Virus record (IMG/VR): IMGVR_UViG_3300025266_000001
Location: 1 to 63,128 of that record
From: a virus
Taxonomy: Duplodnaviria; Caudoviricetes
Strand: one strand, 5' to 3'
Length of the DNA stretch: 63,128 bases
In this document: positions 1-63,128 of the stretch, in pieces
Layout: the number at the start of each line of letters is the position of its first letter
Position numbering within the stretch: the first letter of the stretch is position 1
Notes under the pieces: generated by a model
What the model was told of the DNA's origin: nothing
Seen by the model: the letters and a program-made list of their open reading frames with translations, nothing else
Database searches by the model: none
Translations under genes and position numbers: made by a program

Positions 1-127
1 CTGCAGAAGTAGGTTCTGGTGCAATCTCGGCAGGTGGTGATGTAGGAAATAAAGGATCTGAAGGTGTATTCTACACAGTAAACCAACGTGGAAACGTTTG
101 GGGTGGTGGATTTCCAACGACTCTTCC
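1..127. repeat. 127-nt terminal overlap, identical to 63002-63128 (circular assembly)
   Basis: Exact sequence identity; the capsid ORF reads in frame across the join. 127 is a common assembler k-mer size. Confidence 0.97.
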
Positions 128-680
128 TGAATGGGATACTATCGTTGGTCGTTTAGACAAGCAAGGATCTATTGAAGAAAATGTAATCTTCGTTGATAGA
201 GACTTCGGTTTTGCTGTTGATGATATGTTAGCTACAATTAATGGTTATGCAGGTGCAGCTTCTGCAAATGCAGCGTCGTTTGGTTTATTTGAAAACGACC
301 GTGATATGGCTCTAAACCTTGGTTTCTCAGGATTCCGTAGAGGTTATGATTTCTATAAATCAGATTGGAAATATTTGAATGATCCTACTATGAGAGGTGG
401 TTTACCAACTGCAGCAGGTTCAGGAAAAGTAAACGGACTATTAGTTCCAGCAGGATCTACTACTGTTTACGATCAGATTTTAGGGAAGAACGCTAAGCGT
501 CCATTCTTGCACGTACGTTACCGTGCTTCAGAAACTGAAGACAGACGTTACAAAACTTGGATTACAGGTTCTGCTGGTGGTGCTGACAACTCTGATCTTG
601 ATGCAATGGAGGTTAACTTCCTTTCTGAAAGAGCAGTGTGTACTTTAGGTGCTAACAACTTCTTCTTGTTTCAAAACTAG
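1..680 (+). CDS. Major capsid protein, 3' part
   Basis: In-frame continuation of the 62242 ORF; ends ...VNFLSERAVCTLGANNFFLFQN; followed by a hairpin. Confidence 0.88.
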   Translation, partial: AEVGSGAISAGGDVGNKGSEGVFYTVNQRGNVWGGGFPTTLPEWDTIVGRLDKQGSIEENVIFVDRDFGFAVDDMLATINGYAGAASANAASFGLFENDRDMALNLGFSGFRRGYDFYKSDWKYLNDPTMRGGLPTAAGSGKVNGLLVPAGSTTVYDQILGKNAKRPFLHVRYRASETEDRRYKTWITGSAGGADNSDLDAMEVNFLSERAVCTLGANNFFLFQN

Positions 681-690
681 GGAGTAATAT

Positions 691-730
691 TTAATAAGGG
701 TGGTCGCAATTTGCGACCGCCCATTATTAA
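691..730 (+). terminator. Stem-loop after capsid gene
   Basis: TTAATAAGGGTGGTCGCAA-T-TTGCGACCGCCCATTATTAA inverted repeat. Confidence 0.7.
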
Positions 731-761
731 TGAATTTTAATTTTAATTTTAATTATATTTA

Positions 762-1505
762 ATGAAAACAAAGATTGCACAGACTAACAAGGTCTATAAA
801 CTGACTCGTGATGAAGCTCCTTTATCTTATATGATACCTACAAGGCACACATCACAATTTCCATTACTATGGTTTGATGAAGAGAACAACGTTAATAAAA
901 CGCTTCGTTATTCCCGTAATCAAAAATCTGTATTTGAGGATGAACAAGATGGAAATATAATAGTAGAACCAATTATTTTTGAAGATGGTTTTCTTCACGT
1001 ACCAAAGGATAATCCGATGTTACAACAGTTTCTTTATTATCATCCATTAAACGGTAAGCGTTTTATAGAGGTAAACAAAGAAGTAGATGCGCAGGTGGAA
1101 GTTGAAAGACTTACAACAGAAGTAGATGCTCTTATTGAGGCGCGCAATCTGTCTATAGATCAAATTGAATCCATTGGTAGAGTGTTGTTTAATAAAGACA
1201 CATCTAAGGTTACAACCTCAGAACTAAAGAGAGATATCTTAGTATATGCTAAGAACGATCCTCACACGTTTTTAGAGGTTATTAGCGACCCTACTTTAAA
1301 ATTGCAAGCCAATGTGTCACAATTTTTTGATAAAGGCTTACTGACCTTTAGAAAGAGTAATAAAGAAGTGTGGTATAATACCGCTTCTAATAAAACAAAA
1401 ATGCTAAACGTACCGTTTGGAGAAGAGCCAATGTTTATTGTTTCAACCTTCTTACAATCAGATGATGGTATCGAGGTGTTGAAGATTCTAGAAAAACTAC
1501 TCTAG
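762..1505 (+). CDS. Hypothetical protein downstream of capsid
   Basis: 247-aa ORF with A/T-rich start context; no recognised motif. Confidence 0.8.
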   Translation: MKTKIAQTNKVYKLTRDEAPLSYMIPTRHTSQFPLLWFDEENNVNKTLRYSRNQKSVFEDEQDGNIIVEPIIFEDGFLHVPKDNPMLQQFLYYHPLNGKRFIEVNKEVDAQVEVERLTTEVDALIEARNLSIDQIESIGRVLFNKDTSKVTTSELKRDILVYAKNDPHTFLEVISDPTLKLQANVSQFFDKGLLTFRKSNKEVWYNTASNKTKMLNVPFGEEPMFIVSTFLQSDDGIEVLKILEKLL

Positions 1506-1527
1506 ATTAAAAATAAAGTGTTATATT

Positions 1528-1564
1528 AGAACCTCTTCCCAAAAAGAAGAGGTTCTTTTTTTTT
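1528..1564 (+). terminator. Intrinsic terminator
   Basis: AGAACCTCTTC...GAAGAGGTTCT followed by a T-run. Confidence 0.85.
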
Positions 1565-1566
1565 GT

Positions 1567-1574
1567 TATCTTTG
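1567..1574 (+). promoter_or_regulatory. Bacteroidota -7 promoter element TAnnTTTG
   Basis: TATCTTTG 15 nt before ATG 1590. Same motif intergenic at 10143, 44630, 45308, 47704, 49566, 53622 and 61091. Confidence 0.75.
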
Positions 1575-1589
1575 TAAAAATGTTTACAG

Positions 1590-2594
1590 ATGATTAACTC
1601 AGTTAGAAATACAGTATTGTCTGTGCTTAATAAAAATAATTACGGATATATTTCTCCGTCAGATTTCAACTTGTTTGCGCAGCAGGCGCAGTTGGATATC
1701 TTTGAAAATTATTTCTACGAGTACAACAATCAAATAAATAAAGAAAACTCACGTTTGTCTGGTACAGGATATGCGGATGTTACAAAGGGAATAGAGGAGG
1801 TTATTGATATGTTTTCAGTATCAAACCCATTAACTTTACGTCTATATTCTACCTTAACCCCCTTGCTTCCGGCAACATCTAACACTTATTATTTGCCATC
1901 TCAGACAACCACAGGGGATGACTACTACTTGATAAATAAAGTTTTAATCTATACCTCTCTATTATCTAGTGGTCTTACCGATCAAATTGTGGGTGGATCT
2001 AATACGTGCATAGACACCACGGCAACATTCATTTCTGACGGAGTAAAGGTTGGAGATACTATAGCTCTAATAAGATCTGGAATAACACAATATGTTGTGG
2101 TTGAAGTTGTTACCTCTGAAACGGAATTAGTAACTACAAATAGTATTTACAGCAGTCAGGTTTGGAACGCTATCAATATTCAATATGCCATATACAATAA
2201 TGATTTACAAGAGGCGGAAAAGGTTACGCATAGTAAAATTACTATGCTAAACAACTCTCTTCTTACGGCACCATCATTGACGTATCCAGCCTATACCGGA
2301 GAGTCTTTGGTAATAAACGCATTTCCTAGCACAATAAACAATATAGGTAGGGTTTTATCTCAATACATAAGATACCCAAAAAATCCTAAGTGGACATACC
2401 AGTCGTTGGGGACGAGTGGGGAGCCTTCTTTTGATCAATCACAACCAGACTATCAAGATTTTGAATTACCTTTAGATGACGAAGGCGACTTAGTAAAAAA
2501 GATCTTACAATACGCAGGGGTGTCAATACGAGAGGTATCTGTAGTACAGTTTGCAGGGGGTCTTGAGAATTTAGAAAATCAGCAACAGCAATAA
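1590..2594 (+). CDS. Putative tail ring / head-tail adaptor protein
   Basis: N-term VLSVLNKNNYGYISPSDFNLFAQQAQ and C-term QDFELP...KILQYAGVSIRE resemble ring proteins of Bacteroidota podoviruses; synteny. Confidence 0.6.
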   Translation: MINSVRNTVLSVLNKNNYGYISPSDFNLFAQQAQLDIFENYFYEYNNQINKENSRLSGTGYADVTKGIEEVIDMFSVSNPLTLRLYSTLTPLLPATSNTYYLPSQTTTGDDYYLINKVLIYTSLLSSGLTDQIVGGSNTCIDTTATFISDGVKVGDTIALIRSGITQYVVVEVVTSETELVTTNSIYSSQVWNAINIQYAIYNNDLQEAEKVTHSKITMLNNSLLTAPSLTYPAYTGESLVINAFPSTINNIGRVLSQYIRYPKNPKWTYQSLGTSGEPSFDQSQPDYQDFELPLDDEGDLVKKILQYAGVSIREVSVVQFAGGLENLENQQQQ

Positions 2595-2596
2595 TT

Positions 2597-3520
2597 ATGG
2601 CATATATATCACAGTATCAGTATTATGAAAACGGCGGCGCAGACCCTATAGACGAAAATTGGGGATCATATCAATATGTTTCTTTGTTTGAAATAGTCAA
2701 TAATTTTATGTTGATGTATCAGGGAAACCATAGTCTTGTGAATAACGAAGAGAGATTTAAGGTATTGTTTCACGCAAAACGAGCAATACAAGAATTAAAC
2801 TATGACGCTTTTAAAGAGATTAAAGTTTTAGAACTAAGTGTGGATGACCAGCTTAGGTATATATTACCTTCAGACTATGTGAATTGGGTTAGAATTTCAC
2901 AAGAGGTAAACGGTATTCTGTACCCTCTTAGCGAGAACATCCAAACAAATTGGTCGGCAGCATATCTTCAAGATAACACAGGAAAGATATTATTTGATAT
3001 TGACGGAAACGCATTGTCTCCGCAATTTTCAGAGTTAGATTATGCTAGGATATTTACTATACAGCCAACAATATACCTAAACCAAGGATCTTCATATAAT
3101 GGTCAGATGGGCTATAACGATGGAGGGGATTGGTACTTTGAAAGACAGATTGGGAGTCGGTTTGGACTAAACACTGAGACAGCAAACTCTAATCCTACTT
3201 TTAAAATAAACAGCAAAACGGGTGTAATTAATTTTAGTTCAGGTATGGCTTATAAGCTAATTGTTCTTGAGTACATATCAGATGGTATGGAGAATGGCAA
3301 CGACAGCAAGATTACCGTTAACAAAATGTTTGAAGATTTCTTGTATGCATATATTGAGTATGCAATTTTAAGCTCAAAGCTTGGTGTTCAGGAATATGTA
3401 ATTGCAAGAGCGCGAAAAAGAAAACGTTCTCTATTAGCAAATGCAAAGATAAGAATTAGTAACATACATCCGGGCAGATTATTAATGAATATGCGAGGAA
3501 AAGATAAGTGGTTAAAGTAA
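2597..3520 (+). CDS. Putative tail tubular/ring structural protein
   Basis: LPSDYVNWVRIS and LEYISDG motifs; lies between adaptor and stabilization genes. Confidence 0.55.
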   Translation: MAYISQYQYYENGGADPIDENWGSYQYVSLFEIVNNFMLMYQGNHSLVNNEERFKVLFHAKRAIQELNYDAFKEIKVLELSVDDQLRYILPSDYVNWVRISQEVNGILYPLSENIQTNWSAAYLQDNTGKILFDIDGNALSPQFSELDYARIFTIQPTIYLNQGSSYNGQMGYNDGGDWYFERQIGSRFGLNTETANSNPTFKINSKTGVINFSSGMAYKLIVLEYISDGMENGNDSKITVNKMFEDFLYAYIEYAILSSKLGVQEYVIARARKRKRSLLANAKIRISNIHPGRLLMNMRGKDKWLK

Positions 3521-3521
3521 T

Positions 3522-6500
3522 ATGGCAAATATAACAAGAAGTTTTAGTTCGGGTGTGATGAACAAAATGGTCGATGATCGTCTTATTCCTAACGGTCAAT
3601 ATGTCGATGCACTAAATGTTCGTATGGGATCTACCGAAACCTCTGAGGTTGGTGTTGTAGAAAATTCTAAAGGGAACTCCATACTAACTGGGCTATCATT
3701 TGAAGGAACTCCTCTAAGCGATTTGGCACGATGTATTGGAGCTTATGCGGATGGCTCTAACGAGACGTTATATTGGTTTGTACACGACTCTAATTTCACA
3801 CCATCAAGTACGGGGAAGATTGATATGGTGGTGTCGTATGACACTAAATCCGATAGCACGGTGTACCATATTATTTCTGTAGATGATGGGGATGGTATAA
3901 ATACAACTTTAAACTTTGATCCAAGATACCTAGTAACGGGTGTAGATAAGATAGAGGATTTATTGTTTTTCACAGACAACCATACTGACCCAAAAAAAAT
4001 AAATGTAACAAGAAACTATGCCAATCCTATATTAGGAGTGGATGGATTTTCTCTAGAGTCAGTACTTGTTATAAAAAAACCACCCACAACTGCACCAACT
4101 ATTGTTTCGGTTTCAACTCCGAGTCAAGATAATTTTCTAGAGGATAGGTTTGTTTGTTTTGCATATAGATACAGATATGAGGATGGGGAATATTCTGCAA
4201 CATCTCAATTTAGTAACCCTTCTTTTATACCAAAAACATTTGATTATAGTGTTGCAACCGCATTAAACGAGGGAATGTTAAATTCCACCAATATGTGCAA
4301 TATCACATATAACTCAGGAGGACCCCTTGTAAAGTCTGTCGATCTTTTATTTAAGGATATGAACAGTTCTGTAATTAAGATTATAGAGAAGATAAACAAA
4401 GAAGATTCAGGTATAGCAAATGATCAAGAGTATACTTTTTCTTTTCAAAACAGTAAAATATTCACAATACTTCCATCATCAGAGATTCTTAGGTTGTATG
4501 ATAATGTTCCGTTACTATCTGAGTCTCAGACACTTATGGGTAACAGGCTTATGTATGGCAACTATCTTGAGGGTTATGATTTAAAAGATAGATTTGACAA
4601 TCCTACACAATTTAATTATACCGTTAATTTTGAGAGTGAACTAGTTGGATACAAGGAGCTTGGATATACCACACCTCAAGGCGTTTATACCTTAGATGTT
4701 CCAACTACAGTTTCTGGTTCAACCCTAGAGTTTGATCTTACAGATCAGGTTTTAGCAGCAGGAGCTGTTCTTAGTTTTATTGTTAGGTATTCACACCAAG
4801 AGTGGTCGGGATCTGATATTCCTTATCCTTCAGAAGACACAGAGGACATAACGATTAACTTTATATATACATTGACACAAAGTTTTGGATCAGCTCTTGA
4901 GCTTTCTCAATCACCTGATTTTCAATTTCAGGTAGGTGTTGCCAATACAGATATAGTTGCCGATTCTTGTTCAGGGGGGAGCTTTACAGATATATTTAAT
5001 TGTTCAATTCCTAACGAACTTGCAAATGGAATGTCTTCTGTTTTTAAGTATGCGAGTGGTGTCACAGGAATTCTTGGCTCTATCGCTATAACCTCTCCGT
5101 CTGCCAATGTGATAAATCTTCAACTCCCTGCTATGCAATTTGTTGATGATCCAACAGGTGTTGCTATAACATATACAGCCTATGAGTATTACAAAATAAC
5201 CCTTGCCGATATTAGCTTTCAAACAATTGGTGACCCTAAAAGTTTACACAGTAACAGAGGATATGAGATTGGTATAGTCTATATGGATGAGTATAATCGT
5301 ATGTCAACAGCATTGGTTAGTCCTGAAAATAATATACACATACCTTGTGAAAACTCCGATACCGCCAATAGAATAATGGTAAACATACCAACAATACAGG
5401 TGGCTCCTTATTGGGCAAAACGATATAAGTTTGTAATAAAACCAGATAAGAAGGACTATAATATTATCTATACCAACTTCTTTTTTAGAGACCCCACCAC
5501 GGGATCCGACTTCTTTTTACTTGATGGACAAAACTCAACTAAGATAGAAGAGGGTGATCAGCTTATTATCAAAACAGATACTCAAGGACCGTTAAGAACC
5601 TGTGCTAACACTACTGTATTAGAGAAAAAAGCACAGTTAGAAAACTTCCTTACGCCACCCCCTGCAGACTCAGAAGGTGTAGAGATTCCCGTTCCTGCCG
5701 GAACGTATATGAAGCTAAACGCTAATAACTTCTCTACAGAAACAGGAGATCTTCCCGTTATTGCATATGGAATGAAGACTAAGATATCAAACGCTTTTGA
5801 TGGTCCTTGTCCAGAAATAAAATACCCGGTAGACACCCCTAACCCTTCATACGATCCGGCTGGACCGGCAGACAGCACCAATCCTAAAAGAATACCGTAT
5901 CCTATTACGCCCGGAACACATATAACTATATTTCTAAGTAGTGACAGGAGAGGGAAGGCAGGGGTCGAAGAAAAGCATTGGGAGGTAACGGCAGATTTTG
6001 TGTCTCCTGTTGAATACCCTAGCTTTAGAGAATGGTTTGACGGTGAAAATATTGCGAATACATTAGATGCTCAGTCACAAGAGGTTGGTGGAGTTTCGGG
6101 TCCTAACTACGACCCGGCATATCCAGCGCCACCTGCGCCGTGTGTTTCTACCAAGGTTACTTCTAGATTTTTAGCTGAGGGGCTTATAGTCAATGGTGAT
6201 GAAAAATTGTTTTTCGTGTTCAAAGGATCTAAGGGATATACAAATAGATATAAAAGTGTAAAGGCAAAAATGAAGATTACGGTAGTTCGATCATTTGGAA
6301 CGATTGCTTTTGAATCAATACCTTTAGATGCGGAGCCAGATTTATGGTACGAGTCTGACGAGTCTTTTCCTATTGACGAATTAGGGCAGCACTCAGGTAA
6401 TTTTCAAGATCAAAACCTTAGCTCAAATCTGCCTGCAATAATCAACACATCTTTCTTTAATTGCTATTCATTTGGTAATGGCGTTGAGAGCTATAAGATT

Positions 6501-8384
6501 CAAGATTCTATTATAGGAAAGGAGTTGGTCCTTGGAAATCGAGCAACAACAACAAACTCTAAGTTATATGGTGCCGAACAAAGATTTAGTGATATAACGT
6601 ATAGCGGTGTGTATAACACAGAATCAAACATAAATAAACTTAATGAGTTTAATGTTGGATTGTTAAACTTTAAATTATTAGAATCATCGTTTGGTCCTAT
6701 CAATAAGTTGTTTGCAAGAGAGACAGATATTCTAACCCTACAGGAAGATAAGATATCCTATGTATTGGGAGGTAAAAACTTATTGTCTGATGCAGGCGGA
6801 GGCAGTGCTTTATTATCAGTGCCTGAAGTGTTAGGTATTCAAATTGCAAGGGTAGAAGACTACGGCATCTCTCACAACCCAGAAAGCTTTGTTGAATGGG
6901 GATCTGACAAGTTCTTTACCGATGCCAAGAGAGGAGCGGTTTTAAACTTAAAAGGACAAGGAAACAGTGAGCAGTTGGCGGTAATTTCTCAGGCAGGTAT
7001 GAGACCTTGGTTTAGAGACTTATTTAATAGCTCTTTTCAAACACAAAAATTAGGTGGGTTTGATCCATATATGAATGAGTATGTATTGGCATCTAATGCT
7101 ATATTAACGCCGGTACCCGAATCATTTAAAAATTGCGGATTTACAGAAACAATAATAGTTACTGATCAAAACCCCTACACATATACTTATGATTTAGGGA
7201 ATTTAGTTGGTACAGTTGATGTTGATTATTCTGTTCTACAGCCCTTGTCGGGAACGTTTACTGTAACAGCAGTATACAACGGAGTTACAACCACTACAGG
7301 ACCTGTAACGGCAAATGGAACCCTATCTTTTGATAAGGATGATATACTAGCTGATACGGTACAGATTTCCATAACAGCAACTGACACTGCCAATATAACT
7401 CTTAACGTAAAGTGTCCTTTAGGAGATACTGTTACTGTGGTTTTAGTGAGCATATCATCTCCGGTCGATATAGATAAGCAGATACACAACCAATATAGAT
7501 GGACCGATAACACATTTCAGTCTCCAATACATTCGGATCAAGTAACCTTTTTAGGTGGGTCTTCTCCTGTAGTTTCTTTATACCAAACCATTACGGGACC
7601 ACAGGGTGGAGGTGTTATTCCTTCAAACAATGCGGATGTAATAATTATGTCAAATAAGGTTGGATCTGATACGTATGATTTTAATATGTATTCAGACAGT
7701 TTTAAATATCTAAGATCCAATACTTTATATAATAATACAACATCAGAGATAAACGCTCTGATACTTGCAAGCGCAGCATCGACCCCTATAAACCCACCGG
7801 CTAATGGAAATACTGATTATAACTCAACATTTACAATGCCAACGGTTGGGGATTATTTATATTTAGTTTGGGATTATAGAAACAGTACTCCAATAGATTT
7901 ATGTTTCGCCGTCTTGTCAACAGATGCTTGTTGTGACTGCGCGCCAGCATCGGCAATTTATCAGGTAAGAGATTGTGAAACAGCTACTATATATACCGTA
8001 GAAGACACGTACTTAAACGGATTAGGCATTAACTCGACAGTTCAGTTTGTTTTAGGAATTGGAGTAGGGGCAGGAACGTTTGTACATTGCGGTGAGATAA
8101 TAGGCTTTGGAACGGTGCCTGACGCAACACTGTTTTCTAATGAAACTCAGACTTGTGGAGACACTATAAACTGTAATTTTGAATCGTCTCAAGGTTGTAC
8201 TACATATTCAGTATCTTCCTTTGGAAACTTCCCAGAGCAATTTTGTTACACCCCCTGCGATGGTAGTGGGTACACTTGCATTATGCTAGACCCTTCTGGT
8301 GGCGGAGACAGCGAAACAGTTTGCGCAGTAACAGGATCAGCAACATACTCCGGACCAATTGGATCAGGAGGATCTTGTCCTTAA
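3522..8384 (+). CDS. Tail stabilization/nozzle protein (P22 gp10 / crAss muzzle-like) with Cys-rich C-terminal extension
   Basis: MNKMVDDRLIPNGQYVDALNVR start; LLFFTDN..PKKINV; FAYRYRYEDGEYS; YGISHNPESF; FFTDAKRGAVL. Confidence 0.7.
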   Translation: MANITRSFSSGVMNKMVDDRLIPNGQYVDALNVRMGSTETSEVGVVENSKGNSILTGLSFEGTPLSDLARCIGAYADGSNETLYWFVHDSNFTPSSTGKIDMVVSYDTKSDSTVYHIISVDDGDGINTTLNFDPRYLVTGVDKIEDLLFFTDNHTDPKKINVTRNYANPILGVDGFSLESVLVIKKPPTTAPTIVSVSTPSQDNFLEDRFVCFAYRYRYEDGEYSATSQFSNPSFIPKTFDYSVATALNEGMLNSTNMCNITYNSGGPLVKSVDLLFKDMNSSVIKIIEKINKEDSGIANDQEYTFSFQNSKIFTILPSSEILRLYDNVPLLSESQTLMGNRLMYGNYLEGYDLKDRFDNPTQFNYTVNFESELVGYKELGYTTPQGVYTLDVPTTVSGSTLEFDLTDQVLAAGAVLSFIVRYSHQEWSGSDIPYPSEDTEDITINFIYTLTQSFGSALELSQSPDFQFQVGVANTDIVADSCSGGSFTDIFNCSIPNELANGMSSVFKYASGVTGILGSIAITSPSANVINLQLPAMQFVDDPTGVAITYTAYEYYKITLADISFQTIGDPKSLHSNRGYEIGIVYMDEYNRMSTALVSPENNIHIPCENSDTANRIMVNIPTIQVAPYWAKRYKFVIKPDKKDYNIIYTNFFFRDPTTGSDFFLLDGQNSTKIEEGDQLIIKTDTQGPLRTCANTTVLEKKAQLENFLTPPPADSEGVEIPVPAGTYMKLNANNFSTETGDLPVIAYGMKTKISNAFDGPCPEIKYPVDTPNPSYDPAGPADSTNPKRIPYPITPGTHITIFLSSDRRGKAGVEEKHWEVTADFVSPVEYPSFREWFDGENIANTLDAQSQEVGGVSGPNYDPAYPAPPAPCVSTKVTSRFLAEGLIVNGDEKLFFVFKGSKGYTNRYKSVKAKMKITVVRSFGTIAFESIPLDAEPDLWYESDESFPIDELGQHSGNFQDQNLSSNLPAIINTSFFNCYSFGNGVESYKIQDSIIGKELVLGNRATTTNSKLYGAEQRFSDITYSGVYNTESNINKLNEFNVGLLNFKLLESSFGPINKLFARETDILTLQEDKISYVLGGKNLLSDAGGGSALLSVPEVLGIQIARVEDYGISHNPESFVEWGSDKFFTDAKRGAVLNLKGQGNSEQLAVISQAGMRPWFRDLFNSSFQTQKLGGFDPYMNEYVLASNAILTPVPESFKNCGFTETIIVTDQNPYTYTYDLGNLVGTVDVDYSVLQPLSGTFTVTAVYNGVTTTTGPVTANGTLSFDKDDILADTVQISITATDTANITLNVKCPLGDTVTVVLVSISSPVDIDKQIHNQYRWTDNTFQSPIHSDQVTFLGGSSPVVSLYQTITGPQGGGVIPSNNADVIIMSNKVGSDTYDFNMYSDSFKYLRSNTLYNNTTSEINALILASAASTPINPPANGNTDYNSTFTMPTVGDYLYLVWDYRNSTPIDLCFAVLSTDACCDCAPASAIYQVRDCETATIYTVEDTYLNGLGINSTVQFVLGIGVGAGTFVHCGEIIGFGTVPDATLFSNETQTCGDTINCNFESSQGCTTYSVSSFGNFPEQFCYTPCDGSGYTCIMLDPSGGGDSETVCAVTGSATYSGPIGSGGSCP

Positions 8385-8399
8385 TAAAAAAATAAAATT

Positions 8400-9305
8400 A
8401 TGGCAGTATATTACTTAGACGGAACAACCCTATCAAACTCAACGGCAGTATATGACGATGAGGCATTAACGATATGTGCAACAGATGGATTTTATTCAAA
8501 TGGATCTGTTGTTAGGGAATTATTAAATTGCAGCCTTCAGCCTCAGCAGGATTGTGCTGAATGCGTATTGCCTTGTGGCGAAAATATTGTGCCACCCGCA
8601 GGTGGAGAAGGACTTTACAACCTAACATTTTCAGCCGGGGCTAATTTAGGGGCGATTGTGGTTTACTTTAACCCAGACACAATACCTGATGGTATTAGAG
8701 TATTATATGATGGGACTTATCAGAATGCAGTGTCATCTCCTACCACCGGAAGAATACAAACAACAAGTGGCGTTGCAGATGCTTTTACGATATTAGGAGA
8801 TCCTACGTATGTCTGTACTCCAGCAACGGGAATATATGATTATTTTGATGGTTTTGCAGGAGGAGTTTGGGTTCCCGGAAATCCGACCACACAATCTGTA
8901 ACAATTAATGGTGGCGATGATCAGCGTGGAGGTGAAAATGAATATAGCACTATGGTTATACCAAAAACAAACATTCTACCTAGCAATGTAGATGTTCAGG
9001 TTATAGGACCCTGCGCAAGCACCGGGTGGTCTATAGATGTTGGTTGCCCAATAACGCTACCAAGCTTTGCTTCATCTGTAATGACAGGGTCAACCGCCTG
9101 TTCTGCAGCTACCGAAACCTATTACTTTGCTAAACGATATGTAGATAAAGATGATTCGTTGGTAGTTTTTCCCATTCTGCATAATTGGGTGTTCTCTGAT
9201 TCCACCGGGGCAACCGTATTGATAGATGGAAATTATGTTATGTCCAACAGTAATATCATAACGGTGGTTAGTGGGGTTGTTACAGCCGTAAACGCTTGTT
9301 CTTAA
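8400..9305 (+). CDS. Cys/Gly/Thr-rich virion-associated protein
   Basis: 301 aa, composition like the C-terminus of the upstream gene; A(T)DGFYS and DGNY motifs. Confidence 0.5.
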   Translation: MAVYYLDGTTLSNSTAVYDDEALTICATDGFYSNGSVVRELLNCSLQPQQDCAECVLPCGENIVPPAGGEGLYNLTFSAGANLGAIVVYFNPDTIPDGIRVLYDGTYQNAVSSPTTGRIQTTSGVADAFTILGDPTYVCTPATGIYDYFDGFAGGVWVPGNPTTQSVTINGGDDQRGGENEYSTMVIPKTNILPSNVDVQVIGPCASTGWSIDVGCPITLPSFASSVMTGSTACSAATETYYFAKRYVDKDDSLVVFPILHNWVFSDSTGATVLIDGNYVMSNSNIITVVSGVVTAVNACS

Positions 9306-9325
9306 CTAATAAAAAAAAATAAACA

Positions 9326-10135
9326 ATGTCAGCAGTACCAAATATAAATAATACACTAACATATAGCGAGTCTGTATCTGGGTGGACATCTTTTTATTCC
9401 TACGATCCGGACTGGATGGTAGGTATGAACAACTATTTTTATACGTTTAATAAAGGTAATCTTTACCGGCATAATGTAAATGAGGTCCGAAACAATTTTT
9501 ACGGCGCACAGTTTACAACCACATTGCAATCAGTGTTTAATGATATACCACTTGAAAACAAGCTGTTTAAAACTATAAATTTAGAGGGGGACAGTGCTTG
9601 GAGCGCAACAATAGCCACCGACATTCAAGACTCAGGATATATTGAGAAGGATTGGTTTGTTAAAAAGGAGGGGGCTTGGTATTCGTTTATAAGAAACTCA
9701 GGGTCTACTCCGGCAGGGGCGGATGAGTACCCACTTCGATCTTTAAATGGTATTGGGAACAGCTTAGTGGTAAGCGCACCTATAGCTGGGATTATAACTA
9801 TTGACTTTTCTTTAACTATTAACATTGGCAATATTGTGAGTGTTGGAGATTTAATTTATTTTACATCTGCAAATGTTCCTCAGTTAGCGGGTAAGATTAC
9901 AGAGATTAATGTAAACCTACAAGGAGGCATCAACCAGCTTGTAATTGATAACTCAGCACTGGTTGGAGTGGTGCCAATTCCATCTTCAATAGAGTATTTT
10001 TTATATATTAAAAATTCGGTTGCTGAGTCTCACGGAGTCCTAGGTCATTATGCGGTTGTCAACCTAATAAATGACAGCACAGAAAAAATAGAGTTGTTTG
10101 TAATTGAGTCAGAGGTTATGAAATCATTTCCTTAA
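9326..10135 (+). CDS. Tail stabilization protein C-terminal module, encoded separately
   Basis: TLTYSESVSGWTSFYSY.P, RNNFYG, KLFKTINLEG, FVKKEG.W motifs. Confidence 0.55.
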   Translation: MSAVPNINNTLTYSESVSGWTSFYSYDPDWMVGMNNYFYTFNKGNLYRHNVNEVRNNFYGAQFTTTLQSVFNDIPLENKLFKTINLEGDSAWSATIATDIQDSGYIEKDWFVKKEGAWYSFIRNSGSTPAGADEYPLRSLNGIGNSLVVSAPIAGIITIDFSLTINIGNIVSVGDLIYFTSANVPQLAGKITEINVNLQGGINQLVIDNSALVGVVPIPSSIEYFLYIKNSVAESHGVLGHYAVVNLINDSTEKIELFVIESEVMKSFP

Positions 10136-10154
10136 AATTCTTTATCTTTGCATT

Positions 10155-10682
10155 ATGGAAGATATGGTTTTAGTTAAATCCCCAATAGACATAGTACAAG
10201 ACATTAGCCTAAACAGGGGAATGATGTGGGAAAAAATATCCGTATTTTTAGATCAGTTAAAGACAATTGATAGTGCACTAACACATAAGGCTGGAACGCC
10301 TCAGTCAAAAGAAATGATCGAGGTATTTCCTTTAAAACAAACAATAGAGGGTGGCTTATATACAAGAGAGATCTTTATGCCAGAAGGGTCTTTAGTTGTT
10401 AGTATGATTCATAAGCAACAACATCCTTCTTTTTTATTAAAAGGGAAGGTATCTTATCTGACAGATGCAGGTGAGGTAAAAACAATTATAGGACCTACAA
10501 CTATATTTACTCAAATAGGAACTCAAAGAGTTTTATATATGCACGAAGATACAGAGTGGGTTTGCGTGTATAAGACAGAGGCAAAAACATTTGAAGAGGC
10601 GGAGGCAGATGTATATACGGATAACTACAAAGATTTGCCACTAGAATTAATAGAAAAAAATAAAGTATTATGGCAGGATTAA
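10155..10682 (+). CDS. Cupin-fold protein
   Basis: GLYTREIFMPEGSLVVSMIHKQQHPSFLLKG; own TAnnTTTG promoter at 10143. Confidence 0.55.
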   Translation: MEDMVLVKSPIDIVQDISLNRGMMWEKISVFLDQLKTIDSALTHKAGTPQSKEMIEVFPLKQTIEGGLYTREIFMPEGSLVVSMIHKQQHPSFLLKGKVSYLTDAGEVKTIIGPTTIFTQIGTQRVLYMHEDTEWVCVYKTEAKTFEEAEADVYTDNYKDLPLELIEKNKVLWQD

Positions 10683-11485
10683 TATTAGGTATTGCTGGAT
10701 TAGCGGTAAGTATTGGGACAACAGCAATGTCCTTTTCTGAGAAAGCAAAGCAGGAAAAGAGATCAAGAGCTATCGGGGCTAAGGCTCAAAAAATGATGGA
10801 TGAAGCTAGAGATAAGTTAAAAATAAATTTTGCAGATGCATTATCTATTAACAAAGAGCCCTATGAAAGAGAGCGTGAGGCTATGCTGTCTGCAGGTGCG
10901 CAGGTTATGGAGCAAGCTATGGAGAGCGAAAGAGGTGGCGGAGCCACCGCTGGAAGAGTATTGGCAGCACAACAAGAGGGTCAGGGTCAAATTCGTGATA
11001 AGATGAGTCAGGATTTATTTAATCTTGAGGCGGCACAAGCAGAAGAAGATTCAAGGCTTAGGGACATAAATGTTCAGATGGATTTAGGTGAGGTAGAAGG
11101 TGCACAGGCTGCTGCTGCTGCTGCTGAAAACGCTGCGAACATAGCGCAACAACAAGGTGTGCAAGGCATATCTAATGTTGCTCAACAAGGACTGGCAATG
11201 GTACCTTTATACCAAAAAACAGGAGGTGTTCGTGCAGCAAATAAACTAGGAAGACAGGCTAAAAGAGCAGGTAAAGATGTTCAGTCAACTATAATGGCAG
11301 GATCGGTTACGCAAGATGCTACAGGTACTGCGGCAGGATCAGATTACGTACCAGAAAAAACAATTTGGGGACAAGGCACTGCTAATGAGTATGATATTTC
11401 GGGTTATGCAAATGCTCAGAGTGACATACAGAGAAGAGATTGGTTGGCTCAGAACGAAGCATTTACACGAGGTATAACTTTCTAA
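10670..11485 (+). CDS. Putative ejection/pilot protein
   Basis: Hydrophobic Gly/Ala N-terminus, Ala/Gln-rich helical body; first of three genes of increasing size. Confidence 0.5.
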   Translation: MAGLILGIAGLAVSIGTTAMSFSEKAKQEKRSRAIGAKAQKMMDEARDKLKINFADALSINKEPYEREREAMLSAGAQVMEQAMESERGGGATAGRVLAAQQEGQGQIRDKMSQDLFNLEAAQAEEDSRLRDINVQMDLGEVEGAQAAAAAAENAANIAQQQGVQGISNVAQQGLAMVPLYQKTGGVRAANKLGRQAKRAGKDVQSTIMAGSVTQDATGTAAGSDYVPEKTIWGQGTANEYDISGYANAQSDIQRRDWLAQNEAFTRGITF

Positions 11486-11498
11486 AAAAATAAATTAA

Positions 11499-13457
11499 AT
11501 GGCAACATATTATAAGTATCAAGAACGTGATCCTAGTAGTGAAATAAATTGGGCAGAAGTTGGGGCAAATTTTTCAGGGATGCTTCAAGAGGAGTCTCGT
11601 GTTCGTACAGAAAAGAAACAGGCGATTGACGATTCAACCAGAGAACAACAACGTGTATTAGACAATGCTGTTCAGGGCGATAGTGCCAATATGAACCAAT
11701 GGACATTGGATTATGCTGCAAATGCCACGGAACAAATGATGATGACAAACCGGCTTATGAAGTCCGGGGATTTAAGTATGAAAGAGTTCACTATGATGCG
11801 CCAAAATTTATCAGACGGTACAGATCAGGCGTTTACTTTGTCTCAAGAATACCAGTCTGAATATGCGGATAAGATGGCGCGTGCTGATTGTAAAGATCCT
11901 TCTGGAGTTGGGTGCTCTCAACAATTAGAATTGGATATGATGGCTAGTGCTGAAGGTTTTGGAAACTTCAACAAGTCACAGCTTGTTATTGACCCACAGA
12001 CAGGAAAGGTAAATGTTGGTTTCTACAAGGATAATGGTGAAGGCGTTATGGAGTTAGATTCAAACCCTAACAGTTTAGTTGGTATAAACAATCTACGAAA
12101 CAGAATAAAAGGAAAGATTGAGCTGTATGATATGTCGGGCGAGGTAGCTAAAGCTGCGGAAAGTTTTGGAAAGTACGAAGCTGTTACACGAGAAATAGGA
12201 TCTTTATACAGAAAAGGTCAAATAACAATTACATCTGATGTTACTCAGAGGGGTGTGGAAATAAAAGAATCTGTAAAGAGTGGATTACTAACCCAAGACG
12301 AGGCAGATAGATTAAACGAAATAACTCCGGGATGGGATAGTGTCGAAGATGCTTGGCTAGAGGGTCAATTATCAAACACATATAATGTGTCTTCGTTGTT
12401 GACTAATAATTTAGGTCAAATAGATGGAGTATCTTACTCGTTTACTTGGGACGAAAAAGAGGTGGATGCTACAACTATTTTATTAAAGAATGTAGATGGT
12501 GCCGCGGTACCTGATTGGGAAACTAAGTTCGGTAAAGAACAAAGACAAAAAGCAAAAGATGGTTTAAGAACAGTGTTGCGTGGGGCTTTAGATCATACAC
12601 AAAAAGTAACTACACCAGCAGATAGTCCGGGATTCGCTCCAGCTCCATCTGCAATGAAAATGAAATTTGAAAAAGAAAAAGACGAGCAACTCTCTTCTCA
12701 AAGATCTTGGAACTCTTTATTTTCTTTAACTCCTGCCGAAAGAAATTCTATACTGGGTACTCTACTTAACAGTGAGACAGCAACCAGTAGAGGACTAATT
12801 GGGGCTGAGTTTTCTGCAGACGGAAGCGCAATAGAATATAGATATCAAGACCCATCTCTAAATAACATAGTAACTATCCCTGAAAACCCAACAGAATCTC
12901 AATGGGCAATTTTAGGTAATGCAATCACAGGGCTAGAAGATCCTACCGAAGCAGCGAGTGCTGGTAATTTTGGTGGTGATTTTATGGTTTTTGATCCAAC
13001 AGAAGGTGTAGGAGCTAGAAGATCAGGTAACGCATCACAATACAAGGTGGAGCTTGCTAATTATATTGAAAAAGATTTAACCTCAGAAGCTCTTTTAGAT
13101 TTAACAAAAGAACAAGTAGAGGTTGCAAAAATAATTACTAATGGACCCCTTGGAGCTTTAGGATTTACAGCAATTCCTTCAGGAAGTTGGGGAGGTGATA
13201 ATACCAAAATAACACACCCATCTATTGAAGAGATATTTGATTTAGATTCTGATTTTAATGACACTGATTCAGGCAAAGAAAACGCCGCCACTGAGCTCGG
13301 AAGGTTCAATACGTTTATAGCTAAAGCATTAGCGAGTCAGACGCTAGACTTGGCTAAGAAAAATAAATGGATAGGCGGAAGTCGCGTTCCGAGCTCAAGA
13401 CCCGCTCCTGCAACAACAACCGGTACAGGTAATGTACCTAGAATTCCTAAAAATTAA
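11499..13457 (+). CDS. Putative internal virion/ejection protein
   Basis: 652 aa; position between pilot-like and giant protein genes. Confidence 0.45.
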   Translation: MATYYKYQERDPSSEINWAEVGANFSGMLQEESRVRTEKKQAIDDSTREQQRVLDNAVQGDSANMNQWTLDYAANATEQMMMTNRLMKSGDLSMKEFTMMRQNLSDGTDQAFTLSQEYQSEYADKMARADCKDPSGVGCSQQLELDMMASAEGFGNFNKSQLVIDPQTGKVNVGFYKDNGEGVMELDSNPNSLVGINNLRNRIKGKIELYDMSGEVAKAAESFGKYEAVTREIGSLYRKGQITITSDVTQRGVEIKESVKSGLLTQDEADRLNEITPGWDSVEDAWLEGQLSNTYNVSSLLTNNLGQIDGVSYSFTWDEKEVDATTILLKNVDGAAVPDWETKFGKEQRQKAKDGLRTVLRGALDHTQKVTTPADSPGFAPAPSAMKMKFEKEKDEQLSSQRSWNSLFSLTPAERNSILGTLLNSETATSRGLIGAEFSADGSAIEYRYQDPSLNNIVTIPENPTESQWAILGNAITGLEDPTEAASAGNFGGDFMVFDPTEGVGARRSGNASQYKVELANYIEKDLTSEALLDLTKEQVEVAKIITNGPLGALGFTAIPSGSWGGDNTKITHPSIEEIFDLDSDFNDTDSGKENAATELGRFNTFIAKALASQTLDLAKKNKWIGGSRVPSSRPAPATTTGTGNVPRIPKN

Positions 13458-13460
13458 ATA

Positions 13461-16400
13461 ATGAACGAAGATTATCTTTTAGAACTTTATTCCTTTCTTG
13501 GAACTCAAGATCAAACATTTTCTCAGGACGTAGCTTTTGAGCAATTTGTTTTGGATATGGGCAATGAATCTTATGCAGGGAATATAAGAGGATTTTTAGC
13601 AGAGAAGGATCCTAATTTTGGAAAGGACGTTTCTTTAGACGAATTTCTGATTGACATAAAAAAAAAAGATGGAGTCGAAGTTGTCGATTCAGTATCGGAG
13701 GCTGGTCCTTTGGATTTACAACAACCATCCGTTACTAAGGAAAAAATTACTGAGGAAGATTTTTTTCAAGGTGGTTTTGGCGATGCTTTAAGGGCTTTTG
13801 ATTCTATTAGCCCTATAGGTCTTGGTGATTTTGTAGACGATATGGCTCGTTCAATTGCTAGTGGTAGAGCTCAGGGATTAACTTCAGAGAACGCTGCCGA
13901 CCTAATGATCTATGGAGCAGGGTCTTCTGAGGAAGATATAGAAAGCTTTTTAGAAGCAAATAAAAATTCTCAAAATTACGGAGCGTCTGCGGAGATGCAG
14001 GACTATCAAAGAATTTACGAAGAAGAAGGCAAAGGTGTGTGGGGTGTGGTAAAAGGATTAGCCCACAACCCGTCCGTTTTAAATGAGGTAATATTAACCT
14101 CCCTATCTTCTTTAGCTAACAACTCAGATGCAATGATTGCGGGTGGAGCTGTTATAGGAACCAGCGCCGGAGTTGGAGCGTTAACCGCAGGGACCGCAGC
14201 AACGGCTGTTGTTCCGGTTGTAGGAACTGTAGTGGGGGCAGCGGCTGGGGCGTACTCAGGTGCTGTGGCAGCAATGCCATACGCCTTTGGAGCAGCAAGC
14301 GCAATGGTTGAGATGGGGGCTACTTTTAGTGAGCTCCTTCAGGAAGAGCTAGGCAATCAGGAAATGACTGCTGAAAATGTTAGAGAGATATTAGAGGACC
14401 CAGAAAAATTCACAAGCATTCGCAACAAAGCAATTGCAAGAGGTGCTATTATAGGAACATTAGATGCCTTTACAGGAAAAGTTGCTAGCGGTGTAGGAGC
14501 AAAAATTCTTACCAGTTCAGCGAAAAAAAGTGTAACAGGAATGGCGACGAGAGGAGGGGTAATGAAGTCTATTGGAACAGGAGCTGGTATCGAATCAATA
14601 GGTGGGTCTGCAGGAGAATCTCTTGCTAGAGCAGCTATTGGACAAGACCAAGATATTTCAGACATAATGCTAGAGGGTGTTACTAATTTACCCGGAGGTG
14701 TTAGATCTACTCTTCAGGCTAGGTTATCAAAGCCAATCTACAAGGTTAATGGTAAAAAAGAAACGGCTCAAACTATTGATGAGTTGATAGCTACAATGAC
14801 TCCAGACCAGTTGGCATCTTCAGATATTAAAATATCTAACGACTACGAAGGAAGGGCTAAAAAAATACAAGATATAATTGTTACAGGAAAAACCAGACAG
14901 CTTGTTGCGCTGGCAAACCCTGAATTAAATGACGCGACTCTTGATGCTATAACAGCACTAGAACTACAGGTAAAAAGTTTTGAAAACAATAAAACTGAAA
15001 CAGGAAAATCTAAAGTATCAGAACTCAAAGCCGCTATTGCTGATCTTCAGGAAATACAATTAGCCGATGAGGTATCACAAGACGTAAAAAATACCTTTGA
15101 GTCTTTAGAGAGTTCCGAACAAATACAAAGAAAAACAGAAGCGGGCAGGGTGTTGCTTGAAGAAAAAACAACAGCATTAGGTCCGGATTCTCAGGAGAAT
15201 GTTAGTATCACAGATGAAGAAATAACCCAACGTGCATTAGAAATATTCTCAAAAGAAAAACCGATATCAAACAATAATATTAATAAACAGTATAATCAAT
15301 TAAGTCCTAAGTTAAAACTTACTTATGTAGAGCAAGCCTCAGACATAATGCAAGAAGAGGCTGAGGATCAAGGACTTACTGAGTTTAATTTTACAGAAGA
15401 AGATATAAACGAACGTGCGGCTATTTTATTGAATGAAGATCTTCAGGGCTCAAAATTACAAGTAGAAGATAACGAGAGCGTAGTTGGTACGTCAGTAGAT
15501 AAAAAAGGAAGAACTGTTACATATATATCTAAGACAACCAAAAAAGATGGGGTAACTAAAACTTCATTTAATTTTAATAGAGACGATAAAGATGCTAGTC
15601 AAAGAGGGGCAGCAGGAGTTACTCTTGATGAAGGGTTACCTGATGGTTATAAGGTGTCAGAAAATGATGCTATAGAAGGGTATGAAATTACAAAGGTATA
15701 CGAAGTAAGAGAGGGTGATAACGGAAATAACGCAGCGACTGTAGAGTTCACATCACCGGAAGAATCGTTTAGAGGAGAGGTAGTATTAGAAGAGACAAAT
15801 GAAGTGGCTAAAACCCCACAAAAAGAAACACAAGCTTCGGACAAAGTTGATGAAATCAATAAACGCAGGGAGGAAGAATTAGACAGCAAGGCAGGTAGGG
15901 TGTTTCCAATTACAATAGAAAACACAAAAGAAAATAGCAACTTAATAAAAGAGAAAAAAAACCAAGAAAAAAAAATAGACGAAATAAACGCTAAGTATGA
16001 TTCTGAGATAGCTAATTTAACCAACGAAGAGCAGGCGGATATTGAAACATTTTTCAGTCCTGATAGTAAGGTTGATGACACCAACACCCTATCCGGATCT
16101 AACCTTGGTATAAATAGAAACAAGGCTCCTAAGTTAAATAGTCAGCAAAATAAAAACAAAAATAGATTGGTTAGGATTGCTGAGATGGGAGCTAAAGCCA
16201 TTGCAAAAGTTTTACCTGATGTAAGAATGGTTCTTCACGAGAGCAATGAGGAGTATTTAAGGTTTGCGAAAGAAGGAAAAGGAAGAGCAGAGTACCACCC
16301 TGAGAATAATATAATTCACATTAATTTATCAGAGGCTACTACATCAACAGTCCCACACGAAATATTTCACGCAGTTCTTATTAATAAAATAAAAGGAGAC

Positions 16401-19400
16401 CCCGCCATTGCTAAGGCGGCAGAGGCTATGATGCTTTCTGTTAGAAAAAGTTTGTCAAATAATAGCGAGTTGGCACAGAAAATTGACAAGTTCGCTGCTG
16501 CATATACAGGAACTCAAGAGCAGTTCCAGAACGAAGAAAGACTTGCGGAGTTGATAGGAATCCTCTCATCTGCTGAGGCGTTTAAAGGATTAAGTAAGCC
16601 AACAAAAAACATTATCATTCAATGGTTAAAAGATTTTGCTAAAAAATATGGTATAAAAATAGGATCTGATTTTGGAAAAAAAGATTCAGATGTAATTGAT
16701 CTACTAAACACCATTGCAAGAAAAACAAGAACAGGTGAAGAAATAGAGGAATCAGATATTAAGTCATTGGAAGAATTAGACAGCGGGACCAATCCTGTTG
16801 GAACTCCAACTAAGATAGAGCCTTCTAAATCTAGACAACAGAAAATTAAGTTTAAAGATTCATATAATAAGTCTTTAGTAAACTCATCACTTAGTATAGA
16901 TCTTAATGCTCTTATAGAAGATATACACACTAAGAATCAAAAAGTTTGGTTTTGGGTAGCTGATCAGCTTGGTATTGATAAAGAGTTAGGATTAGACGGA
17001 GGACCTAGTTTTGCTCATCAGAACCCCAATGAAATATGGGCAAGCGGTATGAAGCTTAAGGCGATTGAAAAAAATATAGCTGAAACAGATTATTTATTTA
17101 TTATAAGCGGTTCTCCTACTCAAAGCCAATTGTTTAATAAAAAAGTTTATGATAATACTATTGAAAAACTAGGAGACTTTAATACATTTAAAGATCAGGC
17201 AATAAGTACTAATGCAAAATCTGAAATTATTCAGGTACTGGAGGCACACGATAGTTGGGCATCTTTGAGAGAGGACTCAACCACGGATACCGCGGCAAAA
17301 AAGAAAACCCCAAACAAAGAAGCAATAGATAAAAAAATAGGTACAGGTAGAAAGAAATTTTTATATGCTTTAGGTAAAACTCAAAACACTCCTAATACAA
17401 AGTTCACTCAATATATGAACTCTATTGATGGATACACAGACCAAAATACTTTTAGAGATGGGTTCTATAGAGAGAATGATTTTAAGCAGAATGATATTAT
17501 GTTGGTATTAAAACCAACAGGTGTACAGGCGGGATCGAATCATTCAACATATGAGAATACAGTTCTCGGAGAGGTGGTTGGGGTTCCAGATACTAAGATA
17601 GATGCGTCAGAAATTATGCCAAACGAAATGCGCATAAAAATGGAGGGGAAGCCAAGAAATAATACTTCTCAATCAGTAGCCCCTTACGGATCGGGTCGTA
17701 GAAATATAGAGCCTAAGAGTAAGTCGGCAACGAGACAACAGAAGTCTTATAAAAAATCTGATTTATCCTCTAAGAATATGATTGGGTTTTTAGATTCCTT
17801 AGAAAACGCTTTAGGTATAAATGAGAATGGCGAGCAAATTGATTCTGGTGATGGGGTTATTCCAAAATTTATAAACAATGGAATTATAGACAAAGATTTG
17901 TTGGCAGGTGTTTTACTGTATGAGGCTCCTCAGAGAGTTTTATTTATCAGTGTTAACCCCACTCTTGAAGTTGTTAATTTTTTAGAGCTACTGAATAGCC
18001 AACTAAATGACAAGCTAATTTTAGGGACTATCTCATACATAAAAGACCAACTCCCTTACTTAGAGAAAACAAAAAACATTGTAGATGAAAAGATGGGGAT
18101 AATGGAAGATTTAGGAGGATCTAAAAAAGCCTCGTTATCAGATAAAATAAAGTCACAACAAACAGCTCAGTCTTCACTTGCCCTTAAGATGAAAGTAGGA
18201 AAGGCTATGACGGAAACTATAAATAAAACATACGACGCAATATGGAAAAAATATATAGAAGAAGATAATGGAACTAAATCGCTAGATAATAAATCCCCTT
18301 CAGTAAGACAACAGAAGGATGACTATAAACCCAATGATCCTGTAATAGTGACAAGACCGGTGGAGGTTATTAACGCCCCTAAAGGTGTCTTTGTAAATGT
18401 TGGTATGATAGAGGGTCAGACTGATGTAGAAATATCACAAGAAACAATAGAGTCTCGTCTTCCAAAAGATGTTAAGATAATTAAATCTAAGGTTAAAAAG
18501 AAAGAAGTAGGAGAGACAGAGGATACGCTACTGCTAAAACTATCTAGACCACTTACAAATACTGAGATGAAAGACTTCTTAGTTAGCAACAAGCAACAGG
18601 CTATAGGGCAAATGGTTGACGGCAAAGGAATCTTATATGGTAATGATCAGACAGAGATAGATGATAATTGGGGAGGAGAGTTTTCCCCTCAGTATTTTCC
18701 AACATTCAATGGCACGGTATTAAAATCTAGCCCAAAGGCTCGTCAGCAGAAAGATAATGAGAGAGAAAGTAGTTTAGAAAGAGCTATGTCTGAGATAGAT
18801 AATATAATTTCTAAATCTAAGAAGAGAGGTACGAAGTTTTCTAAGATCCCTCAAAATGTAGTTAATTACTTACAAGGAACTAAGGTATATGAGGAATCTA
18901 CTGATGTACAAAGAGAACAGATGGTCCGTGACGTTCGAGAACTGTTAGGAATAAAAGAAAAAAAAGCCCCGTCTGTTAAGCGTATACTTGGGGACTTAAA
19001 GTCGGCAAAAACTTTTACATTAACTGATAAGCAGTTGGTGATCAAAACAATAAAGGATCTAAATAGAGGGGCAAACACTGCTGTTAAATCTTTTAGAATC
19101 GCTAGTCAGATATTGGCTAAAGAATTTACCGGAATGGTAAAGAGTGGAAACTTAACAATAAGACAATCAGCAGCATTGGTTAGAAAATTTAGCAAGGTTG
19201 ATATGCTAAGCGATGCTTCTATAGAAAACTTTGTAGAGTATATGGCTAGGGTGGTTAATAATGCAGACTATCTAAACCAAATAAGTAAGGCGAGAAAATT
19301 AGCCTCTCGTGCTAAAAAGAATATTACTAAAAAGATTGGTATAGCAGATGCAATCTCCAATCAATTAAGAACTATTTTTTCCATTAAGCCTACACTTATT

Positions 19401-22400
19401 CCTGAGTCTGTGTTCCAAAACTACTTGTCATTGTTAGAAATGTTTGGAGAGAATGCAGCGGTTCTTAGCCCTTCAAATATAAGTGAAGTCAACGAAATGA
19501 CTCAGGATATATTAAGGGTTATGGATGAAGAGTTCTCTATGGTAGAGGAGCTGGCTCAGAGATATGAGGCATATGACACGAAGGTAGAGAAAGATGGAAA
19601 CATTAATTTTGCTGAGACCGTAAAAAATATGTTAAATGAAAATCTGATAGACGAGACAGAGGCTGATCTTATGATGAAGCACAGGTCTAGCATTGTTCCT
19701 TCGGTAGAAAAGACAGTTAAAACTGAAGCGGAGATACAGGCAGAAAAGGATCAGGTTATAAAAAACATTCTTGAATCTAAGAAGGTATCTTCTTCTTCTT
19801 TACCTAGTAGAGACGAGGTTCTTTTGGCAAAGAAGTTTAAGAGCTTAGTAAAAAACAAAGAGGTTTTAAATAATTTATCTTTGGAAGATCTTAATCAGAT
19901 AGAAAAATTAATTCAGAATATAAACAACGGATACCTACCACACCTTTCACAGATAATGACTGAGAAAATGAATGCTATCATTGATGGTAATAAATTATCT
20001 TCAGCAATTAAGTCTGCAAAAATACCACGCTTCTCTAAGATGTATGCTAAGTTAAAAAACATTATACTTAGAAATAAAAGAGGAGCTATTTCTGAAGCCA
20101 TTAGAAGAAATCCTTTGTATTATATTGATCAAGTATTTGGAAATTTTAAAAGCAAAGCAATTTTCAATTCTTTATTTGAAAGGTCTTCTGTTGCTCAGGA
20201 AAAATTTAGTGTAGATTTAAAATCTGAAAACGGCAAGATAGATAAAGCGGAACAAGAGGTGTTCAAATCTTTTAAAAGAGATGGGAATAAAACATTGATA
20301 TCTAAGTTTAAGCAGATGGTTTATATGATCCAACTTGAACACGATTCTAACATAGGAAACCCGGAGGTTAATCAAGCGTCAGGGTTTATTAAAAAAACTA
20401 TTGAAAAGATCGACGCAGGGGAAACCACCTTTACTATGGATGATGCGGTTATGCTTCAAGAAATTTATGACAAATTTAGTTTTAAAGATAGTAATGGAAA
20501 GAGTCTAGAAATAGATATAGATAAACTGTATAAATCTTTTAATAAAGCTGAGGTTGAGTCTATTAAAACCATACAAGAAGTTAATAGAGGTCTTGGAGAA
20601 AAAGCTGTGTTCACGAGTGCTATTATTCGAGGAGATAAAATAAGCCCTAGAGATAATTATGTACACCTAAACGTATTAGCTGACACCAAGTCTGAGGCTT
20701 CGGTAGCCCCGACTACAATATCAGACTTTAATAAAAGCTTAAGACCATCTACAAAAGCAAAGTCTTTAATTAAAAGACAGGGTGTAACTTCGGCAATTAA
20801 CTTTGATATATATGCTTCAGCTCGCAAGGGTGTTAAAGGAGTTTTGTTAGACTATCATCTTACAGAGCCTATTAGAACTGCTAGAAGGACTATCATACAA
20901 GCAGAGGCTGCTCTTAAAGGAAATAAAACCAGAGTTGACACGGGAGATAGAGAAACTCTAACTGCAATCAAGGAAGCTTTTAATGAGGTTGTAGAAAATC
21001 TATTAACTAATTCATACACAGAAACATCTATAGGATCCGAGGCTTTAAAGTGGATACAGAAAAACGGGTACCGTGCAATTTTAGCAAGTGCTCCTAGATG
21101 GGTGGCTGAACTTTCATCTAACGCAGCTTTCGCTATGATCACTAATCCTGTTTCATTTATAGCGGGTAGTAAGTTCGGAGTTAGATTTCTAAACAGCGAT
21201 GTGGCTTCAAAATCAATGAGAGCATTAGGTAGCAAACAAACCACTCGCGTGTATCCTAACGATGATATGTCCGCCAGAATGGTAGACTCTAGACTTCTTA
21301 ATCAGACCGAGGGGGTGCGAGGAGGAAGAGCCGAGGGTAAGGTAAAAAACAAGCTAAAACAGATATGGAACACAACAGGCAAGAAGTATCAAGGAGCAGT
21401 GTCTGTGGTAGCGGATGGTTTAATTTCTACTCCAGATAAAATCGTAATGAGACCAATGTGGTTTGGTAAATTCTCAAATGAGTTTAAAAAAATAACAGGG
21501 ATCTCCCCAGACTTTGATAAGATTTCTGAACAGGACGAGGCTTATATGTCTAAATACGAATTAGAACTAAACCAATCTACTAAGGTTGCGGATGAAACAT
21601 CTGTAATGACGGGGTCAACCGCCAATCCTTTTATGGGGATATTGAAAGGTACAAGTAATCCTAATCAACATATTACCGTAAAGGCATTTAATGCTTTCAA
21701 TAATTTTATGACTACGTTTTTAATTTATGAATATGTAACGGCAAGAACAGGGATTGTAAATGCAATAGGAAGGGGTCACCTTACTAAAACAAAAGGAGCG
21801 CAACTACTTGCGGGATCTGTAACACGTATGGTAATGTACACGATGATGTCTCAGGTGTTATCGGAAGCATTAGGAGGATTAGCCGAAGATGAACCGGAAG
21901 AACCAAAGGATATAGAAAAAAAATTAGGTCAAGCATTTGCATCCACGTTCTCATCTATGCTATTTGGTAGAGACTTCGGAAACTCAACCAAGGCTATTGT
22001 AAATTGGGGGCTAGAAGAATTTAATAAAGAGTATTTAGATGGCTTAAGAGATGGCGATTATGACGTATATAAAGATAGTATCCAATACCAAATTGTTCCA
22101 AAGAGCAAAAGCGGTAAGGGGACTTCTATTGGTGATTGGCTAGTTAATATGTCAGCGTCATTAGGACCTATGGTAAAGACAATTGATCTTATATTAAAAA
22201 AAGCTACAGAAGGTCCTAAAAAAACGGAGGGTGCTATTCAAAGAAGATCAGATGAAATTTCTATTAGAATCCCATTAGAAGTTTTGGGTAATACGGGGTT
22301 CATTCCAATGTACAAAGATGTTAGAAAATTAGTTCTTAAATCTATGTATGACGGTATGGCTCAGAAAGCCGCAGCGTCTAAGGATAAAAAACAAAGAGCT

Positions 22401-22664
22401 ATAGATCTTCTTCAGGGATATGAAAACCAAACGGATATGAAGAGATATAATCCGAGTCTTTGGGCAGATACTTTTGGACCAAACTCTCCCGACTACTACT
22501 CCAATCAGCAGAAGCTAAAAGAGAAGAGTAACCTTAGAAAAGAAAAACAAAGATTAAAAGATCTTGAGAATGGATATTATCCTTTAAAGAAAAAAGGATT
22601 GTTTAGTGGACAAAAGAAAAAGGGATTGTTTAGCGGGCAAAAAAGAAAAGGACTGTTTGATTAA
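13461..22664 (+). CDS. Giant internal virion / polyvalent-type protein with zincin HExxH domain
   Basis: 3067 aa; Gly/Ala hydrophobic segment near the N-terminus; PHEIFH...EERLAE metallopeptidase motif; four RQQK motifs; no RNAP DxDxD loop recognised. Confidence 0.65.
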   Translation: MNEDYLLELYSFLGTQDQTFSQDVAFEQFVLDMGNESYAGNIRGFLAEKDPNFGKDVSLDEFLIDIKKKDGVEVVDSVSEAGPLDLQQPSVTKEKITEEDFFQGGFGDALRAFDSISPIGLGDFVDDMARSIASGRAQGLTSENAADLMIYGAGSSEEDIESFLEANKNSQNYGASAEMQDYQRIYEEEGKGVWGVVKGLAHNPSVLNEVILTSLSSLANNSDAMIAGGAVIGTSAGVGALTAGTAATAVVPVVGTVVGAAAGAYSGAVAAMPYAFGAASAMVEMGATFSELLQEELGNQEMTAENVREILEDPEKFTSIRNKAIARGAIIGTLDAFTGKVASGVGAKILTSSAKKSVTGMATRGGVMKSIGTGAGIESIGGSAGESLARAAIGQDQDISDIMLEGVTNLPGGVRSTLQARLSKPIYKVNGKKETAQTIDELIATMTPDQLASSDIKISNDYEGRAKKIQDIIVTGKTRQLVALANPELNDATLDAITALELQVKSFENNKTETGKSKVSELKAAIADLQEIQLADEVSQDVKNTFESLESSEQIQRKTEAGRVLLEEKTTALGPDSQENVSITDEEITQRALEIFSKEKPISNNNINKQYNQLSPKLKLTYVEQASDIMQEEAEDQGLTEFNFTEEDINERAAILLNEDLQGSKLQVEDNESVVGTSVDKKGRTVTYISKTTKKDGVTKTSFNFNRDDKDASQRGAAGVTLDEGLPDGYKVSENDAIEGYEITKVYEVREGDNGNNAATVEFTSPEESFRGEVVLEETNEVAKTPQKETQASDKVDEINKRREEELDSKAGRVFPITIENTKENSNLIKEKKNQEKKIDEINAKYDSEIANLTNEEQADIETFFSPDSKVDDTNTLSGSNLGINRNKAPKLNSQQNKNKNRLVRIAEMGAKAIAKVLPDVRMVLHESNEEYLRFAKEGKGRAEYHPENNIIHINLSEATTSTVPHEIFHAVLINKIKGDPAIAKAAEAMMLSVRKSLSNNSELAQKIDKFAAAYTGTQEQFQNEERLAELIGILSSAEAFKGLSKPTKNIIIQWLKDFAKKYGIKIGSDFGKKDSDVIDLLNTIARKTRTGEEIEESDIKSLEELDSGTNPVGTPTKIEPSKSRQQKIKFKDSYNKSLVNSSLSIDLNALIEDIHTKNQKVWFWVADQLGIDKELGLDGGPSFAHQNPNEIWASGMKLKAIEKNIAETDYLFIISGSPTQSQLFNKKVYDNTIEKLGDFNTFKDQAISTNAKSEIIQVLEAHDSWASLREDSTTDTAAKKKTPNKEAIDKKIGTGRKKFLYALGKTQNTPNTKFTQYMNSIDGYTDQNTFRDGFYRENDFKQNDIMLVLKPTGVQAGSNHSTYENTVLGEVVGVPDTKIDASEIMPNEMRIKMEGKPRNNTSQSVAPYGSGRRNIEPKSKSATRQQKSYKKSDLSSKNMIGFLDSLENALGINENGEQIDSGDGVIPKFINNGIIDKDLLAGVLLYEAPQRVLFISVNPTLEVVNFLELLNSQLNDKLILGTISYIKDQLPYLEKTKNIVDEKMGIMEDLGGSKKASLSDKIKSQQTAQSSLALKMKVGKAMTETINKTYDAIWKKYIEEDNGTKSLDNKSPSVRQQKDDYKPNDPVIVTRPVEVINAPKGVFVNVGMIEGQTDVEISQETIESRLPKDVKIIKSKVKKKEVGETEDTLLLKLSRPLTNTEMKDFLVSNKQQAIGQMVDGKGILYGNDQTEIDDNWGGEFSPQYFPTFNGTVLKSSPKARQQKDNERESSLERAMSEIDNIISKSKKRGTKFSKIPQNVVNYLQGTKVYEESTDVQREQMVRDVRELLGIKEKKAPSVKRILGDLKSAKTFTLTDKQLVIKTIKDLNRGANTAVKSFRIASQILAKEFTGMVKSGNLTIRQSAALVRKFSKVDMLSDASIENFVEYMARVVNNADYLNQISKARKLASRAKKNITKKIGIADAISNQLRTIFSIKPTLIPESVFQNYLSLLEMFGENAAVLSPSNISEVNEMTQDILRVMDEEFSMVEELAQRYEAYDTKVEKDGNINFAETVKNMLNENLIDETEADLMMKHRSSIVPSVEKTVKTEAEIQAEKDQVIKNILESKKVSSSSLPSRDEVLLAKKFKSLVKNKEVLNNLSLEDLNQIEKLIQNINNGYLPHLSQIMTEKMNAIIDGNKLSSAIKSAKIPRFSKMYAKLKNIILRNKRGAISEAIRRNPLYYIDQVFGNFKSKAIFNSLFERSSVAQEKFSVDLKSENGKIDKAEQEVFKSFKRDGNKTLISKFKQMVYMIQLEHDSNIGNPEVNQASGFIKKTIEKIDAGETTFTMDDAVMLQEIYDKFSFKDSNGKSLEIDIDKLYKSFNKAEVESIKTIQEVNRGLGEKAVFTSAIIRGDKISPRDNYVHLNVLADTKSEASVAPTTISDFNKSLRPSTKAKSLIKRQGVTSAINFDIYASARKGVKGVLLDYHLTEPIRTARRTIIQAEAALKGNKTRVDTGDRETLTAIKEAFNEVVENLLTNSYTETSIGSEALKWIQKNGYRAILASAPRWVAELSSNAAFAMITNPVSFIAGSKFGVRFLNSDVASKSMRALGSKQTTRVYPNDDMSARMVDSRLLNQTEGVRGGRAEGKVKNKLKQIWNTTGKKYQGAVSVVADGLISTPDKIVMRPMWFGKFSNEFKKITGISPDFDKISEQDEAYMSKYELELNQSTKVADETSVMTGSTANPFMGILKGTSNPNQHITVKAFNAFNNFMTTFLIYEYVTARTGIVNAIGRGHLTKTKGAQLLAGSVTRMVMYTMMSQVLSEALGGLAEDEPEEPKDIEKKLGQAFASTFSSMLFGRDFGNSTKAIVNWGLEEFNKEYLDGLRDGDYDVYKDSIQYQIVPKSKSGKGTSIGDWLVNMSASLGPMVKTIDLILKKATEGPKKTEGAIQRRSDEISIRIPLEVLGNTGFIPMYKDVRKLVLKSMYDGMAQKAAASKDKKQRAIDLLQGYENQTDMKRYNPSLWADTFGPNSPDYYSNQQKLKEKSNLRKEKQRLKDLENGYYPLKKKGLFSGQKKKGLFSGQKRKGLFD
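22587..22661 (+). repeat. 27-nt coding tandem repeat (KKKGLFSGQ, about 2.8 copies)
   Basis: C-terminus KKKGLFSGQKKKGLFSGQKRKGLFD. Confidence 0.85.
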
Positions 22665-22761
22665 TAAAAAAGTCAACAGAATTGACCGAAATCGAAAACC
22701 ATTGACTTGATGTTTTAGCGTACATCAAATATACGAATTTTAATTTTAAAACCACATAGCT

Positions 22762-22953
22762 ATGCCATTTAAAAGTGAAGCACAAAGAAAGTTTATGTAT
22801 AAGAATCATCCGGAAATTGCGGAGCGTTGGACTAAGGAAGGTAGTAGCACTACCCAACTCCCCGAAAGGATTCATCCTAAGAAAAAGAAGAAGAGTAAGT
22901 TTGCAAACGAGAAGCCTATGAAAAAAATACAGAAAATATTTAGGAGAAATTAA
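22762..22953 (+). CDS. Small basic phage protein (MPFKSEAQRKF type)
   Basis: MPFKSEAQRKFMYKNHPEIAERW, an N-terminus common in phage hypothetical proteins. Confidence 0.7.
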   Translation: MPFKSEAQRKFMYKNHPEIAERWTKEGSSTTQLPERIHPKKKKKSKFANEKPMKKIQKIFRRN

Positions 22954-23365
22954 TCTCCCATAGGTTTTCACCTTTAGATATATCTAAATATGATATCTCT
23001 TTTTCAATTTTTTCTCTGTCTCCAAAGTCTGTGTTTCTAGGTAGCATTTTCTTTTGCCAATCCAAAACAATATCTGAAATGTAAAACCCCCAGATTCCTT
23101 TGGGGGTTGAATTAATATACACAGGTTTTGTGCCGTACTGTTCAGCTCTATCTATAAGAGCATCATACTTTTTCTTTTCTAATATCAATGTGCTGTAATG
23201 GGTCCTCCGACATTTTAATTCTATATCTAAATTAAACTCAGTAGAAAAACAATCAGAGCTTGCGTACTTAGAGGCGCTCTTAACTAGATCAGAAATAAAA
23301 TTTTCCTTTATCCAAGAAAATAAATTCTCCTCCCTATTTGGGATAGGCGATGTGGTATTACTCAT
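22940..23365 (-). CDS. PD-(D/E)xK nuclease-like protein
   Basis: SDC...DIELKCR motif. Confidence 0.5.
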   Translation of the reverse strand: MSNTTSPIPNREENLFSWIKENFISDLVKSASKYASSDCFSTEFNLDIELKCRRTHYSTLILEKKKYDALIDRAEQYGTKPVYINSTPKGIWGFYISDIVLDWQKKMLPRNTDFGDREKIEKEISYLDISKGENLWEINFS

Positions 23366-23546
23366 CCTTAACAGAGGTGTCTATATCATTTAAGGTAGAC
23401 ACCAGCCCTGATATAACGGCGGATAGCTCTTTAAACTCACGATCCACTAAGCACTCATAAACAGAGTTACAAGAGTCGTGTATGTTATCCATCAGGTTGT
23501 TGATGTGTATTAGCCTTTCGTTGTCTTGTGCTGATAATTTAGTCAT
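23358..23546 (-). CDS. Hypothetical protein
   Basis: Tightly coupled ORF in the minus-strand operon. Confidence 0.7.
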   Translation of the reverse strand: MTKLSAQDNERLIHINNLMDNIHDSCNSVYECLVDREFKELSAVISGLVSTLNDIDTSVKDE

Positions 23547-23548
23547 CT

Positions 23549-23773
23549 TTAATGATTAAGAAATAAAGTTCCCATTAGGGGGTTTATTTTTTTGATTAAT
23601 AGATATATCTTTCTTGATTGTATTCGAGCTTCTTCCTTTGTTTTTTTAGTAGAGTCGGTTCCTAGGTTACAGTATATATCACAATCAATTCTAAGTAGTT
23701 CATCTATCTTCTTCTGGTCAGACCAGCTCTTAAACCCCGCAATTTTATCTATGTCGTTGGTATTATATTCCAT
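23549..23773 (-). CDS. Hypothetical protein
   Basis: Tightly coupled ORF in the minus-strand operon. Confidence 0.7.
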   Translation of the reverse strand: MEYNTNDIDKIAGFKSWSDQKKIDELLRIDCDIYCNLGTDSTKKTKEEARIQSRKIYLLIKKINPLMGTLFLNH

Positions 23774-24326
23774 TATAAAATTTATTTAACTTGGTTTCTG
23801 TTTCCTCTTCTCTGCCTAGGCGAGTACGTTGCACTACGATATCAATAAGCTTTTGAACCCGCCCTGTAGATGAGGTAGTGCGATCTCTCTCTCTGTTTAA
23901 TTCCTTTTTTAAATTATCTATTTCCAAATATAGGACTTTTTTTTCTATATTTATAGATATAATATCGTTTATTAACCCTCTGTTGCGGTATAACAGGGAG
24001 ACATTTTCATTGCTTGGTTCATAAGAATTGTTAAGAGTCCTGTCAAAATCTCTTTTTACTAATGTAAATTTTATATTAAAGTCTTCGTCTGTATGGAGAT
24101 ACATATCCAACTGCTTCATATAATGTATAATAGTGGCGTGGTGTTTTTCTATAAGGTTCCCAATGTCTGCAAACCCATAACCCCTTCTTCTCATTAACAC
24201 TCCAAAAGTGACACGGGCATTTACGTTATTTATTTTTCTATTTTTATCTAACAGTTTACATTGAAAATATTCTTCACATAACTTCATTAAAAATTCTCCG
24301 TCTTTGATAAGGTTTTTGTTCTTCAT
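23763..24326 (-). CDS. DnaA C-terminal-like HTH protein
   Basis: RKINNVNAR...FADIGNLIEKHHATIIHY resembles the DnaA domain IV signature (IG..F.RDHTTV.H). Confidence 0.6.
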   Translation of the reverse strand: MKNKNLIKDGEFLMKLCEEYFQCKLLDKNRKINNVNARVTFGVLMRRRGYGFADIGNLIEKHHATIIHYMKQLDMYLHTDEDFNIKFTLVKRDFDRTLNNSYEPSNENVSLLYRNRGLINDIISINIEKKVLYLEIDNLKKELNRERDRTTSSTGRVQKLIDIVVQRTRLGREEETETKLNKFYNGI

Positions 24327-24391
24327 AGTGTGATTGAATTTAATTATTAATTAATATTTTAGTAGATTTCATTTACAGATAGCTTAAGAAA

Positions 24392-24631
24392 CTACCCTCT
24401 ATACACCTCTGTTTTTAATCCATATTTTTCTAGCTCTTTTAAACGATACTCTTGGAGCTTAGATAGTTTCCCTTTTGGAGTCTTCACCTCGCTAAAGAGC
24501 ACTTCAGTATTTGGTGGTATGGCAATTATATCAGGTATGCCATTCTTGTTTGTTTTGATAAGCTTAAGTACGTAGTAGCCCTCGCCCTCTAGTTGCTTAA
24601 TTCTTTTAGATTGTATTTGTTGCTCTGTCAT
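24392..24631 (-). CDS. VRR-NUC / resolvase-like nuclease
   Basis: EQQIQ...GIPDII...FSEVKTPKGKLSKLQ. Confidence 0.8.
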   Translation of the reverse strand: MTEQQIQSKRIKQLEGEGYYVLKLIKTNKNGIPDIIAIPPNTEVLFSEVKTPKGKLSKLQEYRLKELEKYGLKTEVYRG

Positions 24632-24744
24632 AATGTTAAAAATGGTTGCTAGGTTCTAGATTATAAGGCTCGAAAGTTTTAAATCTGCATTGCTTTTCAA
24701 ACCTAGCCCCCACCTATTATAGTTCCGTCAGGATAGTAAAAAGT

Positions 24745-25047
24745 TTATTCACTTAAATTTAATTCTTTTTTAACTTCCTCCCAATACTCACTGGTATATT
24801 TATCTACATCTTGATAGTTTGGGGGTCTGCCATTTACTGATGGCAAGCACCTCACTAACTCATCTACACATATCAAAGCAGACAACCTAGCTAGTAATTC
24901 AGTTTCTTCTTCTAAAAGTTTACCGTATTCTTGGCTACCATCTGCACAATTAATGCCGCTTATAAATTCTGGAATATGAAAATCAGTTTCCATAATTAGT
25001 TCACTAAACTTATAAACTAACTCTTTTGCTTTTTCTTGTGGTGTCAT
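24745..25047 (-). CDS. Hypothetical protein (MTPxEKAKEL family)
   Basis: MTPQEKAKELV...ICVDEL...YWEEVKKEL; paralog of cassette gene 33286-33513. Confidence 0.75.
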   Translation of the reverse strand: MTPQEKAKELVYKFSELIMETDFHIPEFISGINCADGSQEYGKLLEEETELLARLSALICVDELVRCLPSVNGRPPNYQDVDKYTSEYWEEVKKELNLSE

Positions 25048-25310
25048 AATTTATCTGTATTTTTTCCTAAAAATTTTAACCCCACTTCAAGTATTTCTTT
25101 TGCGTTACATCTATATAAGTAATCTATTTCGTATTTTTCAGTGGCAGTTTCTAGTTGGTATTTAAGTAAGCCTGTAGCATAACTAACAAATGATTCTTTT
25201 TCATCTTCACTACAGGCATCATAAGATTGTAGGGCTAATGCTAAATTTAATAATCTTAAGGCAAAAGTCTTATCTTTTACAATTCTATTTTCTTTTATTG
25301 GATTTTTCAT
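25044..25310 (-). CDS. Hypothetical protein
   Basis: ATGA overlaps with both neighbours. Confidence 0.7.
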   Translation of the reverse strand: MKNPIKENRIVKDKTFALRLLNLALALQSYDACSEDEKESFVSYATGLLKYQLETATEKYEIDYLYRCNAKEILEVGLKFLGKNTDKL

Positions 25311-26794
25311 TTATGATCTTTATTAAAATGTCTTAATGTATAGTCCTTCTTTTTGGTCACTGCCTTGTATATGTCTTTCTCAATTCCCCCTTCGGAGAAG
25401 ACCCAATACACATCAGACTCCAGCCTTTCTTTAGTGGTCATCCTGTCCCTTGATTGCCAATAACTGGTGGCACTAAAATCTATGTTGTAATATACTAATG
25501 CCTCAGCTTTTTGTAAGGATATACCCTCCCGTCCGGAGACTATTTGTAGGGCTATAGATTTTTCTGTGGTATCAAAAACCTCTAGGTCTGTACATAGCTG
25601 ATCACCGTACACCTCCTTTAGCGCGTTTAGCTCCTCCTTAAATTTATAGAAGATACCTATCTTCGCATACTCAAAGTTATCATAAATGTATTCAGCTTTA
25701 GAGAGGTCTAAGATAGTAGAATTTCCTGATTCAAACTTCACGGTTCCGGAATAAATTTGATGTAGCTTCATCATCAGCTTTACAGGAGTGTCGGCTAATA
25801 TCACCTCTTCTCTCCCCTCAACAACCAAATCTCTTTTTAACTTAGAAGCAATCTTGTAAGTCAATTCTGACATCTTCACGAACAATGTGTGTTCCCTTGT
25901 GTCAACCTTAAAGCCAGCCTCTTTCTGCGTGTAGCTAATAGTGTATGGACACATAGCATCAATAATAGTTTCAAGTCCCTTAGAGTAGTCCTTAATCATC
26001 AACCCGTTGATCTTACGCTCTGTTATATTAGCGTAGTCATCAGAAAACCTATAGAAATTTTTGTACGATGTAAAAGGATTTCCTTTTATACCATATACCT
26101 GATGATACATTTGGCAATAGGATTCCGGAGTTGGGGTTCCAGACAACAGAATCACATACGGATCACAAAGCTTTATCATATCCCTAACTTGCTTAGCTCT
26201 ATTGCTCGGCTTTGGGAACGCCCCCATACCGTGAGCCTCATCAAGCACAATAAAATCCCACTTAGTATTAGGAAGTTTATGTATACTCTCGTAGTTGATG
26301 ACAGTCAAGTTGTGCTCAGGACCTAAAAGAGTGTAGTCATTCTCAATACTACTTATTGCTTTTTTCTTTGTGAGAAACAAGACCTCCTTGGCTCCAGATT
26401 TATCAGCAATCCCTAATGAGGTTAATGTTTTTCCGGTTCTAACCTCCATAGCTAGGTACAGAAATCTTGATTTTTTTAAAATCTCAGACCCTTTGATTAT
26501 TATTTCTTTCTGATAATCTCTAAACTCTATCTGTGTTTTTGTTTTCATTCTGTAGTGTTTTACACTTCTGTTTATCTTAGATATTGTTTCTTGAGGCGTA
26601 CTGTGTTTTAATCTTTTATTAATAAAAGAAGCCTTACCCCTTCCAACCTTTACCTCGACAGTTTGGTTTACAACACTAGCTAACAACGAGCATTGCTTAT
26701 ACATCATAAGATCAGAGTATCCATATATTCTCTCTATTATATCCTCTTTCATTGCTCCGTAGTTAGTGGCTTTATTGATACAATCTCCATCCAT
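25307..26794 (-). CDS. SF2 (SNF2-like) helicase; start uncertain
   Basis: FRDYQ, MEVRTGKT, INYE, LDEAH, LSGTP, GREGISL, QSRDR motifs. Confidence 0.85.
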   Translation of the reverse strand: MDGDCINKATNYGAMKEDIIERIYGYSDLMMYKQCSLLASVVNQTVEVKVGRGKASFINKRLKHSTPQETISKINRSVKHYRMKTKTQIEFRDYQKEIIIKGSEILKKSRFLYLAMEVRTGKTLTSLGIADKSGAKEVLFLTKKKAISSIENDYTLLGPEHNLTVINYESIHKLPNTKWDFIVLDEAHGMGAFPKPSNRAKQVRDMIKLCDPYVILLSGTPTPESYCQMYHQVYGIKGNPFTSYKNFYRFSDDYANITERKINGLMIKDYSKGLETIIDAMCPYTISYTQKEAGFKVDTREHTLFVKMSELTYKIASKLKRDLVVEGREEVILADTPVKLMMKLHQIYSGTVKFESGNSTILDLSKAEYIYDNFEYAKIGIFYKFKEELNALKEVYGDQLCTDLEVFDTTEKSIALQIVSGREGISLQKAEALVYYNIDFSATSYWQSRDRMTTKERLESDVYWVFSEGGIEKDIYKAVTKKKDYTLRHFNKDHK

Positions 26795-29154
26795 TTACCC
26801 ATACCATCTCTTCCGTCTTCAGGAATCTCACCTGTGGTAAATTTTGCGTATTTAAAAAGCCATTTATAAAACTTATTTTTAGATATAGAATCATTACCAT
26901 TTGGAGCATAATCGGAATTAAGCTCAATAAAATCAAAGTATAATATTTGCATTGTTAATCTCTCATTAACTTTTAGTAATGGATTTTTTATAAATCCATC
27001 AATCAATCCACACCATTCTGCAAAATCTTGATTAGTATCCTGAATAAATTGTCTTGTTTTAACATTTACAAATGTAGATTCAATTAATCCCTTACTAAGA
27101 AACAACATTAAACAGTAAATCATATAGTTATCAAACTGGCACCACTCATCATCATTCCAATCAGCAAAAAAGTGTTTACCAAACTCATCAAGAGGAGTGT
27201 GGTTTTTATTATAACATTGATGAACCTCAAGTTCCCATTTCCTTCTTGCAAAGGAATTACCTGAACCACTGATGGCATAATTGGTGGTGATAGCAATCTT
27301 AGGAGACTTAGAGAACGGTATCTTAATAGCGTCCTTGTTCTTCTTCTCTAGAGTAAGTCCCTCTGTTACCACAGAAAATAATCTCTCAAAATTAAAATGC
27401 TTCTTCACATCATCAAAACATAAGATCTGCGTGTCTGCTGATACCAGTTGATATGGGAACGATCGCTCAAAAGCAAACTGCTTACCATCAATAACTACCA
27501 ACTTCTTCATCTGACTAATAGCATTCATAAACAACCCCTTGCCTGTTCCTCCTTCTGGATTGTCAGATATAACCTCATCATTTAATATTACCGCAGGGCA
27601 GTAAGACAGGTTCTTATACCCGTGCATAAGGAACCCAATTGTAGACTCCATTGTTTTCACACGGTCCTTGTCCTCTGCGCTTATACGTTTTATAAACGTC
27701 TTATAATCACACTCTGTATCCTTGCATATGGTAAATTTTCTATCTATAACGTGGTCCTTCCACACATATCCCCCTAAATCAAGATAGTCAATAGGCTCCA
27801 CCCCTTTGCTTGTAACTTTTACCGCACAGTTTTTATAGTACAAGTACGATATGTCCTTAGAATCTTCAATGAAATAGATATCTATAGTTGAAAGAAGTGT
27901 AAGAAACTCTTCCTTAAAAAATCGAGTTTGGTCTGCAAAATAATTATAGATAGACATATCGTCCAACTCTATAACGTGGCTCAGTATAAAATCCTTAATC
28001 TCTTTGTCAGATGTGTGATCAATAAGATTGTCGGTTACCTTAACAAACACATAGTTCTTTCCCCCTTCCGGATTGAACTTAAAAAAACCATTCTCCTCAA
28101 GGAACGTCTTAAATAAAATATGAACTATTTTAATTGTTCCCTTGTCGCTTTTTTCCCAAAAAGTTTTTTGAGCAGTCTCCTTCTCAATACGATTTAATAC
28201 CGACTCTATTAGCTGACTATCAATTGCGGTTTCTTCTAGTTGATAGCGGATTTCCTTTTTTGATACTCCTCTGATTAGTTTTGTTTTTATTTGGTTTATT
28301 TTATCCTCATCCTCGTAGTACTTGGTTCCAAAATTGTTCTTGTTAGAATATGCTGAGTCTAATGTTCTTTTTATTTCTTCAAGAGAGAAATCATCAGATG
28401 CGTATTGGTTTAAAATATATGCGGCTAATGATTCTGCGATTCCGTAGTCGTTAAATGCCATTGCAAGGACGAACACATTTTGGTTTCTATGCCCCTCAAC
28501 CATTGGATATTTTTTAGACCACCATTTTACAAGTATATCAACCACTTTGTTTTCGTCGGTAATTGGAAGCGTAGCTATATCACGATTCTTTACAATCTCT
28601 ACGTACTCTGGCTCCTCAATTTTATCCCATACAGATGAGTTCTCGTTAACATATATCAGAGGATCGTAAGACTCGTAGCATACTCGTGACACGTTCTTTA
28701 CCACCTTATCAAAGTTTGGAGAATCAAAATGTTTCTCAAGGGAGTTGAAGTAATTTACGTGGTTATCTTTATCTGCCGGTATCTTTACCAAAACCTTTAG
28801 ACCATTTCCAGAAGGAGATATAAATACAGAGAACACGAACTTGCTCTTGCATAAGTTCTCCTTGTCTTGCAATAAATCTTTTTGTTTTGGGTATCCATCA
28901 AAGTCTAAACAGATAATACCACTGTGCTTAGAAATGGATAGATCGTTTCTCTTTGTGAAGATGCCACTGAAGCAAACTGCGGGCAATAATTTCTTTAGGT
29001 CGTTTCTTTCTGCTTTATTCTTTTCTTTTCGTATTGACTTTACAAGCTCTTTAGTTGCTCCTTCCTTGATTCTATTGAGAACAACGCTAACCTGTCTGTG
29101 GAAGGGAGCTTCTGTTTCCTTTATGTTTTTGAAGATTGTGACTGTTTGATTCAT
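26749..29154 (-). CDS. Primase-helicase (VirE-N/BT4734-like primase + PriCT + P-loop ATPase)
   Basis: KKLLPAVCFSG, HSGIICLDFD, FISPSGNGLKV, GHRNQ, EGGTGKG, FDDV, TTNY. Confidence 0.85.
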   Translation of the reverse strand: MNQTVTIFKNIKETEAPFHRQVSVVLNRIKEGATKELVKSIRKEKNKAERNDLKKLLPAVCFSGIFTKRNDLSISKHSGIICLDFDGYPKQKDLLQDKENLCKSKFVFSVFISPSGNGLKVLVKIPADKDNHVNYFNSLEKHFDSPNFDKVVKNVSRVCYESYDPLIYVNENSSVWDKIEEPEYVEIVKNRDIATLPITDENKVVDILVKWWSKKYPMVEGHRNQNVFVLAMAFNDYGIAESLAAYILNQYASDDFSLEEIKRTLDSAYSNKNNFGTKYYEDEDKINQIKTKLIRGVSKKEIRYQLEETAIDSQLIESVLNRIEKETAQKTFWEKSDKGTIKIVHILFKTFLEENGFFKFNPEGGKNYVFVKVTDNLIDHTSDKEIKDFILSHVIELDDMSIYNYFADQTRFFKEEFLTLLSTIDIYFIEDSKDISYLYYKNCAVKVTSKGVEPIDYLDLGGYVWKDHVIDRKFTICKDTECDYKTFIKRISAEDKDRVKTMESTIGFLMHGYKNLSYCPAVILNDEVISDNPEGGTGKGLFMNAISQMKKLVVIDGKQFAFERSFPYQLVSADTQILCFDDVKKHFNFERLFSVVTEGLTLEKKNKDAIKIPFSKSPKIAITTNYAISGSGNSFARRKWELEVHQCYNKNHTPLDEFGKHFFADWNDDEWCQFDNYMIYCLMLFLSKGLIESTFVNVKTRQFIQDTNQDFAEWCGLIDGFIKNPLLKVNERLTMQILYFDFIELNSDYAPNGNDSISKNKFYKWLFKYAKFTTGEIPEDGRDGMGKWMEIVSIKPLTTEQ

Positions 29155-29243
29155 TGTTGTGTTGATGTTATGTTGATTTTGTGTTGATTTTTTAACCCTA
29201 ACTTCTTGATCCTCAGTATGACTACTCTTTGTGTTGATTTTTT
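29155..29243. repeat. About 90-nt dispersed repeat with TGTTGA iterons, copy 1 (origin candidate)
   Basis: Aligns with 45118-45204; followed by an A/TA-rich tract; abuts the primase start. Confidence 0.75.
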
Positions 29244-29335
29244 ACTACGTATATAAGAAAAAAAAATAATATATATAGTAAATAATATATATATAGTATA
29301 GGGGGTCTTTTCCTTTTTCAACATCGACTAGAGCT

Positions 29336-29363
29336 AAAAAAAGGGGAGTTAAATTTCTCCCCT
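29336..29363 (-). terminator. Intrinsic terminator after SSB
   Basis: AGGGGAG...CTCCCCT stem with A7 on the + strand. Confidence 0.75.
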
Positions 29364-29386
29364 CTTTACTACTCTAAAAGACTGGT

Positions 29387-29671
29387 CTAGAACGGCAGAT
29401 CCTCTACCGGAGCGGTCACTGGTACCGGAGCGGTCACTGGTACCGGAGCATCAGTCTTTGGTTGAGCCTCCCAAGTATCCAACTCACAGTAAAACCCTCC
29501 CTTTTGGGATTGCTTTATGTCGATGTTAACCCACCCGTTCTTTTGGTGTTGGTTTAGAAAGGCAATACCCTCGTCTACTTTAATTGATTGTTTTCCAATC
29601 ACCCACTCTGGAGCGTTCTCTTGTCTCTTAAATGAGAATCCATCTGCGAAAATTTTTGGTTTTTGTTCCAT
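29387..29671 (-). CDS. Putative single-stranded DNA-binding protein
   Basis: Likely start MEQKPK; GWVNIDI, YCELDTW, acidic EDLPF tail; 18-nt PVPVTA repeat in the linker. Confidence 0.65.
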   Translation of the reverse strand: MEQKPKIFADGFSFKRQENAPEWVIGKQSIKVDEGIAFLNQHQKNGWVNIDIKQSQKGGFYCELDTWEAQPKTDAPVPVTAPVPVTAPVEDLPF

Positions 29672-29824
29672 AACTTTACAAGTTTTTAATATTAATTGAT
29701 TGATCCAATGTTTCCATCGTAGCGAGAATGATATTATCTTTCTCTTTACGGGTGCTGACATCCATCGGAATTTTTAATATCAGCACACGGGTATTAGGTT
29801 TAAATAATCTTTTTAAGTAATTCA

Positions 29825-30562
29825 TTATAATATTTCATCTACATAAAAGAACCGGATGTCCTCTGTTGGATTATCTCCATAGAATCTATGGTATTGGGTT
29901 ATCGCTCGGTCAACCTTCTCCTCGCCCCTTCTAATGAACTCCTGAGAGGGTCTGAAGATGCCTAACTTACCGTTAGTCTTGTCTACAACATAAAAAATAA
30001 GAGGTTTTCCAAATAAAGTTTGGTATATGTAGCACTGACTGTCGTAGTTATACTTCTTAGCTGAGTATTTAAAATCAGCAATCTTACTCGTGGTTTTTAG
30101 ATCAATTATTTTATCCGTACATAAAATATCAGCCTTTCCTTTCCAAAGAACTCCCTTGATTTCCTTAATCATCGGAACCTCGTACCGGTTTCCTTCTTGT
30201 CTAATACCTTCAAAAAACGGCAGGTTTTGCATCATCGTATCTACACAACCCTTTATCTCTATACCTTCCTTCTCTAGCATTATAATATCTTGTGAGCTTT
30301 CGGTAACCGCTTCTTTATAGGCTTTCGTGACCCGTGAAGATACGTCAATAAATTTTGTCTCCTTAGCCTTCTCCGGCTCAAGAATTAATTGATGGAAGTA
30401 TCTACCTTTATGGAAGTTTATATTGTCTGGCTGAGGTTTTCTAAAATCTACAGGATTATCAAGCAAGGATCCTATGTCAGAGTTAGATAAAAATTGCTTG
30501 CCAAACGCTCCGTAATAGTCCTCGTCAATTAGAAGTCTATTAATAGTTTTTTGGTCCATCAT
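29825..30562 (-). CDS. RecE/ExoVIII-like PD-(D/E)xK exonuclease (DUF3799-like)
   Basis: LSNSDI, GRYFHQLILEP, WKGKADIL, IIDLKTT, YNYDSQCYIY. Confidence 0.8.
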   Translation of the reverse strand: MMDQKTINRLLIDEDYYGAFGKQFLSNSDIGSLLDNPVDFRKPQPDNINFHKGRYFHQLILEPEKAKETKFIDVSSRVTKAYKEAVTESSQDIIMLEKEGIEIKGCVDTMMQNLPFFEGIRQEGNRYEVPMIKEIKGVLWKGKADILCTDKIIDLKTTSKIADFKYSAKKYNYDSQCYIYQTLFGKPLIFYVVDKTNGKLGIFRPSQEFIRRGEEKVDRAITQYHRFYGDNPTEDIRFFYVDEIL

Positions 30563-31218
30563 TTTGCAGATACCGTTTTAGTGATGGTGGCTTTTACATT
30601 TGCAGAGATCTTGTACTTACGGGATAATGAATCAATAATACGCTTTACGCCCATAGACTTGCTTTCTTCAACGTATTTTAAAACCCTATCCCAATTAGCA
30701 TCACCCGTTTTTAATACAATCAGTCCTGCATCTACTGCAGTTGGTTTTGATATAGGTAAAACCGCTATTGGTTCTGAAGCTTCAGTTTCCGGCAAGTCTT
30801 CACCCGCATAGATATATATACCCATTCCGTGCATAGCTAAATTTTTAACTAGACACCTCATTAGTGTTTTATTGATATCAAAAGTCGTGGCGGGTGCCAC
30901 TTCCTTATCTCCATAACGAGTAGTGTAAGAATACCCCTCTTTTTTCATTGACTTGTTGGCACCGTCCATTACCGGTAGCCACATTGATAATGTCTCTCCC
31001 GCAATTGTAACTGTACTATGACACATAAATCCAAGGTTTTCATCATACTCGATTCCCCCCATTTCATATGTAGCGTCTGGACACGCTTTTTTAACTTCGC
31101 TCCAAGCCCAAGCCCAAGACAAATATGATAGGTTGTTTTTCTTATCAACCTTAGAGTTGACATTAATCGCTGACAATTTTTCAAAGGTAGTCGCTTCCTT
31201 TTCTTCTGATTTTGACAT
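30559..31218 (-). CDS. Sak/Rad52-like single-strand annealing protein (DUF1071-like)
   Basis: LSYLSWAWAW, MWLPVMD, DINKTLMRCLVKNLAMHGMGIYIYAGEDLP. Confidence 0.85.
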   Translation of the reverse strand: MSKSEEKEATTFEKLSAINVNSKVDKKNNLSYLSWAWAWSEVKKACPDATYEMGGIEYDENLGFMCHSTVTIAGETLSMWLPVMDGANKSMKKEGYSYTTRYGDKEVAPATTFDINKTLMRCLVKNLAMHGMGIYIYAGEDLPETEASEPIAVLPISKPTAVDAGLIVLKTGDANWDRVLKYVEESKSMGVKRIIDSLSRKYKISANVKATITKTVSAK

Positions 31219-31219
31219 T

Positions 31220-31630
31220 TTATTTTGATTTTAATAGATTTAATTTTTGTGAGATTCTAGAGTATCGTGCCATAAGAACTGCACGACTCATCTTCCATCC
31301 CAATATTGCTTTTTTACTAACCCTTCCATTTACCTCTTGCTTAATGTGCGCCTCAATGTTAATAAGTTTTAGTCGAATATTCGTCAAAGATAATGTATAA
31401 ACCCCATATCTCCACCCTTTTTCAAAAAAAAGATTATATTCCTGCTCCTCAACCTCCTCATAATAGTCACCACCCTTGGTGGTGTTGTATATTTTTATTC
31501 TGAGTGTCTCACGATCCATTATGGATTTTATACCATATACGATTCTAGCCTCACAACACTTGCTATTAAGGTTCGTAGAATATTGATCATCTACTGACTG
31601 CTGGAACACATCTGCTAAATTATACTTCAT
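31220..31630 (-). CDS. Hypothetical protein
   Basis: Coupled ORF in the operon. Confidence 0.7.
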   Translation of the reverse strand: MKYNLADVFQQSVDDQYSTNLNSKCCEARIVYGIKSIMDRETLRIKIYNTTKGGDYYEEVEEQEYNLFFEKGWRYGVYTLSLTNIRLKLINIEAHIKQEVNGRVSKKAILGWKMSRAVLMARYSRISQKLNLLKSK

Positions 31631-31946
31631 CCTTAATGGTTTTTACTACTAGCTGGTAATCCTTGTCTTTTTTTACTATTTTTGCTGTCTTACGAATTCC
31701 ATAAGTGATAGAGGAGTGGCTTATAATGTATCCCCTTTCCGCCATATACTCTTGGATGTAAACCAGTCTCATAGGTCGTTTTGCACACAAATAATATAGC
31801 AGGTGTCGGGAATCAACAGCATCTTTTCTTTTGTTTTTTTCAAACAGCAGTTTGTCTTCAATGCTAAAAAGATCACACACCCTGTTTACATATTGGTTAA
31901 AAACGTCTTGCTTCATTATGTTTTTGATTTGAATAAATTGATCCAA
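31620..31946 (-). CDS. Second DnaA C-terminal-like HTH protein
   Basis: KNKRKDAVDSRHLLYYLC...ISHSSITYGIRK. Confidence 0.55.
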   Translation of the reverse strand: MDQFIQIKNIMKQDVFNQYVNRVCDLFSIEDKLLFEKNKRKDAVDSRHLLYYLCAKRPMRLVYIQEYMAERGYIISHSSITYGIRKTAKIVKKDKDYQLVVKTIKDEV

Positions 31947-32055
31947 AAGATTTAAATAAATTAGTTAATACATTTGTTACGTCTATAGTTTCCGGAGACA
32001 TACGCTCTCTTGACTTCCGTTTTTTAGCGGTAACTTTGTTTGATTTGATCATAAT

Positions 32056-32355
32056 TTAAGTTGTTGTGTAGTCAAAGGGTTTGTATTCTTCTTCGGTATT
32101 TTTTATTGCAATAATCAGTAGTATAAGGTATCCACAGAGATCAAATAATGTGTCTTCTGTAGCATCATTTAGTCCTTTGTTTTTTATTCTTGAAAGCTTA
32201 TCGTCTATTCTTGTGCACAAAGAGTCCACTGCGTCCCCGTTGCTGAAGATGTGAATTGGCTCTAGGGCTGAATTTCCATAAGCCTCGTTCTTTTCTAGTA
32301 GCATATTACGAACCTCGTCCGTTACGCTTATAATTCTTGATCTATTATCAGACAT
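32056..32355 (-). CDS. DUF1599 / nucleotide-modification-associated domain protein
   Basis: LLEKNEAYGNS, RIDDKLSRI, EDTLFDLCGY; likely start MSDNRS. Confidence 0.7.
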   Translation of the reverse strand: MSDNRSRIISVTDEVRNMLLEKNEAYGNSALEPIHIFSNGDAVDSLCTRIDDKLSRIKNKGLNDATEDTLFDLCGYLILLIIAIKNTEEEYKPFDYTTT

Positions 32356-32436
32356 TTTAATATAATTTAATTTTAACGAATTTACGACTAATTTAGGTCT
32401 AAAACTAATTATTTCCACCCTATTAGGTATAAACAA

Positions 32437-32590
32437 AGGTTGTGGGGGGTATATTATACCTTATCGGGTTCAATTAAATAATGCCTAAAGATATTCCCGT
32501 TACGTTGCTACGCAAGAGGCTTTACTTTGCTATATCTAAAGGCACTATCGTTGTTATCCCGTAATTGTGGTGTTATCCGACGTTAGGTGC
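32437..32590 (+). other. Candidate attI-like insertion site at the array start
   Basis: The first GTTAGGTGC core (32582) has no upstream hairpin arm; TGTTATCC direct repeat at 32552 and 32571. Confidence 0.4.
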
Positions 32591-32592
32591 AA

Positions 32593-32883
32593 TTAATAAG
32601 CACCGTTACTAAACCAATATTTCGTTTCACAATCTTCGCAACAATGTACTTCATCCCAATCCCAATAACTACCATCTAAAGTAGAACCTTTGCTTTCATT
32701 AAAGCATTTAGGATATTGCTCGTTGTTCACTACATAAGTTTCTGTTGTGTCATTGTGTACTGTGCCACAATTAGGGCAAGAGTATTCTTTACCCTTAACT
32801 GCACCTAACAATGTATATAAATCATTGCATTTAGGCATTGGCTTAGTTCCGTTCAATTTATGTTCAATATCTGCTGTATTCAT
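32593..32883 (-). CDS. Cassette gene, CxxC zinc-ribbon-like
   Basis: Starts in the att loop; LYTLLGAV arm peptide; CPNC...CEDC. Confidence 0.75.
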   Translation of the reverse strand: MNTADIEHKLNGTKPMPKCNDLYTLLGAVKGKEYSCPNCGTVHNDTTETYVVNNEQYPKCFNESKGSTLDGSYWDWDEVHCCEDCETKYWFSNGAY

Positions 32884-32943
32884 AGTTCTGTGTTTATTTA
32901 TTAATAATGCAACGCTTCATATACTAGTCCGTTATGTGTAATG

Positions 32944-33225
32944 CTACCCAAAGTTATCTATGTCAGCACTATCTCTATATTTCATTTCACAACCAATACA
33001 CTCAATATCTTCTAGTTCACTTTTTGTCATTTCACCTAAGTGATGTATGTTTTTTTCGTGTTCGGGTATCTTTTCACCGCACGCACTACACATAACACCA
33101 GATAAAATTAATTGCTCTTTTAGTGCTTCCCAAATAAGTTCAGGGCTATTAAATTCTGACCTAAATTCATCTTCAAAAGTATCTTCAATCTTACTTACTT
33201 TTTTTATAAATTCTGCTTTTTTCAT
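32944..33225 (-). CDS. Cassette gene, CxxC
   Basis: EQLILSGV arm peptide; CSAC...CIGC. Confidence 0.75.
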   Translation of the reverse strand: MKKAEFIKKVSKIEDTFEDEFRSEFNSPELIWEALKEQLILSGVMCSACGEKIPEHEKNIHHLGEMTKSELEDIECIGCEMKYRDSADIDNFG

Positions 33226-33285
33226 TTGTGTATTTTTATTTAATTTGTTTCTTAATTCTACGCAACTAATCTTATCTGCGATACG

Positions 33286-33513
33286 TTATGTGGCATTTAC
33301 TGCACGTCTAACATCAACCCAATATTTTCTAACAGAAACCACTCCCCAATTTTCTGCTTGTAATTCAATTTCGTCAATTACCTTATTTACTACTTTATTT
33401 GTTTCTTTATCGCTTGGCATATAACCATTGTCTTCATCCCATTCATATTGTTGAAACTTTTCTAATAAATCTTCTGCTTTTAATTTTGGACTCATAATAA
33501 AATAACGCCACAT
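33286..33513 (-). CDS. Cassette gene (MSPKLKAEDL; paralog of 24745-25047)
   Basis: Likely start at the second Met; stop TAA lies in the GTTA core. Confidence 0.75.
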   Translation of the reverse strand: MWRYFIMSPKLKAEDLLEKFQQYEWDEDNGYMPSDKETNKVVNKVIDEIELQAENWGVVSVRKYWVDVRRAVNAT

Positions 33514-33655
33514 AACAAAATATAAAAATAATAGCCTAGTTACGTGGTCTTATTAAAGGCTATTGTGTATTAATTAATTTAGTTTATAATTGAATATTTG
33601 TTTACTTTTTATCGGCTACTATTATTATACTAACCGTTACCAAAAATAAAAAATA

Positions 33656-33985
33656 CTAATCTTTCATCTTTTTAATAAAGTCCGTGAAGTGTAGAGTGTA
33701 TGCAGGATGAAATCCATTGTGTTTTAAAATACTTTCATCCATTATTATATCCATTGGTGTTTTAGGTATAATTTTGTCTTTTACTTCTTCTGTTAATGTT
33801 TCGTCAAGGTATTTATAAAACTCAATTCCAAGTCCGTCAATATCTTCATTGGTTAGTGTTTTACCAGCTTCTTTCCAATTTTTTCTAATAAAGTATCTAA
33901 AAATGTCTGTCATAATTATCCGTATTTTTTTACATTTGGTAACACCGTATAAAATCCATTGCGAAAAGCAACGTATCTTATACAA
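33656..33985 (-). CDS. Cassette gene, hypothetical
   Basis: Probable start at internal MTDIF inside the body. Confidence 0.65.
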   Translation of the reverse strand: MYKIRCFSQWILYGVTKCKKIRIIMTDIFRYFIRKNWKEAGKTLTNEDIDGLGIEFYKYLDETLTEEVKDKIIPKTPMDIIMDESILKHNGFHPAYTLHFTDFIKKMKD

Positions 33986-33995
33986 TTCGTTATGC

Positions 33996-34211
33996 TTAAT
34001 TTTTTAGCCAACATTCTATCCATAAGTTAAGCCAAAGTACTTGTATATCTATTGCGAAATGGTATTTACCTATATTGTTTTGTTTGTTAACTTTTAGCAC
34101 AAATCCAAAGTCTAGCCAATCCCAAATTATGTGAGGTTTAAAAAACATAAGCATAACACCGTATAAAGTCCATTGCTTTTTATCTTTTTGGTCACTTATT
34201 TCTTTACTCAT
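33996..34211 (-). CDS. Cassette gene, hypothetical
   Basis: MSKEI...KQWTLYGV arm peptide; Trp-rich. Confidence 0.7.
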   Translation of the reverse strand: MSKEISDQKDKKQWTLYGVMLMFFKPHIIWDWLDFGFVLKVNKQNNIGKYHFAIDIQVLWLNLWIECWLKN

Positions 34212-34295
34212 AATTTCTGTTTATTAATTAGTTTTGTCGCTTAATTAAAGGTTGCAACGTACCTTATACAGTCCGTTAGCAAACATAATTTGCTA

Positions 34296-34523
34296 CTATT
34301 CGCATTCATTACAATGTTCTTTTCTTCTTCCATTTTCATCGACTGTATAACCATATCCATCACAATTACCGCAAACAACGGATTTGCTAACAACGGGTAT
34401 CGTTAATGCTGTGTTGCAAGTTTCAATAATCATTTTACCCCATTCCTCATCAACTCGACCAAGTTTTATACCTGTTAAAAGTTGTACTTTTACTTGCTCA
34501 ATATCGTTTTTTAATTCTTCCAT
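34296..34523 (-). CDS. Cassette gene, DnaJ-type CxxCxGxG finger
   Basis: ALTIPVVS arm peptide; CGNCDGYG...CNEC. Confidence 0.7.
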   Translation of the reverse strand: MEELKNDIEQVKVQLLTGIKLGRVDEEWGKMIIETCNTALTIPVVSKSVVCGNCDGYGYTVDENGRRKEHCNECE

Positions 34524-34592
34524 TTTTATTAAGTTTTGTTATTATTAAATCGCACTAACCATACCCAAATACGTTGTGCTTAATACGGAATA

Positions 34593-34916
34593 CTAATAAA
34601 GGTATGGGTGCAAAGTTTGCAAACTATCTTTTTTTACTTCTTCCCAGATTATTTGATTATCCCAAGTGCAAGGCACAAACACTTGTTTGCAGTATAATTT
34701 AACTCCTGTTTTTCTAAGTTCAGATATTACATCTTCCATCTCTTCGTCACTCATATTGTTTGCGCCTTTTATGTTCTTGCTTACAAAGTCAGCGACTTGC
34801 AAACTCTCAGGTTGTTCGCATACATAACAACGGGTTTGTTTATCCGAGCAAGAAAAAAGTACTAAGCACAACAATGTATAAAGTGCATAGCGAGTAAGCG
34901 TTTTAATTAAGTTCAT
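34593..34916 (-). CDS. Cassette gene, putative lipoprotein
   Basis: ALYTLLCLVLFSC: the att arm supplies part of a hydrophobic signal ending in a lipobox-like FSC. Confidence 0.65.
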   Translation of the reverse strand: MNLIKTLTRYALYTLLCLVLFSCSDKQTRCYVCEQPESLQVADFVSKNIKGANNMSDEEMEDVISELRKTGVKLYCKQVFVPCTWDNQIIWEEVKKDSLQTLHPYLY

Positions 34917-35006
34917 TTTGTATCTATTTAAGTTCTTTATAATTCAATATTTCGTGCTGTTTAGGTCGCTACGACACCTTATACTAGACGTTAGAGTGCA
35001 TTGTGC

Positions 35007-35240
35007 TTAAATTACATCACCACATTTGGAGCAGGCGGTTATATCTACGCCACAAGTTATATCTGCTTGGTAATCGTGTTCGCACAACGTACCCTTCGGC
35101 ACACTAACACCAGATAAAATTAATTGCTTGGCTTCTAGCTTTTCTACATAAGACTCTAATTGGTCAACGTATTCTAAAAATCTCATTTTAGAACCTTCAT
35201 AATACATTACTCTTTCTGGTTTTGTTATTTCTTTACTCAT
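35007..35240 (-). CDS. Cassette gene, hypothetical
   Basis: MSKEI...KQLILSGVS; CEHDY...CSKCG. Confidence 0.7.
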   Translation of the reverse strand: MSKEITKPERVMYYEGSKMRFLEYVDQLESYVEKLEAKQLILSGVSVPKGTLCEHDYQADITCGVDITACSKCGDVI

Positions 35241-35294
35241 CGTTTATTTATTTAATTCGTTAATATTTCCGCAACTAATCTTATCTGTATAACG

Positions 35295-35441
35295 TTATAC
35301 ACAATAAATTAAACCTAACACTATCAATCCAACAAATAAAGTCATACCAACATAGTGTTTAATTAATTCTCTTGTCTTGTTAATATTTTTACCCTGTAAT
35401 TCTAATAAAGCTAATTTCATATAATATCCTCCTTGTAACAT
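35295..35441 (-). CDS. Cassette gene, 48-aa membrane peptide
   Basis: Hand-translated MLQGGYY...TLFVGLIVLGLIYCV; stop in the GTTA core. Confidence 0.5.
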   Translation of the reverse strand: MLQGGYYMKLALLELQGKNINKTRELIKHYVGMTLFVGLIVLGLIYCV

Positions 35442-35504
35442 AATTTTGTTTTTTAAATGGTTTAATTAAAAGTGTATAACATCGTACATAATTAATAAAT
35501 AAAA

Positions 35505-35645
35505 CTAACTGCGTGCTAGCTTTGTTTCAAGTTCGTATAGTGTAGTTAAACTAAGTACTGTATGGTTTCCATCATTTAAGCAGTCTCTAACAAGTCTAAT
35601 TAAGTACCTTCTTTCTGCTTCTGTTATTTTAATTTCGTGTTTCAT
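35505..35645 (-). CDS. 46-aa ORF inside an att loop
   Basis: Hand-translated MKHEIKITEAERRYLIRLV...KLARS. Confidence 0.5.
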   Translation of the reverse strand: MKHEIKITEAERRYLIRLVRDCLNDGNHTVLSLTTLYELETKLARS

Positions 35646-35691
35646 AATTCGTAATTTTAAAATTCATATTCTAATTCGCCGTTATGCGCAA

Positions 35692-35898
35692 TTAAAGTCC
35701 GTCATTTAACTCTTGTGGTTCTTTATTACATTTAGCACATATATACCCATATAGATGGTCTTTCACTTTTCCGAGTTCTTCTACATCCCAAAGTTCCTCA
35801 CCGTCTTTTTCAGTCACTTTTACTTTAAACTTTTCATTCCAAACATTGTATATCCTAATAAATTCATCAGAACCACATTCACATTTATAATATTTCAT
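35692..35898 (-). CDS. Cassette gene, Cys motifs
   Basis: YKCECGS...CAKC; fills the body exactly. Confidence 0.7.
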   Translation of the reverse strand: MKYYKCECGSDEFIRIYNVWNEKFKVKVTEKDGEELWDVEELGKVKDHLYGYICAKCNKEPQELNDGL

Positions 35899-35953
35899 TT
35901 TTAAATCAATTAAAAGCGCATAACAACGTATAAAATTAATGCGCTTGGTTATA

Positions 35954-36214
35954 CTACTTTTCTAGTACATATCTAAGGTGTTTAACCTCTTTTCCTTTCG
36001 TGTGCACTTGTATTCCTATGCTTGTAGGTGTGCCGTTATTGTCAGCCATTCCGCAAACACTTACAACCTCGCTTACTTCAATTACTTCGTGCTGTTCTTT
36101 TTCTACAACCATATAAGGGTAGTTAATAGAACCGTTTTTAAAATCCTCAATCTCTTTTTTTGTAAAATATTTCATTGTTTTTTGTTTAAGTTTATTATTA
36201 ACTAACCCTAACAC
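35954..36214 (-). CDS. Cassette gene, hypothetical
   Basis: Likely start MKYFTKKE. Confidence 0.65.
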   Translation of the reverse strand: MLGLVNNKLKQKTMKYFTKKEIEDFKNGSINYPYMVVEKEQHEVIEVSEVVSVCGMADNNGTPTSIGIQVHTKGKEVKHLRYVLEK

Positions 36215-36341
36215 AAAATATAATGCATAGCTAGTATTGGTTTATTTATTAAGTTGTTCGGTATTTCCGAACTACTGTATTATTTATTTTGGTTCGTGTA
36301 TTGTAACGCTACGCACCATATTCAAAACGTTATGTGTAATA

Positions 36342-36545
36342 CTACTTATCTCGCCAAGTCCATCCTAAACACCATTTGCAAAACAGTCGGTTTATTAACT
36401 TTGGTTTTTTTGTGAAATTAAATTCAATCGTATTTACTTTTGTCCCTGTAATTTCGTAACTACCTACAACTTTAGGTGTTTCAATTTGATTTAATGTAAA
36501 TGTGTTATTTTCCATTTTAATTAAGTTTGTGCTAAACGTTAGCAT
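36342..36545 (-). CDS. Cassette gene, hypothetical
   Basis: Likely start MENNTF; KKPKLINRLFCKWCLGWTW. Confidence 0.65.
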   Translation of the reverse strand: MLTFSTNLIKMENNTFTLNQIETPKVVGSYEITGTKVNTIEFNFTKKPKLINRLFCKWCLGWTWRDK

Positions 36546-36553
36546 TAATATTA

Positions 36554-36739
36554 TTAATCACAACCGCACTCGTAGTTATTATTAGTGTTCATTTCCTCTT
36601 TGCAGTCTCGGCATCTAAGTATTATTCGTGTGGTTAGTTGGTTCAACCGTTCATTTATTAAGTCTGTTAAGTCTTTTTTTGATAATCCACTTCTAATATG
36701 AAAATTCAATTCATTTAAAAAAAGTTCTTCTCCTGTCAT
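36554..36739 (-). CDS. Cassette gene, hypothetical
   Basis: CRDC...CGC; lies in a degenerate unit. Confidence 0.6.
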   Translation of the reverse strand: MTGEELFLNELNFHIRSGLSKKDLTDLINERLNQLTTRIILRCRDCKEEMNTNNNYECGCD

Positions 36740-36794
36740 AATTCATTTATTTAATCCGTTAAAAATCTAATCATATACTCAACGTTGTAGCCAA

Positions 36795-37049
36795 TTATTT
36801 GCTATCCTCTATAAATCGTTTAACTATTCTCTCCAAAGCAAGGTCTTTGTAATTGGTAGGCATAGCGTATTTCAATACCGCAAATAACTGTTCGCTTTGC
36901 CCTACAACATCGGCTATAATTAATTGCTGGGCTTCTGCTCCTTTATGAAATCCGTGCATAAAACCATTGCATTCATCTTGGTTAAATCCTAACTTAATAT
37001 AATCATTAAGTGCTTTTTGAAACTCTTCTGTGTATTTTTCGTTTGTCAT
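36795..37049 (-). CDS. Cassette gene, hypothetical
   Basis: QQLIIADVVGQSEQL arm peptide. Confidence 0.7.
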   Translation of the reverse strand: MTNEKYTEEFQKALNDYIKLGFNQDECNGFMHGFHKGAEAQQLIIADVVGQSEQLFAVLKYAMPTNYKDLALERIVKRFIEDSK

Positions 37050-37106
37050 TATCTATAAATTTTAGTGTTATTATTTTGCAACTAATCATAGCCGTGAGCG
37101 TTAGAG

Positions 37107-37343
37107 TTAATTGCCCTTTTCAGGTGTTATCCTTTTACCACATTCGCAACTTAAATAAGTCCAATCAGAGTTTACATAGTATTTGCATTCGTGGACGGGC
37201 AACGTAACACTAACACCAGATAACTTTAATTGCTCTTTATGGTATTGTTTAGCAAATTCGGTCATTGCATTTAGTATACTTTCATTACTATTACCTACCT
37301 CTACACCGTTTAAGTGTTTGTTTAATATTATTTGTTTATTCAT
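37107..37343 (-). CDS. Cassette gene, hypothetical
   Basis: EQLKLSGVS arm peptide; HEC...CECG. Confidence 0.7.
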   Translation of the reverse strand: MNKQIILNKHLNGVEVGNSNESILNAMTEFAKQYHKEQLKLSGVSVTLPVHECKYYVNSDWTYLSCECGKRITPEKGN

Positions 37344-37396
37344 TGTATTTTATTTAATTCGTTAATATTTCCGCAACTAATCTTATCTGTATAACG

Positions 37397-37585
37397 TTAG
37401 CAACCATTAGACCACCAAGTTTCGCACTTTTTACAAGCATAAGAATTTTCTGTAAGTGTTGTTTTATGTCCTTTAGATTTACATTTATGGCAAACGGAAT
37501 TGCTAACAACACCTATATTTAATTGCTTACTTTCTTCCGTTTCTCTAAGGTTTCTAATTAATAATTTACTGTTTCCTTTTCTCAT
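37397..37585 (-). CDS. Cassette gene, CxxC
   Basis: KQLNIGVVS; CHKC...CKKC; stop in the GTTA core. Confidence 0.7.
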   Translation of the reverse strand: MRKGNSKLLIRNLRETEESKQLNIGVVSNSVCHKCKSKGHKTTLTENSYACKKCETWWSNGC

Positions 37586-37640
37586 AACTTTATTATTCTA
37601 ATACGCAACTCTCGTTATCTGTACAACGTTATATTTAATG

Positions 37641-37925
37641 CTAGATTCCAATGTATTCAAAAACGTGTCCAACAAATTCACCTTTTTGATATTGGTAAGT
37701 TCCAATGTATTTTCTATCCACACCCATATCATATTTGATTTCGTGACCTGTTCCAAATAATTCAAAAATCCTTTCCTCTTTTCCATTGTCTGTTTTAACC
37801 ATTACCCACATACAGGGCTTAAATGTTTTTTGGTCTTGTTGCACCGAAAGTATTTCAGCGTCTTTAGGTATTTGCAATTTTGTAAGTTCTTCAAACTCTA
37901 ATTCATATTTCCAAATCGTGTACAT
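37641..37925 (-). CDS. Cassette gene, conserved-looking phage protein
   Basis: TIWKYEL...AEILSVQ...GTGH...YIGTYQ...HVFE pattern. Confidence 0.75.
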   Translation of the reverse strand: MYTIWKYELEFEELTKLQIPKDAEILSVQQDQKTFKPCMWVMVKTDNGKEERIFELFGTGHEIKYDMGVDRKYIGTYQYQKGEFVGHVFEYIGI

Positions 37926-37955
37926 ATTTATTTTGTTTTTAATTAATTAACCGCA

Positions 37956-38093
37956 CTAAAATATAACACCAGATAAAATTAATTGCTTATTTCTATCATT
38001 TAAAATCGTATATGCTTCAGCTGTAATGTCTCCGTTCTGGTGTAATCGCTTTAAAATACGTTCAGTTTCTTTTAATTGTTTTTTGTTCTTCAT
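37956..38093 (-). CDS. 45-aa ORF starting in an att loop
   Basis: Hand-translated MKNKKQLKE...KQLILSGVIF*. Confidence 0.5.
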   Translation of the reverse strand: MKNKKQLKETERILKRLHQNGDITAEAYTILNDRNKQLILSGVIF

Positions 38094-38142
38094 TGTTTAT
38101 TTTGTTAAGTTATTATTCACGCAACTAATCTTATACAATTCG

Positions 38143-38316
38143 TTACCCCTCCACATTCAGTATATCACATTTTCTTTTACCAATGTGTAGTTCTACTAAA
38201 GCCGTATCAATCAAGCTGAAGTCTTCTGAATAGTCATAGAACAGACCTTCAATCTCCAGTACTTCTCTTACTGTTGTACAGTTTGCTATGGCTGATATAA
38301 ATTCTTCTTTAGTCAT
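38143..38316 (-). CDS. Cassette gene, 57 aa
   Basis: Hand-translated MTKEEFISAIANC...NVEG; stop in the GTTA core. Confidence 0.55.
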   Translation of the reverse strand: MTKEEFISAIANCTTVREVLEIEGLFYDYSEDFSLIDTALVELHIGKRKCDILNVEG

Positions 38317-38439
38317 TTAGATTGGTTTTGTGGTGGTGGTGTTGGGTAATAAAAATTAACAATACTTTAAAGATGTTTATCAATTTACTAATCTTTCCAT
38401 AATTTTTTCTTTCCTTATTACTATTCGTTGTAAAACATA

Positions 38440-38688
38440 TTATTGACCTAATCTTTTTTGTTTCATCGAGCAACCTAAACATTGTTGTTTACATTCTTCA
38501 CTTTCCTTTACGTTAACTGCATAGCAATAAGACGATTTTACAACACCGCATAAATCAAATGCAACCATATACCCCATCTTAAAACCAAACGCACCGTCAA
38601 GGTTGTTTATATATCCCTTTTTTTCAGCTTCGTTACAGAGGTTATCCATTACTTTAGCCTGTTCTTTTGTTAATTTTATTTTATCCAT
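38440..38688 (-). CDS. Cassette gene, hypothetical
   Basis: AFDLCGVV arm peptide; CKQQCLGC. Confidence 0.7.
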   Translation of the reverse strand: MDKIKLTKEQAKVMDNLCNEAEKKGYINNLDGAFGFKMGYMVAFDLCGVVKSSYCYAVNVKESEECKQQCLGCSMKQKRLGQ

Positions 38689-38700
38689 AATTATATTTAA

Positions 38701-38877
38701 TTACACTTGATTTATACGTACAACGTTGTAATCACATTTAACAACATCGGGCTTTTCTTGTTTTTTTATATAATCATTCGCTTTTTTTTCAGATGTAAAT
38801 CGTTTAGTATATCTTTCTATTATCGTTTCATAGTGTACTACCCAAACACCCCTTCTTAATTTTTGTTTTGTAAACAT
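38701..38877 (-). CDS. 58-aa cassette gene crossing the 38725 core
   Basis: Hand-translated MFTKQKLRRGVWVV...KCDYNVVRINQV*. Confidence 0.5.
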   Translation of the reverse strand: MFTKQKLRRGVWVVHYETIIERYTKRFTSEKKANDYIKKQEKPDVVKCDYNVVRINQV

Positions 38878-38940
38878 TTTTATAAAATTTTAGTTAATAT
38901 TTCCGTACTACTTACAACAACATATATAAACAATTAAAAA

Positions 38941-39090
38941 TCACTTCTTGCCATTTATTAACCATAGTTCTACTAAAACCATAGCAGCAATTAAGCAAAT
39001 TGTATTTTCAAATCCTTGAAAGTGTTTAAGTGCTACCAGAATTAAAGTGATTACTACTGCTACTATTGCGTCTGTTATTCTTTTGTTCAT
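38941..39090 (-). CDS. 49-aa two-helix membrane peptide inside an att loop
   Basis: Hand-translated MNKRITDAIVAVVITLILVALKHFQGFENTICLIAAMVLVELWLINGKK. Confidence 0.55.
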   Translation of the reverse strand: MNKRITDAIVAVVITLILVALKHFQGFENTICLIAAMVLVELWLINGKK

Positions 39091-39136
39091 TTTATCTAAT
39101 TTTTAAAAGTTCATATATGAGTACGTTATGCCACAA

Positions 39137-39415
39137 TTAAAGGTTTTTAGCCTTCCATTCTAATTGCTCTATTACACCATTACAATCTAAATCATACTGT
39201 TCAGCTATGTGCTTACCTAAAACCTTTAACAGTTCACTTTGTTGGCTAACACCAGATAAAATTAATTGCTCTTTTAGTTCTTTATTTTCAGATTTTAAGC
39301 TAGAATTATTATCCATTAATTTAATATTGTCTTTAGCTAAATATTCTGCTCTTTTTTTATAATCTATCTCTTTTTTCATTGTATTTTTATTTAATTCTGT
39401 TAATAATTTACGCAA
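39137..39415 (-). CDS. Cassette gene, coiled-coil
   Basis: Likely start MKKEIDY; EQLILSGVSQQSEL. Confidence 0.7.
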   Translation of the reverse strand: MRKLLTELNKNTMKKEIDYKKRAEYLAKDNIKLMDNNSSLKSENKELKEQLILSGVSQQSELLKVLGKHIAEQYDLDCNGVIEQLEWKAKNL

Positions 39416-39610
39416 CTAACCCTAACCGCATACGCTACCTACGACACTACTCTTCGTCTTTCAATTCCTTTTCCACTTCCTTTAGCCAATTATTTATAAC
39501 CTTGTCACACCATAAGTCTATTAATAAAGTTGATCCTACTACAACCCTAACCAATGTAAAAGGAAGGTGTAGTAATGTAGTGGTGTACAGTGTTGTTTTT
39601 TTAATTATTA

Positions 39611-39666
39611 GTAGATAGTGAGGAATCGAACCTCATACTCGTCAGTAGTGCACACACACCTATCTT
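39611..39666 (-). ncRNA. tRNA-like mini-element (acceptor stem + T-arm)
   Basis: Minus strand AGATAG...TGAGG-TTCGATT-CCTCA-CTATCT; too short for a full cloverleaf. Confidence 0.6.
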
Positions 39667-39674
39667 TTGATACA

Positions 39675-40247
39675 TTATCCTTTTACTACGTTAACTGAAT
39701 AACCTAACTTCTCCTCAATCTGAGCAACTGTTAGGTCTGTTTTTTGTTCGATGATGGTAGCCCATTTGCCTTTTTTGAACACGTCATATCCAAAAGACCC
39801 CGAACCCCACCACAAAACATTATTGCTTTTTAATGTTTTAAACCCGCCCTTATCTAACGTGCGATTACGTGACGACCCCATACCTTTAATAGTAACCCCC
39901 TCTTTAAACCCTCTCTTCTTAGCTTCGTTTATTAAAGCAGTTTCGACTTCTTCGTCGGTGGCAGGGGTAAGCGTGTTTGACGGTGGCGCAGAAAAATCAC
40001 GAGTGTCTTCACTAAATATGCTATGTCCAACAACACTCCATCTTCTAAAATCGCCTTGGTATCCTACAAACGGAAATACAGAGCCTTTTGACAAATCACA
40101 ATAATGCTCGGTAAGCTTATACCACTTACCAACCACCAATTCAGTTTCCTTGAATAGTTTTGGGAACTCCTTTTCTATCTTGGTTTTCCAATCTGTACAC
40201 GCTTCGTTGTGAGCTTGTAAAATAAATTCTTTTCTTGATTCTTTCAT
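39675..40247 (-). CDS. Hypothetical protein
   Basis: 190 aa; PATDEEVETALINEAKKRGF and LTVAQIEEKLGY. Confidence 0.8.
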   Translation of the reverse strand: MKESRKEFILQAHNEACTDWKTKIEKEFPKLFKETELVVGKWYKLTEHYCDLSKGSVFPFVGYQGDFRRWSVVGHSIFSEDTRDFSAPPSNTLTPATDEEVETALINEAKKRGFKEGVTIKGMGSSRNRTLDKGGFKTLKSNNVLWWGSGSFGYDVFKKGKWATIIEQKTDLTVAQIEEKLGYSVNVVKG

Positions 40248-40304
40248 AATGTTATTTTATATTTATGTAAAGTTATAAAAATTATCCTTAATTTACTAAT
40301 AAGG

Positions 40305-40350
40305 TTGTGAATAGGGAGGAATCGAACCTCCCAAAGCACCGTGCTATTCT
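40305..40350 (-). ncRNA. tRNA-like mini-element (acceptor stem + T-arm)
   Basis: Minus strand GAATAG-CACGGTGCTTT-GGGAGG-TTCGATT-CCTCC-CTATTC-ACAA. Confidence 0.6.
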
Positions 40351-40460
40351 TTAATCCTCAGACTCCGTAAAGTCTGCGTGTTCTCTACACTCACTACAAA
40401 TGTCTGTTTCATACCAGCGGTCTACACCACAACAATCTGAATATTCCATACGTTTCTTTT

Positions 40461-40832
40461 TTAGCCGAAAATAACTTCGCCAAAGGCAACAGTCTGCAAT
40501 ACACAGTCCGCATCCATAGCGTCATCATTCTCGTTGATTAAATTTAATAAACTCTCTGAGTCAGTTTTACTGACCTTCGTATATACATCTTTTAAATACA
40601 CGGGAAAGGTTTCCCCGCTCTCTATATCGTAAAAAATAATAGGATTTCCGTCCTCTAAAATCTGCTGAAGGACATCCTCGTGGCTCGGATTTTTTATCTT
40701 TTTACTCGCTAATTCGTAGTGATTAGAACTGTAAGTTAATTCTATTCCGTACCCCTCTATCCATCCCAATCCGTTGCACATTGAGGTATGAAAGATTTCC
40801 ATACTCTCCTCTTTTGATAATTTAATTTCCAT
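40461..40832 (-). CDS. Hypothetical early protein
   Basis: Ends DAMDADCVLQTVAFGEVIFG, a C-terminus seen in phage hypothetical proteins. Confidence 0.75.
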   Translation of the reverse strand: MEIKLSKEESMEIFHTSMCNGLGWIEGYGIELTYSSNHYELASKKIKNPSHEDVLQQILEDGNPIIFYDIESGETFPVYLKDVYTKVSKTDSESLLNLINENDDAMDADCVLQTVAFGEVIFG

Positions 40833-40837
40833 AATTT

Positions 40838-41134
40838 CTAATTGTGTTTGTTTTCTCGTGCGTGTTCAAATAATTGCTCGTCGATTGAGTCTTCTAAAAA
40901 AGCCGTGAAGAACGTGGTAATATCCATTCCATTTAAAGTAACCCTAGTTACCTGTAGCTCTTCTTCAGGAGGAGTCTCATAATCTCCATCCCACCAATAA
41001 TAGTCATACTCGACTGCTAGTTCGTAGCTTAATGCTTCTTCGATCGTAAATGTTCCTTTTGTTTTCATATTAATATGATGAGGTTGGTCTACTCTGATTT
41101 TTTTCAAATGTAGCACTCTCGTACTCGTCTTCAT
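40838..41134 (-). CDS. Hypothetical acidic protein
   Basis: Likely start MKTKGTF; GDYETPP. Confidence 0.7.
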   Translation of the reverse strand: MKTSTRVLHLKKIRVDQPHHINMKTKGTFTIEEALSYELAVEYDYYWWDGDYETPPEEELQVTRVTLNGMDITTFFTAFLEDSIDEQLFEHARENKHN

Positions 41135-41408
41135 CGTGGTTAGTCAGTTCGTGAAAGTATCTCATTAGCTTTTCTCCAATGGCATCTAACTCCTTGAACC
41201 TATCACTAAACTCAAGTTGTAAGCGCACGTTAGAAACGCTTGCTCTTATGGTATCATTTACCTGAATTGCCCCCAACATACCGCCACCTAAGTAGTTCTG
41301 ATATGCGGACATCTTATGCCCCTTAAAACCTAATGGTGTTAAGTTAATTTCTACTCCTCCACCTCGTGAAGACACCTCTTGTCGTAATGTGATTTTTTTA
41401 AAGTTCAT
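41070..41408 (-). CDS. Hypothetical early protein
   Basis: MSAYQNYLGGGMLG motif. Confidence 0.75.
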   Translation of the reverse strand: MNFKKITLRQEVSSRGGGVEINLTPLGFKGHKMSAYQNYLGGGMLGAIQVNDTIRASVSNVRLQLEFSDRFKELDAIGEKLMRYFHELTNHDEDEYESATFEKNQSRPTSSY

Positions 41409-41422
41409 TCGATTGTATTTTA

Positions 41423-41471
41423 AGTTAAGACGCTTCTCAGCGTTTCGCCCTTACAGGTTCATCAGTTAACT
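41423..41471 (-). ncRNA. Hammerhead ribozyme (type I), A-C variant at the base of stem II
   Basis: AGTTAA-CTGATGA-ACCT-GTAA-GGGC-GAAA-CGCT-GAGA-AGCG-TC-TTAACT. Confidence 0.8.
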
Positions 41472-41769
41472 ACACCTCAATTTCAGATATTACCCCATCA
41501 ATCTCTTGATATTGCATATCCTCCTCCCAGTCAGTCCAGTAATAAATTTCTTCGTTGTATGCCCAATCCATAAGTTCATCATCGGTTAATGATATCGACT
41601 GCACCTCATTGCCATCCTCGTCGGAAGGTGTCCATTCCTCGGCTCTTATCAGCTTAATCAAGTCCTTTTCGTACTTCACATATATGGTTTCCTGAAGTAA
41701 GAAGCCTTCGTCCATTCCTTCGCTTGTCACAGAACACTGTCGTGCCCATAATTTTCTTTCCTTAGTCAT
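41470..41769 (-). CDS. Hypothetical acidic protein
   Basis: ARQCSVTSEGMDEGF...YYWTDWE. Confidence 0.75.
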   Translation of the reverse strand: MTKERKLWARQCSVTSEGMDEGFLLQETIYVKYEKDLIKLIRAEEWTPSDEDGNEVQSISLTDDELMDWAYNEEIYYWTDWEEDMQYQEIDGVISEIEV

Positions 41770-41847
41770 CTTAGTTTAATTTAAGTTAGCTACCTGCGCC
41801 CCATCGAAGGGCAGTATCGGAATACAACACGCAGGTAAGAAGGGGAA

Positions 41848-42048
41848 TTAGTTACATTCTGTGCTATAGGCATCTTGATAGTCCTTTAACCTAGATGTCG
41901 GATTGTCATACAGTCCGCTCGGAAGCATTATACGTGCGTGAGGTAAGCCCCAGTTTTTTTGAGTCTGTAACTCAATACACATACCTCGTAGTTCATTGTT
42001 GTTCATCTCAGAAGGAATTACTGAGGAATATTTGTTGTAATGTATCAT
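41848..42048 (-). CDS. Hypothetical protein
   Basis: ORF with AACTTAAAA start context. Confidence 0.6.
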   Translation of the reverse strand: MIHYNKYSSVIPSEMNNNELRGMCIELQTQKNWGLPHARIMLPSGLYDNPTSRLKDYQDAYSTECN

Positions 42049-42060
42049 AGTTTTAAGTTG

Positions 42061-42471
42061 TTAAATTTCATAATTATTATCAATCCAAGTCAAAAGGGTT
42101 TTTTTGTTGGTCACCCCTAGCATCATAAATAGCTTGAAAAAGTTTAGCGTTCCACCAATATCATTGGACTGGTTTAATGCGTTCCACTTCTCATTTAAGT
42201 GCCTTCCAGTAAGTAAACTGTCTGCCCATACAAGGTCAATCCAATTGTTCGGAAAGTTGTTAGCAAAATACATAAATGTCGTTATCTCACTATCATCATC
42301 AACAGACTCAGTTACAACCATCCTGTGCTTCTGAGCTTCTAACACTAGCACAGGTAAACAAAGGTTATAAAGTTCTTCGCTATTAAACTTAGCTACCAAC
42401 TCTGCGTGGTTTTTACTTTCAAAATATACTTTTATCATCATTCTAAAATTTAAGTTAGCTTCGGGAAGCAA
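42061..42471 (-). CDS. Hypothetical protein
   Basis: Likely start MMIKVYFES. Confidence 0.7.
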   Translation of the reverse strand: MLPEANLNFRMMIKVYFESKNHAELVAKFNSEELYNLCLPVLVLEAQKHRMVVTESVDDDSEITTFMYFANNFPNNWIDLVWADSLLTGRHLNEKWNALNQSNDIGGTLNFFKLFMMLGVTNKKTLLTWIDNNYEI

Positions 42472-42514
42472 TTTCGCTTTGCTCTAAGTACGTCTACGTA
42501 TCCCGTTGTTGTTT

Positions 42515-42814
42515 TTAAGATTGTTGTTGGTTGTGCCACTTAATGAATTGAACTACCATATCATACGAAGGTGTTATTCTTCCCGTAACTAGTTCATCCC
42601 GAATCAATAGAAATTCTTCAAGGTCATAGACTCCTTCAATCTTTTCTATTTTTTGAACTACTTCCATTAGCCAGTCCCACGAAGTATGGTAGTGGGTGTC
42701 CTGTAGGGTTCTTTCGTTGTCATCTGAATATCTTACCATTTTGTGCCCGTTTCCTTCATAGGTTTCAAAACCCATAAACTCTGCTACCAATCTATTACTT
42801 TCTTGCTTCTGCAT
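42515..42814 (-). CDS. Hypothetical phage protein
   Basis: NRLVAEFMG...YHTSWDWLMEVVQKIE pattern. Confidence 0.8.
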   Translation of the reverse strand: MQKQESNRLVAEFMGFETYEGNGHKMVRYSDDNERTLQDTHYHTSWDWLMEVVQKIEKIEGVYDLEEFLLIRDELVTGRITPSYDMVVQFIKWHNQQQS

Positions 42815-42846
42815 ATCGTTTTATTTTAGTGGTTTAAAATTGTGTT

Positions 42847-43086
42847 CTATATCCTCGGCACAAAATGCTCATCCTGTACCATTAGTCCAGTAAAATCGTG
42901 GACAATATCGCTCTGTGAGAAGTATGACGCATCGCTGAACAGTCTGTCTGCCCAGTCCGCATTATTCATCACAAATACACCACATACACCTATAACAGTT
43001 AACCGTTGCAGGTCAGCGTAGTGGTTTAATACATTCGTTGGTATAGCGTCTTTCAATAGTTCTGATAATTCTGTAATTCGTTTCAT
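42847..43086 (-). CDS. Hypothetical protein
   Basis: Ends DIVHDFTGL...EHFVPRI. Confidence 0.7.
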   Translation of the reverse strand: MKRITELSELLKDAIPTNVLNHYADLQRLTVIGVCGVFVMNNADWADRLFSDASYFSQSDIVHDFTGLMVQDEHFVPRI

Positions 43087-43250
43087 AATTTGTTACGTGT
43101 TAAAATGATTAGAATGGTATTAAAAATAATTAGCAATTCAAGCACAACAATACTGTCAATGCCTATGCCATCTACGCCTTCATTTACTGCCCACATAAAA
43201 ATGCAGAGCAAAACTAATAGCGTCATAAATAAAATGTCCTTTGTTTTCAT
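43083..43250 (-). CDS. 55-aa membrane peptide
   Basis: Hand-translated MKTKDILFMTLLVLLCIFMWAV...; ATGA overlap with the next gene. Confidence 0.55.
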   Translation of the reverse strand: MKTKDILFMTLLVLLCIFMWAVNEGVDGIGIDSIVVLELLIIFNTILIILTRNKL

Positions 43251-43516
43251 ACTGAATATTTAAAGTTAGCCATCTGCGTAGTTATCGCTACTATGAAATG
43301 CCCATTGCATCGCAGATTATTTGGTCTCGCTATATGGGGAGTCTTTATACTTTTCCCTAGCAAAATTCGTATATCACTTCAGCGCCCACATCATTAACCC
43401 CATCTACAGATGGCTAAACACTTGATTATCGTGCTAGAAACCAAACAGCTATTAGCTATTGGCTGACAGTATTTTATGCGCTGATATCACTATACTATTA
43501 CAATATGTCAATGAAC

Positions 43517-43566
43517 GATAACGACGCTTCTCAGCGTTTCGCCTCATAAAGGCTCATCAGGTTACC
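43517..43566 (-). ncRNA. Hammerhead ribozyme (type I), canonical core
   Basis: GGTAAC-CTGATGA-GCCT-TTATG-AGGC-GAAA-CGCT-GAGA-AGCG-TC-GTTATC. Confidence 0.9.
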
Positions 43567-43802
43567 TAATATAAGTCAGACTTCTTAATAGCACTGACCT
43601 CCGCTTTAGGTAACTCGTCACAGTACGTTAAAAACATATCGAAAGACCTTCCACAGTTTCTGTCCGCAACCCGCCACGATGCAGATAGTTCTTCATCAGC
43701 ATTCTCAATATCATCTCGTAGATTGTTGTAAGTGTTATACTTTACCAACCACGATATCGCCTTGTTCACCGTGGATTGATGTTTTGGGTTGATTGCTTTC
43801 AT
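43566..43802 (-). CDS. Hypothetical early protein
   Basis: Shares the start context AATCTATAT..TTATG with the upstream gene. Confidence 0.7.
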   Translation of the reverse strand: MKAINPKHQSTVNKAISWLVKYNTYNNLRDDIENADEELSASWRVADRNCGRSFDMFLTYCDELPKAEVSAIKKSDLY

Positions 43803-43814
43803 AATGATATAGAT

Positions 43815-44048
43815 TTAGTATTGGTTTTGAATAAATGTTGAACATATAGCACTTACGTAGCCATCTCCATCTAGAGAAATCCAGCCACTGCTAGTCATCT
43901 CTTTACAGAATTTTGAGTAGGTCATATTTAAAGTGTTTTCTGCCCCGCCTTCACAATAATCTTTAGCACATTCATATGCTAATTTCTTGTTGGTGAATAC
44001 TCCTAGTATCCCATCTTGATTTCCTTGTACTACTATTAGTTTTTTCAT
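43815..44048 (-). CDS. Hypothetical early protein (first gene of the minus arm)
   Basis: DGILGVFTNKKLAY. Confidence 0.7.
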   Translation of the reverse strand: MKKLIVVQGNQDGILGVFTNKKLAYECAKDYCEGGAENTLNMTYSKFCKEMTSSGWISLDGDGYVSAICSTFIQNQY

Positions 44049-44128
44049 AATTATATAGATTTATATTGGTTGGCTTCATTTACCGCTGACGCATTAGGCG
44101 TAGCGCTTGTAGTTGTTAACGCAGTTTT

Positions 44129-44280
44129 AATTAGTCGAGTATTAGTCATTTATTCGTTATTTATGATGCAATGTGCTGAACATCAGCTACTTACGTCGGT
44201 TTTCTAAGAGGGAGTATCTCTCCCATAGAACAAATCTCGACTAATTCTAGACTATAACCTAATTAATTCTCGACTAATTC
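44129..44280. repeat. CTCGACTAATT motif cluster
   Basis: Copies at 44236 and 44269 (+), 44129 (-), degenerate at 44247. Confidence 0.7.
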
Positions 44281-44428
44281 TGTTTATGTGGGAATTAACT
44301 CACATTTATCCGCACCATATTTCTAGGACAGAGTTTAAGCAAGGTCTGAAGGGGTTTAGTTTCTCAGTGTTTGCGGGGGTTGTGGGCGCATTGCTAGTCG
44401 GATATTGTGCGGACAAGCGCGGAAGCGG

Positions 44429-44485
44429 GCGCAGGCGGTGGCGGTGGGGATACTGGTTGCGGGTGCGCAGGCGGTGGCGGTGGGG
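44429..44485. repeat. 21-nt G-rich direct repeat in the GC-rich strand-switch region
   Basis: GCGCAGGCGGTGGCGGTGGGG at 44429 and 44465. Confidence 0.85.
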
Positions 44486-44641
44486 TGTATCAAAACGCCA
44501 AAAAAACGGAGCGGAAAGTTTCAAATCAACAAGGGGCTATCACAAAAAAAATCGTTTTCCTACAAGGGATCCTCCTCGTAGATCTATATATTACCCAAAC
44601 CCTCTGGATATCTAATAAATTTTTTTTCGTATCTTTGTGGG

Positions 44642-44800
44642 ATGGATGATTGGTCTCTTGAGTTACAGAACAGGTTGGGTATAGGGTTAGCGTTTGGTTG
44701 GTCTTGGTACGAGCAGGATTCGGAGTTTGATTATTCGGAGTTCATTTTATTTTTAGGGGTAGTAAGTTTAAATTTTAAATACGAAAGATATGAAGTATAA
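44642..44800 (+). CDS. 52-aa hypothetical protein
   Basis: Hand-translated MDDWSLELQNRLGIGLAFGWSWYE...; follows TATCTTTG at 44630. Confidence 0.55.
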   Translation: MDDWSLELQNRLGIGLAFGWSWYEQDSEFDYSEFILFLGVVSLNFKYERYEV

Positions 44801-44978
44801 GAGTATGGGTGGGTTGACTGTCAAGGACGGGAGATTGGTTAACGATAGATCTGCGGGTTTATCTGGCATTTCTGAAGCCAACAATTTAAGGAATATGAAG
44901 AGTCATTCTGACAAGGTTGGTATGATTTCTGATGGAATATTATTGGCTGAAGCCAAGAAGAAAATGATGGGAATGTAG
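44790..44978 (+). CDS. Hypothetical protein
   Basis: GLTVKDGRLVN; followed by a terminator. Confidence 0.7.
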   Translation: MKYKSMGGLTVKDGRLVNDRSAGLSGISEANNLRNMKSHSDKVGMISDGILLAEAKKKMMGM

Positions 44979-45002
44979 TTTTATTTTGATTGATTGATTG
45001 TG

Positions 45003-45030
45003 AGAGGGGATTAGGGTCCCCTCTTTTTTT
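45003..45030 (+). terminator. Intrinsic terminator
   Basis: AGAGGGGA...TCCCCTCT plus T-run. Confidence 0.85.
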
Positions 45031-45055
45031 GTTTTATACTTTTTTCTCCGTCTAA

Positions 45056-45088
45056 TTCTCGACTAGTTCTCGACTAGTTCTCGACTAA
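45056..45088. repeat. 11-nt tandem repeat x3 (TTCTCGACTAR)
   Basis: TTCTCGACTAG TTCTCGACTAG TTCTCGACTAA. Confidence 0.9.
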
Positions 45089-45117
45089 TAGTCTCTTTAA
45101 GGTGTTGGTTTTAACAC

Positions 45118-45204
45118 TGTTGTGTTGGTGTTATGTTGATATTATGTTAATATTTTTGATCTAACTATCTGATCTTCAGTACGACTACTCTTTATGTTGA
45201 TTTT
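45118..45204. repeat. About 90-nt dispersed repeat with TGTTGA iterons, copy 2
   Basis: Aligns with 29155-29243; followed by a (TA)n tract. Confidence 0.75.
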
Positions 45205-45344
45205 AAAACGATTTTGAAATAATAAATAAATATATATATATACAATATCTCCACCCCCCCCCTAGAGAGAAAAAAAAACAACATTTTTTTTATATGAATT
45301 AATTGTCTACCTTTGTCTTTATTATAAATAAAAAATCAAATCAA

Positions 45345-46925
45345 ATGTCAGAACTAGGATACTCTCCAAAGAACTTATTGTTCGATGACACGGGCAGAAA
45401 AAAACTAATTAAAGGGATTACTACAATTGCTTCAGCAGTTAAGTCGACACTTGGACCTTCGGGTCAGACAGTGCTGATTGAATCGCCTCACCACACACAC
45501 GGAATAACTGTCACCAAGGATGGAGTAACTGTCGCTAAGGCGGTAGACTTATTAGATCCTGTCGAGAACCTTGCGGTTCGTATGATGAAGGAGGCAGCCG
45601 ATAGGACGGCAACGGAAGCGGGTGATGGTACGACAACGGCTATTGTCTTAACTGAAGCACTTGTTAGTTCTGGGTTTGATTTACTTAATCAAGATGGCAT
45701 CAACAAGACTGAGGTATTGCGTGAGCTTGTATCTCTAACCAATGATGTTTGTAAGAACTTAAAGAAGAAATCTAAGCGGGTTACTCAAAAAAGGTTAAGG
45801 GATGTGGCTACTATATCGGCTAACAACGACAAGAACTTAGGAAAGATTATATCTGATGTCTATTCAAAGGTTGGCAAGACGGGTATCGTTACTGTTGATA
45901 AGTCACAGACGAGCACCACTCATTATGAGACAACAAATGGGCTGAAGGTAGACAGGGGTTATTCGAGTGATCTGTTTATAAATGATCACCGGAAGGACGA
46001 GTGTATTTTAGAAGACACATATGTACTTGTGAGTGACGCTGAGATAAATAACTTACTTACTATTGAGAGCATACTAAAACCAATTATACAAGACGGCAAG
46101 AGATTGTTGATCATCGCGCCTTGTTCTCAGAATGTGCTAAACACTTTATCGGCAAATGTAATGAAGGGCGGGTTGAAAATATGTGCTATCACGCCACCGA
46201 ACTTTGGGTACAAGCAACACGAGCTAATGAATGACATTGCGCTTACTGTTGGGGCTACATATTTTTCTGAGAAGACTGGTGATGACTTAAGTATTATAAC
46301 TGTTGCTGATTTGGGGAGTGCCTCGAAGGTAATTGTATCTAGGGACTCTACTATTATTGTAAAGGATACCATAGAGGATGAGCCTGCGGTAACTGAGAGG
46401 GTTGAGCAATTGTGGGCAGCCCACAAGATGGCGAGCAACAAAACAGATAGAGACTTCATACTATCACGGATAGCTTCCCTTACGGGAGGTGTTGGTGTGA
46501 TATATGTTGGAGGAGCCACTGACCTAGAGCAGAAGGAGCTTTATGATCGTGTGGATGATGCGGTGTGTGCTGTTCGTTCGGCACTTGAAGATGGTATTCT
46601 TCCGGGTGGAGGGATAGCACTTCTAAATGAGTCAATAAACCTACCATCTAGTGCCGCGGGACATATTTTAGGTGCAGCACTTAGGGCTCCATTTAATCAG
46701 ATTTGCGAGAACGCCGGTGCTAATCTTATAACACCACCACTTAAAGCATATGATGAGGGATGGGACATAAAAAACAATTCTGAGTATGGCAATATGTACA
46801 GGATGGGGATCATTGATCCTTTGAAGGTAACTAAGTCGGCGCTGCAGAGCGCGGTATCGGTTGCTGTAACAATATTATCTACCAATGCTATTATCACAAT
46901 GGCACGGACATATGAGACAAATTAA
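45345..46925 (+). CDS. groEL: Chaperonin GroEL-like
   Basis: VKSTLGPSG, TVTKDGVTVAK, AGDGTTTA, ATISANND, GILPGGG, GIIDPLKVT; ATG at 45345 lies downstream of the promoter motif. Confidence 0.95.
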   Translation: MSELGYSPKNLLFDDTGRKKLIKGITTIASAVKSTLGPSGQTVLIESPHHTHGITVTKDGVTVAKAVDLLDPVENLAVRMMKEAADRTATEAGDGTTTAIVLTEALVSSGFDLLNQDGINKTEVLRELVSLTNDVCKNLKKKSKRVTQKRLRDVATISANNDKNLGKIISDVYSKVGKTGIVTVDKSQTSTTHYETTNGLKVDRGYSSDLFINDHRKDECILEDTYVLVSDAEINNLLTIESILKPIIQDGKRLLIIAPCSQNVLNTLSANVMKGGLKICAITPPNFGYKQHELMNDIALTVGATYFSEKTGDDLSIITVADLGSASKVIVSRDSTIIVKDTIEDEPAVTERVEQLWAAHKMASNKTDRDFILSRIASLTGGVGVIYVGGATDLEQKELYDRVDDAVCAVRSALEDGILPGGGIALLNESINLPSSAAGHILGAALRAPFNQICENAGANLITPPLKAYDEGWDIKNNSEYGNMYRMGIIDPLKVTKSALQSAVSVAVTILSTNAIITMARTYETN

Positions 46926-47003
46926 AAGAAACTATGCTTGTATTTGAGTATCACCCAATATTGGGACTGCAATATTATTTTCAACCAATAAAAAAAAATA
47001 AAA

Positions 47004-47261
47004 ATGAGACCAATAGGAAAATATATATTAATTAAGACAATACCAGAGGAGGTTAGGGCTGAGTCTGGTTTAATTCTGTCTGCTGAAGATGTATCTAAGC
47101 TTCGTTACAAAAAAGGTTCTGTTGTGGAGCCGGGTGGCGATGTTTATTTACTAACGTCAGGCGATAGTATTTATTACGATACTAGTGCTGGATATACGAT
47201 GGTTATAAATGGCGAGACCTACACGATCATTAGGGAGTCTGATGTCGTTGTTGTCTTATAA
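47004..47261 (+). CDS. groES: Co-chaperonin GroES-like
   Basis: MRPIGKYILIK...SGLIL...G.VV..G...IIRESDVV. Confidence 0.88.
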   Translation: MRPIGKYILIKTIPEEVRAESGLILSAEDVSKLRYKKGSVVEPGGDVYLLTSGDSIYYDTSAGYTMVINGETYTIIRESDVVVVL

Positions 47262-47703
47262 AGACATTCATTTTTTTTATCATATCGCGATATAGTCTAT
47301 CGGTGTAGCTAATATTAGCTAAGAATAACGGGTTGGTGCTTCTGTTTTCAGGGAATTCCTCCCCGTTTAGTTTTTTATACATTGATCCGATCATACGTCT
47401 TCCTTTGTATGATATTTCGTACAATGTTGCTTCCTTGCCCTTTCTTTTCCGGAAGACAACTATCCATCCGTCTCTCATAAGGTTGCTAAATCTTTTTGTA
47501 CTCCAAGACAGTAGCTCATCGAACTCATAAAATTTTGACTTGTTAAAATACTTTTCTGAATAAAGGAACAGAAGGACATCTAGATCTCCTGTTTTTAGGT
47601 TGTACTTTGCCTTCATAAAATATCGGATGACTCTCCAATACTTTAAATAATCTTGTGGCGGTTTAAAGTTATATTCCATTTGAATTGTTATTAAAATTTT
47701 CAT
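47230..47703 (-). CDS. Winged-helix-like hypothetical protein (antisense to the operon)
   Basis: DYLKYWRVIR...LDVLLFLYSE...GWIVVFR...LYEISYKG. Confidence 0.6.
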   Translation of the reverse strand: MKILITIQMEYNFKPPQDYLKYWRVIRYFMKAKYNLKTGDLDVLLFLYSEKYFNKSKFYEFDELLSWSTKRFSNLMRDGWIVVFRKRKGKEATLYEISYKGRRMIGSMYKKLNGEEFPENRSTNPLFLANISYTDRLYRDMIKKMNVFIRQQRHQTP

Positions 47704-47734
47704 TAAATTTGCATATACAAATATAGTAAAAATT

Positions 47735-47983
47735 ATGGGTTGCGAAGGAAAAACAGGACAGGCATTAAAGGATTGCGAGAAAAAGTCTAAGGTTTATAAG
47801 GCGAGTGAAGGCACTGTTGCTGATTTGAACGCGGCTAATTTTAAGAACAAGGACGTTATGAAGTGGTCTACCCCTAAGAAAAGGGTTGCTAAGAGCGGTG
47901 GTTCGGATCCTATAAGAGGATTGGGACAGTTAGGTCAAACCACAAGGATAGCTAGGCAAGGTACAAAAAGAAATAAAAAATGA
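47735..47983 (+). CDS. Small basic protein
   Basis: Follows TAAATTTG at 47704. Confidence 0.6.
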   Translation: MGCEGKTGQALKDCEKKSKVYKASEGTVADLNAANFKNKDVMKWSTPKKRVAKSGGSDPIRGLGQLGQTTRIARQGTKRNKK

Positions 47984-48045
47984 GTAAAATAGGCAGGTAC
48001 GAGATAAGCATTCAGTACATTAAAAACATATAAATAAAAACCACT

Positions 48046-48198
48046 ATGAAAAATCAGGGTTACAATTCAAGGTTGGATGAGCACTTAGGGGCTAAGAACG
48101 GAAAGAACAGTATGAGCAAGGTTGCTCGCAGAGCTATGTCAAAGGGGATGTCAAAGAAGATGACCGGTCACGCATACTCAACGGTAGATAAAAAATGA
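48046..48198 (+). CDS. 50-aa basic protein
   Basis: Hand-translated MKNQGYNSRLDEHLG... Confidence 0.55.
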   Translation: MKNQGYNSRLDEHLGAKNGKNSMSKVARRAMSKGMSKKMTGHAYSTVDKK

Positions 48199-48320
48199 GA
48201 AAGTTCAGAAAATACTTAGTGATACTTAAGGGGTCTTGGAACTCAATGCTATATTGGTTGATGTTTAAAAATTATAAATGTTGTGGCATCGAAGGGTGTG
48301 ACTGTAAAATAAAATAAAAA

Positions 48321-48476
48321 ATGGAATCAAAAGGACTTGGTGATACTATCGAAAAGATAACCACTGCCACAGGTATTAAGAAAGTTGTTGATACAGTATC
48401 AAAAGTTTTAAATAAACCTTGCGGATGTCAGGATAAAAAGAATAAATGGAACGAGGCTTTTCCTTATAAAAAATAA
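48321..48476 (+). CDS. 51-aa phage protein (GLGDTIEK...CGC family)
   Basis: Hand-translated MESKGLGDTIEKITTATGIKKVV...PCGCQDKK. Confidence 0.7.
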   Translation: MESKGLGDTIEKITTATGIKKVVDTVSKVLNKPCGCQDKKNKWNEAFPYKK

Positions 48477-48479
48477 AAA

Positions 48480-48659
48480 ATGAATATGTCTGATATAAAA
48501 TTGTATGCAATAAACCTCGTTACTCTAGCTATGTCATTTTCTCAGCTAGATATGATTCTTAAAATTACACTACTAGCCGCATCAATCGGATACACAATAC
48601 AGCGTTGGTATTTACTAGACAAAGAAAGAAGAGATAAAAAAAATGAGAAAGATAAATAA
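48480..48659 (+). CDS. Small membrane protein, holin-like
   Basis: Two hydrophobic segments and a charged tail; overlaps the endolysin start. Confidence 0.5.
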   Translation: MNMSDIKLYAINLVTLAMSFSQLDMILKITLLAASIGYTIQRWYLLDKERRDKKNEKDK

Positions 48660-49074
48660 AATTATAGTTCATTGCTCTGCAACTAGGGAGGGTCAGCATA
48701 TTGATGTTGATACTATCCGGGGATGGCACGTAAATGAGAGAGGGTGGTCTGACATTGGCTATCATTATGTTATTTACTTAGATGGGAGTATTCACACAGG
48801 TAGAGATATCAGAAGATCAGGAGCTCACACAAAGGGTCACAACAAAAACAGCATTGGTGTGTGCTATATTGGTGGTGTAGAGGCTGATGGAAAGACTCCA
48901 AAGGACACTAGAACTGATGCTCAGAAAGAAGGATTAACAACGCTACTAACAGAATTAAAAACGATTAATTATTGTGAGGCTATTATCCACGGACACCGTG
49001 ATTTTTCAAGCAAGGCTTGTCCTAGTTTTGATGCTACGAAAGAGTACGAGTCTATAAGCAACTACTATGAGTGA
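48643..49074 (+). CDS. Endolysin, N-acetylmuramoyl-L-alanine amidase (T7 lysozyme-like)
   Basis: IIVHCSAT, GWSDIGYHY, GAHTKGHN, SIGVCYIGG, HGHRDF..KACPSFD. Confidence 0.95.
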   Translation: MRKINKIIVHCSATREGQHIDVDTIRGWHVNERGWSDIGYHYVIYLDGSIHTGRDIRRSGAHTKGHNKNSIGVCYIGGVEADGKTPKDTRTDAQKEGLTTLLTELKTINYCEAIIHGHRDFSSKACPSFDATKEYESISNYYE

Positions 49075-49549
49075 TAATAAGAACACAATAAAAAATGGTG
49101 GCGAAGGAACCTTTGTAGGAAAGATCCTCAGAGGCATAGCCGGCGTGTCTCCTGACATTTTAAATATACTTGGCACCGTAACGGGTGTGGACGGATTAAA
49201 CCGCTTAGGAGACGCTATACGAGGCAGTGATGACATCCCACAAAACGATAAAGATTTATTGTTAGCAGAACTTGATAAAGATGTTGAGGTTGCTAAGGAA
49301 ATTACCAAGCGTGAGGTTGAGATCACCAAGCGATGGGAGTCTGATATGAAGTTTGGAAGTACGCTGGCTCGAAACATAAGACCATTGGTGGTTGCTAATT
49401 TTACTTTGTTAATTGATTTTCTACTTATATCTTCTCAGTATGGCAGACCACTTGGTGAAGCCTACTTACCTTTAGTTATGACATTAGGAATTACTGTCAT
49501 TGGCGGATACTTTACACTAAGGGAATATGGCAAGACAAAAATAAAATAG
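49067..49549 (+). CDS. Holin-like membrane protein
   Basis: RWESDM...LARNIRPL...GGYF..R..GK with C-terminal TM helices. Confidence 0.65.
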   Translation: MSDNKNTIKNGGEGTFVGKILRGIAGVSPDILNILGTVTGVDGLNRLGDAIRGSDDIPQNDKDLLLAELDKDVEVAKEITKREVEITKRWESDMKFGSTLARNIRPLVVANFTLLIDFLLISSQYGRPLGEAYLPLVMTLGITVIGGYFTLREYGKTKIK

Positions 49550-49592
49550 CTTTATTTTAATTATGTATCTTTGTGGGGATAAAATCTTTTAG

Positions 49593-50312
49593 ATGGCAAG
49601 AATAGCGACATACGCTCTAGATACAGATATAATAGGCACTGACAAATGGATTGGCACCTCGGTAAACTCCGCAAATGCCACAAAAAACTTTACCATAGAT
49701 GCGGTTGCTGAGTTCTTAAATGTATCTGGGATTATAGAGTCTCAGGCATTAAGATATAGATATCAAGATAGAATTGGTAACGAGGTAAGAAACAGGGGCA
49801 CGATCTCTTTTTTAACAACAGCGGGAGCGGCAGTTTCATTTTCTTCGATATCATCTTGGATGTTAAGCACATATGCCTTAACAAATAAAGAGGTACATAC
49901 GTTTTACACGACACCGCTAATAGGATCAACTGTTCTTGTGACCAATGCTGAGAACCCAAGCAACTGGGCAATTTATTTATGGGACAGTTCGGCTCAGGTT
50001 GTATTGGAGCCTTTGTTCTATGATATTGGATTAACATACATATCAGGATCGGGGAACTTAGTGGCTGGTGATGATTATCTTATTTCTTTATTGGGGTATG
50101 ATTATTCTGGTGGAAACGACAAGAACTTTGTTTTTACACAAGCCGTGGCTTCGGACACTTGGATCGTGCCTCATAACCTAGGTAAGTATTGTGCGGTATC
50201 GGTAATAGACACAGCGGGAAGTGTTGCATATGGCAATGTTAAATACGACAGTTTAAATCAGGTAACAATAACATTTAGCGCGCCATTCTCAGGGAAGGTG
50301 TACTGTAATTAG
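49593..50312 (+). CDS. Virion/tail structural protein
   Basis: C-term FTQ..ASDTWIVPHNLGK...FSAPFSGKVYCN. Confidence 0.6.
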   Translation: MARIATYALDTDIIGTDKWIGTSVNSANATKNFTIDAVAEFLNVSGIIESQALRYRYQDRIGNEVRNRGTISFLTTAGAAVSFSSISSWMLSTYALTNKEVHTFYTTPLIGSTVLVTNAENPSNWAIYLWDSSAQVVLEPLFYDIGLTYISGSGNLVAGDDYLISLLGYDYSGGNDKNFVFTQAVASDTWIVPHNLGKYCAVSVIDTAGSVAYGNVKYDSLNQVTITFSAPFSGKVYCN

Positions 50313-50345
50313 ATATAATATTAACATAAACAAAAACAAACAATT

Positions 50346-52043
50346 ATGGCAGTTCTAATTTTAGACAATCTTGAGTTGGGAGAAAATCAATTATTGAATG
50401 CCTCTCTTCAACAAGTATCTTCAGATCCAGCAGGATTTGAAGCACAAATAATTTACAACACAACAAGCAATACCTTTAAGTACTACAACGGAAGCGTGTG
50501 GGTTTCATTAGATGGCAGCGGTGATATTAGTGCGGTTATAGCCGGTAACGGGCTAACAGGTGGTGGCACTTCAGGGTCAGTAACATTAACGGTAGGATCA
50601 GGGGATGGTATTACTGTAGCGGCATCTTCTGTAGGTGTAGATTCAACGGTAGTAAGAACAACTGGAGCACAAACAATTGGTGGTCTAAAGACATTTAGCT
50701 CTATACCTATTGTTGGAACAGCACTGACGGCAGACAACTCTACACAAGCAGCGTCAACAGCTTGGGTAAATCTTCAGGGATATTCAACTACGGTAGGGGT
50801 GGTTACCTCTGTATCGGGATCATCAGGTGCTGATGTTGGAATAAACATAACAGGAACTGCTGCGGTGCCAATTGTGAATGCAACATTAAATACAACGGCG
50901 GTAATAGCGGGTTCATATACCTATTCATCAATAACTGTAGATGCACAGGGTAGATTAACTTCTGCGTCGAGTGGTGCCGCTCCGGGAACAATGAACTCCT
51001 TTAGAATGCAAGGGGATACAGGAACGATTGAGTCAATCACAGACAACCAAATTCTTAGTATTGTGGGTGGCACAGGTGTAGACACCATATCTTCTTCGGC
51101 AGATACCTTAACCATAGCTCTTAATCTTGATGAACTTCCAACAGTAACATTATACAACGGCTCCACTGAGTATATACCAATGGTTACTGCGGCTAATGTA
51201 TCGAGTAAAATACTAGGAAACAACATATCATTATCCCAGTTAGGCGCTCCAACGGCAAGTTTGGATATTGGTTCAAACAAATTAATTAATGTCCTTACCC
51301 CAACGCTGGCGCAAGACGCAGCAAACAAGGCTTATGTAGATGCGAGTGTGTCAGGATCGGGAGCTTTGATCTATCAAGGCGGATATGATGCCGCGACAAA
51401 CACTCCAAATCTGGATGCGACTCCGGTAATAACAATCAATAAAGGTTTTACATACACGGTAACTGTGGCGGGATTGTTCTTTACGGAGCAGGTTGAGGTT
51501 GGTGATTTAATTATTGCAGAGATAAACACGCCTACAGTGCTTACGGATTGGACAACTGTTCAGAACAACGTAGATATTGCATCATCAACTACTGTTGGTA
51601 TTGCTTCCTTTCCTGTGGCGGGAGGTCTTAGCATCACATCATTAGGAGCTGTAAGTATGCCTGATTTGGGAACGGCAAGTGCGGTTGGGTCGGCAAGTCA
51701 ATCATTAACTATCACAACGGATGCAAAAGGAAGGATTAGTGCTAAGTCAGCACAAACCATTGCAATTACAGCTTCTCAGGTAACTGACTTCTGTACGGCG
51801 GTTAGTTCTTGTGTAGCAACAGACACCGCATATGCGGCTAACATTGGAGATGGTGCTGCTACATCGATAGCCGTGACACACGGTTTAGGAACGGCTGACG
51901 TAGCTGTTGAGCTTTATAATATCGCAAGTGGACAGACGGTATATGCTACGGTGGTTAGAACATCAATAAATGTTGTAACTATATCAACATCGGTTGCAAT
52001 AGCATTGAATGCTGTTAGAGTTTTAGTTAAAAAAATAGGATAA
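50346..52043 (+). CDS. Tail fibre-like protein
   Basis: Gly/Thr/Ser-rich; ITVDAQGRLTSAS, DAANKAYVD, YQGGYDA.TN.P motifs. Confidence 0.75.
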   Translation: MAVLILDNLELGENQLLNASLQQVSSDPAGFEAQIIYNTTSNTFKYYNGSVWVSLDGSGDISAVIAGNGLTGGGTSGSVTLTVGSGDGITVAASSVGVDSTVVRTTGAQTIGGLKTFSSIPIVGTALTADNSTQAASTAWVNLQGYSTTVGVVTSVSGSSGADVGINITGTAAVPIVNATLNTTAVIAGSYTYSSITVDAQGRLTSASSGAAPGTMNSFRMQGDTGTIESITDNQILSIVGGTGVDTISSSADTLTIALNLDELPTVTLYNGSTEYIPMVTAANVSSKILGNNISLSQLGAPTASLDIGSNKLINVLTPTLAQDAANKAYVDASVSGSGALIYQGGYDAATNTPNLDATPVITINKGFTYTVTVAGLFFTEQVEVGDLIIAEINTPTVLTDWTTVQNNVDIASSTTVGIASFPVAGGLSITSLGAVSMPDLGTASAVGSASQSLTITTDAKGRISAKSAQTIAITASQVTDFCTAVSSCVATDTAYAANIGDGAATSIAVTHGLGTADVAVELYNIASGQTVYATVVRTSINVVTISTSVAIALNAVRVLVKKIG

Positions 52044-52044
52044 T

Positions 52045-53190
52045 ATGGCAGTTGAATTTATAGGAGGTTTAAATGTAGATGGAAATGTTGGAATTGGAAC
52101 AGAAACGCCATTGTCGGCGTTGGACGTTGTAAGCACGACGGGTATTAGACTTGCACATTCTTCGTCACCTTCGGGGTATTTTATAGAAATTAAAAGTAAT
52201 TACAGTTCGACATTTCCATTTAATATCGGAGTTAATAATTACGGTAAACCGATAGGGGTTCAGAAAAATTTAGGTTCATCTAGCGCAGTTACTTATGTAG
52301 GTGGTTTTTATGGTTTAGCTTTAACGGCAGGAAATAATGGAGATCCTATTTCAAGTGATGTAAAGGTCTTTATAGAGCCGTCAGGTAATGTAGGAATTGG
52401 AACAACAGGACCAGCTGTTGAGTTAGACGTTGTGGGTGATGGACAGTTCCAAGGTGTTACTCCTAGAATAGTGCTAAAAGAAACCGGAACATCTAATGAT
52501 TTCTCAATCAAAGTGCAGACTGATGGTAGGTTAAGTTTCTTAAATGATAATTTAGCTTCTGAAGTTGTGACATTTTTGCAGTCAGGTAAAGCTGGGATCG
52601 GGACTACGAGTCCTACCTATCTTCTTGACGTAGAAAGTATATCTACAGGTACCATAACTTTAGCTCAGTTCAAAACAAACGAAAGCGTATACAACGGTGT
52701 ATTGGTAGCGGCTAATGCTAGTAGCGGATGGATCGGAAATGGAGTTATGGGATCCGACGAAGGTATAAAGTTTGAAGACACAACTAGATCGGTACAGATA
52801 TATGCAAATGGAGCTGAAAGAATGCGTATCGATCCCTCTGGAAATGTAGGAATTGGTATAACTCCTACCACATATAAGTTTGATGTCAGTGGTAACGGCA
52901 GGCTTTCTAGCACAGTAACAGCAACCAACTTTATATTGTCTTCAGATAAAAGATTCAAAGAAAATATATATGATATCTCACCAAAGGAAATAGCTGTCAA
53001 ATGGAAATCCTTTAATATAAAAGATTCAGACGAGGGTTACAGAGTAGGTGTTATTGCTCAAGAGCTAGAAATTAAACATCCGGAATTTGTACAAACAGAT
53101 GAAGAAGGATTCAAGTCTGTTAAGTACATTGACCTACTAATATCTAAGATATCAGAACTAGAAAATAGGATTAAACAACTAGAAAGGTAA
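52045..53190 (+). CDS. Tail fibre with C-terminal intramolecular chaperone (peptidase S74)
   Basis: Repeated GNVGIGT; SSDKRFKENI, GVIAQEL, terminal coiled coil. Confidence 0.85.
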   Translation: MAVEFIGGLNVDGNVGIGTETPLSALDVVSTTGIRLAHSSSPSGYFIEIKSNYSSTFPFNIGVNNYGKPIGVQKNLGSSSAVTYVGGFYGLALTAGNNGDPISSDVKVFIEPSGNVGIGTTGPAVELDVVGDGQFQGVTPRIVLKETGTSNDFSIKVQTDGRLSFLNDNLASEVVTFLQSGKAGIGTTSPTYLLDVESISTGTITLAQFKTNESVYNGVLVAANASSGWIGNGVMGSDEGIKFEDTTRSVQIYANGAERMRIDPSGNVGIGITPTTYKFDVSGNGRLSSTVTATNFILSSDKRFKENIYDISPKEIAVKWKSFNIKDSDEGYRVGVIAQELEIKHPEFVQTDEEGFKSVKYIDLLISKISELENRIKQLER

Positions 53191-53594
53191 TGGCAATCCC
53201 AGATACAACTACTTTTTCACTTAGCGATGTGGTAACCGAGATTATCCCAACAACTAATGATTTAGTTGATTGTTTTGCAGATGCAGTAGCAGGTAAGTTT
53301 GATGCAACCTACTCTGGAGATCAAAACCAGTTACTTAACTTTAGAAATTATGGTGCCGTAACCACCACGGCTTTCTCTAGTTCTATAAATGAAAGATCTG
53401 TTTGTAGTGCAACGATAGATCAAACATATTATCACTCAGGCACAGGGTCCTTACCTGTGGTAGGGGATACGGTGTGGACAGACCAAGGAACAACCCCTTT
53501 AGGGCTTGGTAACAGAAGAAAATCAGGAACAACAACATATAATATAACCAGTTCCACTACAGGGTTAGTAGATAGTGTAGGTACGTGTGATTAA
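53190..53594 (+). CDS. Tail fibre-associated protein
   Basis: Coupled to the fibre gene; Thr-rich. Confidence 0.55.
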   Translation: MAIPDTTTFSLSDVVTEIIPTTNDLVDCFADAVAGKFDATYSGDQNQLLNFRNYGAVTTTAFSSSINERSVCSATIDQTYYHSGTGSLPVVGDTVWTDQGTTPLGLGNRRKSGTTTYNITSSTTGLVDSVGTCD

Positions 53595-53659
53595 TAAATT
53601 AATAAATAAATATATTTTTCATATCTTTGTAAAAATTATAAATCATAAATTAAATTAAA

Positions 53660-53911
53660 ATGAAAAAATTAACAGAAAAGGAACTAACAACAATTCAAGG
53701 ATTGGTAAACGAATTTAACCAAACAAAAGTTCAGCTTGGCGATTCAGTAATCTCTCAAGCTAATCTTATCAAGAAGGTAGAAGATCTTAAAGTCTCTTAT
53801 GCAAAATCAGAGAAATCTTTGATTAAAAAATATGGCAAGGACGCTGTAATAAATATTGAAACAGGAGAGGTTAAGGATCCTGAAGAAACACAACTAGAAA
53901 CGGCAAAATAA
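53660..53911 (+). CDS. Small coiled-coil protein
   Basis: L.KKYG...INIETGE; promoter motif at 53622. Confidence 0.7.
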   Translation: MKKLTEKELTTIQGLVNEFNQTKVQLGDSVISQANLIKKVEDLKVSYAKSEKSLIKKYGKDAVINIETGEVKDPEETQLETAK

Positions 53912-53912
53912 T

Positions 53913-55262
53913 ATGGCAAGAATTAGTACATATCCAATGGACGCAATCCCTACGGTTGCAGACTACGTAATAGGAACAGATGCGGATGATTTGGATATTA
54001 CTAAAAACTATCTTATTGGAGATATAATTGGGTTAGGTGGCGGAGGTACCGTAACCTCAATCACTCCGGCTGCTTCTACAGGAGTGGGAACGGCAATAAC
54101 TACGATTGGTATCATTACATTTACAGGGGCTGGAGGAATTACAACCTCTATTAACGCTGCCAATGAAATAACTATTACAGGCTCAGGCGGAAGTGGTGTT
54201 TGGACAACTAATGGTTCTGACATATACAACAATAACGCCGGTAATGTAGGCATTGGATCCGCATCGGTACCATCTGCCCCCTTAGAGGTAACGGGAAGAA
54301 TATCTCAAATAGGATTAAATAACAGTACATTTATTGGTTTTGAGTCGGGAGCAAACGACACTGGAGGGTACAACACAGCAGTGGGCTATCAAGCCTTAAA
54401 GGCAAATATAGGAGGGAGTTCTAATGTGGCTATAGGCTACAACTCTTTGTTGTTAAACACCTCTGGAGGAAATAATTCTTCTATAGGATATAACTCCCTG
54501 CAAAACAATACAATAGGAAGTAATAACCTAGCCATAGGAACACAGAGCTTACAGGCAAACATATCAGGAAGCCAAAATGTTGCTATTGGATCAGGGTCTT
54601 TAGGAGTTAATACAATAGGCGGAGGAAACACTGCTTCCGGAACTCAAGCTCTTAGTCAGAACTTGTCGGGAAATAACAACTCCGCAGTAGGATTTGCTTC
54701 TTTAATTAGCAACACTATAGCAGATAACAACTCTGCGGTAGGGTATTCTTCTTTGCAGAGCAACACCTCAGGAGCTAATAACTCCGTGATAGGATCTTAT
54801 GCATTGTCTAGTAGCACCACGGGGTCAAGTAATATTGCGGTGGGTAGCGATGCCGGAAGGTATGAAAAAGTATCTGGTGCTGCGGTAAACACATTATCAA
54901 CGCAAAGTGTGTTTTTAGGGGCGGATACATTATCTAACACTAGCGGAGAAACAAACCAAATAGTAATAGGTTACGGAGCTATTGCGGGCGGTAGTAATAC
55001 AGTTTCTATAGGAAACTCTAATATCGTATCAACATTCTTAAAGGGGGATGTTTCCACTATAGGAAACATATCCGGAAAGATTGTTAAAACCCTTGGATAT
55101 ACTTATGCTGATTTATTGGTTGCTGTTCCAGTACCTGCAGCCGGAATGAGGTCATACATAACAGATGCTCCGGTAGTTTTAGCTTGGAGAGACGTTGCCT
55201 CCGGTGGCAGTACGGTTGTGGCGGCGGTATTTTATGACGGAACAAATTGGATATATAGTTAA
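53913..55262 (+). CDS. Tail spike/fibre with 14-aa NxAxG beta-helix repeats
   Basis: About 12 repeats of the form N(T/S)A(V/I)GyxsLxxNt. Confidence 0.75.
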   Translation: MARISTYPMDAIPTVADYVIGTDADDLDITKNYLIGDIIGLGGGGTVTSITPAASTGVGTAITTIGIITFTGAGGITTSINAANEITITGSGGSGVWTTNGSDIYNNNAGNVGIGSASVPSAPLEVTGRISQIGLNNSTFIGFESGANDTGGYNTAVGYQALKANIGGSSNVAIGYNSLLLNTSGGNNSSIGYNSLQNNTIGSNNLAIGTQSLQANISGSQNVAIGSGSLGVNTIGGGNTASGTQALSQNLSGNNNSAVGFASLISNTIADNNSAVGYSSLQSNTSGANNSVIGSYALSSSTTGSSNIAVGSDAGRYEKVSGAAVNTLSTQSVFLGADTLSNTSGETNQIVIGYGAIAGGSNTVSIGNSNIVSTFLKGDVSTIGNISGKIVKTLGYTYADLLVAVPVPAAGMRSYITDAPVVLAWRDVASGGSTVVAAVFYDGTNWIYS

Positions 55263-55280
55263 TAGTAAATTTAATAAAAA

Positions 55281-55508
55281 ATGGATATACGCAAGATATC
55301 GGTAGGTCCTGATTACAAGTCAGGGGCGATGCATTACATTTCAGGTCAGACAGTCCTTAACGGAAACTACAAGATTCATCTTATAAAGTTTGACACCTCT
55401 AGAAGCTCTATAGTAATCTGGATCCAAAATCAAAAGGAAGAAGTAGTATTATGGAAAGAGTTTACTAGTACAATGCCAATATCTATTGAGTATAATATAA
55501 ACTTCTAA
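55281..55508 (+). CDS. Hypothetical protein
   Basis: IRKISVGPDYK..AMHY...MPISIEYNI. Confidence 0.75.
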   Translation: MDIRKISVGPDYKSGAMHYISGQTVLNGNYKIHLIKFDTSRSSIVIWIQNQKEEVVLWKEFTSTMPISIEYNINF

Positions 55509-56072
55509 ATGAAATCTCCATATAATTTTATAGTAAAGCCCATAGATGGGAAGAGGTATAATAATTCAAAAAAAATAGGAGGTATTGATTTAATAATCAG
55601 CACCTCCGAGGAAGACCATCGGTTTTCAAACAGATACGCTGAGGTTATTGAGACACCTTTAAAGTATAAGGGACCTATATCTATAGGTGATACCCTACTA
55701 GTCCACCATAATGTTTTTAAATTTTACAACGATGTCAAAGGTCGTCAGAGAAGTGGAAGGAGTTATTTTAAGGATGACTTGTTTTTTATAGATCACGAAC
55801 AGTTTTTTTTATATCACAATGGAAAAGAATGGAAGTCTTATGACAGATACTGTTTTGTAAAACCAGTTCCTGTTAGTGAGTCTTATATATTTAAACCCTT
55901 TAGCGACGAGCCATTAGTTGGCTTAATGAAGTTCCCAAACGAATATCTAATCAGTAAGGGTGTTAATAAGGGGGATCTAGTTACATTTGCTCCTGAGAGT
56001 GAGTATGAGTTTACGGTAGATGACGAGAAGCTATATAGAATTTATGATCATCAGATAAGTATGGTGATATGA
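55509..56072 (+). CDS. GroES-like fold protein
   Basis: FIVKP...GGIDLII...AEVIETP...IGDTLLVHH and a second CFVKP...KGDLVTF module. Confidence 0.5.
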   Translation: MKSPYNFIVKPIDGKRYNNSKKIGGIDLIISTSEEDHRFSNRYAEVIETPLKYKGPISIGDTLLVHHNVFKFYNDVKGRQRSGRSYFKDDLFFIDHEQFFLYHNGKEWKSYDRYCFVKPVPVSESYIFKPFSDEPLVGLMKFPNEYLISKGVNKGDLVTFAPESEYEFTVDDEKLYRIYDHQISMVI

Positions 56073-56153
56073 GTAAAAAAGAAAATTGGATTTTCTTCGC
56101 AGAGGATTGGAACGAAGAGAACCTACCAATCAGAAAAATCAAACGAATAAAAG

Positions 56154-56435
56154 ATGACATCAAAAGAAATAAAGATAGAAATAATAAAAGCCGGGGAAAG
56201 AGCCGTGAAGGAGCTGATAGAGGTTGCGAAGGAGAAAATTATTAAAATTGATCCTGAAGATGCTCTGTCTGCGGACAGGTTAAAAAACGCAGCGGCTACA
56301 AAGAAACTCGCAATATTTGACGCTTTTGATATTCTCAGCAGGATTGATCTAGAAAGAGATGCTATTGAAATGTCTGAAAAAGGCGAAAGTAAAACTGATA
56401 CCAAACAAGGATTTGCAGAAAGAAACTCAAAATAA
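56154..56435 (+). CDS. Putative terminase small subunit
   Basis: Helical 93 aa, directly upstream of TerL; assignment by position only. Confidence 0.45.
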   Translation: MTSKEIKIEIIKAGERAVKELIEVAKEKIIKIDPEDALSADRLKNAAATKKLAIFDAFDILSRIDLERDAIEMSEKGESKTDTKQGFAERNSK

Positions 56436-58641
56436 CCTATATACAGTACTAAAAGACTATGTACCTAAGAGTGTGGTTACCCTTAAAAATAAAGGGAAGT
56501 CGTGGGCATATGGCTATGACTCAAAATATGAGATTATTGTTATATCAAAAGATGGGACAATAGGGGATATAATAAATATAAGTGGGTTGGTTATAGCTCT
56601 CCCGGCACCAGATAAAAAATGCTGGACAAGAGATACGAAAAAAGAGGAACAGTATTGGGAACGGCAGGAGTTGCCTAAGCCTTTAGATAAAATTAAAAAC
56701 ATACATCAATGGAATGATATGGACTCATCATTTAAAGATAGATGGGTTGATTACATTGAACAAGAATTTGACCATAGGGAGTATGGGATGTTCTTTAAAA
56801 ACAATGGGAATATATCTTACATAACAGGATCCCATTATATGTATATCCAATGGGCTAGTATTGATATTGGATACCCCGACTTTAGGGAGGCAAATAGAAT
56901 TTTTTGGATTTATTGGGAGGCTTGCAAGGCTGATAAGAGGAGTTTTGGAATGGATTACCTAAAGATTAGACGTTCAGGATTTTCTTTTATGTGCTCCTCT
57001 GAGTGTGTAAACACAGGCACACTCGCAAAAGATGCGAGGGTTGGAATACTATCTAAGACAGGTGGTGATGCTAAGAAGATGTTTACGGATAAGGTTGTTC
57101 CTATTTCTAATAGGCTGCCGTTCTTCTTCAGACCTATACAGGATGGTATGGATAAACCAAAGACTGAATTAGCTTTTAGGGTTCCAGCATCAAAGATCAC
57201 AAAGAAAAATATGTTCACTGTACAAGATGATGATATAGAGGGTCTTGATACAACAATTGACTGGAAGAATACCGATGACAACTCTTATGATGGTGAGAAG
57301 CTATTATTACTAGGTCACGACGAATCTGGTAAATGGATTAAGCCAAATAATATATTGAACAACTGGCGAGTTACAAAAACTTGTTTGAGATTAGGTAGCA
57401 AGATTATAGGCAAGTGTATGATGGGATCAACATCAAATGCTTTAAGTAAAGGTGGTGATAACTTTAAAAAATTATTTGAAGATTCATCTACATTAAAACG
57501 AAATAGAAATGGACAGACTCGTAGTGGATTGTATTCTTTATTCATTCCAATGGAGTGGAATATGGAGGGTTTTATTGATAGGTATGGTATGCCGGTTTTT
57601 AAAACACCTAAAGTTCCCGTAATGGGAATTGATGGTGAAATGATCGATCAGGGTGCTGTAGATTATTGGCAAGCCGAGGTTGATTCTTTAAAAAATGACG
57701 CTGATGCTTTGAATGAATTTTACCGTCAGTTCCCAAGATCTGAGTCTCACGCCTTTAGGGATGAGAGTAAACAGTCTTTGTTTAATCTAACTAAAATATA
57801 TCAGCAGATTGATTATAATGATTCTTTAATAAAGGAGCATCATATAACAAGGGGGTCTTTCTCTTGGAAGGATGGTATAAAAGATAGTAAGGTTATATTT
57901 AGCCCAAACAATAGTGGAAGGTTTTATATATCTTGGAATCCTAAGCCCCAAATGCAGAATAACTTTACAATAAAAAATGGTGTCAAATATGCAGGTAATG
58001 ATCATATTGGAGCATTTGGATGTGATAGTTATGACATATCAGGTACCGTTGGTGGTGGCGGATCTAACGGAGCACTTCACGGATTAACCGGGTTCCATAT
58101 GAATGAAGCTCCAATAAACACTTTTTTCTTAGAGTATATTGCCCGCCCACAGACGGCAGAGATATTTTATGAAGATGTATTAATGGCTTGTGTATTTTAT
58201 GGGATGCCAATCCTAATTGAGAACAACAAACCTAGGTTATTATATCATTTTAAGAATAGAGGATACAGGGGTTTCTGTATAAACAGACCAGACAAGCATT
58301 ACACAAAATTATCAAAGACAGAGAAAGAGTTAGGAGGAATACCAAACTCAAGCGAGTCTGTGAAGCAGGCTCACGCCACGGCGATAGAATCTTATATTGA
58401 GAAACATATTGGGATGGATACCATTGGAGATATGGGGGACTGCATATTTATGAGGACATTAGAAGATTGGGCAAAGTTTGATATTAGTAATAGAACGAAG
58501 CACGATGCCTCTATAAGTTCCGGTCTAGCTATAATGGCAAACCAAAAAAATCTATATTTACCTCAGCAAAAACAATCAAAAATAAAGATTAACTTTGCAA
58601 CATACAATAATAAAGGAACAATTAGCGAAATGATTAAATGA
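56359..58641 (+). CDS. Terminase large subunit (start uncertain)
   Basis: KIRRSGFS (Walker A), LLLGHDESGKW (Walker B), GSTSN, FGCDSYD, IENN, HDASISSG. Confidence 0.88.
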   Translation: MLLKCLKKAKVKLIPNKDLQKETQNNLYTVLKDYVPKSVVTLKNKGKSWAYGYDSKYEIIVISKDGTIGDIINISGLVIALPAPDKKCWTRDTKKEEQYWERQELPKPLDKIKNIHQWNDMDSSFKDRWVDYIEQEFDHREYGMFFKNNGNISYITGSHYMYIQWASIDIGYPDFREANRIFWIYWEACKADKRSFGMDYLKIRRSGFSFMCSSECVNTGTLAKDARVGILSKTGGDAKKMFTDKVVPISNRLPFFFRPIQDGMDKPKTELAFRVPASKITKKNMFTVQDDDIEGLDTTIDWKNTDDNSYDGEKLLLLGHDESGKWIKPNNILNNWRVTKTCLRLGSKIIGKCMMGSTSNALSKGGDNFKKLFEDSSTLKRNRNGQTRSGLYSLFIPMEWNMEGFIDRYGMPVFKTPKVPVMGIDGEMIDQGAVDYWQAEVDSLKNDADALNEFYRQFPRSESHAFRDESKQSLFNLTKIYQQIDYNDSLIKEHHITRGSFSWKDGIKDSKVIFSPNNSGRFYISWNPKPQMQNNFTIKNGVKYAGNDHIGAFGCDSYDISGTVGGGGSNGALHGLTGFHMNEAPINTFFLEYIARPQTAEIFYEDVLMACVFYGMPILIENNKPRLLYHFKNRGYRGFCINRPDKHYTKLSKTEKELGGIPNSSESVKQAHATAIESYIEKHIGMDTIGDMGDCIFMRTLEDWAKFDISNRTKHDASISSGLAIMANQKNLYLPQQKQSKIKINFATYNNKGTISEMIK

Positions 58642-61073
58642 AAGATGTTAAAATAAACATAACATCCGAAGGTTTTCCAAGCCAATTTGTGTCGGATTCA
58701 ATTAAAGCTTCAGAAGAATTTGGCTTGCAGATAGGGCAAGCTATTCAGTATGAGTGGTTTAAGAAAGACGGTGATGGAGGAAGGTACTACGGACAGTGGA
58801 GAAAATTCCATAAACTAAAACTGTATGCTCGCGGGGAGCAGTCGGTGGCAAAATATAAAAACGAATTAGCAGTTGATGGCGATTTATCTTATCTAAATTT
58901 AGACTGGACACCCGTACCTATATTGCCTAAGTTTATTGATATTGTTGTAAACGGTATGTCAGACAGACAGTTTAAGGTTAAGGCTTATGCACAGGATGCT
59001 ATGTCTCAATCCAAGCGAAGCAAGTATCAGGATATGATTGAGGGGCAGATGATTGCAAAGCCTATCTTAGAATCTATTTCAGAAAAGACGGGGGCAAATC
59101 CTTTTGTTACGGAACCAAACTCTCTGCCGGCTACGGATGAAGAGTTGTCTTTATATATGCAACTAAACTACAAGCCTGCAATTGAAATTGCAGAGGAAGA
59201 GGCTATCAACACATTATTTGACGCAAACCACTATGATGATATTCGTAAAAGAATTGATTATGATGAGACAGTTCTTGGAATAGGTATTGCTAAGCACGAG
59301 TTTTTGATGGGGGATGGAGTAAAAATTTCTTACGTTGATCCTGCAAATGTAGTTTATAGCTATACTGAAGACCCGCACTTTAAAGACTGTTTTTATTGGG
59401 GAGAAATTAAATGCTTACCAATTATTGAGTTAAAAAAAATTGATCCTACACTAACAAATGAAAACCTAGAAGAGATTTCTAAGTATGGGCAAGATTGGTA
59501 CGACCATTATGATGTATCACAATCTCAACAAAATGATATATTTCAACGAGACTCAGCCACTATAATGTACTTTAATTACAAAACAACTAAGGATGTTGTT
59601 TATAAGAAAAAAATTAAAGACAACGGAAACAAGAGTATGATTGAAAAAGATGACCAATTCAATCCTCCTATAGAAATGCAAGAAGAAGGTAAGTTTGAAA
59701 AGGTTTCAAAAACTATTGATGTATGGTATGAAGGGGTTATGGTTATGGGAACTAACATCTTGCTTCAATGGAAGTTGTCAGAAAATATGGTACGCCCACA
59801 GTCGGCAACTCAACACGCTTTACCAAACTATGTTGCTTGTGCTCCAAGAATGTACAAGGGTGTTATTGAGTCTTTAACCAGTAGAATGATTCCATTTGCA
59901 GATTTAATTCAGATAACTCATTTGAAACTTCAGCAAGTTATATCAAGGGTTGTTCCGGACGGTGTGTTTATTGATGCAGATGGTCTTAACGAGGTAGACC
60001 TAGGAACAGGAGCCGCTTATAATCCAGAGGACGCTTTAAGGCTATACTTCCAAACGGGTAGTGTAATAGGAAGAAGCTACACTCAAGACGGAGATTACAA
60101 TCAAGGAAAGGTTCCTATTAAAGAATTAAACTCTAGTTCGGGCGCATCGAAAACCCAAATGCTTTTAACCAACTACAATCACTATCTGAATCAGATCAGA
60201 CAGGTTACAGGTTTAAATGAGGCTAGAGACGCAAGTATGCCTGATTCAAACTCTTTAGTTGGGGTTCAAAAACTAGCGGCATTAAATTCTAATACTGCTA
60301 CGAGGCACATTCTTGATGCTAGTCTTTATATTTATAAGAGTTTGGCGGAGGCGTTAACCTATAGGGTAGCTGATATTTTACAATACTCAGACTTCGCAGA
60401 TGAATTTGTTAATCAAATTGGAAAGTATAACGTAAGTATTCTTAATGATATCAAAGATTTATATATTTATGATTTTGGTATTTTTATTGAGATATCTCCA
60501 GATGAGGAGCAGAAAGCGCAGCTTGAACAAAATATTCAGGTAGCTTTATCTAAAGGGGGGATTGATCTTGAGGATGCTATTGACATTAGAGAATTAAGAA
60601 ACCTTAAGCTTGCAAATCAGTTATTAAAAATGAAGCGCAAGGGGAAGATGGATAGGGAGCAGAAACAGGCACAAGAGAGCCAAGCGATGCAAAACCAGAT
60701 GCAGATGAACCAGCAGCAGATGGCTTCAGAAATGGCACTGCAAAAATTCCAATTAGAAATGCAGGGTAAGATGCAACTTAAACAAAGTGAGGTAGCCTTT
60801 GAAATCGAGAAGATGAAAAACGAAGCCCAGCTTAAGTCTCAGTTAATGAACCAAGAGTTTCAGTTAAATATGCAGTTGCGTGGTATTGAGACCAATCAAC
60901 TTCAGGATAGGGAAGATAAAAGAGAAGGGGCAAAGGCAAACAGAATTAGCCAACAAAACTCTGAACAGTCTAAACTAATAAACCAAAGGAAAAATAACCT
61001 AGCACCAATTAACTTTGAGTCGAATGAAGACAGTTTGGACGGGTTTGATCTAGCGGAATTTAATCCACGATAA
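58638..61073 (+). CDS. Portal protein
   Basis: 811 aa after TerL; YLNLDWTPVPILPKF, VTGLNEARD, Gln-rich C-terminal coiled-coil barrel. Confidence 0.85.
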   Translation: MKDVKINITSEGFPSQFVSDSIKASEEFGLQIGQAIQYEWFKKDGDGGRYYGQWRKFHKLKLYARGEQSVAKYKNELAVDGDLSYLNLDWTPVPILPKFIDIVVNGMSDRQFKVKAYAQDAMSQSKRSKYQDMIEGQMIAKPILESISEKTGANPFVTEPNSLPATDEELSLYMQLNYKPAIEIAEEEAINTLFDANHYDDIRKRIDYDETVLGIGIAKHEFLMGDGVKISYVDPANVVYSYTEDPHFKDCFYWGEIKCLPIIELKKIDPTLTNENLEEISKYGQDWYDHYDVSQSQQNDIFQRDSATIMYFNYKTTKDVVYKKKIKDNGNKSMIEKDDQFNPPIEMQEEGKFEKVSKTIDVWYEGVMVMGTNILLQWKLSENMVRPQSATQHALPNYVACAPRMYKGVIESLTSRMIPFADLIQITHLKLQQVISRVVPDGVFIDADGLNEVDLGTGAAYNPEDALRLYFQTGSVIGRSYTQDGDYNQGKVPIKELNSSSGASKTQMLLTNYNHYLNQIRQVTGLNEARDASMPDSNSLVGVQKLAALNSNTATRHILDASLYIYKSLAEALTYRVADILQYSDFADEFVNQIGKYNVSILNDIKDLYIYDFGIFIEISPDEEQKAQLEQNIQVALSKGGIDLEDAIDIRELRNLKLANQLLKMKRKGKMDREQKQAQESQAMQNQMQMNQQQMASEMALQKFQLEMQGKMQLKQSEVAFEIEKMKNEAQLKSQLMNQEFQLNMQLRGIETNQLQDREDKREGAKANRISQQNSEQSKLINQRKNNLAPINFESNEDSLDGFDLAEFNPR

Positions 61074-61122
61074 ATATAAAATTTATTGTGTAACTTTGTA
61101 ATATTATTAAATTTAATCAAAT

Positions 61123-62220
61123 ATGGAATTTCAAGTAAAAGATCTAGGAGAGACAGACGGTAAGTCTGTACAAGAAGTTGAGCAAAACCTACTCAATAAA
61201 CACGCATCAGAAAATGCAGAAGGGGCGGATGGCGCAGAGGCTTTGAAAGAAGTTGAAGCTGAAGAGGTATTAGAAGCAGATCCGGCAAAAGAAGGATTAA
61301 ACGAAGAACAAGTTCTTTCATTTATTGAAGAAAAATATGGTAAGCAAATAAATTCTCTTGATGAATTTACGCAAGCTAGAGAAGAGTCAGAACCTCTTCC
61401 TGAAGATGTGGCGGCTTACTTTAAATATAAAAAAGATACAGGGCGTGGGATCGAGGATTTTGTTAATTTAAGCAAAAATATCGACGAAATGAACCCTGAT
61501 AAATTGCTAAAGAGCTATTTAATGGCAACCGAAGAAGGTCTTGATGAAGATGATATCGACATTATGATAGAGGATTATTCATACGACGAAGATCTTGATG
61601 AAGAGTCAGACATTAGAAAAGCAAAATTAGCGAAGAAGAAGATAATTGCTAAAGCTAAAAATTATTTTGAAGCTGAGAAAGAAAAATACAAAGTACCTCT
61701 TGAGTCAAGGGGTGGTTCTATTTCTGAGGAAGATTCAAAAAACTTAGAGGCATATAAGCAATCTGTTCAAGAAGCAAATACTTACGAGGAGGCACTAGAT
61801 CGCAGAAGCGAATGGTACACTACCAAGTTGGATGAAACCTTTAACAACGAATTCAAGGGCTTTGAGTTTGAAATAGGAGACAGTAAACTTGTGTATTCTC
61901 CGGGAGATTCTACAGAATTACGTAAAGCACATTCGGATCCGGCAAACTTCACAAAGAAGTTTTTAACGGAGGATGGTCTTTTGAAAAATTCCAAAGGATA
62001 TCATAAGGCTTTGTCTATTGCAATGAACCCCGATAAATATGCCGAGTTCTTTTTTGAGCAAGGTAAAGCAGAGGCACTTGATGGTGCAATGCGTAAGGCA
62101 AAAAATGTAAATATGTCTCCGCGCCAAACACCACAACCAGCTGCGCTTTCGGGAGGAATGCAAATACGAGCAGTAGGAGACGACAAAGGTCGTGGACTAA
62201 AAATTAGAAGTAAAAAATAA
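61123..62220 (+). CDS. Putative scaffolding protein
   Basis: Highly acidic, between portal and capsid; FFFEQGKAEA...AKNVNM. Confidence 0.7.
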   Translation: MEFQVKDLGETDGKSVQEVEQNLLNKHASENAEGADGAEALKEVEAEEVLEADPAKEGLNEEQVLSFIEEKYGKQINSLDEFTQAREESEPLPEDVAAYFKYKKDTGRGIEDFVNLSKNIDEMNPDKLLKSYLMATEEGLDEDDIDIMIEDYSYDEDLDEESDIRKAKLAKKKIIAKAKNYFEAEKEKYKVPLESRGGSISEEDSKNLEAYKQSVQEANTYEEALDRRSEWYTTKLDETFNNEFKGFEFEIGDSKLVYSPGDSTELRKAHSDPANFTKKFLTEDGLLKNSKGYHKALSIAMNPDKYAEFFFEQGKAEALDGAMRKAKNVNMSPRQTPQPAALSGGMQIRAVGDDKGRGLKIRSKK

Positions 62221-62241
62221 TAACTTAAAAAAAAAACGATT

Positions 62242-63128
62242 ATGGCAGTACAAGCAGTACCGGGATATAACTTGCAGCCAAGTGCGCAACAAGTACCTTT
62301 AGCAACAAATTACATCAAGGATTTTAATTTCTTGAATCAATATCTTCCTGACACTTACGAAAAAGAATTCGAGCGTTATGGAAACAGAACAGTAGCATCA
62401 TTCTTGAGAATGGTGGGAGCTGAAATGCCTTCTAACTCTGACCTTATCAAATGGGCAGAACAAGGAAGGTTGCACACTAAATACACTAACTGTGCAACAG
62501 CGGCACTTGTAAATGCGTCAACAGCAACATTTACAGTGGGTGATGTAGGAATTCCTCCATACACAGCTGACAATGCAATTGCTGTTCGTGTTGGACAGAC
62601 AGTAATGTTAACCGATAATGCGGGTGGTGCAAACAACAAAGCAATCGTAACCGCAGTAAATGTAGGAGCAGATACTTTTACAGTTGCATTTTATGAAGCA
62701 GCTGGTTTAGCAGTAGCGGGAGCCGGAGCAGTATTTACTGTGTTCATTTATGGTTCTGAATTCAAAAAAGGAACTAACGGAATGGTAGGTTCTTTAGAAG
62801 CTGATGATATCTTCTTCGAGAATTCTCCAATCATTATCAAGGATAAGTATTCTGTATCAGGTTCTGATATGGCGCAAATTGGATGGGTAGAAGTTACTAC
62901 TGAAAATGGAGCAAACGGGTACCTATGGTATATGAAATCTGAGCACGAAACAAGACTTCGTTTTGATGATTACTTAGAAACTTCAATGATTGAGGCAGTT
63001 CCTGCAGAAGTAGGTTCTGGTGCAATCTCGGCAGGTGGTGATGTAGGAAATAAAGGATCTGAAGGTGTATTCTACACAGTAAACCAACGTGGAAACGTTT
63101 GGGGTGGTGGATTTCCAACGACTCTTCC
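62242..63128 (+). CDS. Major capsid protein, 5' part (continues through the join to nt 680; 479 aa total)
   Basis: ATG at 62242, MAVQAVPGYNLQPSAQQVPLATNY...YLPDTYEKEFERYGNR; open to the end and in frame with 225..680; follows portal and scaffold. Missed by the ORF track. Confidence 0.88.
   Translation, partial: MAVQAVPGYNLQPSAQQVPLATNYIKDFNFLNQYLPDTYEKEFERYGNRTVASFLRMVGAEMPSNSDLIKWAEQGRLHTKYTNCATAALVNASTATFTVGDVGIPPYTADNAIAVRVGQTVMLTDNAGGANNKAIVTAVNVGADTFTVAFYEAAGLAVAGAGAVFTVFIYGSEFKKGTNGMVGSLEADDIFFENSPIIIKDKYSVSGSDMAQIGWVEVTTENGANGYLWYMKSEHETRLRFDDYLETSMIEAVPAEVGSGAISAGGDVGNKGSEGVFYTVNQRGNVWGGGFPTTL

What the first reader, a model, noticed from the sequence alone, without database searches (positions are those of the whole stretch)
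32582..39440. Phage-borne integron-like cassette array with no integrase
Seen: about 20 units, most with a body bounded by a unit-specific inverted pair. Examples: GTTAGGTGC 32582/GCACCTAAC 32801; GTTATGTGTA 32931/TACACATAAC 33087; GTTATGTGGC 33285/GCCACATAAC 33507; GTTACCAAA 33636/TTTGGTAAC 33935; GTTATGCTTA 33989/TAAGCATAAC 34148; GTTAGCAAA 34275/TTTGCTAAC 34383; GTTGTGCTTA 34573/TAAGCACAAC 34863; GTTATACAC 35294/GTGTATAAC 35472; GTTATGCGC 35681/GCGCATAAC 35916; GTTATATTT 37628/AAATATAAC 37959; GTTGTAAAA 38427/TTTTACAAC 38536. Between each AAC and the next GTT is an imperfect hairpin with arms of about 16-20 nt (e.g. CAGATAAAATTAATTGC / GCAACTAATCTTATCTG). Known: an inverse core that matches the same cassette's own start, not the adjacent core, is the signature of integron cassettes excised as circles. 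The arm mismatches are A-C on the + strand and G-T on the - strand, so the - strand folds better, as the attC bottom strand does. No tyrosine or serine recombinase was recognised in this apparently complete genome. Inference: a lytic phage keeps a shufflable accessory-gene array using a host integron-type integrase in trans.
Basis: partly seen in the sequence, partly recalled or inferred. Interest (0 to 1): 0.95.

Follow-up and report, generated by a model that had tools for sequence, protein, structure and literature searches.

The report
Integron-like cassette array in a phage
A marine phage carries about 20 tiny genes, each packaged as a movable cassette bounded by folding DNA sites; the same kind of site sits beside a dedicated recombinase in Bacteroidota chromosomes and in related phages, so this looks like an integron-type gene-swapping system that viruses use too.

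Summary
Window 32582-39440 holds about 20 units on the minus strand. Each unit is: YAAC, a 5-6 nt spacer, a 17-bp covarying stem with a loop of 5-150 nt, a 2-3 nt spacer, GTTR, then a body that ends in a 9-14 nt complement of its own start.

A covariance model built from phage sites hits only this region of the 63-kb genome. It gives no hit in 1.32 Mb of backbone-related phages. It hits 40 of 151 sampled Bacteroidota genomes. There the sites form single-ORF cassette arrays next to a Xer/IntI-like tyrosine recombinase.

Two uncultured phage contigs and cultured Polaribacter phage Freya carry the same recombinase directly after their arrays. Freya isolates differ by whole cassettes, with junctions exactly after AAC.

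The window phage has no recombinase, so it is a CALIN-like array that presumably depends on an enzyme supplied in trans.

Differences from classical integrons:
- The recombinase lacks the IntI insertion.
- The sites use fixed G·T wobbles instead of extrahelical bases.
- Phage cassettes encode their ORF on the folding strand, with the start codon inside the site loop.

Use in trans is inferred.

The parts
32582..39440 (-). Whole cassette array: about 20 units of 219-586 nt. Each holds one small ORF (48-107 aa) on the minus strand.
   Evidence: In 20 of 20 units the longest ORF is on the same strand as the folding strand.
39241..39433 (-). Site 1 (5'-most on the folding strand). Arms at 39412-39428 and 39253-39269. 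AGC stands in place of AAC. The loop holds the start of ORF 39137-39379.
   Evidence: Read; partial model hit at 39241-39329, 16.1 bits.
38916..39127 (-). Site 2: AAC-hairpin-GTT, loop 153 nt.
   Evidence: score 34.
38542..38727 (-). Site 3: 26-bp stem, loop 120 nt.
   Evidence: score 41; I4.
37965..38144 (-). Site 4: loop 134 nt holding the 45-aa ORF 37956-38093, which ends in QLILSGVIF.
37641..37925 (-). Cassette body with a complete DUF7352 ORF, bracketed by GTTATATTT (minus strand, 37959-37967) and AAATATAAC (minus strand, 37628-37636).
   Evidence: Pfam PF24043, E 2.7e-24. The homologue in L106 has a different but self-complementary bracket.
37498..37637 (-). Site 5 (weak).
   Evidence: Model, 27.2 bits.
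37212..37398 (-). Site 6: CAGATAAG-type arms, loop 139 nt.
   Evidence: A metagenome contig joint 37394->38141 lies at its AAC edge.
36906..37102 (-). Site 7: arms CGGCTATG.../...TATAGCCG, compensated relative to site 6.
   Evidence: score 32.
36528..36793 (-). Degenerate junctions: a half site at 36783-36793, and AAC directly abutting GTT at 36528-36547.
   Evidence: Read.
36203..36338 (-). Site 10: loop 76 nt.
   Evidence: Model, 91 bits.
35951..36201 (-). Cassette body (ORF 35954-36175). It is 100% identical over 251 nt to part of an otherwise unlike 1695-nt contig of a co-occurring phage.
   Evidence: table 8, record 24.
35472..35955 (-). Two degenerate junctions (a 3' half site at 35925-35955 and a weak site at 35472-35690) with the bodies between them.
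   Evidence: model, 19.3 bits at 35582-35690.
35106..35296 (-). Site 13: CAGATAAG-type arms, loop 143 nt.
   Evidence: score 32.
34863..34999 (-). Site 14.
   Evidence: Model, 70.8 bits; the predicted stem appears in the minimum-energy ssDNA fold.
34389..34575 (-). Site 15.
   Evidence: score 25.
34148..34284 (-). Site 16.
   Evidence: Model, 94 bits on -, 17.5 bits on +.
33934..33998 (-). Site 17: compact form with a 5-nt loop.
   Evidence: Model, 54.7 bits on -, 21.8 on +; ssDNA fold -8.3 against -4.8 kcal/mol.
33507..33645 (-). Site 18.
   Evidence: Model, 83.3 bits.
33094..33287 (-). Site 19: CAGATAAG-type arms, loop 146 nt.
   Evidence: score 32.
32800..32940 (-). Site 20.
   Evidence: Model, 93.6 bits.
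32582..32590 (-). Terminal inverse core GCACCTAAC of the last cassette. No integrase gene and no ACCCCTATA-type junction follows it.

Best explanation
The region is an array of about 20 gene cassettes belonging to an integron-like site-specific recombination system of Bacteroidota and their phages.

Each recombination site is an imperfect palindrome that folds on one strand, here the minus strand. It has four parts:
- An outer box made of YAAC and GTTR, extended by cassette-specific bases.
- An asymmetric unpaired spacer (5-6 nt against 2-3 nt).
- A 17-bp inner stem with two fixed G·T wobbles.
- A variable loop.

A Xer/IntI-like tyrosine recombinase is encoded next to such arrays in bacterial chromosomes and in some phages. 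I infer that it cuts the folded strand at the AAC core. Cassettes of the form spacer-hairpin-GTTR-body-YAA would then be excised as circles, re-inserted and exchanged. This explains why each body ends with the complement of its own start.

The window phage has lost, or never had, the recombinase. Its array is therefore the equivalent of a CALIN. I infer that it is reshuffled only when a host or a co-infecting phage supplies the enzyme.

The phage form has its own peculiarity. The ORF lies on the folding strand, and the site loop usually carries the leader, the start codon and often an N-terminal module, so the site also serves as the 5' end of the gene.

Shown:
- The anatomy and the covariation.
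- The link between sites and recombinase.
- Cassette-precise polymorphism in relatives.

Inferred:
- The chemistry (cleavage at AA|C on folded ssDNA).
- Action in trans.
- Present-day activity in this phage.
For: Structure:
- Covariation in the stem and the strand bias.
- Complementarity between a cassette's own ends: 13 of 32 own pairs against 2 of 83 same-hairpin pairs.

Specificity of model R1:
- All 17 hits in the window lie in 32.8-39.3 kb, 15 of them on the minus strand.
- 0 hits in 1,318,954 bases of 80 loci from phages that share the Sak-type backbone.
- Hits in 40 of 151 sampled Bacteroidota genomes, up to 79.6 bits.

Bacterial arrays:
- One ORF per unit, on the strand opposite the folded one, in 30 of 37 units.
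- Own-end complementarity of 8 bp or more in 23 of 37 units, against 2 of 41 for adjacent cores.
- The same G·T at box position 11.

Recombinase next to arrays:
- G069 (0.8 kb), G045 (less than 0.5 kb), G108 (1.4 kb), G056 (1.6 kb), G065 (3.1 kb) and G109 (1.3 kb). That is 6 of 10 genomes examined.
- These proteins match NF040815 at 219-237 bits and the integron-integrase model TIGR02249 at 200-216 bits, in two stretches.
- They match solved XerA (143 bits) and IntI4 (135 bits, two stretches).

Phages with array plus recombinase:
- G152: 11 sites at 57.9-63.7 kb, recombinase at 56.97-57.4 kb, on the same strand.
- L024.
- The G152 (phage) recombinase is 39-45% identical to the bacterial ones.

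Cultured Polaribacter phage Freya:
- It has the recombinase and the sites (79.9 bits).
- Its isolates differ by whole cassettes with junctions right after AAC.
- The Freya_9 junction shares only the AAC triplet between its two flanks.

Window-specific mobility:
- The contig joint 37394->38141 falls within CGTTA.
- Body 35951-36201 is 100% identical in a foreign context.
- The DUF7352 cassette has a different self-complementary bracket in L106, and no bracket in 7 more distant homologues.

Prior experiment: Qi et al. 2023 (PMC9892861, section 3.4 read) showed that IntI1 recombines an attC of Polaribacter phage P12002L. R1 finds sites between that phage's methyltransferase genes. I could not confirm that these are the same sites.
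Against: - No recombinase, no recombinase remnant and no ACCCCTATA-type integrase-proximal junction in the window.
- The associated recombinases lack the IntI-specific insertion and score below the integron-integrase cut-off.
- No recombination was observed directly. All runs that hold the phage are assembled contigs, not reads.
- Some identity blocks do not fit a single crossover point. Hairpin-only modules are 96% identical between unrelated contigs, yet the 5-6 nt spacer differs. One body is shared without its hairpin. Exchanges must therefore also occur at the GTT side or within the arms.
- ORF polarity is the reverse of the bacterial arrays. The folded strand is therefore also the mRNA sense strand, and an RNA role cannot be excluded.
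- Isolated sites fold no better than shuffles (z -0.09 to -1.95).
- 4 of the 10 bacterial genomes examined had no recombinase listed within 3.2 kb of their sites (listed at E<=1e-30). One of these, G011, has one 9.5 kb away.
Confidence: 0.8

Rival explanations
1. The stems are mRNA structures only. They would be cistron-closing and leader-presenting helices in the early transcript, serving stability, processing or translation. Modules would move by ordinary recombination, with no dedicated recombinase.
For: In phages the better-folding strand is the coding strand. Start codons and leaders sit in the loops. Two G·U positions are conserved (19 of 22 and 21 of 22 sites). Bacteroidota lack Shine-Dalgarno-led initiation, so leader accessibility matters (recalled).
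Against: In bacterial arrays the folded strand is antisense to the ORFs in 30 of 37 units, so the conserved fold cannot be an mRNA feature there. Own-end complementarity spans bodies of up to 3.6 kb. A recombinase is linked to the arrays. Cassette indels are AAC-precise. A secondary RNA role in phages remains possible.
Confidence: 0.08
2. These are PeSL-like mobile regulatory cassettes. Conserved intergenic motifs would act as short homologies for the phage's own Sak annealing protein and exonuclease, shuffling genes without site-specific chemistry.
For: A Sak SSAP and a PD-(D/E)XK exonuclease lie directly downstream of the array. Arm families of 17-21 nt recur in the array and in 24 other viral contigs. 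Hairpin-only identity blocks end at the arm edges. Precedent: PMC2839356 and PMC4122927 (search listing and abstracts only).
Against: Eighty loci from phages with the same Sak protein have no such sites. The model does not explain the unit-specific complementarity or the covariation. The Freya_9 deletion junction shares only AAC between its flanks. The recombinase linkage is also unexplained.
Confidence: 0.07
3. The units are miniature transposons, or invertible segments (invertons), flanked by inverted repeats.
For: Inverted repeats flank both the loops and the bodies. Bacteroidota are rich in invertase-controlled segments (recalled).
Against: The arms covary instead of being conserved. The mismatches are strand-biased G·T, not symmetric. 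No target duplications were seen. All sites in an array share one orientation. No inverted variants were seen among the listed joints (37 further joints were not shown).
Confidence: 0.03

Closest known systems
Integrons (IntI integrase, attC sites, cassette arrays; CALIN = array without integrase)
   Same: - Tandem single-ORF cassettes in one orientation.
- Imperfect palindromic sites with an AAC...GTT core next to an unpaired spacer.
- An inverse core that is complementary to the cassette's own start.
- One strand folds preferentially.
- In bacteria the ORFs lie on the other strand, and the recombinase gene lies at one end on the folded strand.
- Arrays also occur without a recombinase.

   Different: - The recombinase lacks the IntI-specific insertion.
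- The outer box is 10 bp, plus a G·T, plus 3 bp, rather than 7 bp.
- The inner stem is a continuous 17 bp with fixed G·T wobbles and no bulged bases.
- Loops reach 150 nt and carry coding sequence.
- In phages the ORF is on the folding strand.
- IntegronFinder reported almost no integrons in Bacteroidetes (PMC9024848, passages read).
CALINs in virulent phages (Qi et al. 2023, PMC9892861), including Polaribacter phage P12002L
   Same: Arrays without an integrase in lytic marine phages, with methyltransferase cassettes. R1 finds sites between the P12002L methyltransferase genes.
   Different: - The reported CALINs have 2-3 predicted attC sites, detected with standard attC models.
- No cognate recombinase family, Bacteroidota chromosomal counterpart or cassette polymorphism was described in the sections I read.
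- The site coordinates are in supplements and figures that I could not see.
PeSL promoter/stem-loop cassettes of T4-type phages (PMC2839356, PMC4122927; abstracts only)
   Same: Hyperplastic early-gene regions of lytic phages, in which each small ORF carries a conserved stem-loop module and the ORFs are shuffled between relatives.
   Different: As described, PeSLs act through homologous recombination and have no dedicated recombinase. They also lack unit-specific end complementarity and a conserved AAC/GTT core.
Folded single-strand attP of CTX phage recombined by XerCD; pdif modules of Acinetobacter plasmids (both recalled, not checked here)
   Same: Xer-type tyrosine recombinases acting on hairpin-folded ssDNA (CTX), or on modules bracketed by inversely oriented sites (pdif).
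   Different: Those systems use the housekeeping Xer enzymes and dif-like 28-bp sites. Here the spacer lengths on the two sides of the hairpin differ (5-6 against 2-3 nt), so the two halves are not one dsDNA site in two orientations.

Membership tests
Integron (sensu stricto) | IntI integrase carrying the IntI-specific additional domain. | tested here: not met
   There is no recombinase in the window. The array-linked recombinases of relatives match TIGR02249 in two stretches at 158-216 bits, below the cut-off of 265. They align to IntI4 (2a3v) in two stretches that skip about 36 residues.
Integron (sensu stricto) | attC site: R''-L''...L'-R' imperfect palindrome with RYYYAAC/GTTRRRY cores and extrahelical bases. 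| tested here: inconclusive
   The AAC/GTT cores, the unpaired spacer and the inner stem are present and covary. No bulged bases are present; fixed G·T wobbles stand in their place. GTTR is constant, but RRRY is not kept. The IntegronFinder and HattCI attC models were not available.
Integron (sensu stricto) | The cassette's inverse core is complementary to its own first bases. | tested here: met
   Window and phage loci: 13 of 32 own pairs against 2 of 83 adjacent. Bacterial arrays: 23 of 37 against 2 of 41.
Integron (sensu stricto) | Crossover at G|TT (AA|C on the folded strand). | tested here: met
   The Freya_1, 2, 8 and 9 junctions against Freya_10 fall immediately after AAC. The window joint lies within CGTTA. 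This is comparative evidence, not biochemical. Some blocks also end at the GTT side.
Integron (sensu stricto) | attI site and Pc promoter next to intI. | not testable with these tools
   In Freya and L024 the last YAAC is followed by ACCCCTATA and about 45 nt before the recombinase start. No such junction is present in the window.
CALIN (array of attC-type sites without integrase) | Two or more sites of one family, with no integrase within the element. | tested here: met
   About 20 junctions, 15 model hits on the minus strand, and no recombinase in the complete genome.
PeSL-type regulatory cassettes | A conserved promoter plus terminator stem-loop before each ORF, with shuffling by homology. 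| tested here: inconclusive
   The loops carry the leader and the start codon, but promoters were not tested. Unit-specific brackets, covariation and recombinase linkage go beyond the PeSL description.

The most novel reading that the evidence does not exclude
This may be a hitherto undescribed integron family of Bacteroidota and their phages.
- It would be driven by a Xer-like recombinase that lacks the IntI insertion.
- Its sites would select the recombining strand through fixed G·T wobbles.
- Phages would have turned the cassette around, so that the recombination hairpin doubles as the gene's leader and start, sometimes adding an N-terminal module to whatever body follows.
- Lytic marine flavobacterial phages would then trade early and anti-defence genes (for example methyltransferases) as cassettes.
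- The 'integrases' of Freya-type phages would be array recombinases rather than lysogeny enzymes.
Probability: 0.5. Interest if true: 0.92.

Novelty: new variant of a known kind. Interest (0 to 1): 0.86.

Why it matters
Standard tools report integrons as nearly absent from Bacteroidota, and only 2-3-site CALINs have been reported in lytic phages. Here one site model ties three things together:
- A 20-cassette phage array.
- Arrays in about a quarter of the sampled Bacteroidota genomes.
- A distinct recombinase clade.
- Cultured phage isolates that differ by precise cassettes.

If confirmed, this would have four consequences:
- It widens the integron concept to a new enzyme and site architecture.
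- It gives a mechanism for the hyperplastic early regions of marine flavobacterial phages.
- It offers a culturable test system (Polaribacter with phage Freya).
- It changes how 'integrase' genes in such phages are read, which today are taken as a sign of a temperate lifestyle.

Tried and rejected
**Searches that gave nothing useful**
- Megablast of window 30-42 kb against cultured phages: no match.
- Rfam: nothing relevant. The two hits were weak and below gathering score, and both lay outside the array.
- tRNAs: none.
- Pfam and PHROGs on 10 cassette proteins: only DUF7352 / phrog_3848 was significant.
- A 30-mer from body 35951-36201 was not found in IMG/VR.

**Genome-collection scans**
- My first scan used a wrong gap range (100-130 nt instead of about 135-155) and found nothing.
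- The second scan, with the 21-mer, found one 1166-nt contig. That led to genome G001, whose site-bearing contig C33 is phage-like.
- The recombinase plus IS91-like pair on G001:C108 is probably unrelated. Its site hit fell to 24 bits on direct search.

**Readings considered and dropped**
- RNase III processing sites, closed-loop translation, MITEs, invertons, dif/Xer dsDNA sites and IS200/IS605 ends. The reasons are given under the rival explanations.

**Other negative or neutral results**
Junction reads and circles could therefore not be sought.
- The ssDNA folds gave weak z-scores.
- Literature searches found no description of this recombinase and site family or of the Freya cassette polymorphism. 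The library lacks most subscription journals, and supplements were closed. The Qi et al. attC coordinates and the Bartlau et al. SI files may bear on both points.
- The main text of Bartlau et al. (PMC8776804) holds no 'cassette', 'integron', 'insertion' or 'variable region'.

Full report
**What the window is.** The window is a complete 63,128-bp IMG/VR virus record with direct terminal repeats.
- Genes from about 44 kb down to 24 kb run on the minus strand.
- Small early ORFs come first, then the array.
- After the array come a DnaA-C-like HTH protein, a Sak-type annealing protein (30559-31218), a PD-(D/E)XK exonuclease, and a primase/helicase and helicase.
- Runs that hold the phage are marine metagenomes.
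- Weak DNA matches of the array go to phages of Cellulophaga, Polaribacter and Tenacibaculum.

**Observation.**
- Read on the minus (coding) strand, each junction is: yyyyyYAAC, a 5-6 nt spacer, a 16-17 nt arm, a loop, the second arm, a 2-3 nt spacer, then GTTRzzzzz. The following body ends in zzzzzYAAC.
- Loops range from 5 nt (33934-33998) to about 150 nt.
- Long loops hold an A-rich leader, an ATG and up to about 50 codons. These read through the 3' arm (the recurrent QLILSGV motif) into the body.
- About five junctions are decayed.
- Splitting the region at successive AAC cores gives 20 units of 219-586 nt. In 20 of 20 the longest ORF is on the minus strand.

**More than chance.**
- The arm 21-mer occurs 5 times, against 0 in shuffles.
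- In an alignment of 22 sites, the 17-bp stem has 92% of cells paired and 15 of 17 pairs with double changes. The covariation score is 0.503, against 0.182 in shuffles (0 of 500 reach it) and 0.07-0.14 when slid.
- Two positions are G·U in 19 of 22 and 21 of 22 sequences.
- The flanking cores pair only through TAAC/GTTA.
- The body-bracketing cores pair over 8 bp or more in 13 of 32 cases, against 2 of 83 for same-hairpin cores and 0.8% for random pairs. They also carry a recurrent G·T at position 11.
- With symmetric scoring, wobbles favour the coding strand 198 to 79.
- As isolated ssDNA the minus strand is more stable in 5 of 6 sites, but the z-scores are weak.

**Not a backbone feature.**
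- 511 IMG/VR contigs encode relatives of the Sak protein.
- The 80 that I fetched have essentially no sites by my scan and none by the covariance model in 1.32 Mb.
- The Sak-GroEL interval is about 14 kb here, against about 8 kb in those relatives.
- By contrast, the exact 21-mer occurs in 24 other viral contigs, most of which show no protein similarity to the window in the parts held. Many of them have arrays with covarying arms.

**The decisive turn.** Model R1 was built only from phage sites.
- It hits the window only in the array, and far better on the minus strand.
- In a Bacteroidales MAG, reached through a 1.2-kb contig, it hit 15 places. One such contig is phage-like.
- In an even sample of 151 Bacteroidota genomes, 40 had hits at E<=0.001. 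These include arrays on contigs of 0.26-2.6 Mb.

In four arrays examined in detail:
- All sites face one way.
- There is one ORF per interval, on the opposite strand, in 30 of 37 intervals.
- The cores bracketing the body are complementary over 8 bp or more in 23 of 37 intervals, against 2 of 41 for adjacent cores. This holds across bodies of up to 3.6 kb.

That pattern is the integron cassette signature. It cannot be an mRNA structure there.

**Recombinase.**
- In 6 of 10 genomes examined, an array lies within 3.2 kb of a PF00589 protein of 260-310 aa.
- Three of these proteins match NF040815 (XerA/integron integrase) at 219-237 bits.
- The same three match the integron-integrase model TIGR02249 at 200-216 bits. 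The match is in two stretches, below the cut-off and skipping the IntI-specific insertion.
- Against solved structures, one of them resembles XerA (143 bits) and IntI4 (135 bits, two stretches) about equally.
- In G069, G045 and G109 the gene lies after the array on the folded strand, divergent from the cassette ORFs. This is the classical integron layout. In G108 and G056 it is reversed.

**Phages with the enzyme.** Five viral records were checked.
- One complete 78-kb phage (G152) has a 269-aa homologue, 39-45% identical to the bacterial ones. It lies directly after an array of 11 sites on the same strand.
- Contig L024 has the same layout.
- The window has no homologue and no remnant of one.

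[quoted passage not shown] Freya_10 has R1 sites (79.9 bits) upstream of that gene. The Freya isolates are otherwise 99.7-100% identical in the parts compared, and they differ in length through this region alone:
- Freya_1 has no cassette. Its junction reads ...GTTTACAAC|ACCCCTATAAC..., followed by the integrase ATG.
- Freya_2 keeps two cassettes (+842 nt).
- Freya_8 lacks exactly Freya_10 positions 1-902.
- Freya_9 lacks exactly 3794-4099. That is one cassette: spacer, hairpin with start codon, GTTAGCAAC, body, GTTGCTAAC.
- Freya_6 carries a cassette that is absent from Freya_10.

Every junction falls right after AAC. In Freya_9 the two flanks share only that triplet. The paper describing these phages reads the integrase as a sign of temperate potential. 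Its main text does not mention cassettes.

**Evidence of exchange for the window itself.** In co-occurring marine metagenome contigs:
- One contig (depth 218) joins 37394 to 38141 with 5 ambiguous letters, CGTTA. It skips two units.
- Body 35951-36201 is 100% identical within a 1695-nt contig that is otherwise unlike the window.

Two further observations:
- The DUF7352 cassette has an 81%-identical homologue in L106. Its bracket has a different sequence but is again self-complementary, with the G·T at position 11. Seven more distant homologues lack any bracket.
- A methyltransferase cassette in L023 has a 30-bp bracket. The same bracket type recurs around a different cargo in Freya_10.

**What does not fit neatly.**
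- Hairpin modules are 96% identical between unalignable contigs. Those blocks include the arms and GTTG but not the 5' spacer.
- The shared body above lacks its hairpin.
- Exchange therefore also happens at the GTT side or within the arms. Possible causes are rare recombination on the other strand, or homology within arm families.
- The reversed ORF polarity in phages is unexplained. One idea, which is inference only, is that placing the folding strand on the non-template strand of a heavily transcribed early operon favours extrusion of the sites.

**Comparison with the literature.**
- CALINs with 2-3 predicted attC sites are known in virulent phages, including Polaribacter phage P12002L, one of whose sites IntI1 recombined (PMC9892861, abstract and section 3.4 read).
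- R1 finds sites between that phage's methyltransferase genes.
- IntegronFinder 2 reported almost no integrons in Bacteroidetes (PMC9024848, passages read).
- PeSL cassettes of T4-type phages are the nearest functional analogue without a recombinase (abstracts only).
- My eight searches found no account of this site and recombinase family. Supplements were closed, and subscription journals are largely missing from the library.

**Verdict.**
- The array works like an integron cassette array without an integrase.
- It fails strict integron membership on the integrase domain and the site details, so I file it as a new variant of a known kind.
- Confidence is 0.8 in the recombination-site reading, and about 0.5 that the array is currently mobilised in trans.

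Noticed in passing
window 29825-31218 (-): A Sak-type single-strand annealing protein (PF06378, E 2.6e-43) and a PD-(D/E)XK exonuclease lie directly downstream of the array. 511 IMG/VR contigs encode relatives of the Sak protein.
   Followed up: partly
window 44238-45089 and 44367-44485: Direct repeats of a CGACTAATTCTCGACTA-type unit, and a G+C-rich GCGCAGGCGGTGGCGGTGGGG repeat, lie in the divergent region between the minus-strand early genes and the GroEL gene. They may be promoter or origin iterons.
   Followed up: no
window 45303-46925 (+) and 13461-22664 (+): The phage encodes a GroEL-like chaperonin (phrog_5725, E 9.6e-129) and a 3067-aa protein of unknown function.
   Followed up: no
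L142/L143 (Polaribacter phage Freya_10) against Freya_1, 2, 6, 8, 9: Ten plaque-purified isolates on one host strain differ by 0 to about 4.9 kb of cassettes immediately upstream of the 'integrase'. This offers a ready laboratory system for the recombination.
   Followed up: yes
L140 (G045:C33) 6353-6613, 7610-7871, 9066-9327, 16591-16851: A 65-nt short site followed by a 79-nt ORF-less unit is repeated at least four times (a fifth short site lies at 18716-18780) within one bacterial array.
   Followed up: no
L023 6060-6990 and L141 4157-4876; L151 3249-6127: DNA methyltransferase genes recur as cassettes in phage arrays (L023, G152, P12002L). This is consistent with an anti-restriction cargo.
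   Followed up: partly
L123 (G001:C108) 246-2262: A tyrosine recombinase is followed by an IS91-family-like transposase. It is probably a separate mobile element, not linked to the arrays.
   Followed up: partly
G153:C1 12620-15606 and 17372-17899: A 72-kb phage record has six R1 sites and, 1.8 kb downstream on the same strand, a 433-aa ORF with only a weak PF00589 match (31 bits). It may be a divergent recombinase.
   Followed up: no
window 32934-33095 (+): On the non-coding strand an ORF runs exactly from the ATG inside GTTATG to the TAA inside ATAAC of one unit. Many cores read GTTATG/CATAAC, so start- and stop-like triplets are built into the cores. In bacterial arrays the real ORFs start near this ATG.
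   Followed up: partly

What the first reader, a model, noticed from the sequence alone, without database searches (positions are those of the whole stretch)
32437..32590. Candidate attI-like site and polarity of the array
Seen: the leftmost core lacks a partner arm and is preceded by a TGTTATCC direct repeat (32552, 32571) in a 150-nt gap. The right end finishes in a decayed hairpin (GTT replaced by GCT near 39434). Core pairs are 9-10/10 in the first ten units but partial, indel-bearing or missing beyond 35.9 kb. Inference: new cassettes enter at 32582 and age rightwards. The array is oriented against phage transcription, which would explain why the genes lie on the bottom strand.
Basis: partly seen in the sequence, partly recalled or inferred. 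Interest (0 to 1): 0.7.

Follow-up and report, generated by a model that had tools for sequence, protein, structure and literature searches.

The report
Integron-like cassette array end in phage
The flagged site is the conserved end-piece of a row of about twenty swappable small-gene cassettes in a marine phage, built like a bacterial integron but with no integrase gene in the phage, which points to a cassette-exchange system shared among phages of marine Flavobacteriaceae.

Summary
The window is a complete 63-kb phage record with terminal repeats.

- **The array.** From 32.6 to 39.4 kb, about 25 small minus-strand ORFs are separated by a family of imperfect hairpins with ...AAC/GTT... feet.
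- **Decisive result.** The 10 nt after each hairpin (GTT+7) do not pair with that hairpin's own foot (5.2 of 10, background level). They pair with the foot on the far side of the gene body (8.4 of 10; 14 of 16 cases). This is the hybrid core / inverse-core signature of integron-type cassettes.
- **Gradient.** Pairing decays from left to right (rho -0.79).
- **Relatives.** The same hairpins occur in many viral contigs and in Cellulophaga phage phi13:2. They also occur in Polaribacter phage P12002L, where two were published as attC sites. In Bacteroidota chromosomes they sit beside Xer-like tyrosine recombinase genes.
- **Polarity.** In those chromosomes the recombinase-proximal end is a partnerless half-site, in the same position as window 32,550-32,591.
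- **Population data.** Metagenome contigs show cassette replacement starting exactly at 32,584/5.

The attI-like reading and its polarity are therefore largely supported. No recombinase is encoded in the phage, binding and entry are untested, and the genes actually run with local phage transcription.

The parts
32550..32585 (-). Conserved 36-nt terminal block. On the sense strand it is TAACG, then TCG, then two direct GGATAACA repeats (TGTTATCC on the + strand at 32571-32578 and 32552-32559).
   Evidence: Conserved at 91-100% in L124, L125 and L126, with unrelated flanks on both sides. Conservation stops just after the second repeat.
32582..32591 (-). Inverse core of the last cassette (sense TGCACCTAAC). 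This is the crossover-type half-site without a partner arm.
   Evidence: 10 of 10 complementary to GTTAGGTGCA at 32800-32809. Metagenome contigs diverge from the window at 32584/5.
32356..32549 (-). Rest of the non-coding gap. It holds an imperfect 13-nt inverted repeat (about 32483-32495 and 32532-32544) and the A-rich leader of the next gene.
   Evidence: Not conserved in L124-L126. The ATG at 32355 as true start is an inference.
32800..32940 (-). Hairpin 19 (5' arm T at 32934; 3' arm GTT at 32809). It overlaps the start of ORF 32593-32883.
33087..33294 (-). Hairpin 18, long class (5' arm 33288; GTT 33096). It encloses the leader, the ATG and 36 codons.
   Evidence: The ~195-nt block 33093-33287 within it is 90% identical to L051, with unrelated flanks.
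33507..33645 (-). Hairpin 17 (33639; GTT 33516).
33934..33998 (-). Hairpin 16, short class (33992; GTT 33943).
   Evidence: Covariance model score 59.8 bits.
34148..34284 (-). Hairpin 15 (34278; GTT 34157).
34382..34582 (-). Hairpin 14 (34576; GTT 34391).
34863..34999 (-). Hairpin 13 (34993; GTT 34872). Its 3' arm lies in the signal peptide of a lipoprotein-like ORF.
35099..35303 (-). Hairpin 12, long class (35297; GTT 35108).
35915..35957 (-). Collapsed unit 10 (TATAAC at 35951; GTT 35924).
36203..36338 (-). Hairpin 9 (36332; GTT 36212).
36899..37109 (-). Hairpin 7 (37103; GTT 36908).
37205..37405 (-). Hairpin 6, long class (37399; GTT 37214).
37958..38151 (-). Hairpin 4, long class (38145; GTT 37967).
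38535..38734 (-). Hairpin 3 (38728; GTT 38544).
   Evidence: Its 9 of 10 partner lies 108 nt downstream.
38909..39134 (-). Hairpin 2 (39128; GTT 38918). It encloses the 49-aa ORF 38941-39090.
39241..39443 (-). Hairpin 1, decayed outermost unit (TAGCG at 39437; GTT 39250).
35674..35694 (-). 5' arm without a convincing partner (35684). Similar orphan or weak arms lie at 36787 and 37631.
   Evidence: -9.8, -15.7 and -19.6 kcal/mol.
32593..39415 (-). About 25 small cassette ORFs (45-109 aa). 23 of 25 have no PHROG family.

Best explanation
The 32.6-39.4 kb region is an integron-type gene-cassette array without its own integrase, i.e. a CALIN-like array, in a marine phage that probably infects Flavobacteriaceae.

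Each cassette is one small ORF together with a structured recombination site. The site is an imperfect hairpin with a foot (...YAAC / GTTR...), an asymmetric internal loop and a left box (GTATAAG-type). It folds best on the gene-sense strand.

Crossovers fall inside the foot, so every foot in the array is a hybrid. Each gene body is therefore flanked by its own 10-nt core and inverse core.

The flagged site is the attI-equivalent end of this array. It is a half-site (TGCACC-TAAC) joined to a conserved 31-nt tail with two direct GGATAACA repeats, and it sits where bacterial relatives of the system carry the recombinase-proximal half-site.

Inferred, not shown:
- A Xer-like tyrosine recombinase supplied in trans, by the host or a co-infecting phage, inserts and excises cassettes here.
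- The cassettes next to 32,585 are the youngest.
- The phage's own Sak / exonuclease / resolvase set adds homologous exchange between the conserved arms.
For: (a) **Motif distribution.** The 5'-arm profile gives 18 hits in the window. All are on the minus strand within 32.9-39.1 kb, and there are none elsewhere in the 63 kb.

(b) **Partner arms.** Partner arms lie at about 31, 100 or 165-180 nt. Mean duplex energy is -24.0 against -16.3 kcal/mol for shuffles; 67 of 78 reach -18 or better, against 20 of 78 shuffles.

(c) **Covariation in 16 short hairpins.** 92.9% of cells are paired against 82.4% in shuffles (0 of 500 shuffles reach it). There are 22 double changes against 7.3. Slid controls give 28-57%.

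(d) **Strand asymmetry.** The sense strand is more stable in 74 of 81 elements (-23.4 against -16.8). In shuffles the figure is 56 of 81.

(e) **Hybrid feet.** GTT+7 is complementary to the next inverse core at 8.4 of 10, against 5.2 of 10 for its own hairpin and 5.4 background. Next beats own in 14 of 16 cases, p = 0.003. The same pairs are visible in phi13:2, P12002L, L072, L060, L046, L082 and in bacterial loci L140, L143 and L145.

(f) **Bacterial relatives.** The hairpin covariance model hits 18 of 151 Bacteroidota genomes. A Xer-like recombinase lies within about 6 kb of hairpins in 5 of 8 positive genomes checked. Directly upstream of that gene, L140 and L145 show a partnerless ...YAAC half-site, and in L145 it pairs 10 of 10 with the preceding GTT core.

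(g) **Gradient.** Rho -0.79.

(h) **Population data.** In run X4 a contig at depth 186 follows the window to 32584 and then diverges, while 32670-33003 has depth about 41. A contig in run X5 joins 32585 to a 251-nt cassette identical to window 35951-36201.

(i) **Published precedent.** The published P12002L_attC1 is a member of this hairpin family. P12002L_attC2 covers the equivalent terminal half-site, and it recombined with attI1 under IntI1.
Against: - The complete phage genome has no PF00589 match and no recombinase or transposase family among the 71 of 84 selected ORFs that were scanned against Pfam.
- The recombinase next to the bacterial arrays is Xer-like, not a canonical IntI. TIGR02249 scores 202 bits, below its 265 cut-off. 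The best solved relative is XerA, and IntI4 aligns only in two pieces.
- The terminal block shares no clear sequence with the bacterial recombinase-proximal region, and it was found in 0 of 283 genomes of one order.
- P12002L carries its terminal-type element twice, once internally, so such a block need not mark an entry site.
- Homology blocks also break at the 3' arm, which a single crossover point does not explain. Examples are window against L051, and the 36201 boundary in run X5.
- The X5 phage differs internally as well as at the end.
- P12002L_attC1, a typical hairpin, gave no verified junction with IntI1.
- In the blunt 9-of-10 pair count, three bacterial regions (L140, L138, L143) did not exceed their shuffles.
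- The consensus fold shows no conserved extrahelical base.
Confidence: 0.6

Rival explanations
1. The array is integron-type, but the 32,550-32,585 block has no entry function. It is only a variant or truncated last recombination site, or an ORF-less mini-cassette, that happens to close the array.
For: P12002L has two identical 70-nt terminal-type elements, one of them internal. Qi et al. scored the equivalent P12002L sequence as an attC, not an attI. The block is portable and has unrelated outer flanks in 4 contexts. L140 has an ORF-less 36-nt unit next to its recombinase-proximal site.
Against: The block lies at the polarity-defined end, where bacterial arrays carry the recombinase-proximal half-site. 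Cassette replacement in run X4 starts at it. The age gradient points to it.
Confidence: 0.2
2. The repeats are regulatory hairpins (mRNA structure, terminator or promoter modules). Gene shuffling happens only by homologous recombination between them, as with the PeSL elements of T4-type phages, using the phage's Sak annealing protein.
For: The hairpins fold best on the transcribed strand and use G:U pairs. Conserved leader motifs follow them. The phage encodes a Sak SSAP, a PDDEXK exonuclease and a VRR-NUC resolvase but no site-specific recombinase. Some homology blocks break at either arm. PeSL-flanked ORFans form mini-circles without an integrase (passages read).
Against: In situ the foot of each hairpin is not complementary beyond AAC/GTT (5.2 of 10). 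The two ends of each gene body are complementary (8.4 of 10), which neither an RNA fold nor homologous exchange predicts. In bacterial arrays the folding strand is antisense to the genes. Sigma-70-type promoters (26 found, 38.2 expected) and intrinsic terminators (1 found, 2.1 expected) are not enriched.
Confidence: 0.12
3. The two TGTTATCC repeats are binding sites for one of the phage's DnaA-domain-IV-like helix-turn-helix proteins. They would act as an operator or origin for the replication and recombination genes just downstream, unrelated to cassette traffic.
For: TTATCC is the conserved half of the DnaA box (recalled). ORFs 31620-31946 and 23763-24326 give weak Bac_DnaA_C matches, E 1.7e-5 and 5.4e-4, both below the curated cut-off. 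The replication module starts right after the gap.
Against: In L124 the block is followed by convergent genes, and in L126 by the packaging module, not by replication genes. It is always fused to the ...TAACG half-site.
Confidence: 0.05
4. The elements are miniature inverted-repeat transposable elements that spread within and between phage genomes.
For: The elements have terminal inverted repeats, fall into size classes of about 60, 130 and 200 nt, and include a 195-nt unit that is 90% identical between unrelated contexts.
Against: All 18 window copies have one orientation. Interiors are mostly unrelated. The variable, self-complementary 6-7 nt next to AAC/GTT belong to the gene bodies, not to the hairpins. 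No transposase is present.
Confidence: 0.03

Closest known systems
Clusters of attC sites lacking an integrase (CALINs) in virulent phages, especially Polaribacter phage P12002L (Qi et al. 2023, PMC9892861; section 3.4, passages and supplement rows read)
   Same: P12002L_attC1 is a member of the hairpin family found here (L128 29997-30064). P12002L_attC2 covers the terminal half-site after the last gene of that array, which is the counterpart of window 32,550-32,591. Neither phage has an integrase. The cassettes carry accessory genes.
   Different: Only two sites were reported in P12002L, whereas my profile finds 9 same-strand copies there. The window has about 19 units plus a conserved terminal block. 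The hybrid core pairs, the age gradient, the ORF orientation and the link to Xer-like recombinase arrays are not in the parts of the paper I read.
Chromosomal integrons (intI, attI with accessory direct repeats, attC-bounded cassettes)
   Same: The sites have an R''-L''...L'-R' architecture with AAC/GTT. The core and inverse core of each cassette are complementary, while the array sites are hybrids. The end is a partnerless site with two direct repeats before G|TTAGGT, which recalls the DR1/DR2 arrangement of attI1 (named in the Fig. 4 legend seen; its layout is recalled). Cassettes are mostly ORFans.
   Different: The phage has no intI. The recombinase beside the related bacterial arrays lacks the IntI-specific insertion. 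The ORFs lie on the folding strand, which is inverted relative to the bacterial arrays. Many ORFs start inside the hairpin loop. No conserved extrahelical bases are seen.
PeSL mobile regulatory cassettes of T4-type phages (PMC2839356, passages read; PMC4122927, abstract read)
   Same: Small ORFans in a hyperplastic phage region are flanked by conserved stem-loop-containing repeats. Modular shuffling occurs between related phages. No dedicated integrase is present.
   Different: PeSLs are sigma-70 promoter plus terminator modules that exchange by homologous recombination. Here there is no enrichment of promoters or terminators, and the ends carry an integron-type hybrid-site footprint.

Membership tests
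Integron (complete) | An integron integrase gene (tyrosine recombinase with the IntI-specific extra domain) next to the array | tested here: not met
   No PF00589 match in the complete 63-kb record. No recombinase family among the ORFs scanned. In related bacterial arrays the adjacent recombinase scores below the TIGR02249 cut-off (202 against 265) and aligns to IntI4 only in two pieces.
Integron (complete) | attC-type sites: imperfect inverted repeats R''-L''...L'-R' with ...AAC and GTT... cores that fold as single strands | tested here: met
   covariation, strand asymmetry. Lengths run from about 45 to 205 nt.
Integron (complete) | Cassette boundaries inside the core, so that each cassette's core and inverse core are complementary while sites in the array are hybrids | tested here: met
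   Next 8.4 of 10 against own 5.2 of 10; 14 of 16 cases; p = 0.003. Further pairs in other arrays. In the blunt count, three bacterial regions did not exceed their shuffles.
Integron (complete) | Conserved extrahelical bases in the L box that set strand choice | tested here: inconclusive
   The consensus fold shows no conserved bulge. The asymmetry is an internal loop of 5 nt against 2-3 nt, plus fixed G:U pairs.
Integron (complete) | An attI: a partnerless core with accessory binding repeats at the integrase-proximal, insertion end | tested here: inconclusive
   The position, the half-site nature, the direct repeats, conservation in 4 contexts and a polymorphism starting there all fit. Binding and insertion were not testable. 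The sequence is unlike the bacterial counterpart.
Integron (complete) | Recognition by the standard attC covariance model (IntegronFinder / HattCI) | not testable with these tools
   Neither model is held here. By the paper's account, two P12002L sites were called by HattCI, one of them also by Infernal.
CALIN (attC cluster without integrase) | Two or more attC sites with no integrase nearby | tested here: met
   About 16 paired hairpins and no recombinase in the genome. This is conditional on accepting the sites as attC-type.
PeSL regulatory cassettes | A strong sigma-70-type early promoter plus a terminator stem-loop in each repeat | tested here: not met
   26 promoter-like sites against 38.2 expected; 1 terminator-like site against 2.1 expected. 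The scan does not cover Bacteroidota-type promoters.
MITE | Conserved terminal inverted repeats, target-site duplication, insertion in either orientation | tested here: not met
   18 of 18 copies have one orientation. The variable self-complementary ends belong to the gene bodies. Target duplications were not examined.

The most novel reading that the evidence does not exclude
Phages of marine Flavobacteriaceae share a phage-borne integron-like system. Small ORFan cassettes, each carrying its own hairpin site upstream and its ORF on the folding strand, would be inserted at a 36-nt attI-like block and traded among unrelated phages. The catalysts would be Xer-like tyrosine recombinases that lack the IntI extra domain, encoded by hosts or by some phages such as the contig behind L035. 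Because many ORFs start inside the hairpin loop and read through the 3' arm (translated as QLILSGV), exchange at the arms would also recombine N-terminal and C-terminal protein modules.
Probability: 0.35. Interest if true: 0.88.

Novelty: new variant of a known kind. Interest (0 to 1): 0.72.

Why it matters
Integron components in phages have so far been reported as rare, small clusters. Here one complete phage genome devotes about 7 kb (11%) to a roughly 19-unit array with a defined end, an age gradient and natural cassette turnover.

The same site family recurs in three cultured Flavobacteriaceae phages (phi13:2, P12002L, and one arm in Larrie) and in dozens of viral contigs. This makes three questions testable in culturable systems:
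- how lytic phages acquire and shuffle ORFan (possibly anti-defence) genes;
- whether a Xer-like enzyme can run an integron-type system;
- whether phages and Bacteroidota chromosomes draw on a common cassette pool.

Tried and rejected
- **Promoter of a virion RNA polymerase.** I first read the motif this way. The 3067-aa ORF has no DFDxD motif, no Pfam family and no PDB relative. Passages of the phi14:2 preprint report no common early motif.
- **RNA-only element, and MITE.** Both were dropped.
- **Relatives found through the 126-aa neighbour protein** (23 loci). They lack the array and the motif.
- **Megablast of the array against phage records.** No match.
- **The exact 17-mer of the block in viral contigs.** One chance hit inside a gene.
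- **The 22-mer of the 3' arm in 185,579 species genomes.** One hit on a 1.2-kb contig. This first suggested a phage-only element; the covariance model later found the hairpin family in 18 of 151 Bacteroidota genomes.
- **Rfam search of 30-46 kb.** Only two sub-threshold matches.
- **Short-hairpin covariance model in the window.** It finds only its own member at a convincing score.
- **Automated core-pair test.** It mis-assigned GTT positions and 'next' arms, and gave no signal: window 6.7 against 5.5, other phages 6.0 against 5.8. The curated test and the pair lists were used instead.
- **Recombinases beside other phage arrays.** phi13:2 gp038 and the recombinase of the contig behind L035 are not IntI by NCBIfam.
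- **RNA evidence.** No RNA holder was listed among the sequencing runs.
- **Literature search on Cellulophaga/Tenacibaculum phage repeats.** Nothing relevant was returned.
- Timed out with no output.

Full report
**Context.** The window is a whole IMG/VR virus record of 63,128 nt with direct terminal repeats.
- Structural and packaging genes lie on the + strand.
- A minus-strand block runs from about 44.1 to 23.7 kb.
- That block holds a Sak annealing protein, a PDDEXK exonuclease, a primase-helicase, an SNF2-type helicase and a VRR-NUC nuclease.
- Between 32.6 and 39.4 kb, G+C falls to 31-32%, and about 25 ORFs of 45-109 aa sit on the minus strand.
- 23 of these 25 ORFs have no PHROG family, and only one has a Pfam family above its cut-off, DUF7352.

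**The repeat.** Upstream of most of these ORFs the sense strand carries AT(T/G)-N6-(T/C)AACG-N4-5-(G)TATA(A/T)G.
- A profile built from 17 copies finds 18 sites in the window. All are on the minus strand within 32.9-39.1 kb, and there are none elsewhere.
- Each 5' arm has a partner 3' arm of the form ...TTTATAC-N2-3-GTT(A/G).... The partner lies about 31, 100 or 165-180 nt downstream.
- Over 78 sites from the window and other contigs, mean duplex energy is -24.0 kcal/mol against -16.3 for shuffled sequence.
- In 16 short hairpins from five sources, 92.9% of cells pair against 82.4% in shuffles. There are 22 double changes against 7.3 (0 of 500 shuffles reach either value). Sliding the partner gives 28-57%.
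- The fold is strand-specific. The gene-sense strand is more stable in 74 of 81 elements (-23.4 against -16.8 kcal/mol). A compositional bias explains only part of this, since shuffles give 56 of 81.
- In the long class the loop holds the leader, the ATG and about 36 codons. The ORF then reads through the 3' arm in one frame as (E/K)QLILSGV. About 20 ORFs from many contigs do this, and their N- and C-terminal parts are otherwise unrelated.

**The decisive test.** I took the 10 nt starting at the GTT of each 3' arm. I compared them with the 10 nt ending in AAC of the same hairpin and of the next hairpin downstream.
- Own hairpin: 5.2 of 10 Watson-Crick matches, equal to the background of 5.4.
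- Next hairpin, on the other side of the gene body: 8.4 of 10.
- Next beats own in 14 of 16 cases (p = 0.003).
- Of the two exceptions, the one at 38544 has a 9 of 10 partner 108 nt downstream that I had not listed as an arm.

Each gene body is therefore bracketed by its own core and inverse core, and each hairpin foot in the array is a hybrid of two cassettes. That is the footprint of integron-type site-specific recombination inside the foot. An in-situ RNA structure does not predict it. Neither does homologous exchange between repeats, nor transposon ends.

**Distribution.** The same elements occur in many places:
- In arrays in many IMG/VR contigs, for example L072, L060, L082, L046, L041 and L058.
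- In Cellulophaga phage phi13:2, in the array spanning roughly gp026-gp036, which is followed by a tyrosine recombinase gene.
- In Tenacibaculum phage Larrie, where one arm matches.
- In Polaribacter phage P12002L, with 9 same-strand copies.

The supplement of Qi et al. (2023) lists the two P12002L sites they tested.
- attC1 is one of these hairpins.
- attC2 spans the non-coding stretch after the last gene of that array. On the gene-sense strand it begins ...TTGTGCC-TAAC-AACGGATAAAAC..., the counterpart of the window's ...TTGCACC-TAACG-TCGGATAAC....
- According to the paper, attC2 recombined with attI1 under IntI1, and attC1 gave no verified junction.

**Bacterial relatives and polarity.** A covariance model of the short hairpin hits 18 of 151 sampled Bacteroidota genomes.
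- In the loci I annotated, the hairpins separate unrelated small and mid-sized genes. These include hydrolases, DUF4440 proteins, a WYL regulator, ParDE and an AAA ATPase.
- There, the strand that carries the 5' arm is antisense to those genes. This held for all 10 well-paired sites that had annotated neighbours.
- A Xer-like tyrosine recombinase lies within about 6 kb of hairpins in 5 of 8 positive genomes checked: G114, G113, G142 (a fragment), G106 and G070. In G074 and G149 a homologue sits on another contig, and G054 has only generic Xer-level matches.
- This recombinase passes the NF040815 model but not the integron-integrase model. Its best solved relative is XerA, and it aligns to IntI4 only in two pieces, so it lacks the IntI-specific insertion.
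- In L140 and L145 the recombinase gene is preceded by an identical 40-nt sequence that starts right after a partnerless ...YAAC half-site. In L145 that half-site is 10 of 10 complementary to the GTT core across the first cassette.

The recombinase-proximal (attI) end thus lies at the 3' end of the strand carrying the 5' arm. Transferred to the window, that end is 32.58 kb. Compared with the bacterial arrays, the phage cassettes carry their ORFs on the folding strand.

**The flagged site itself.** On the sense strand it reads stop-TTGCACC-TAACG-TCG-GATAACACC-ACAATTACG-GGATAACAAC.
- Three TARA contigs share exactly this 36-48 nt at 91-100% identity, with unrelated sequence on both sides. Conservation ends just after the second repeat.
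- In those contigs the block follows a methyltransferase gene at a convergent junction, or precedes a small ORF and the packaging genes.
- The rest of the gap is not conserved.
- The block was not found in 283 genomes of the order that holds most hairpin-positive genomes. It does not resemble the bacterial recombinase-proximal sequence.

**Population evidence (Logan contigs only, so depths are per contig).**
- In run X4 a 7.1-kb contig at depth 186 matches the window up to 32584 and then continues for 63 nt unlike it.
- In the same run, 32670-33003 has depth about 41, while the array from 33095 to 39271 has depth 175-234. The dominant strain there therefore carries different leftmost cassettes.
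- In run X5 an abundant phage has a contig that joins 32585, a 21-nt arm, a 251-nt stretch identical to window 35951-36201, and then sequence matching from 38140 onward. The same cassette thus sits next to the terminal block there and ten genes away from it here. That phage also lacks the window's cassettes between 36201 and 38140.
- Variation is therefore anchored at the block but is not confined to it.

**What remains unexplained.**
- The 195-nt hairpin 33093-33287 is 90% identical to one in L051, while both flanks are unrelated. As a result, the same 44 N-terminal residues are fused to different C-terminal parts.
- A homologue of ORF 33656 in L060 is preceded by a different hairpin, one that supplies an N-terminal extension.
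- Exchange at the 3' arm therefore also occurs, perhaps by the phage's homologous recombination proteins. This is inference.
- No recombinase is encoded in the window, so the catalyst is unknown.

**Verdict.** The integron-like reading is well supported for the array, and moderately supported for the claim that this block is its entry site. Phage CALINs are in print, and two sites of this very family were reported in P12002L. What appears new, as far as the parts of that paper I read and searches show, is the following:
- the size and completeness of the array;
- the hybrid-site proof;
- the gradient and natural turnover;
- the inverted ORF orientation;
- the terminal block;
- the link to arrays associated with a Xer-like recombinase.

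Noticed in passing
window 39608-39649 (-) and about 40300-40350 (-): Two tRNA-like 3' halves (GAGGTTCGATTCCTC and GGAGGTTCGATTCCTCC plus an acceptor-like tail) flank the 190-aa ORF. ARAGORN and Rfam call nothing there. Metagenome depth spikes at 39350-39683 (up to 2460 in run X3), and many contigs end at 39608 and 39649, so this piece is shared widely. L002 has a similar minihelix after a hairpin.
   Followed up: partly
window 43531-43569 (-); L002 6007-6114; L003 322-381: There is a sub-threshold type III hammerhead match (22.7 bits, cut-off 48.5) in the window. A clear CTGATGAG...CGAAAC core lies in intergenic DNA of the related contig L002, and L003 shares the flanking sequence up to CTG.
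   Followed up: no
L140 (G114:C1), L145 (G106:C5), L138 (G113:C2), L146 (G070:C14): Bacteroidota chromosomes carry integron-like cassette arrays next to a Xer-like tyrosine recombinase that lacks the IntI-specific insertion. L140 and L145 share an identical 40-nt recombinase-proximal sequence. L140 also has a 36-nt ORF-less unit (GTTGAAGATG...CATCTTCAAC) repeated several times.
   Followed up: partly
window 33093-33115, 35105-35127, 37211-37233, 37964-37986, 39247-39269, and about 15 other contigs: The 3' arm of the long hairpin class is read in one frame as (E/K)QLILSGV inside ORFs whose other parts are unrelated. Codon usage is fixed, which indicates a nucleotide-level constraint. Other copies are read in another frame (ALYTLL), once inside a lipoprotein signal peptide.
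   Followed up: partly
L128 (Polaribacter phage P12002L) 29240 and 37266 (-): Two identical 70-nt terminal-type elements are present. One follows the last methyltransferase gene and the other lies between the Mom-like gene and gp52. Nine hairpins of the family flank methyltransferase and HNH genes, against the two sites published.
   Followed up: partly
window 32056-32436 (-): The TTG start at 32436 is probably wrong. The family match begins at residue 26 and an ATG lies at 32355, which lengthens the non-coding gap to about 237 nt.
   Followed up: partly
window 13461-22664 (+): A 3067-aa ORF has no Pfam family, no PDB relative and no DFDxD motif. Only its C-terminal third matches a PHROG of unknown function.
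   Followed up: partly
window 45303-46925, 47004-47261, 55509-56072 (+): The phage encodes a GroEL-like chaperonin and two GroES/Cpn10-like proteins.
   Followed up: no
L035 / L121 (viral contig G005): A viral contig carries a 271-aa Xer-like recombinase, 34% identical to the bacterial array-associated enzyme. It lies downstream of, and on the same strand as, three hairpins, the same layout as in the bacterial arrays.
   Followed up: partly
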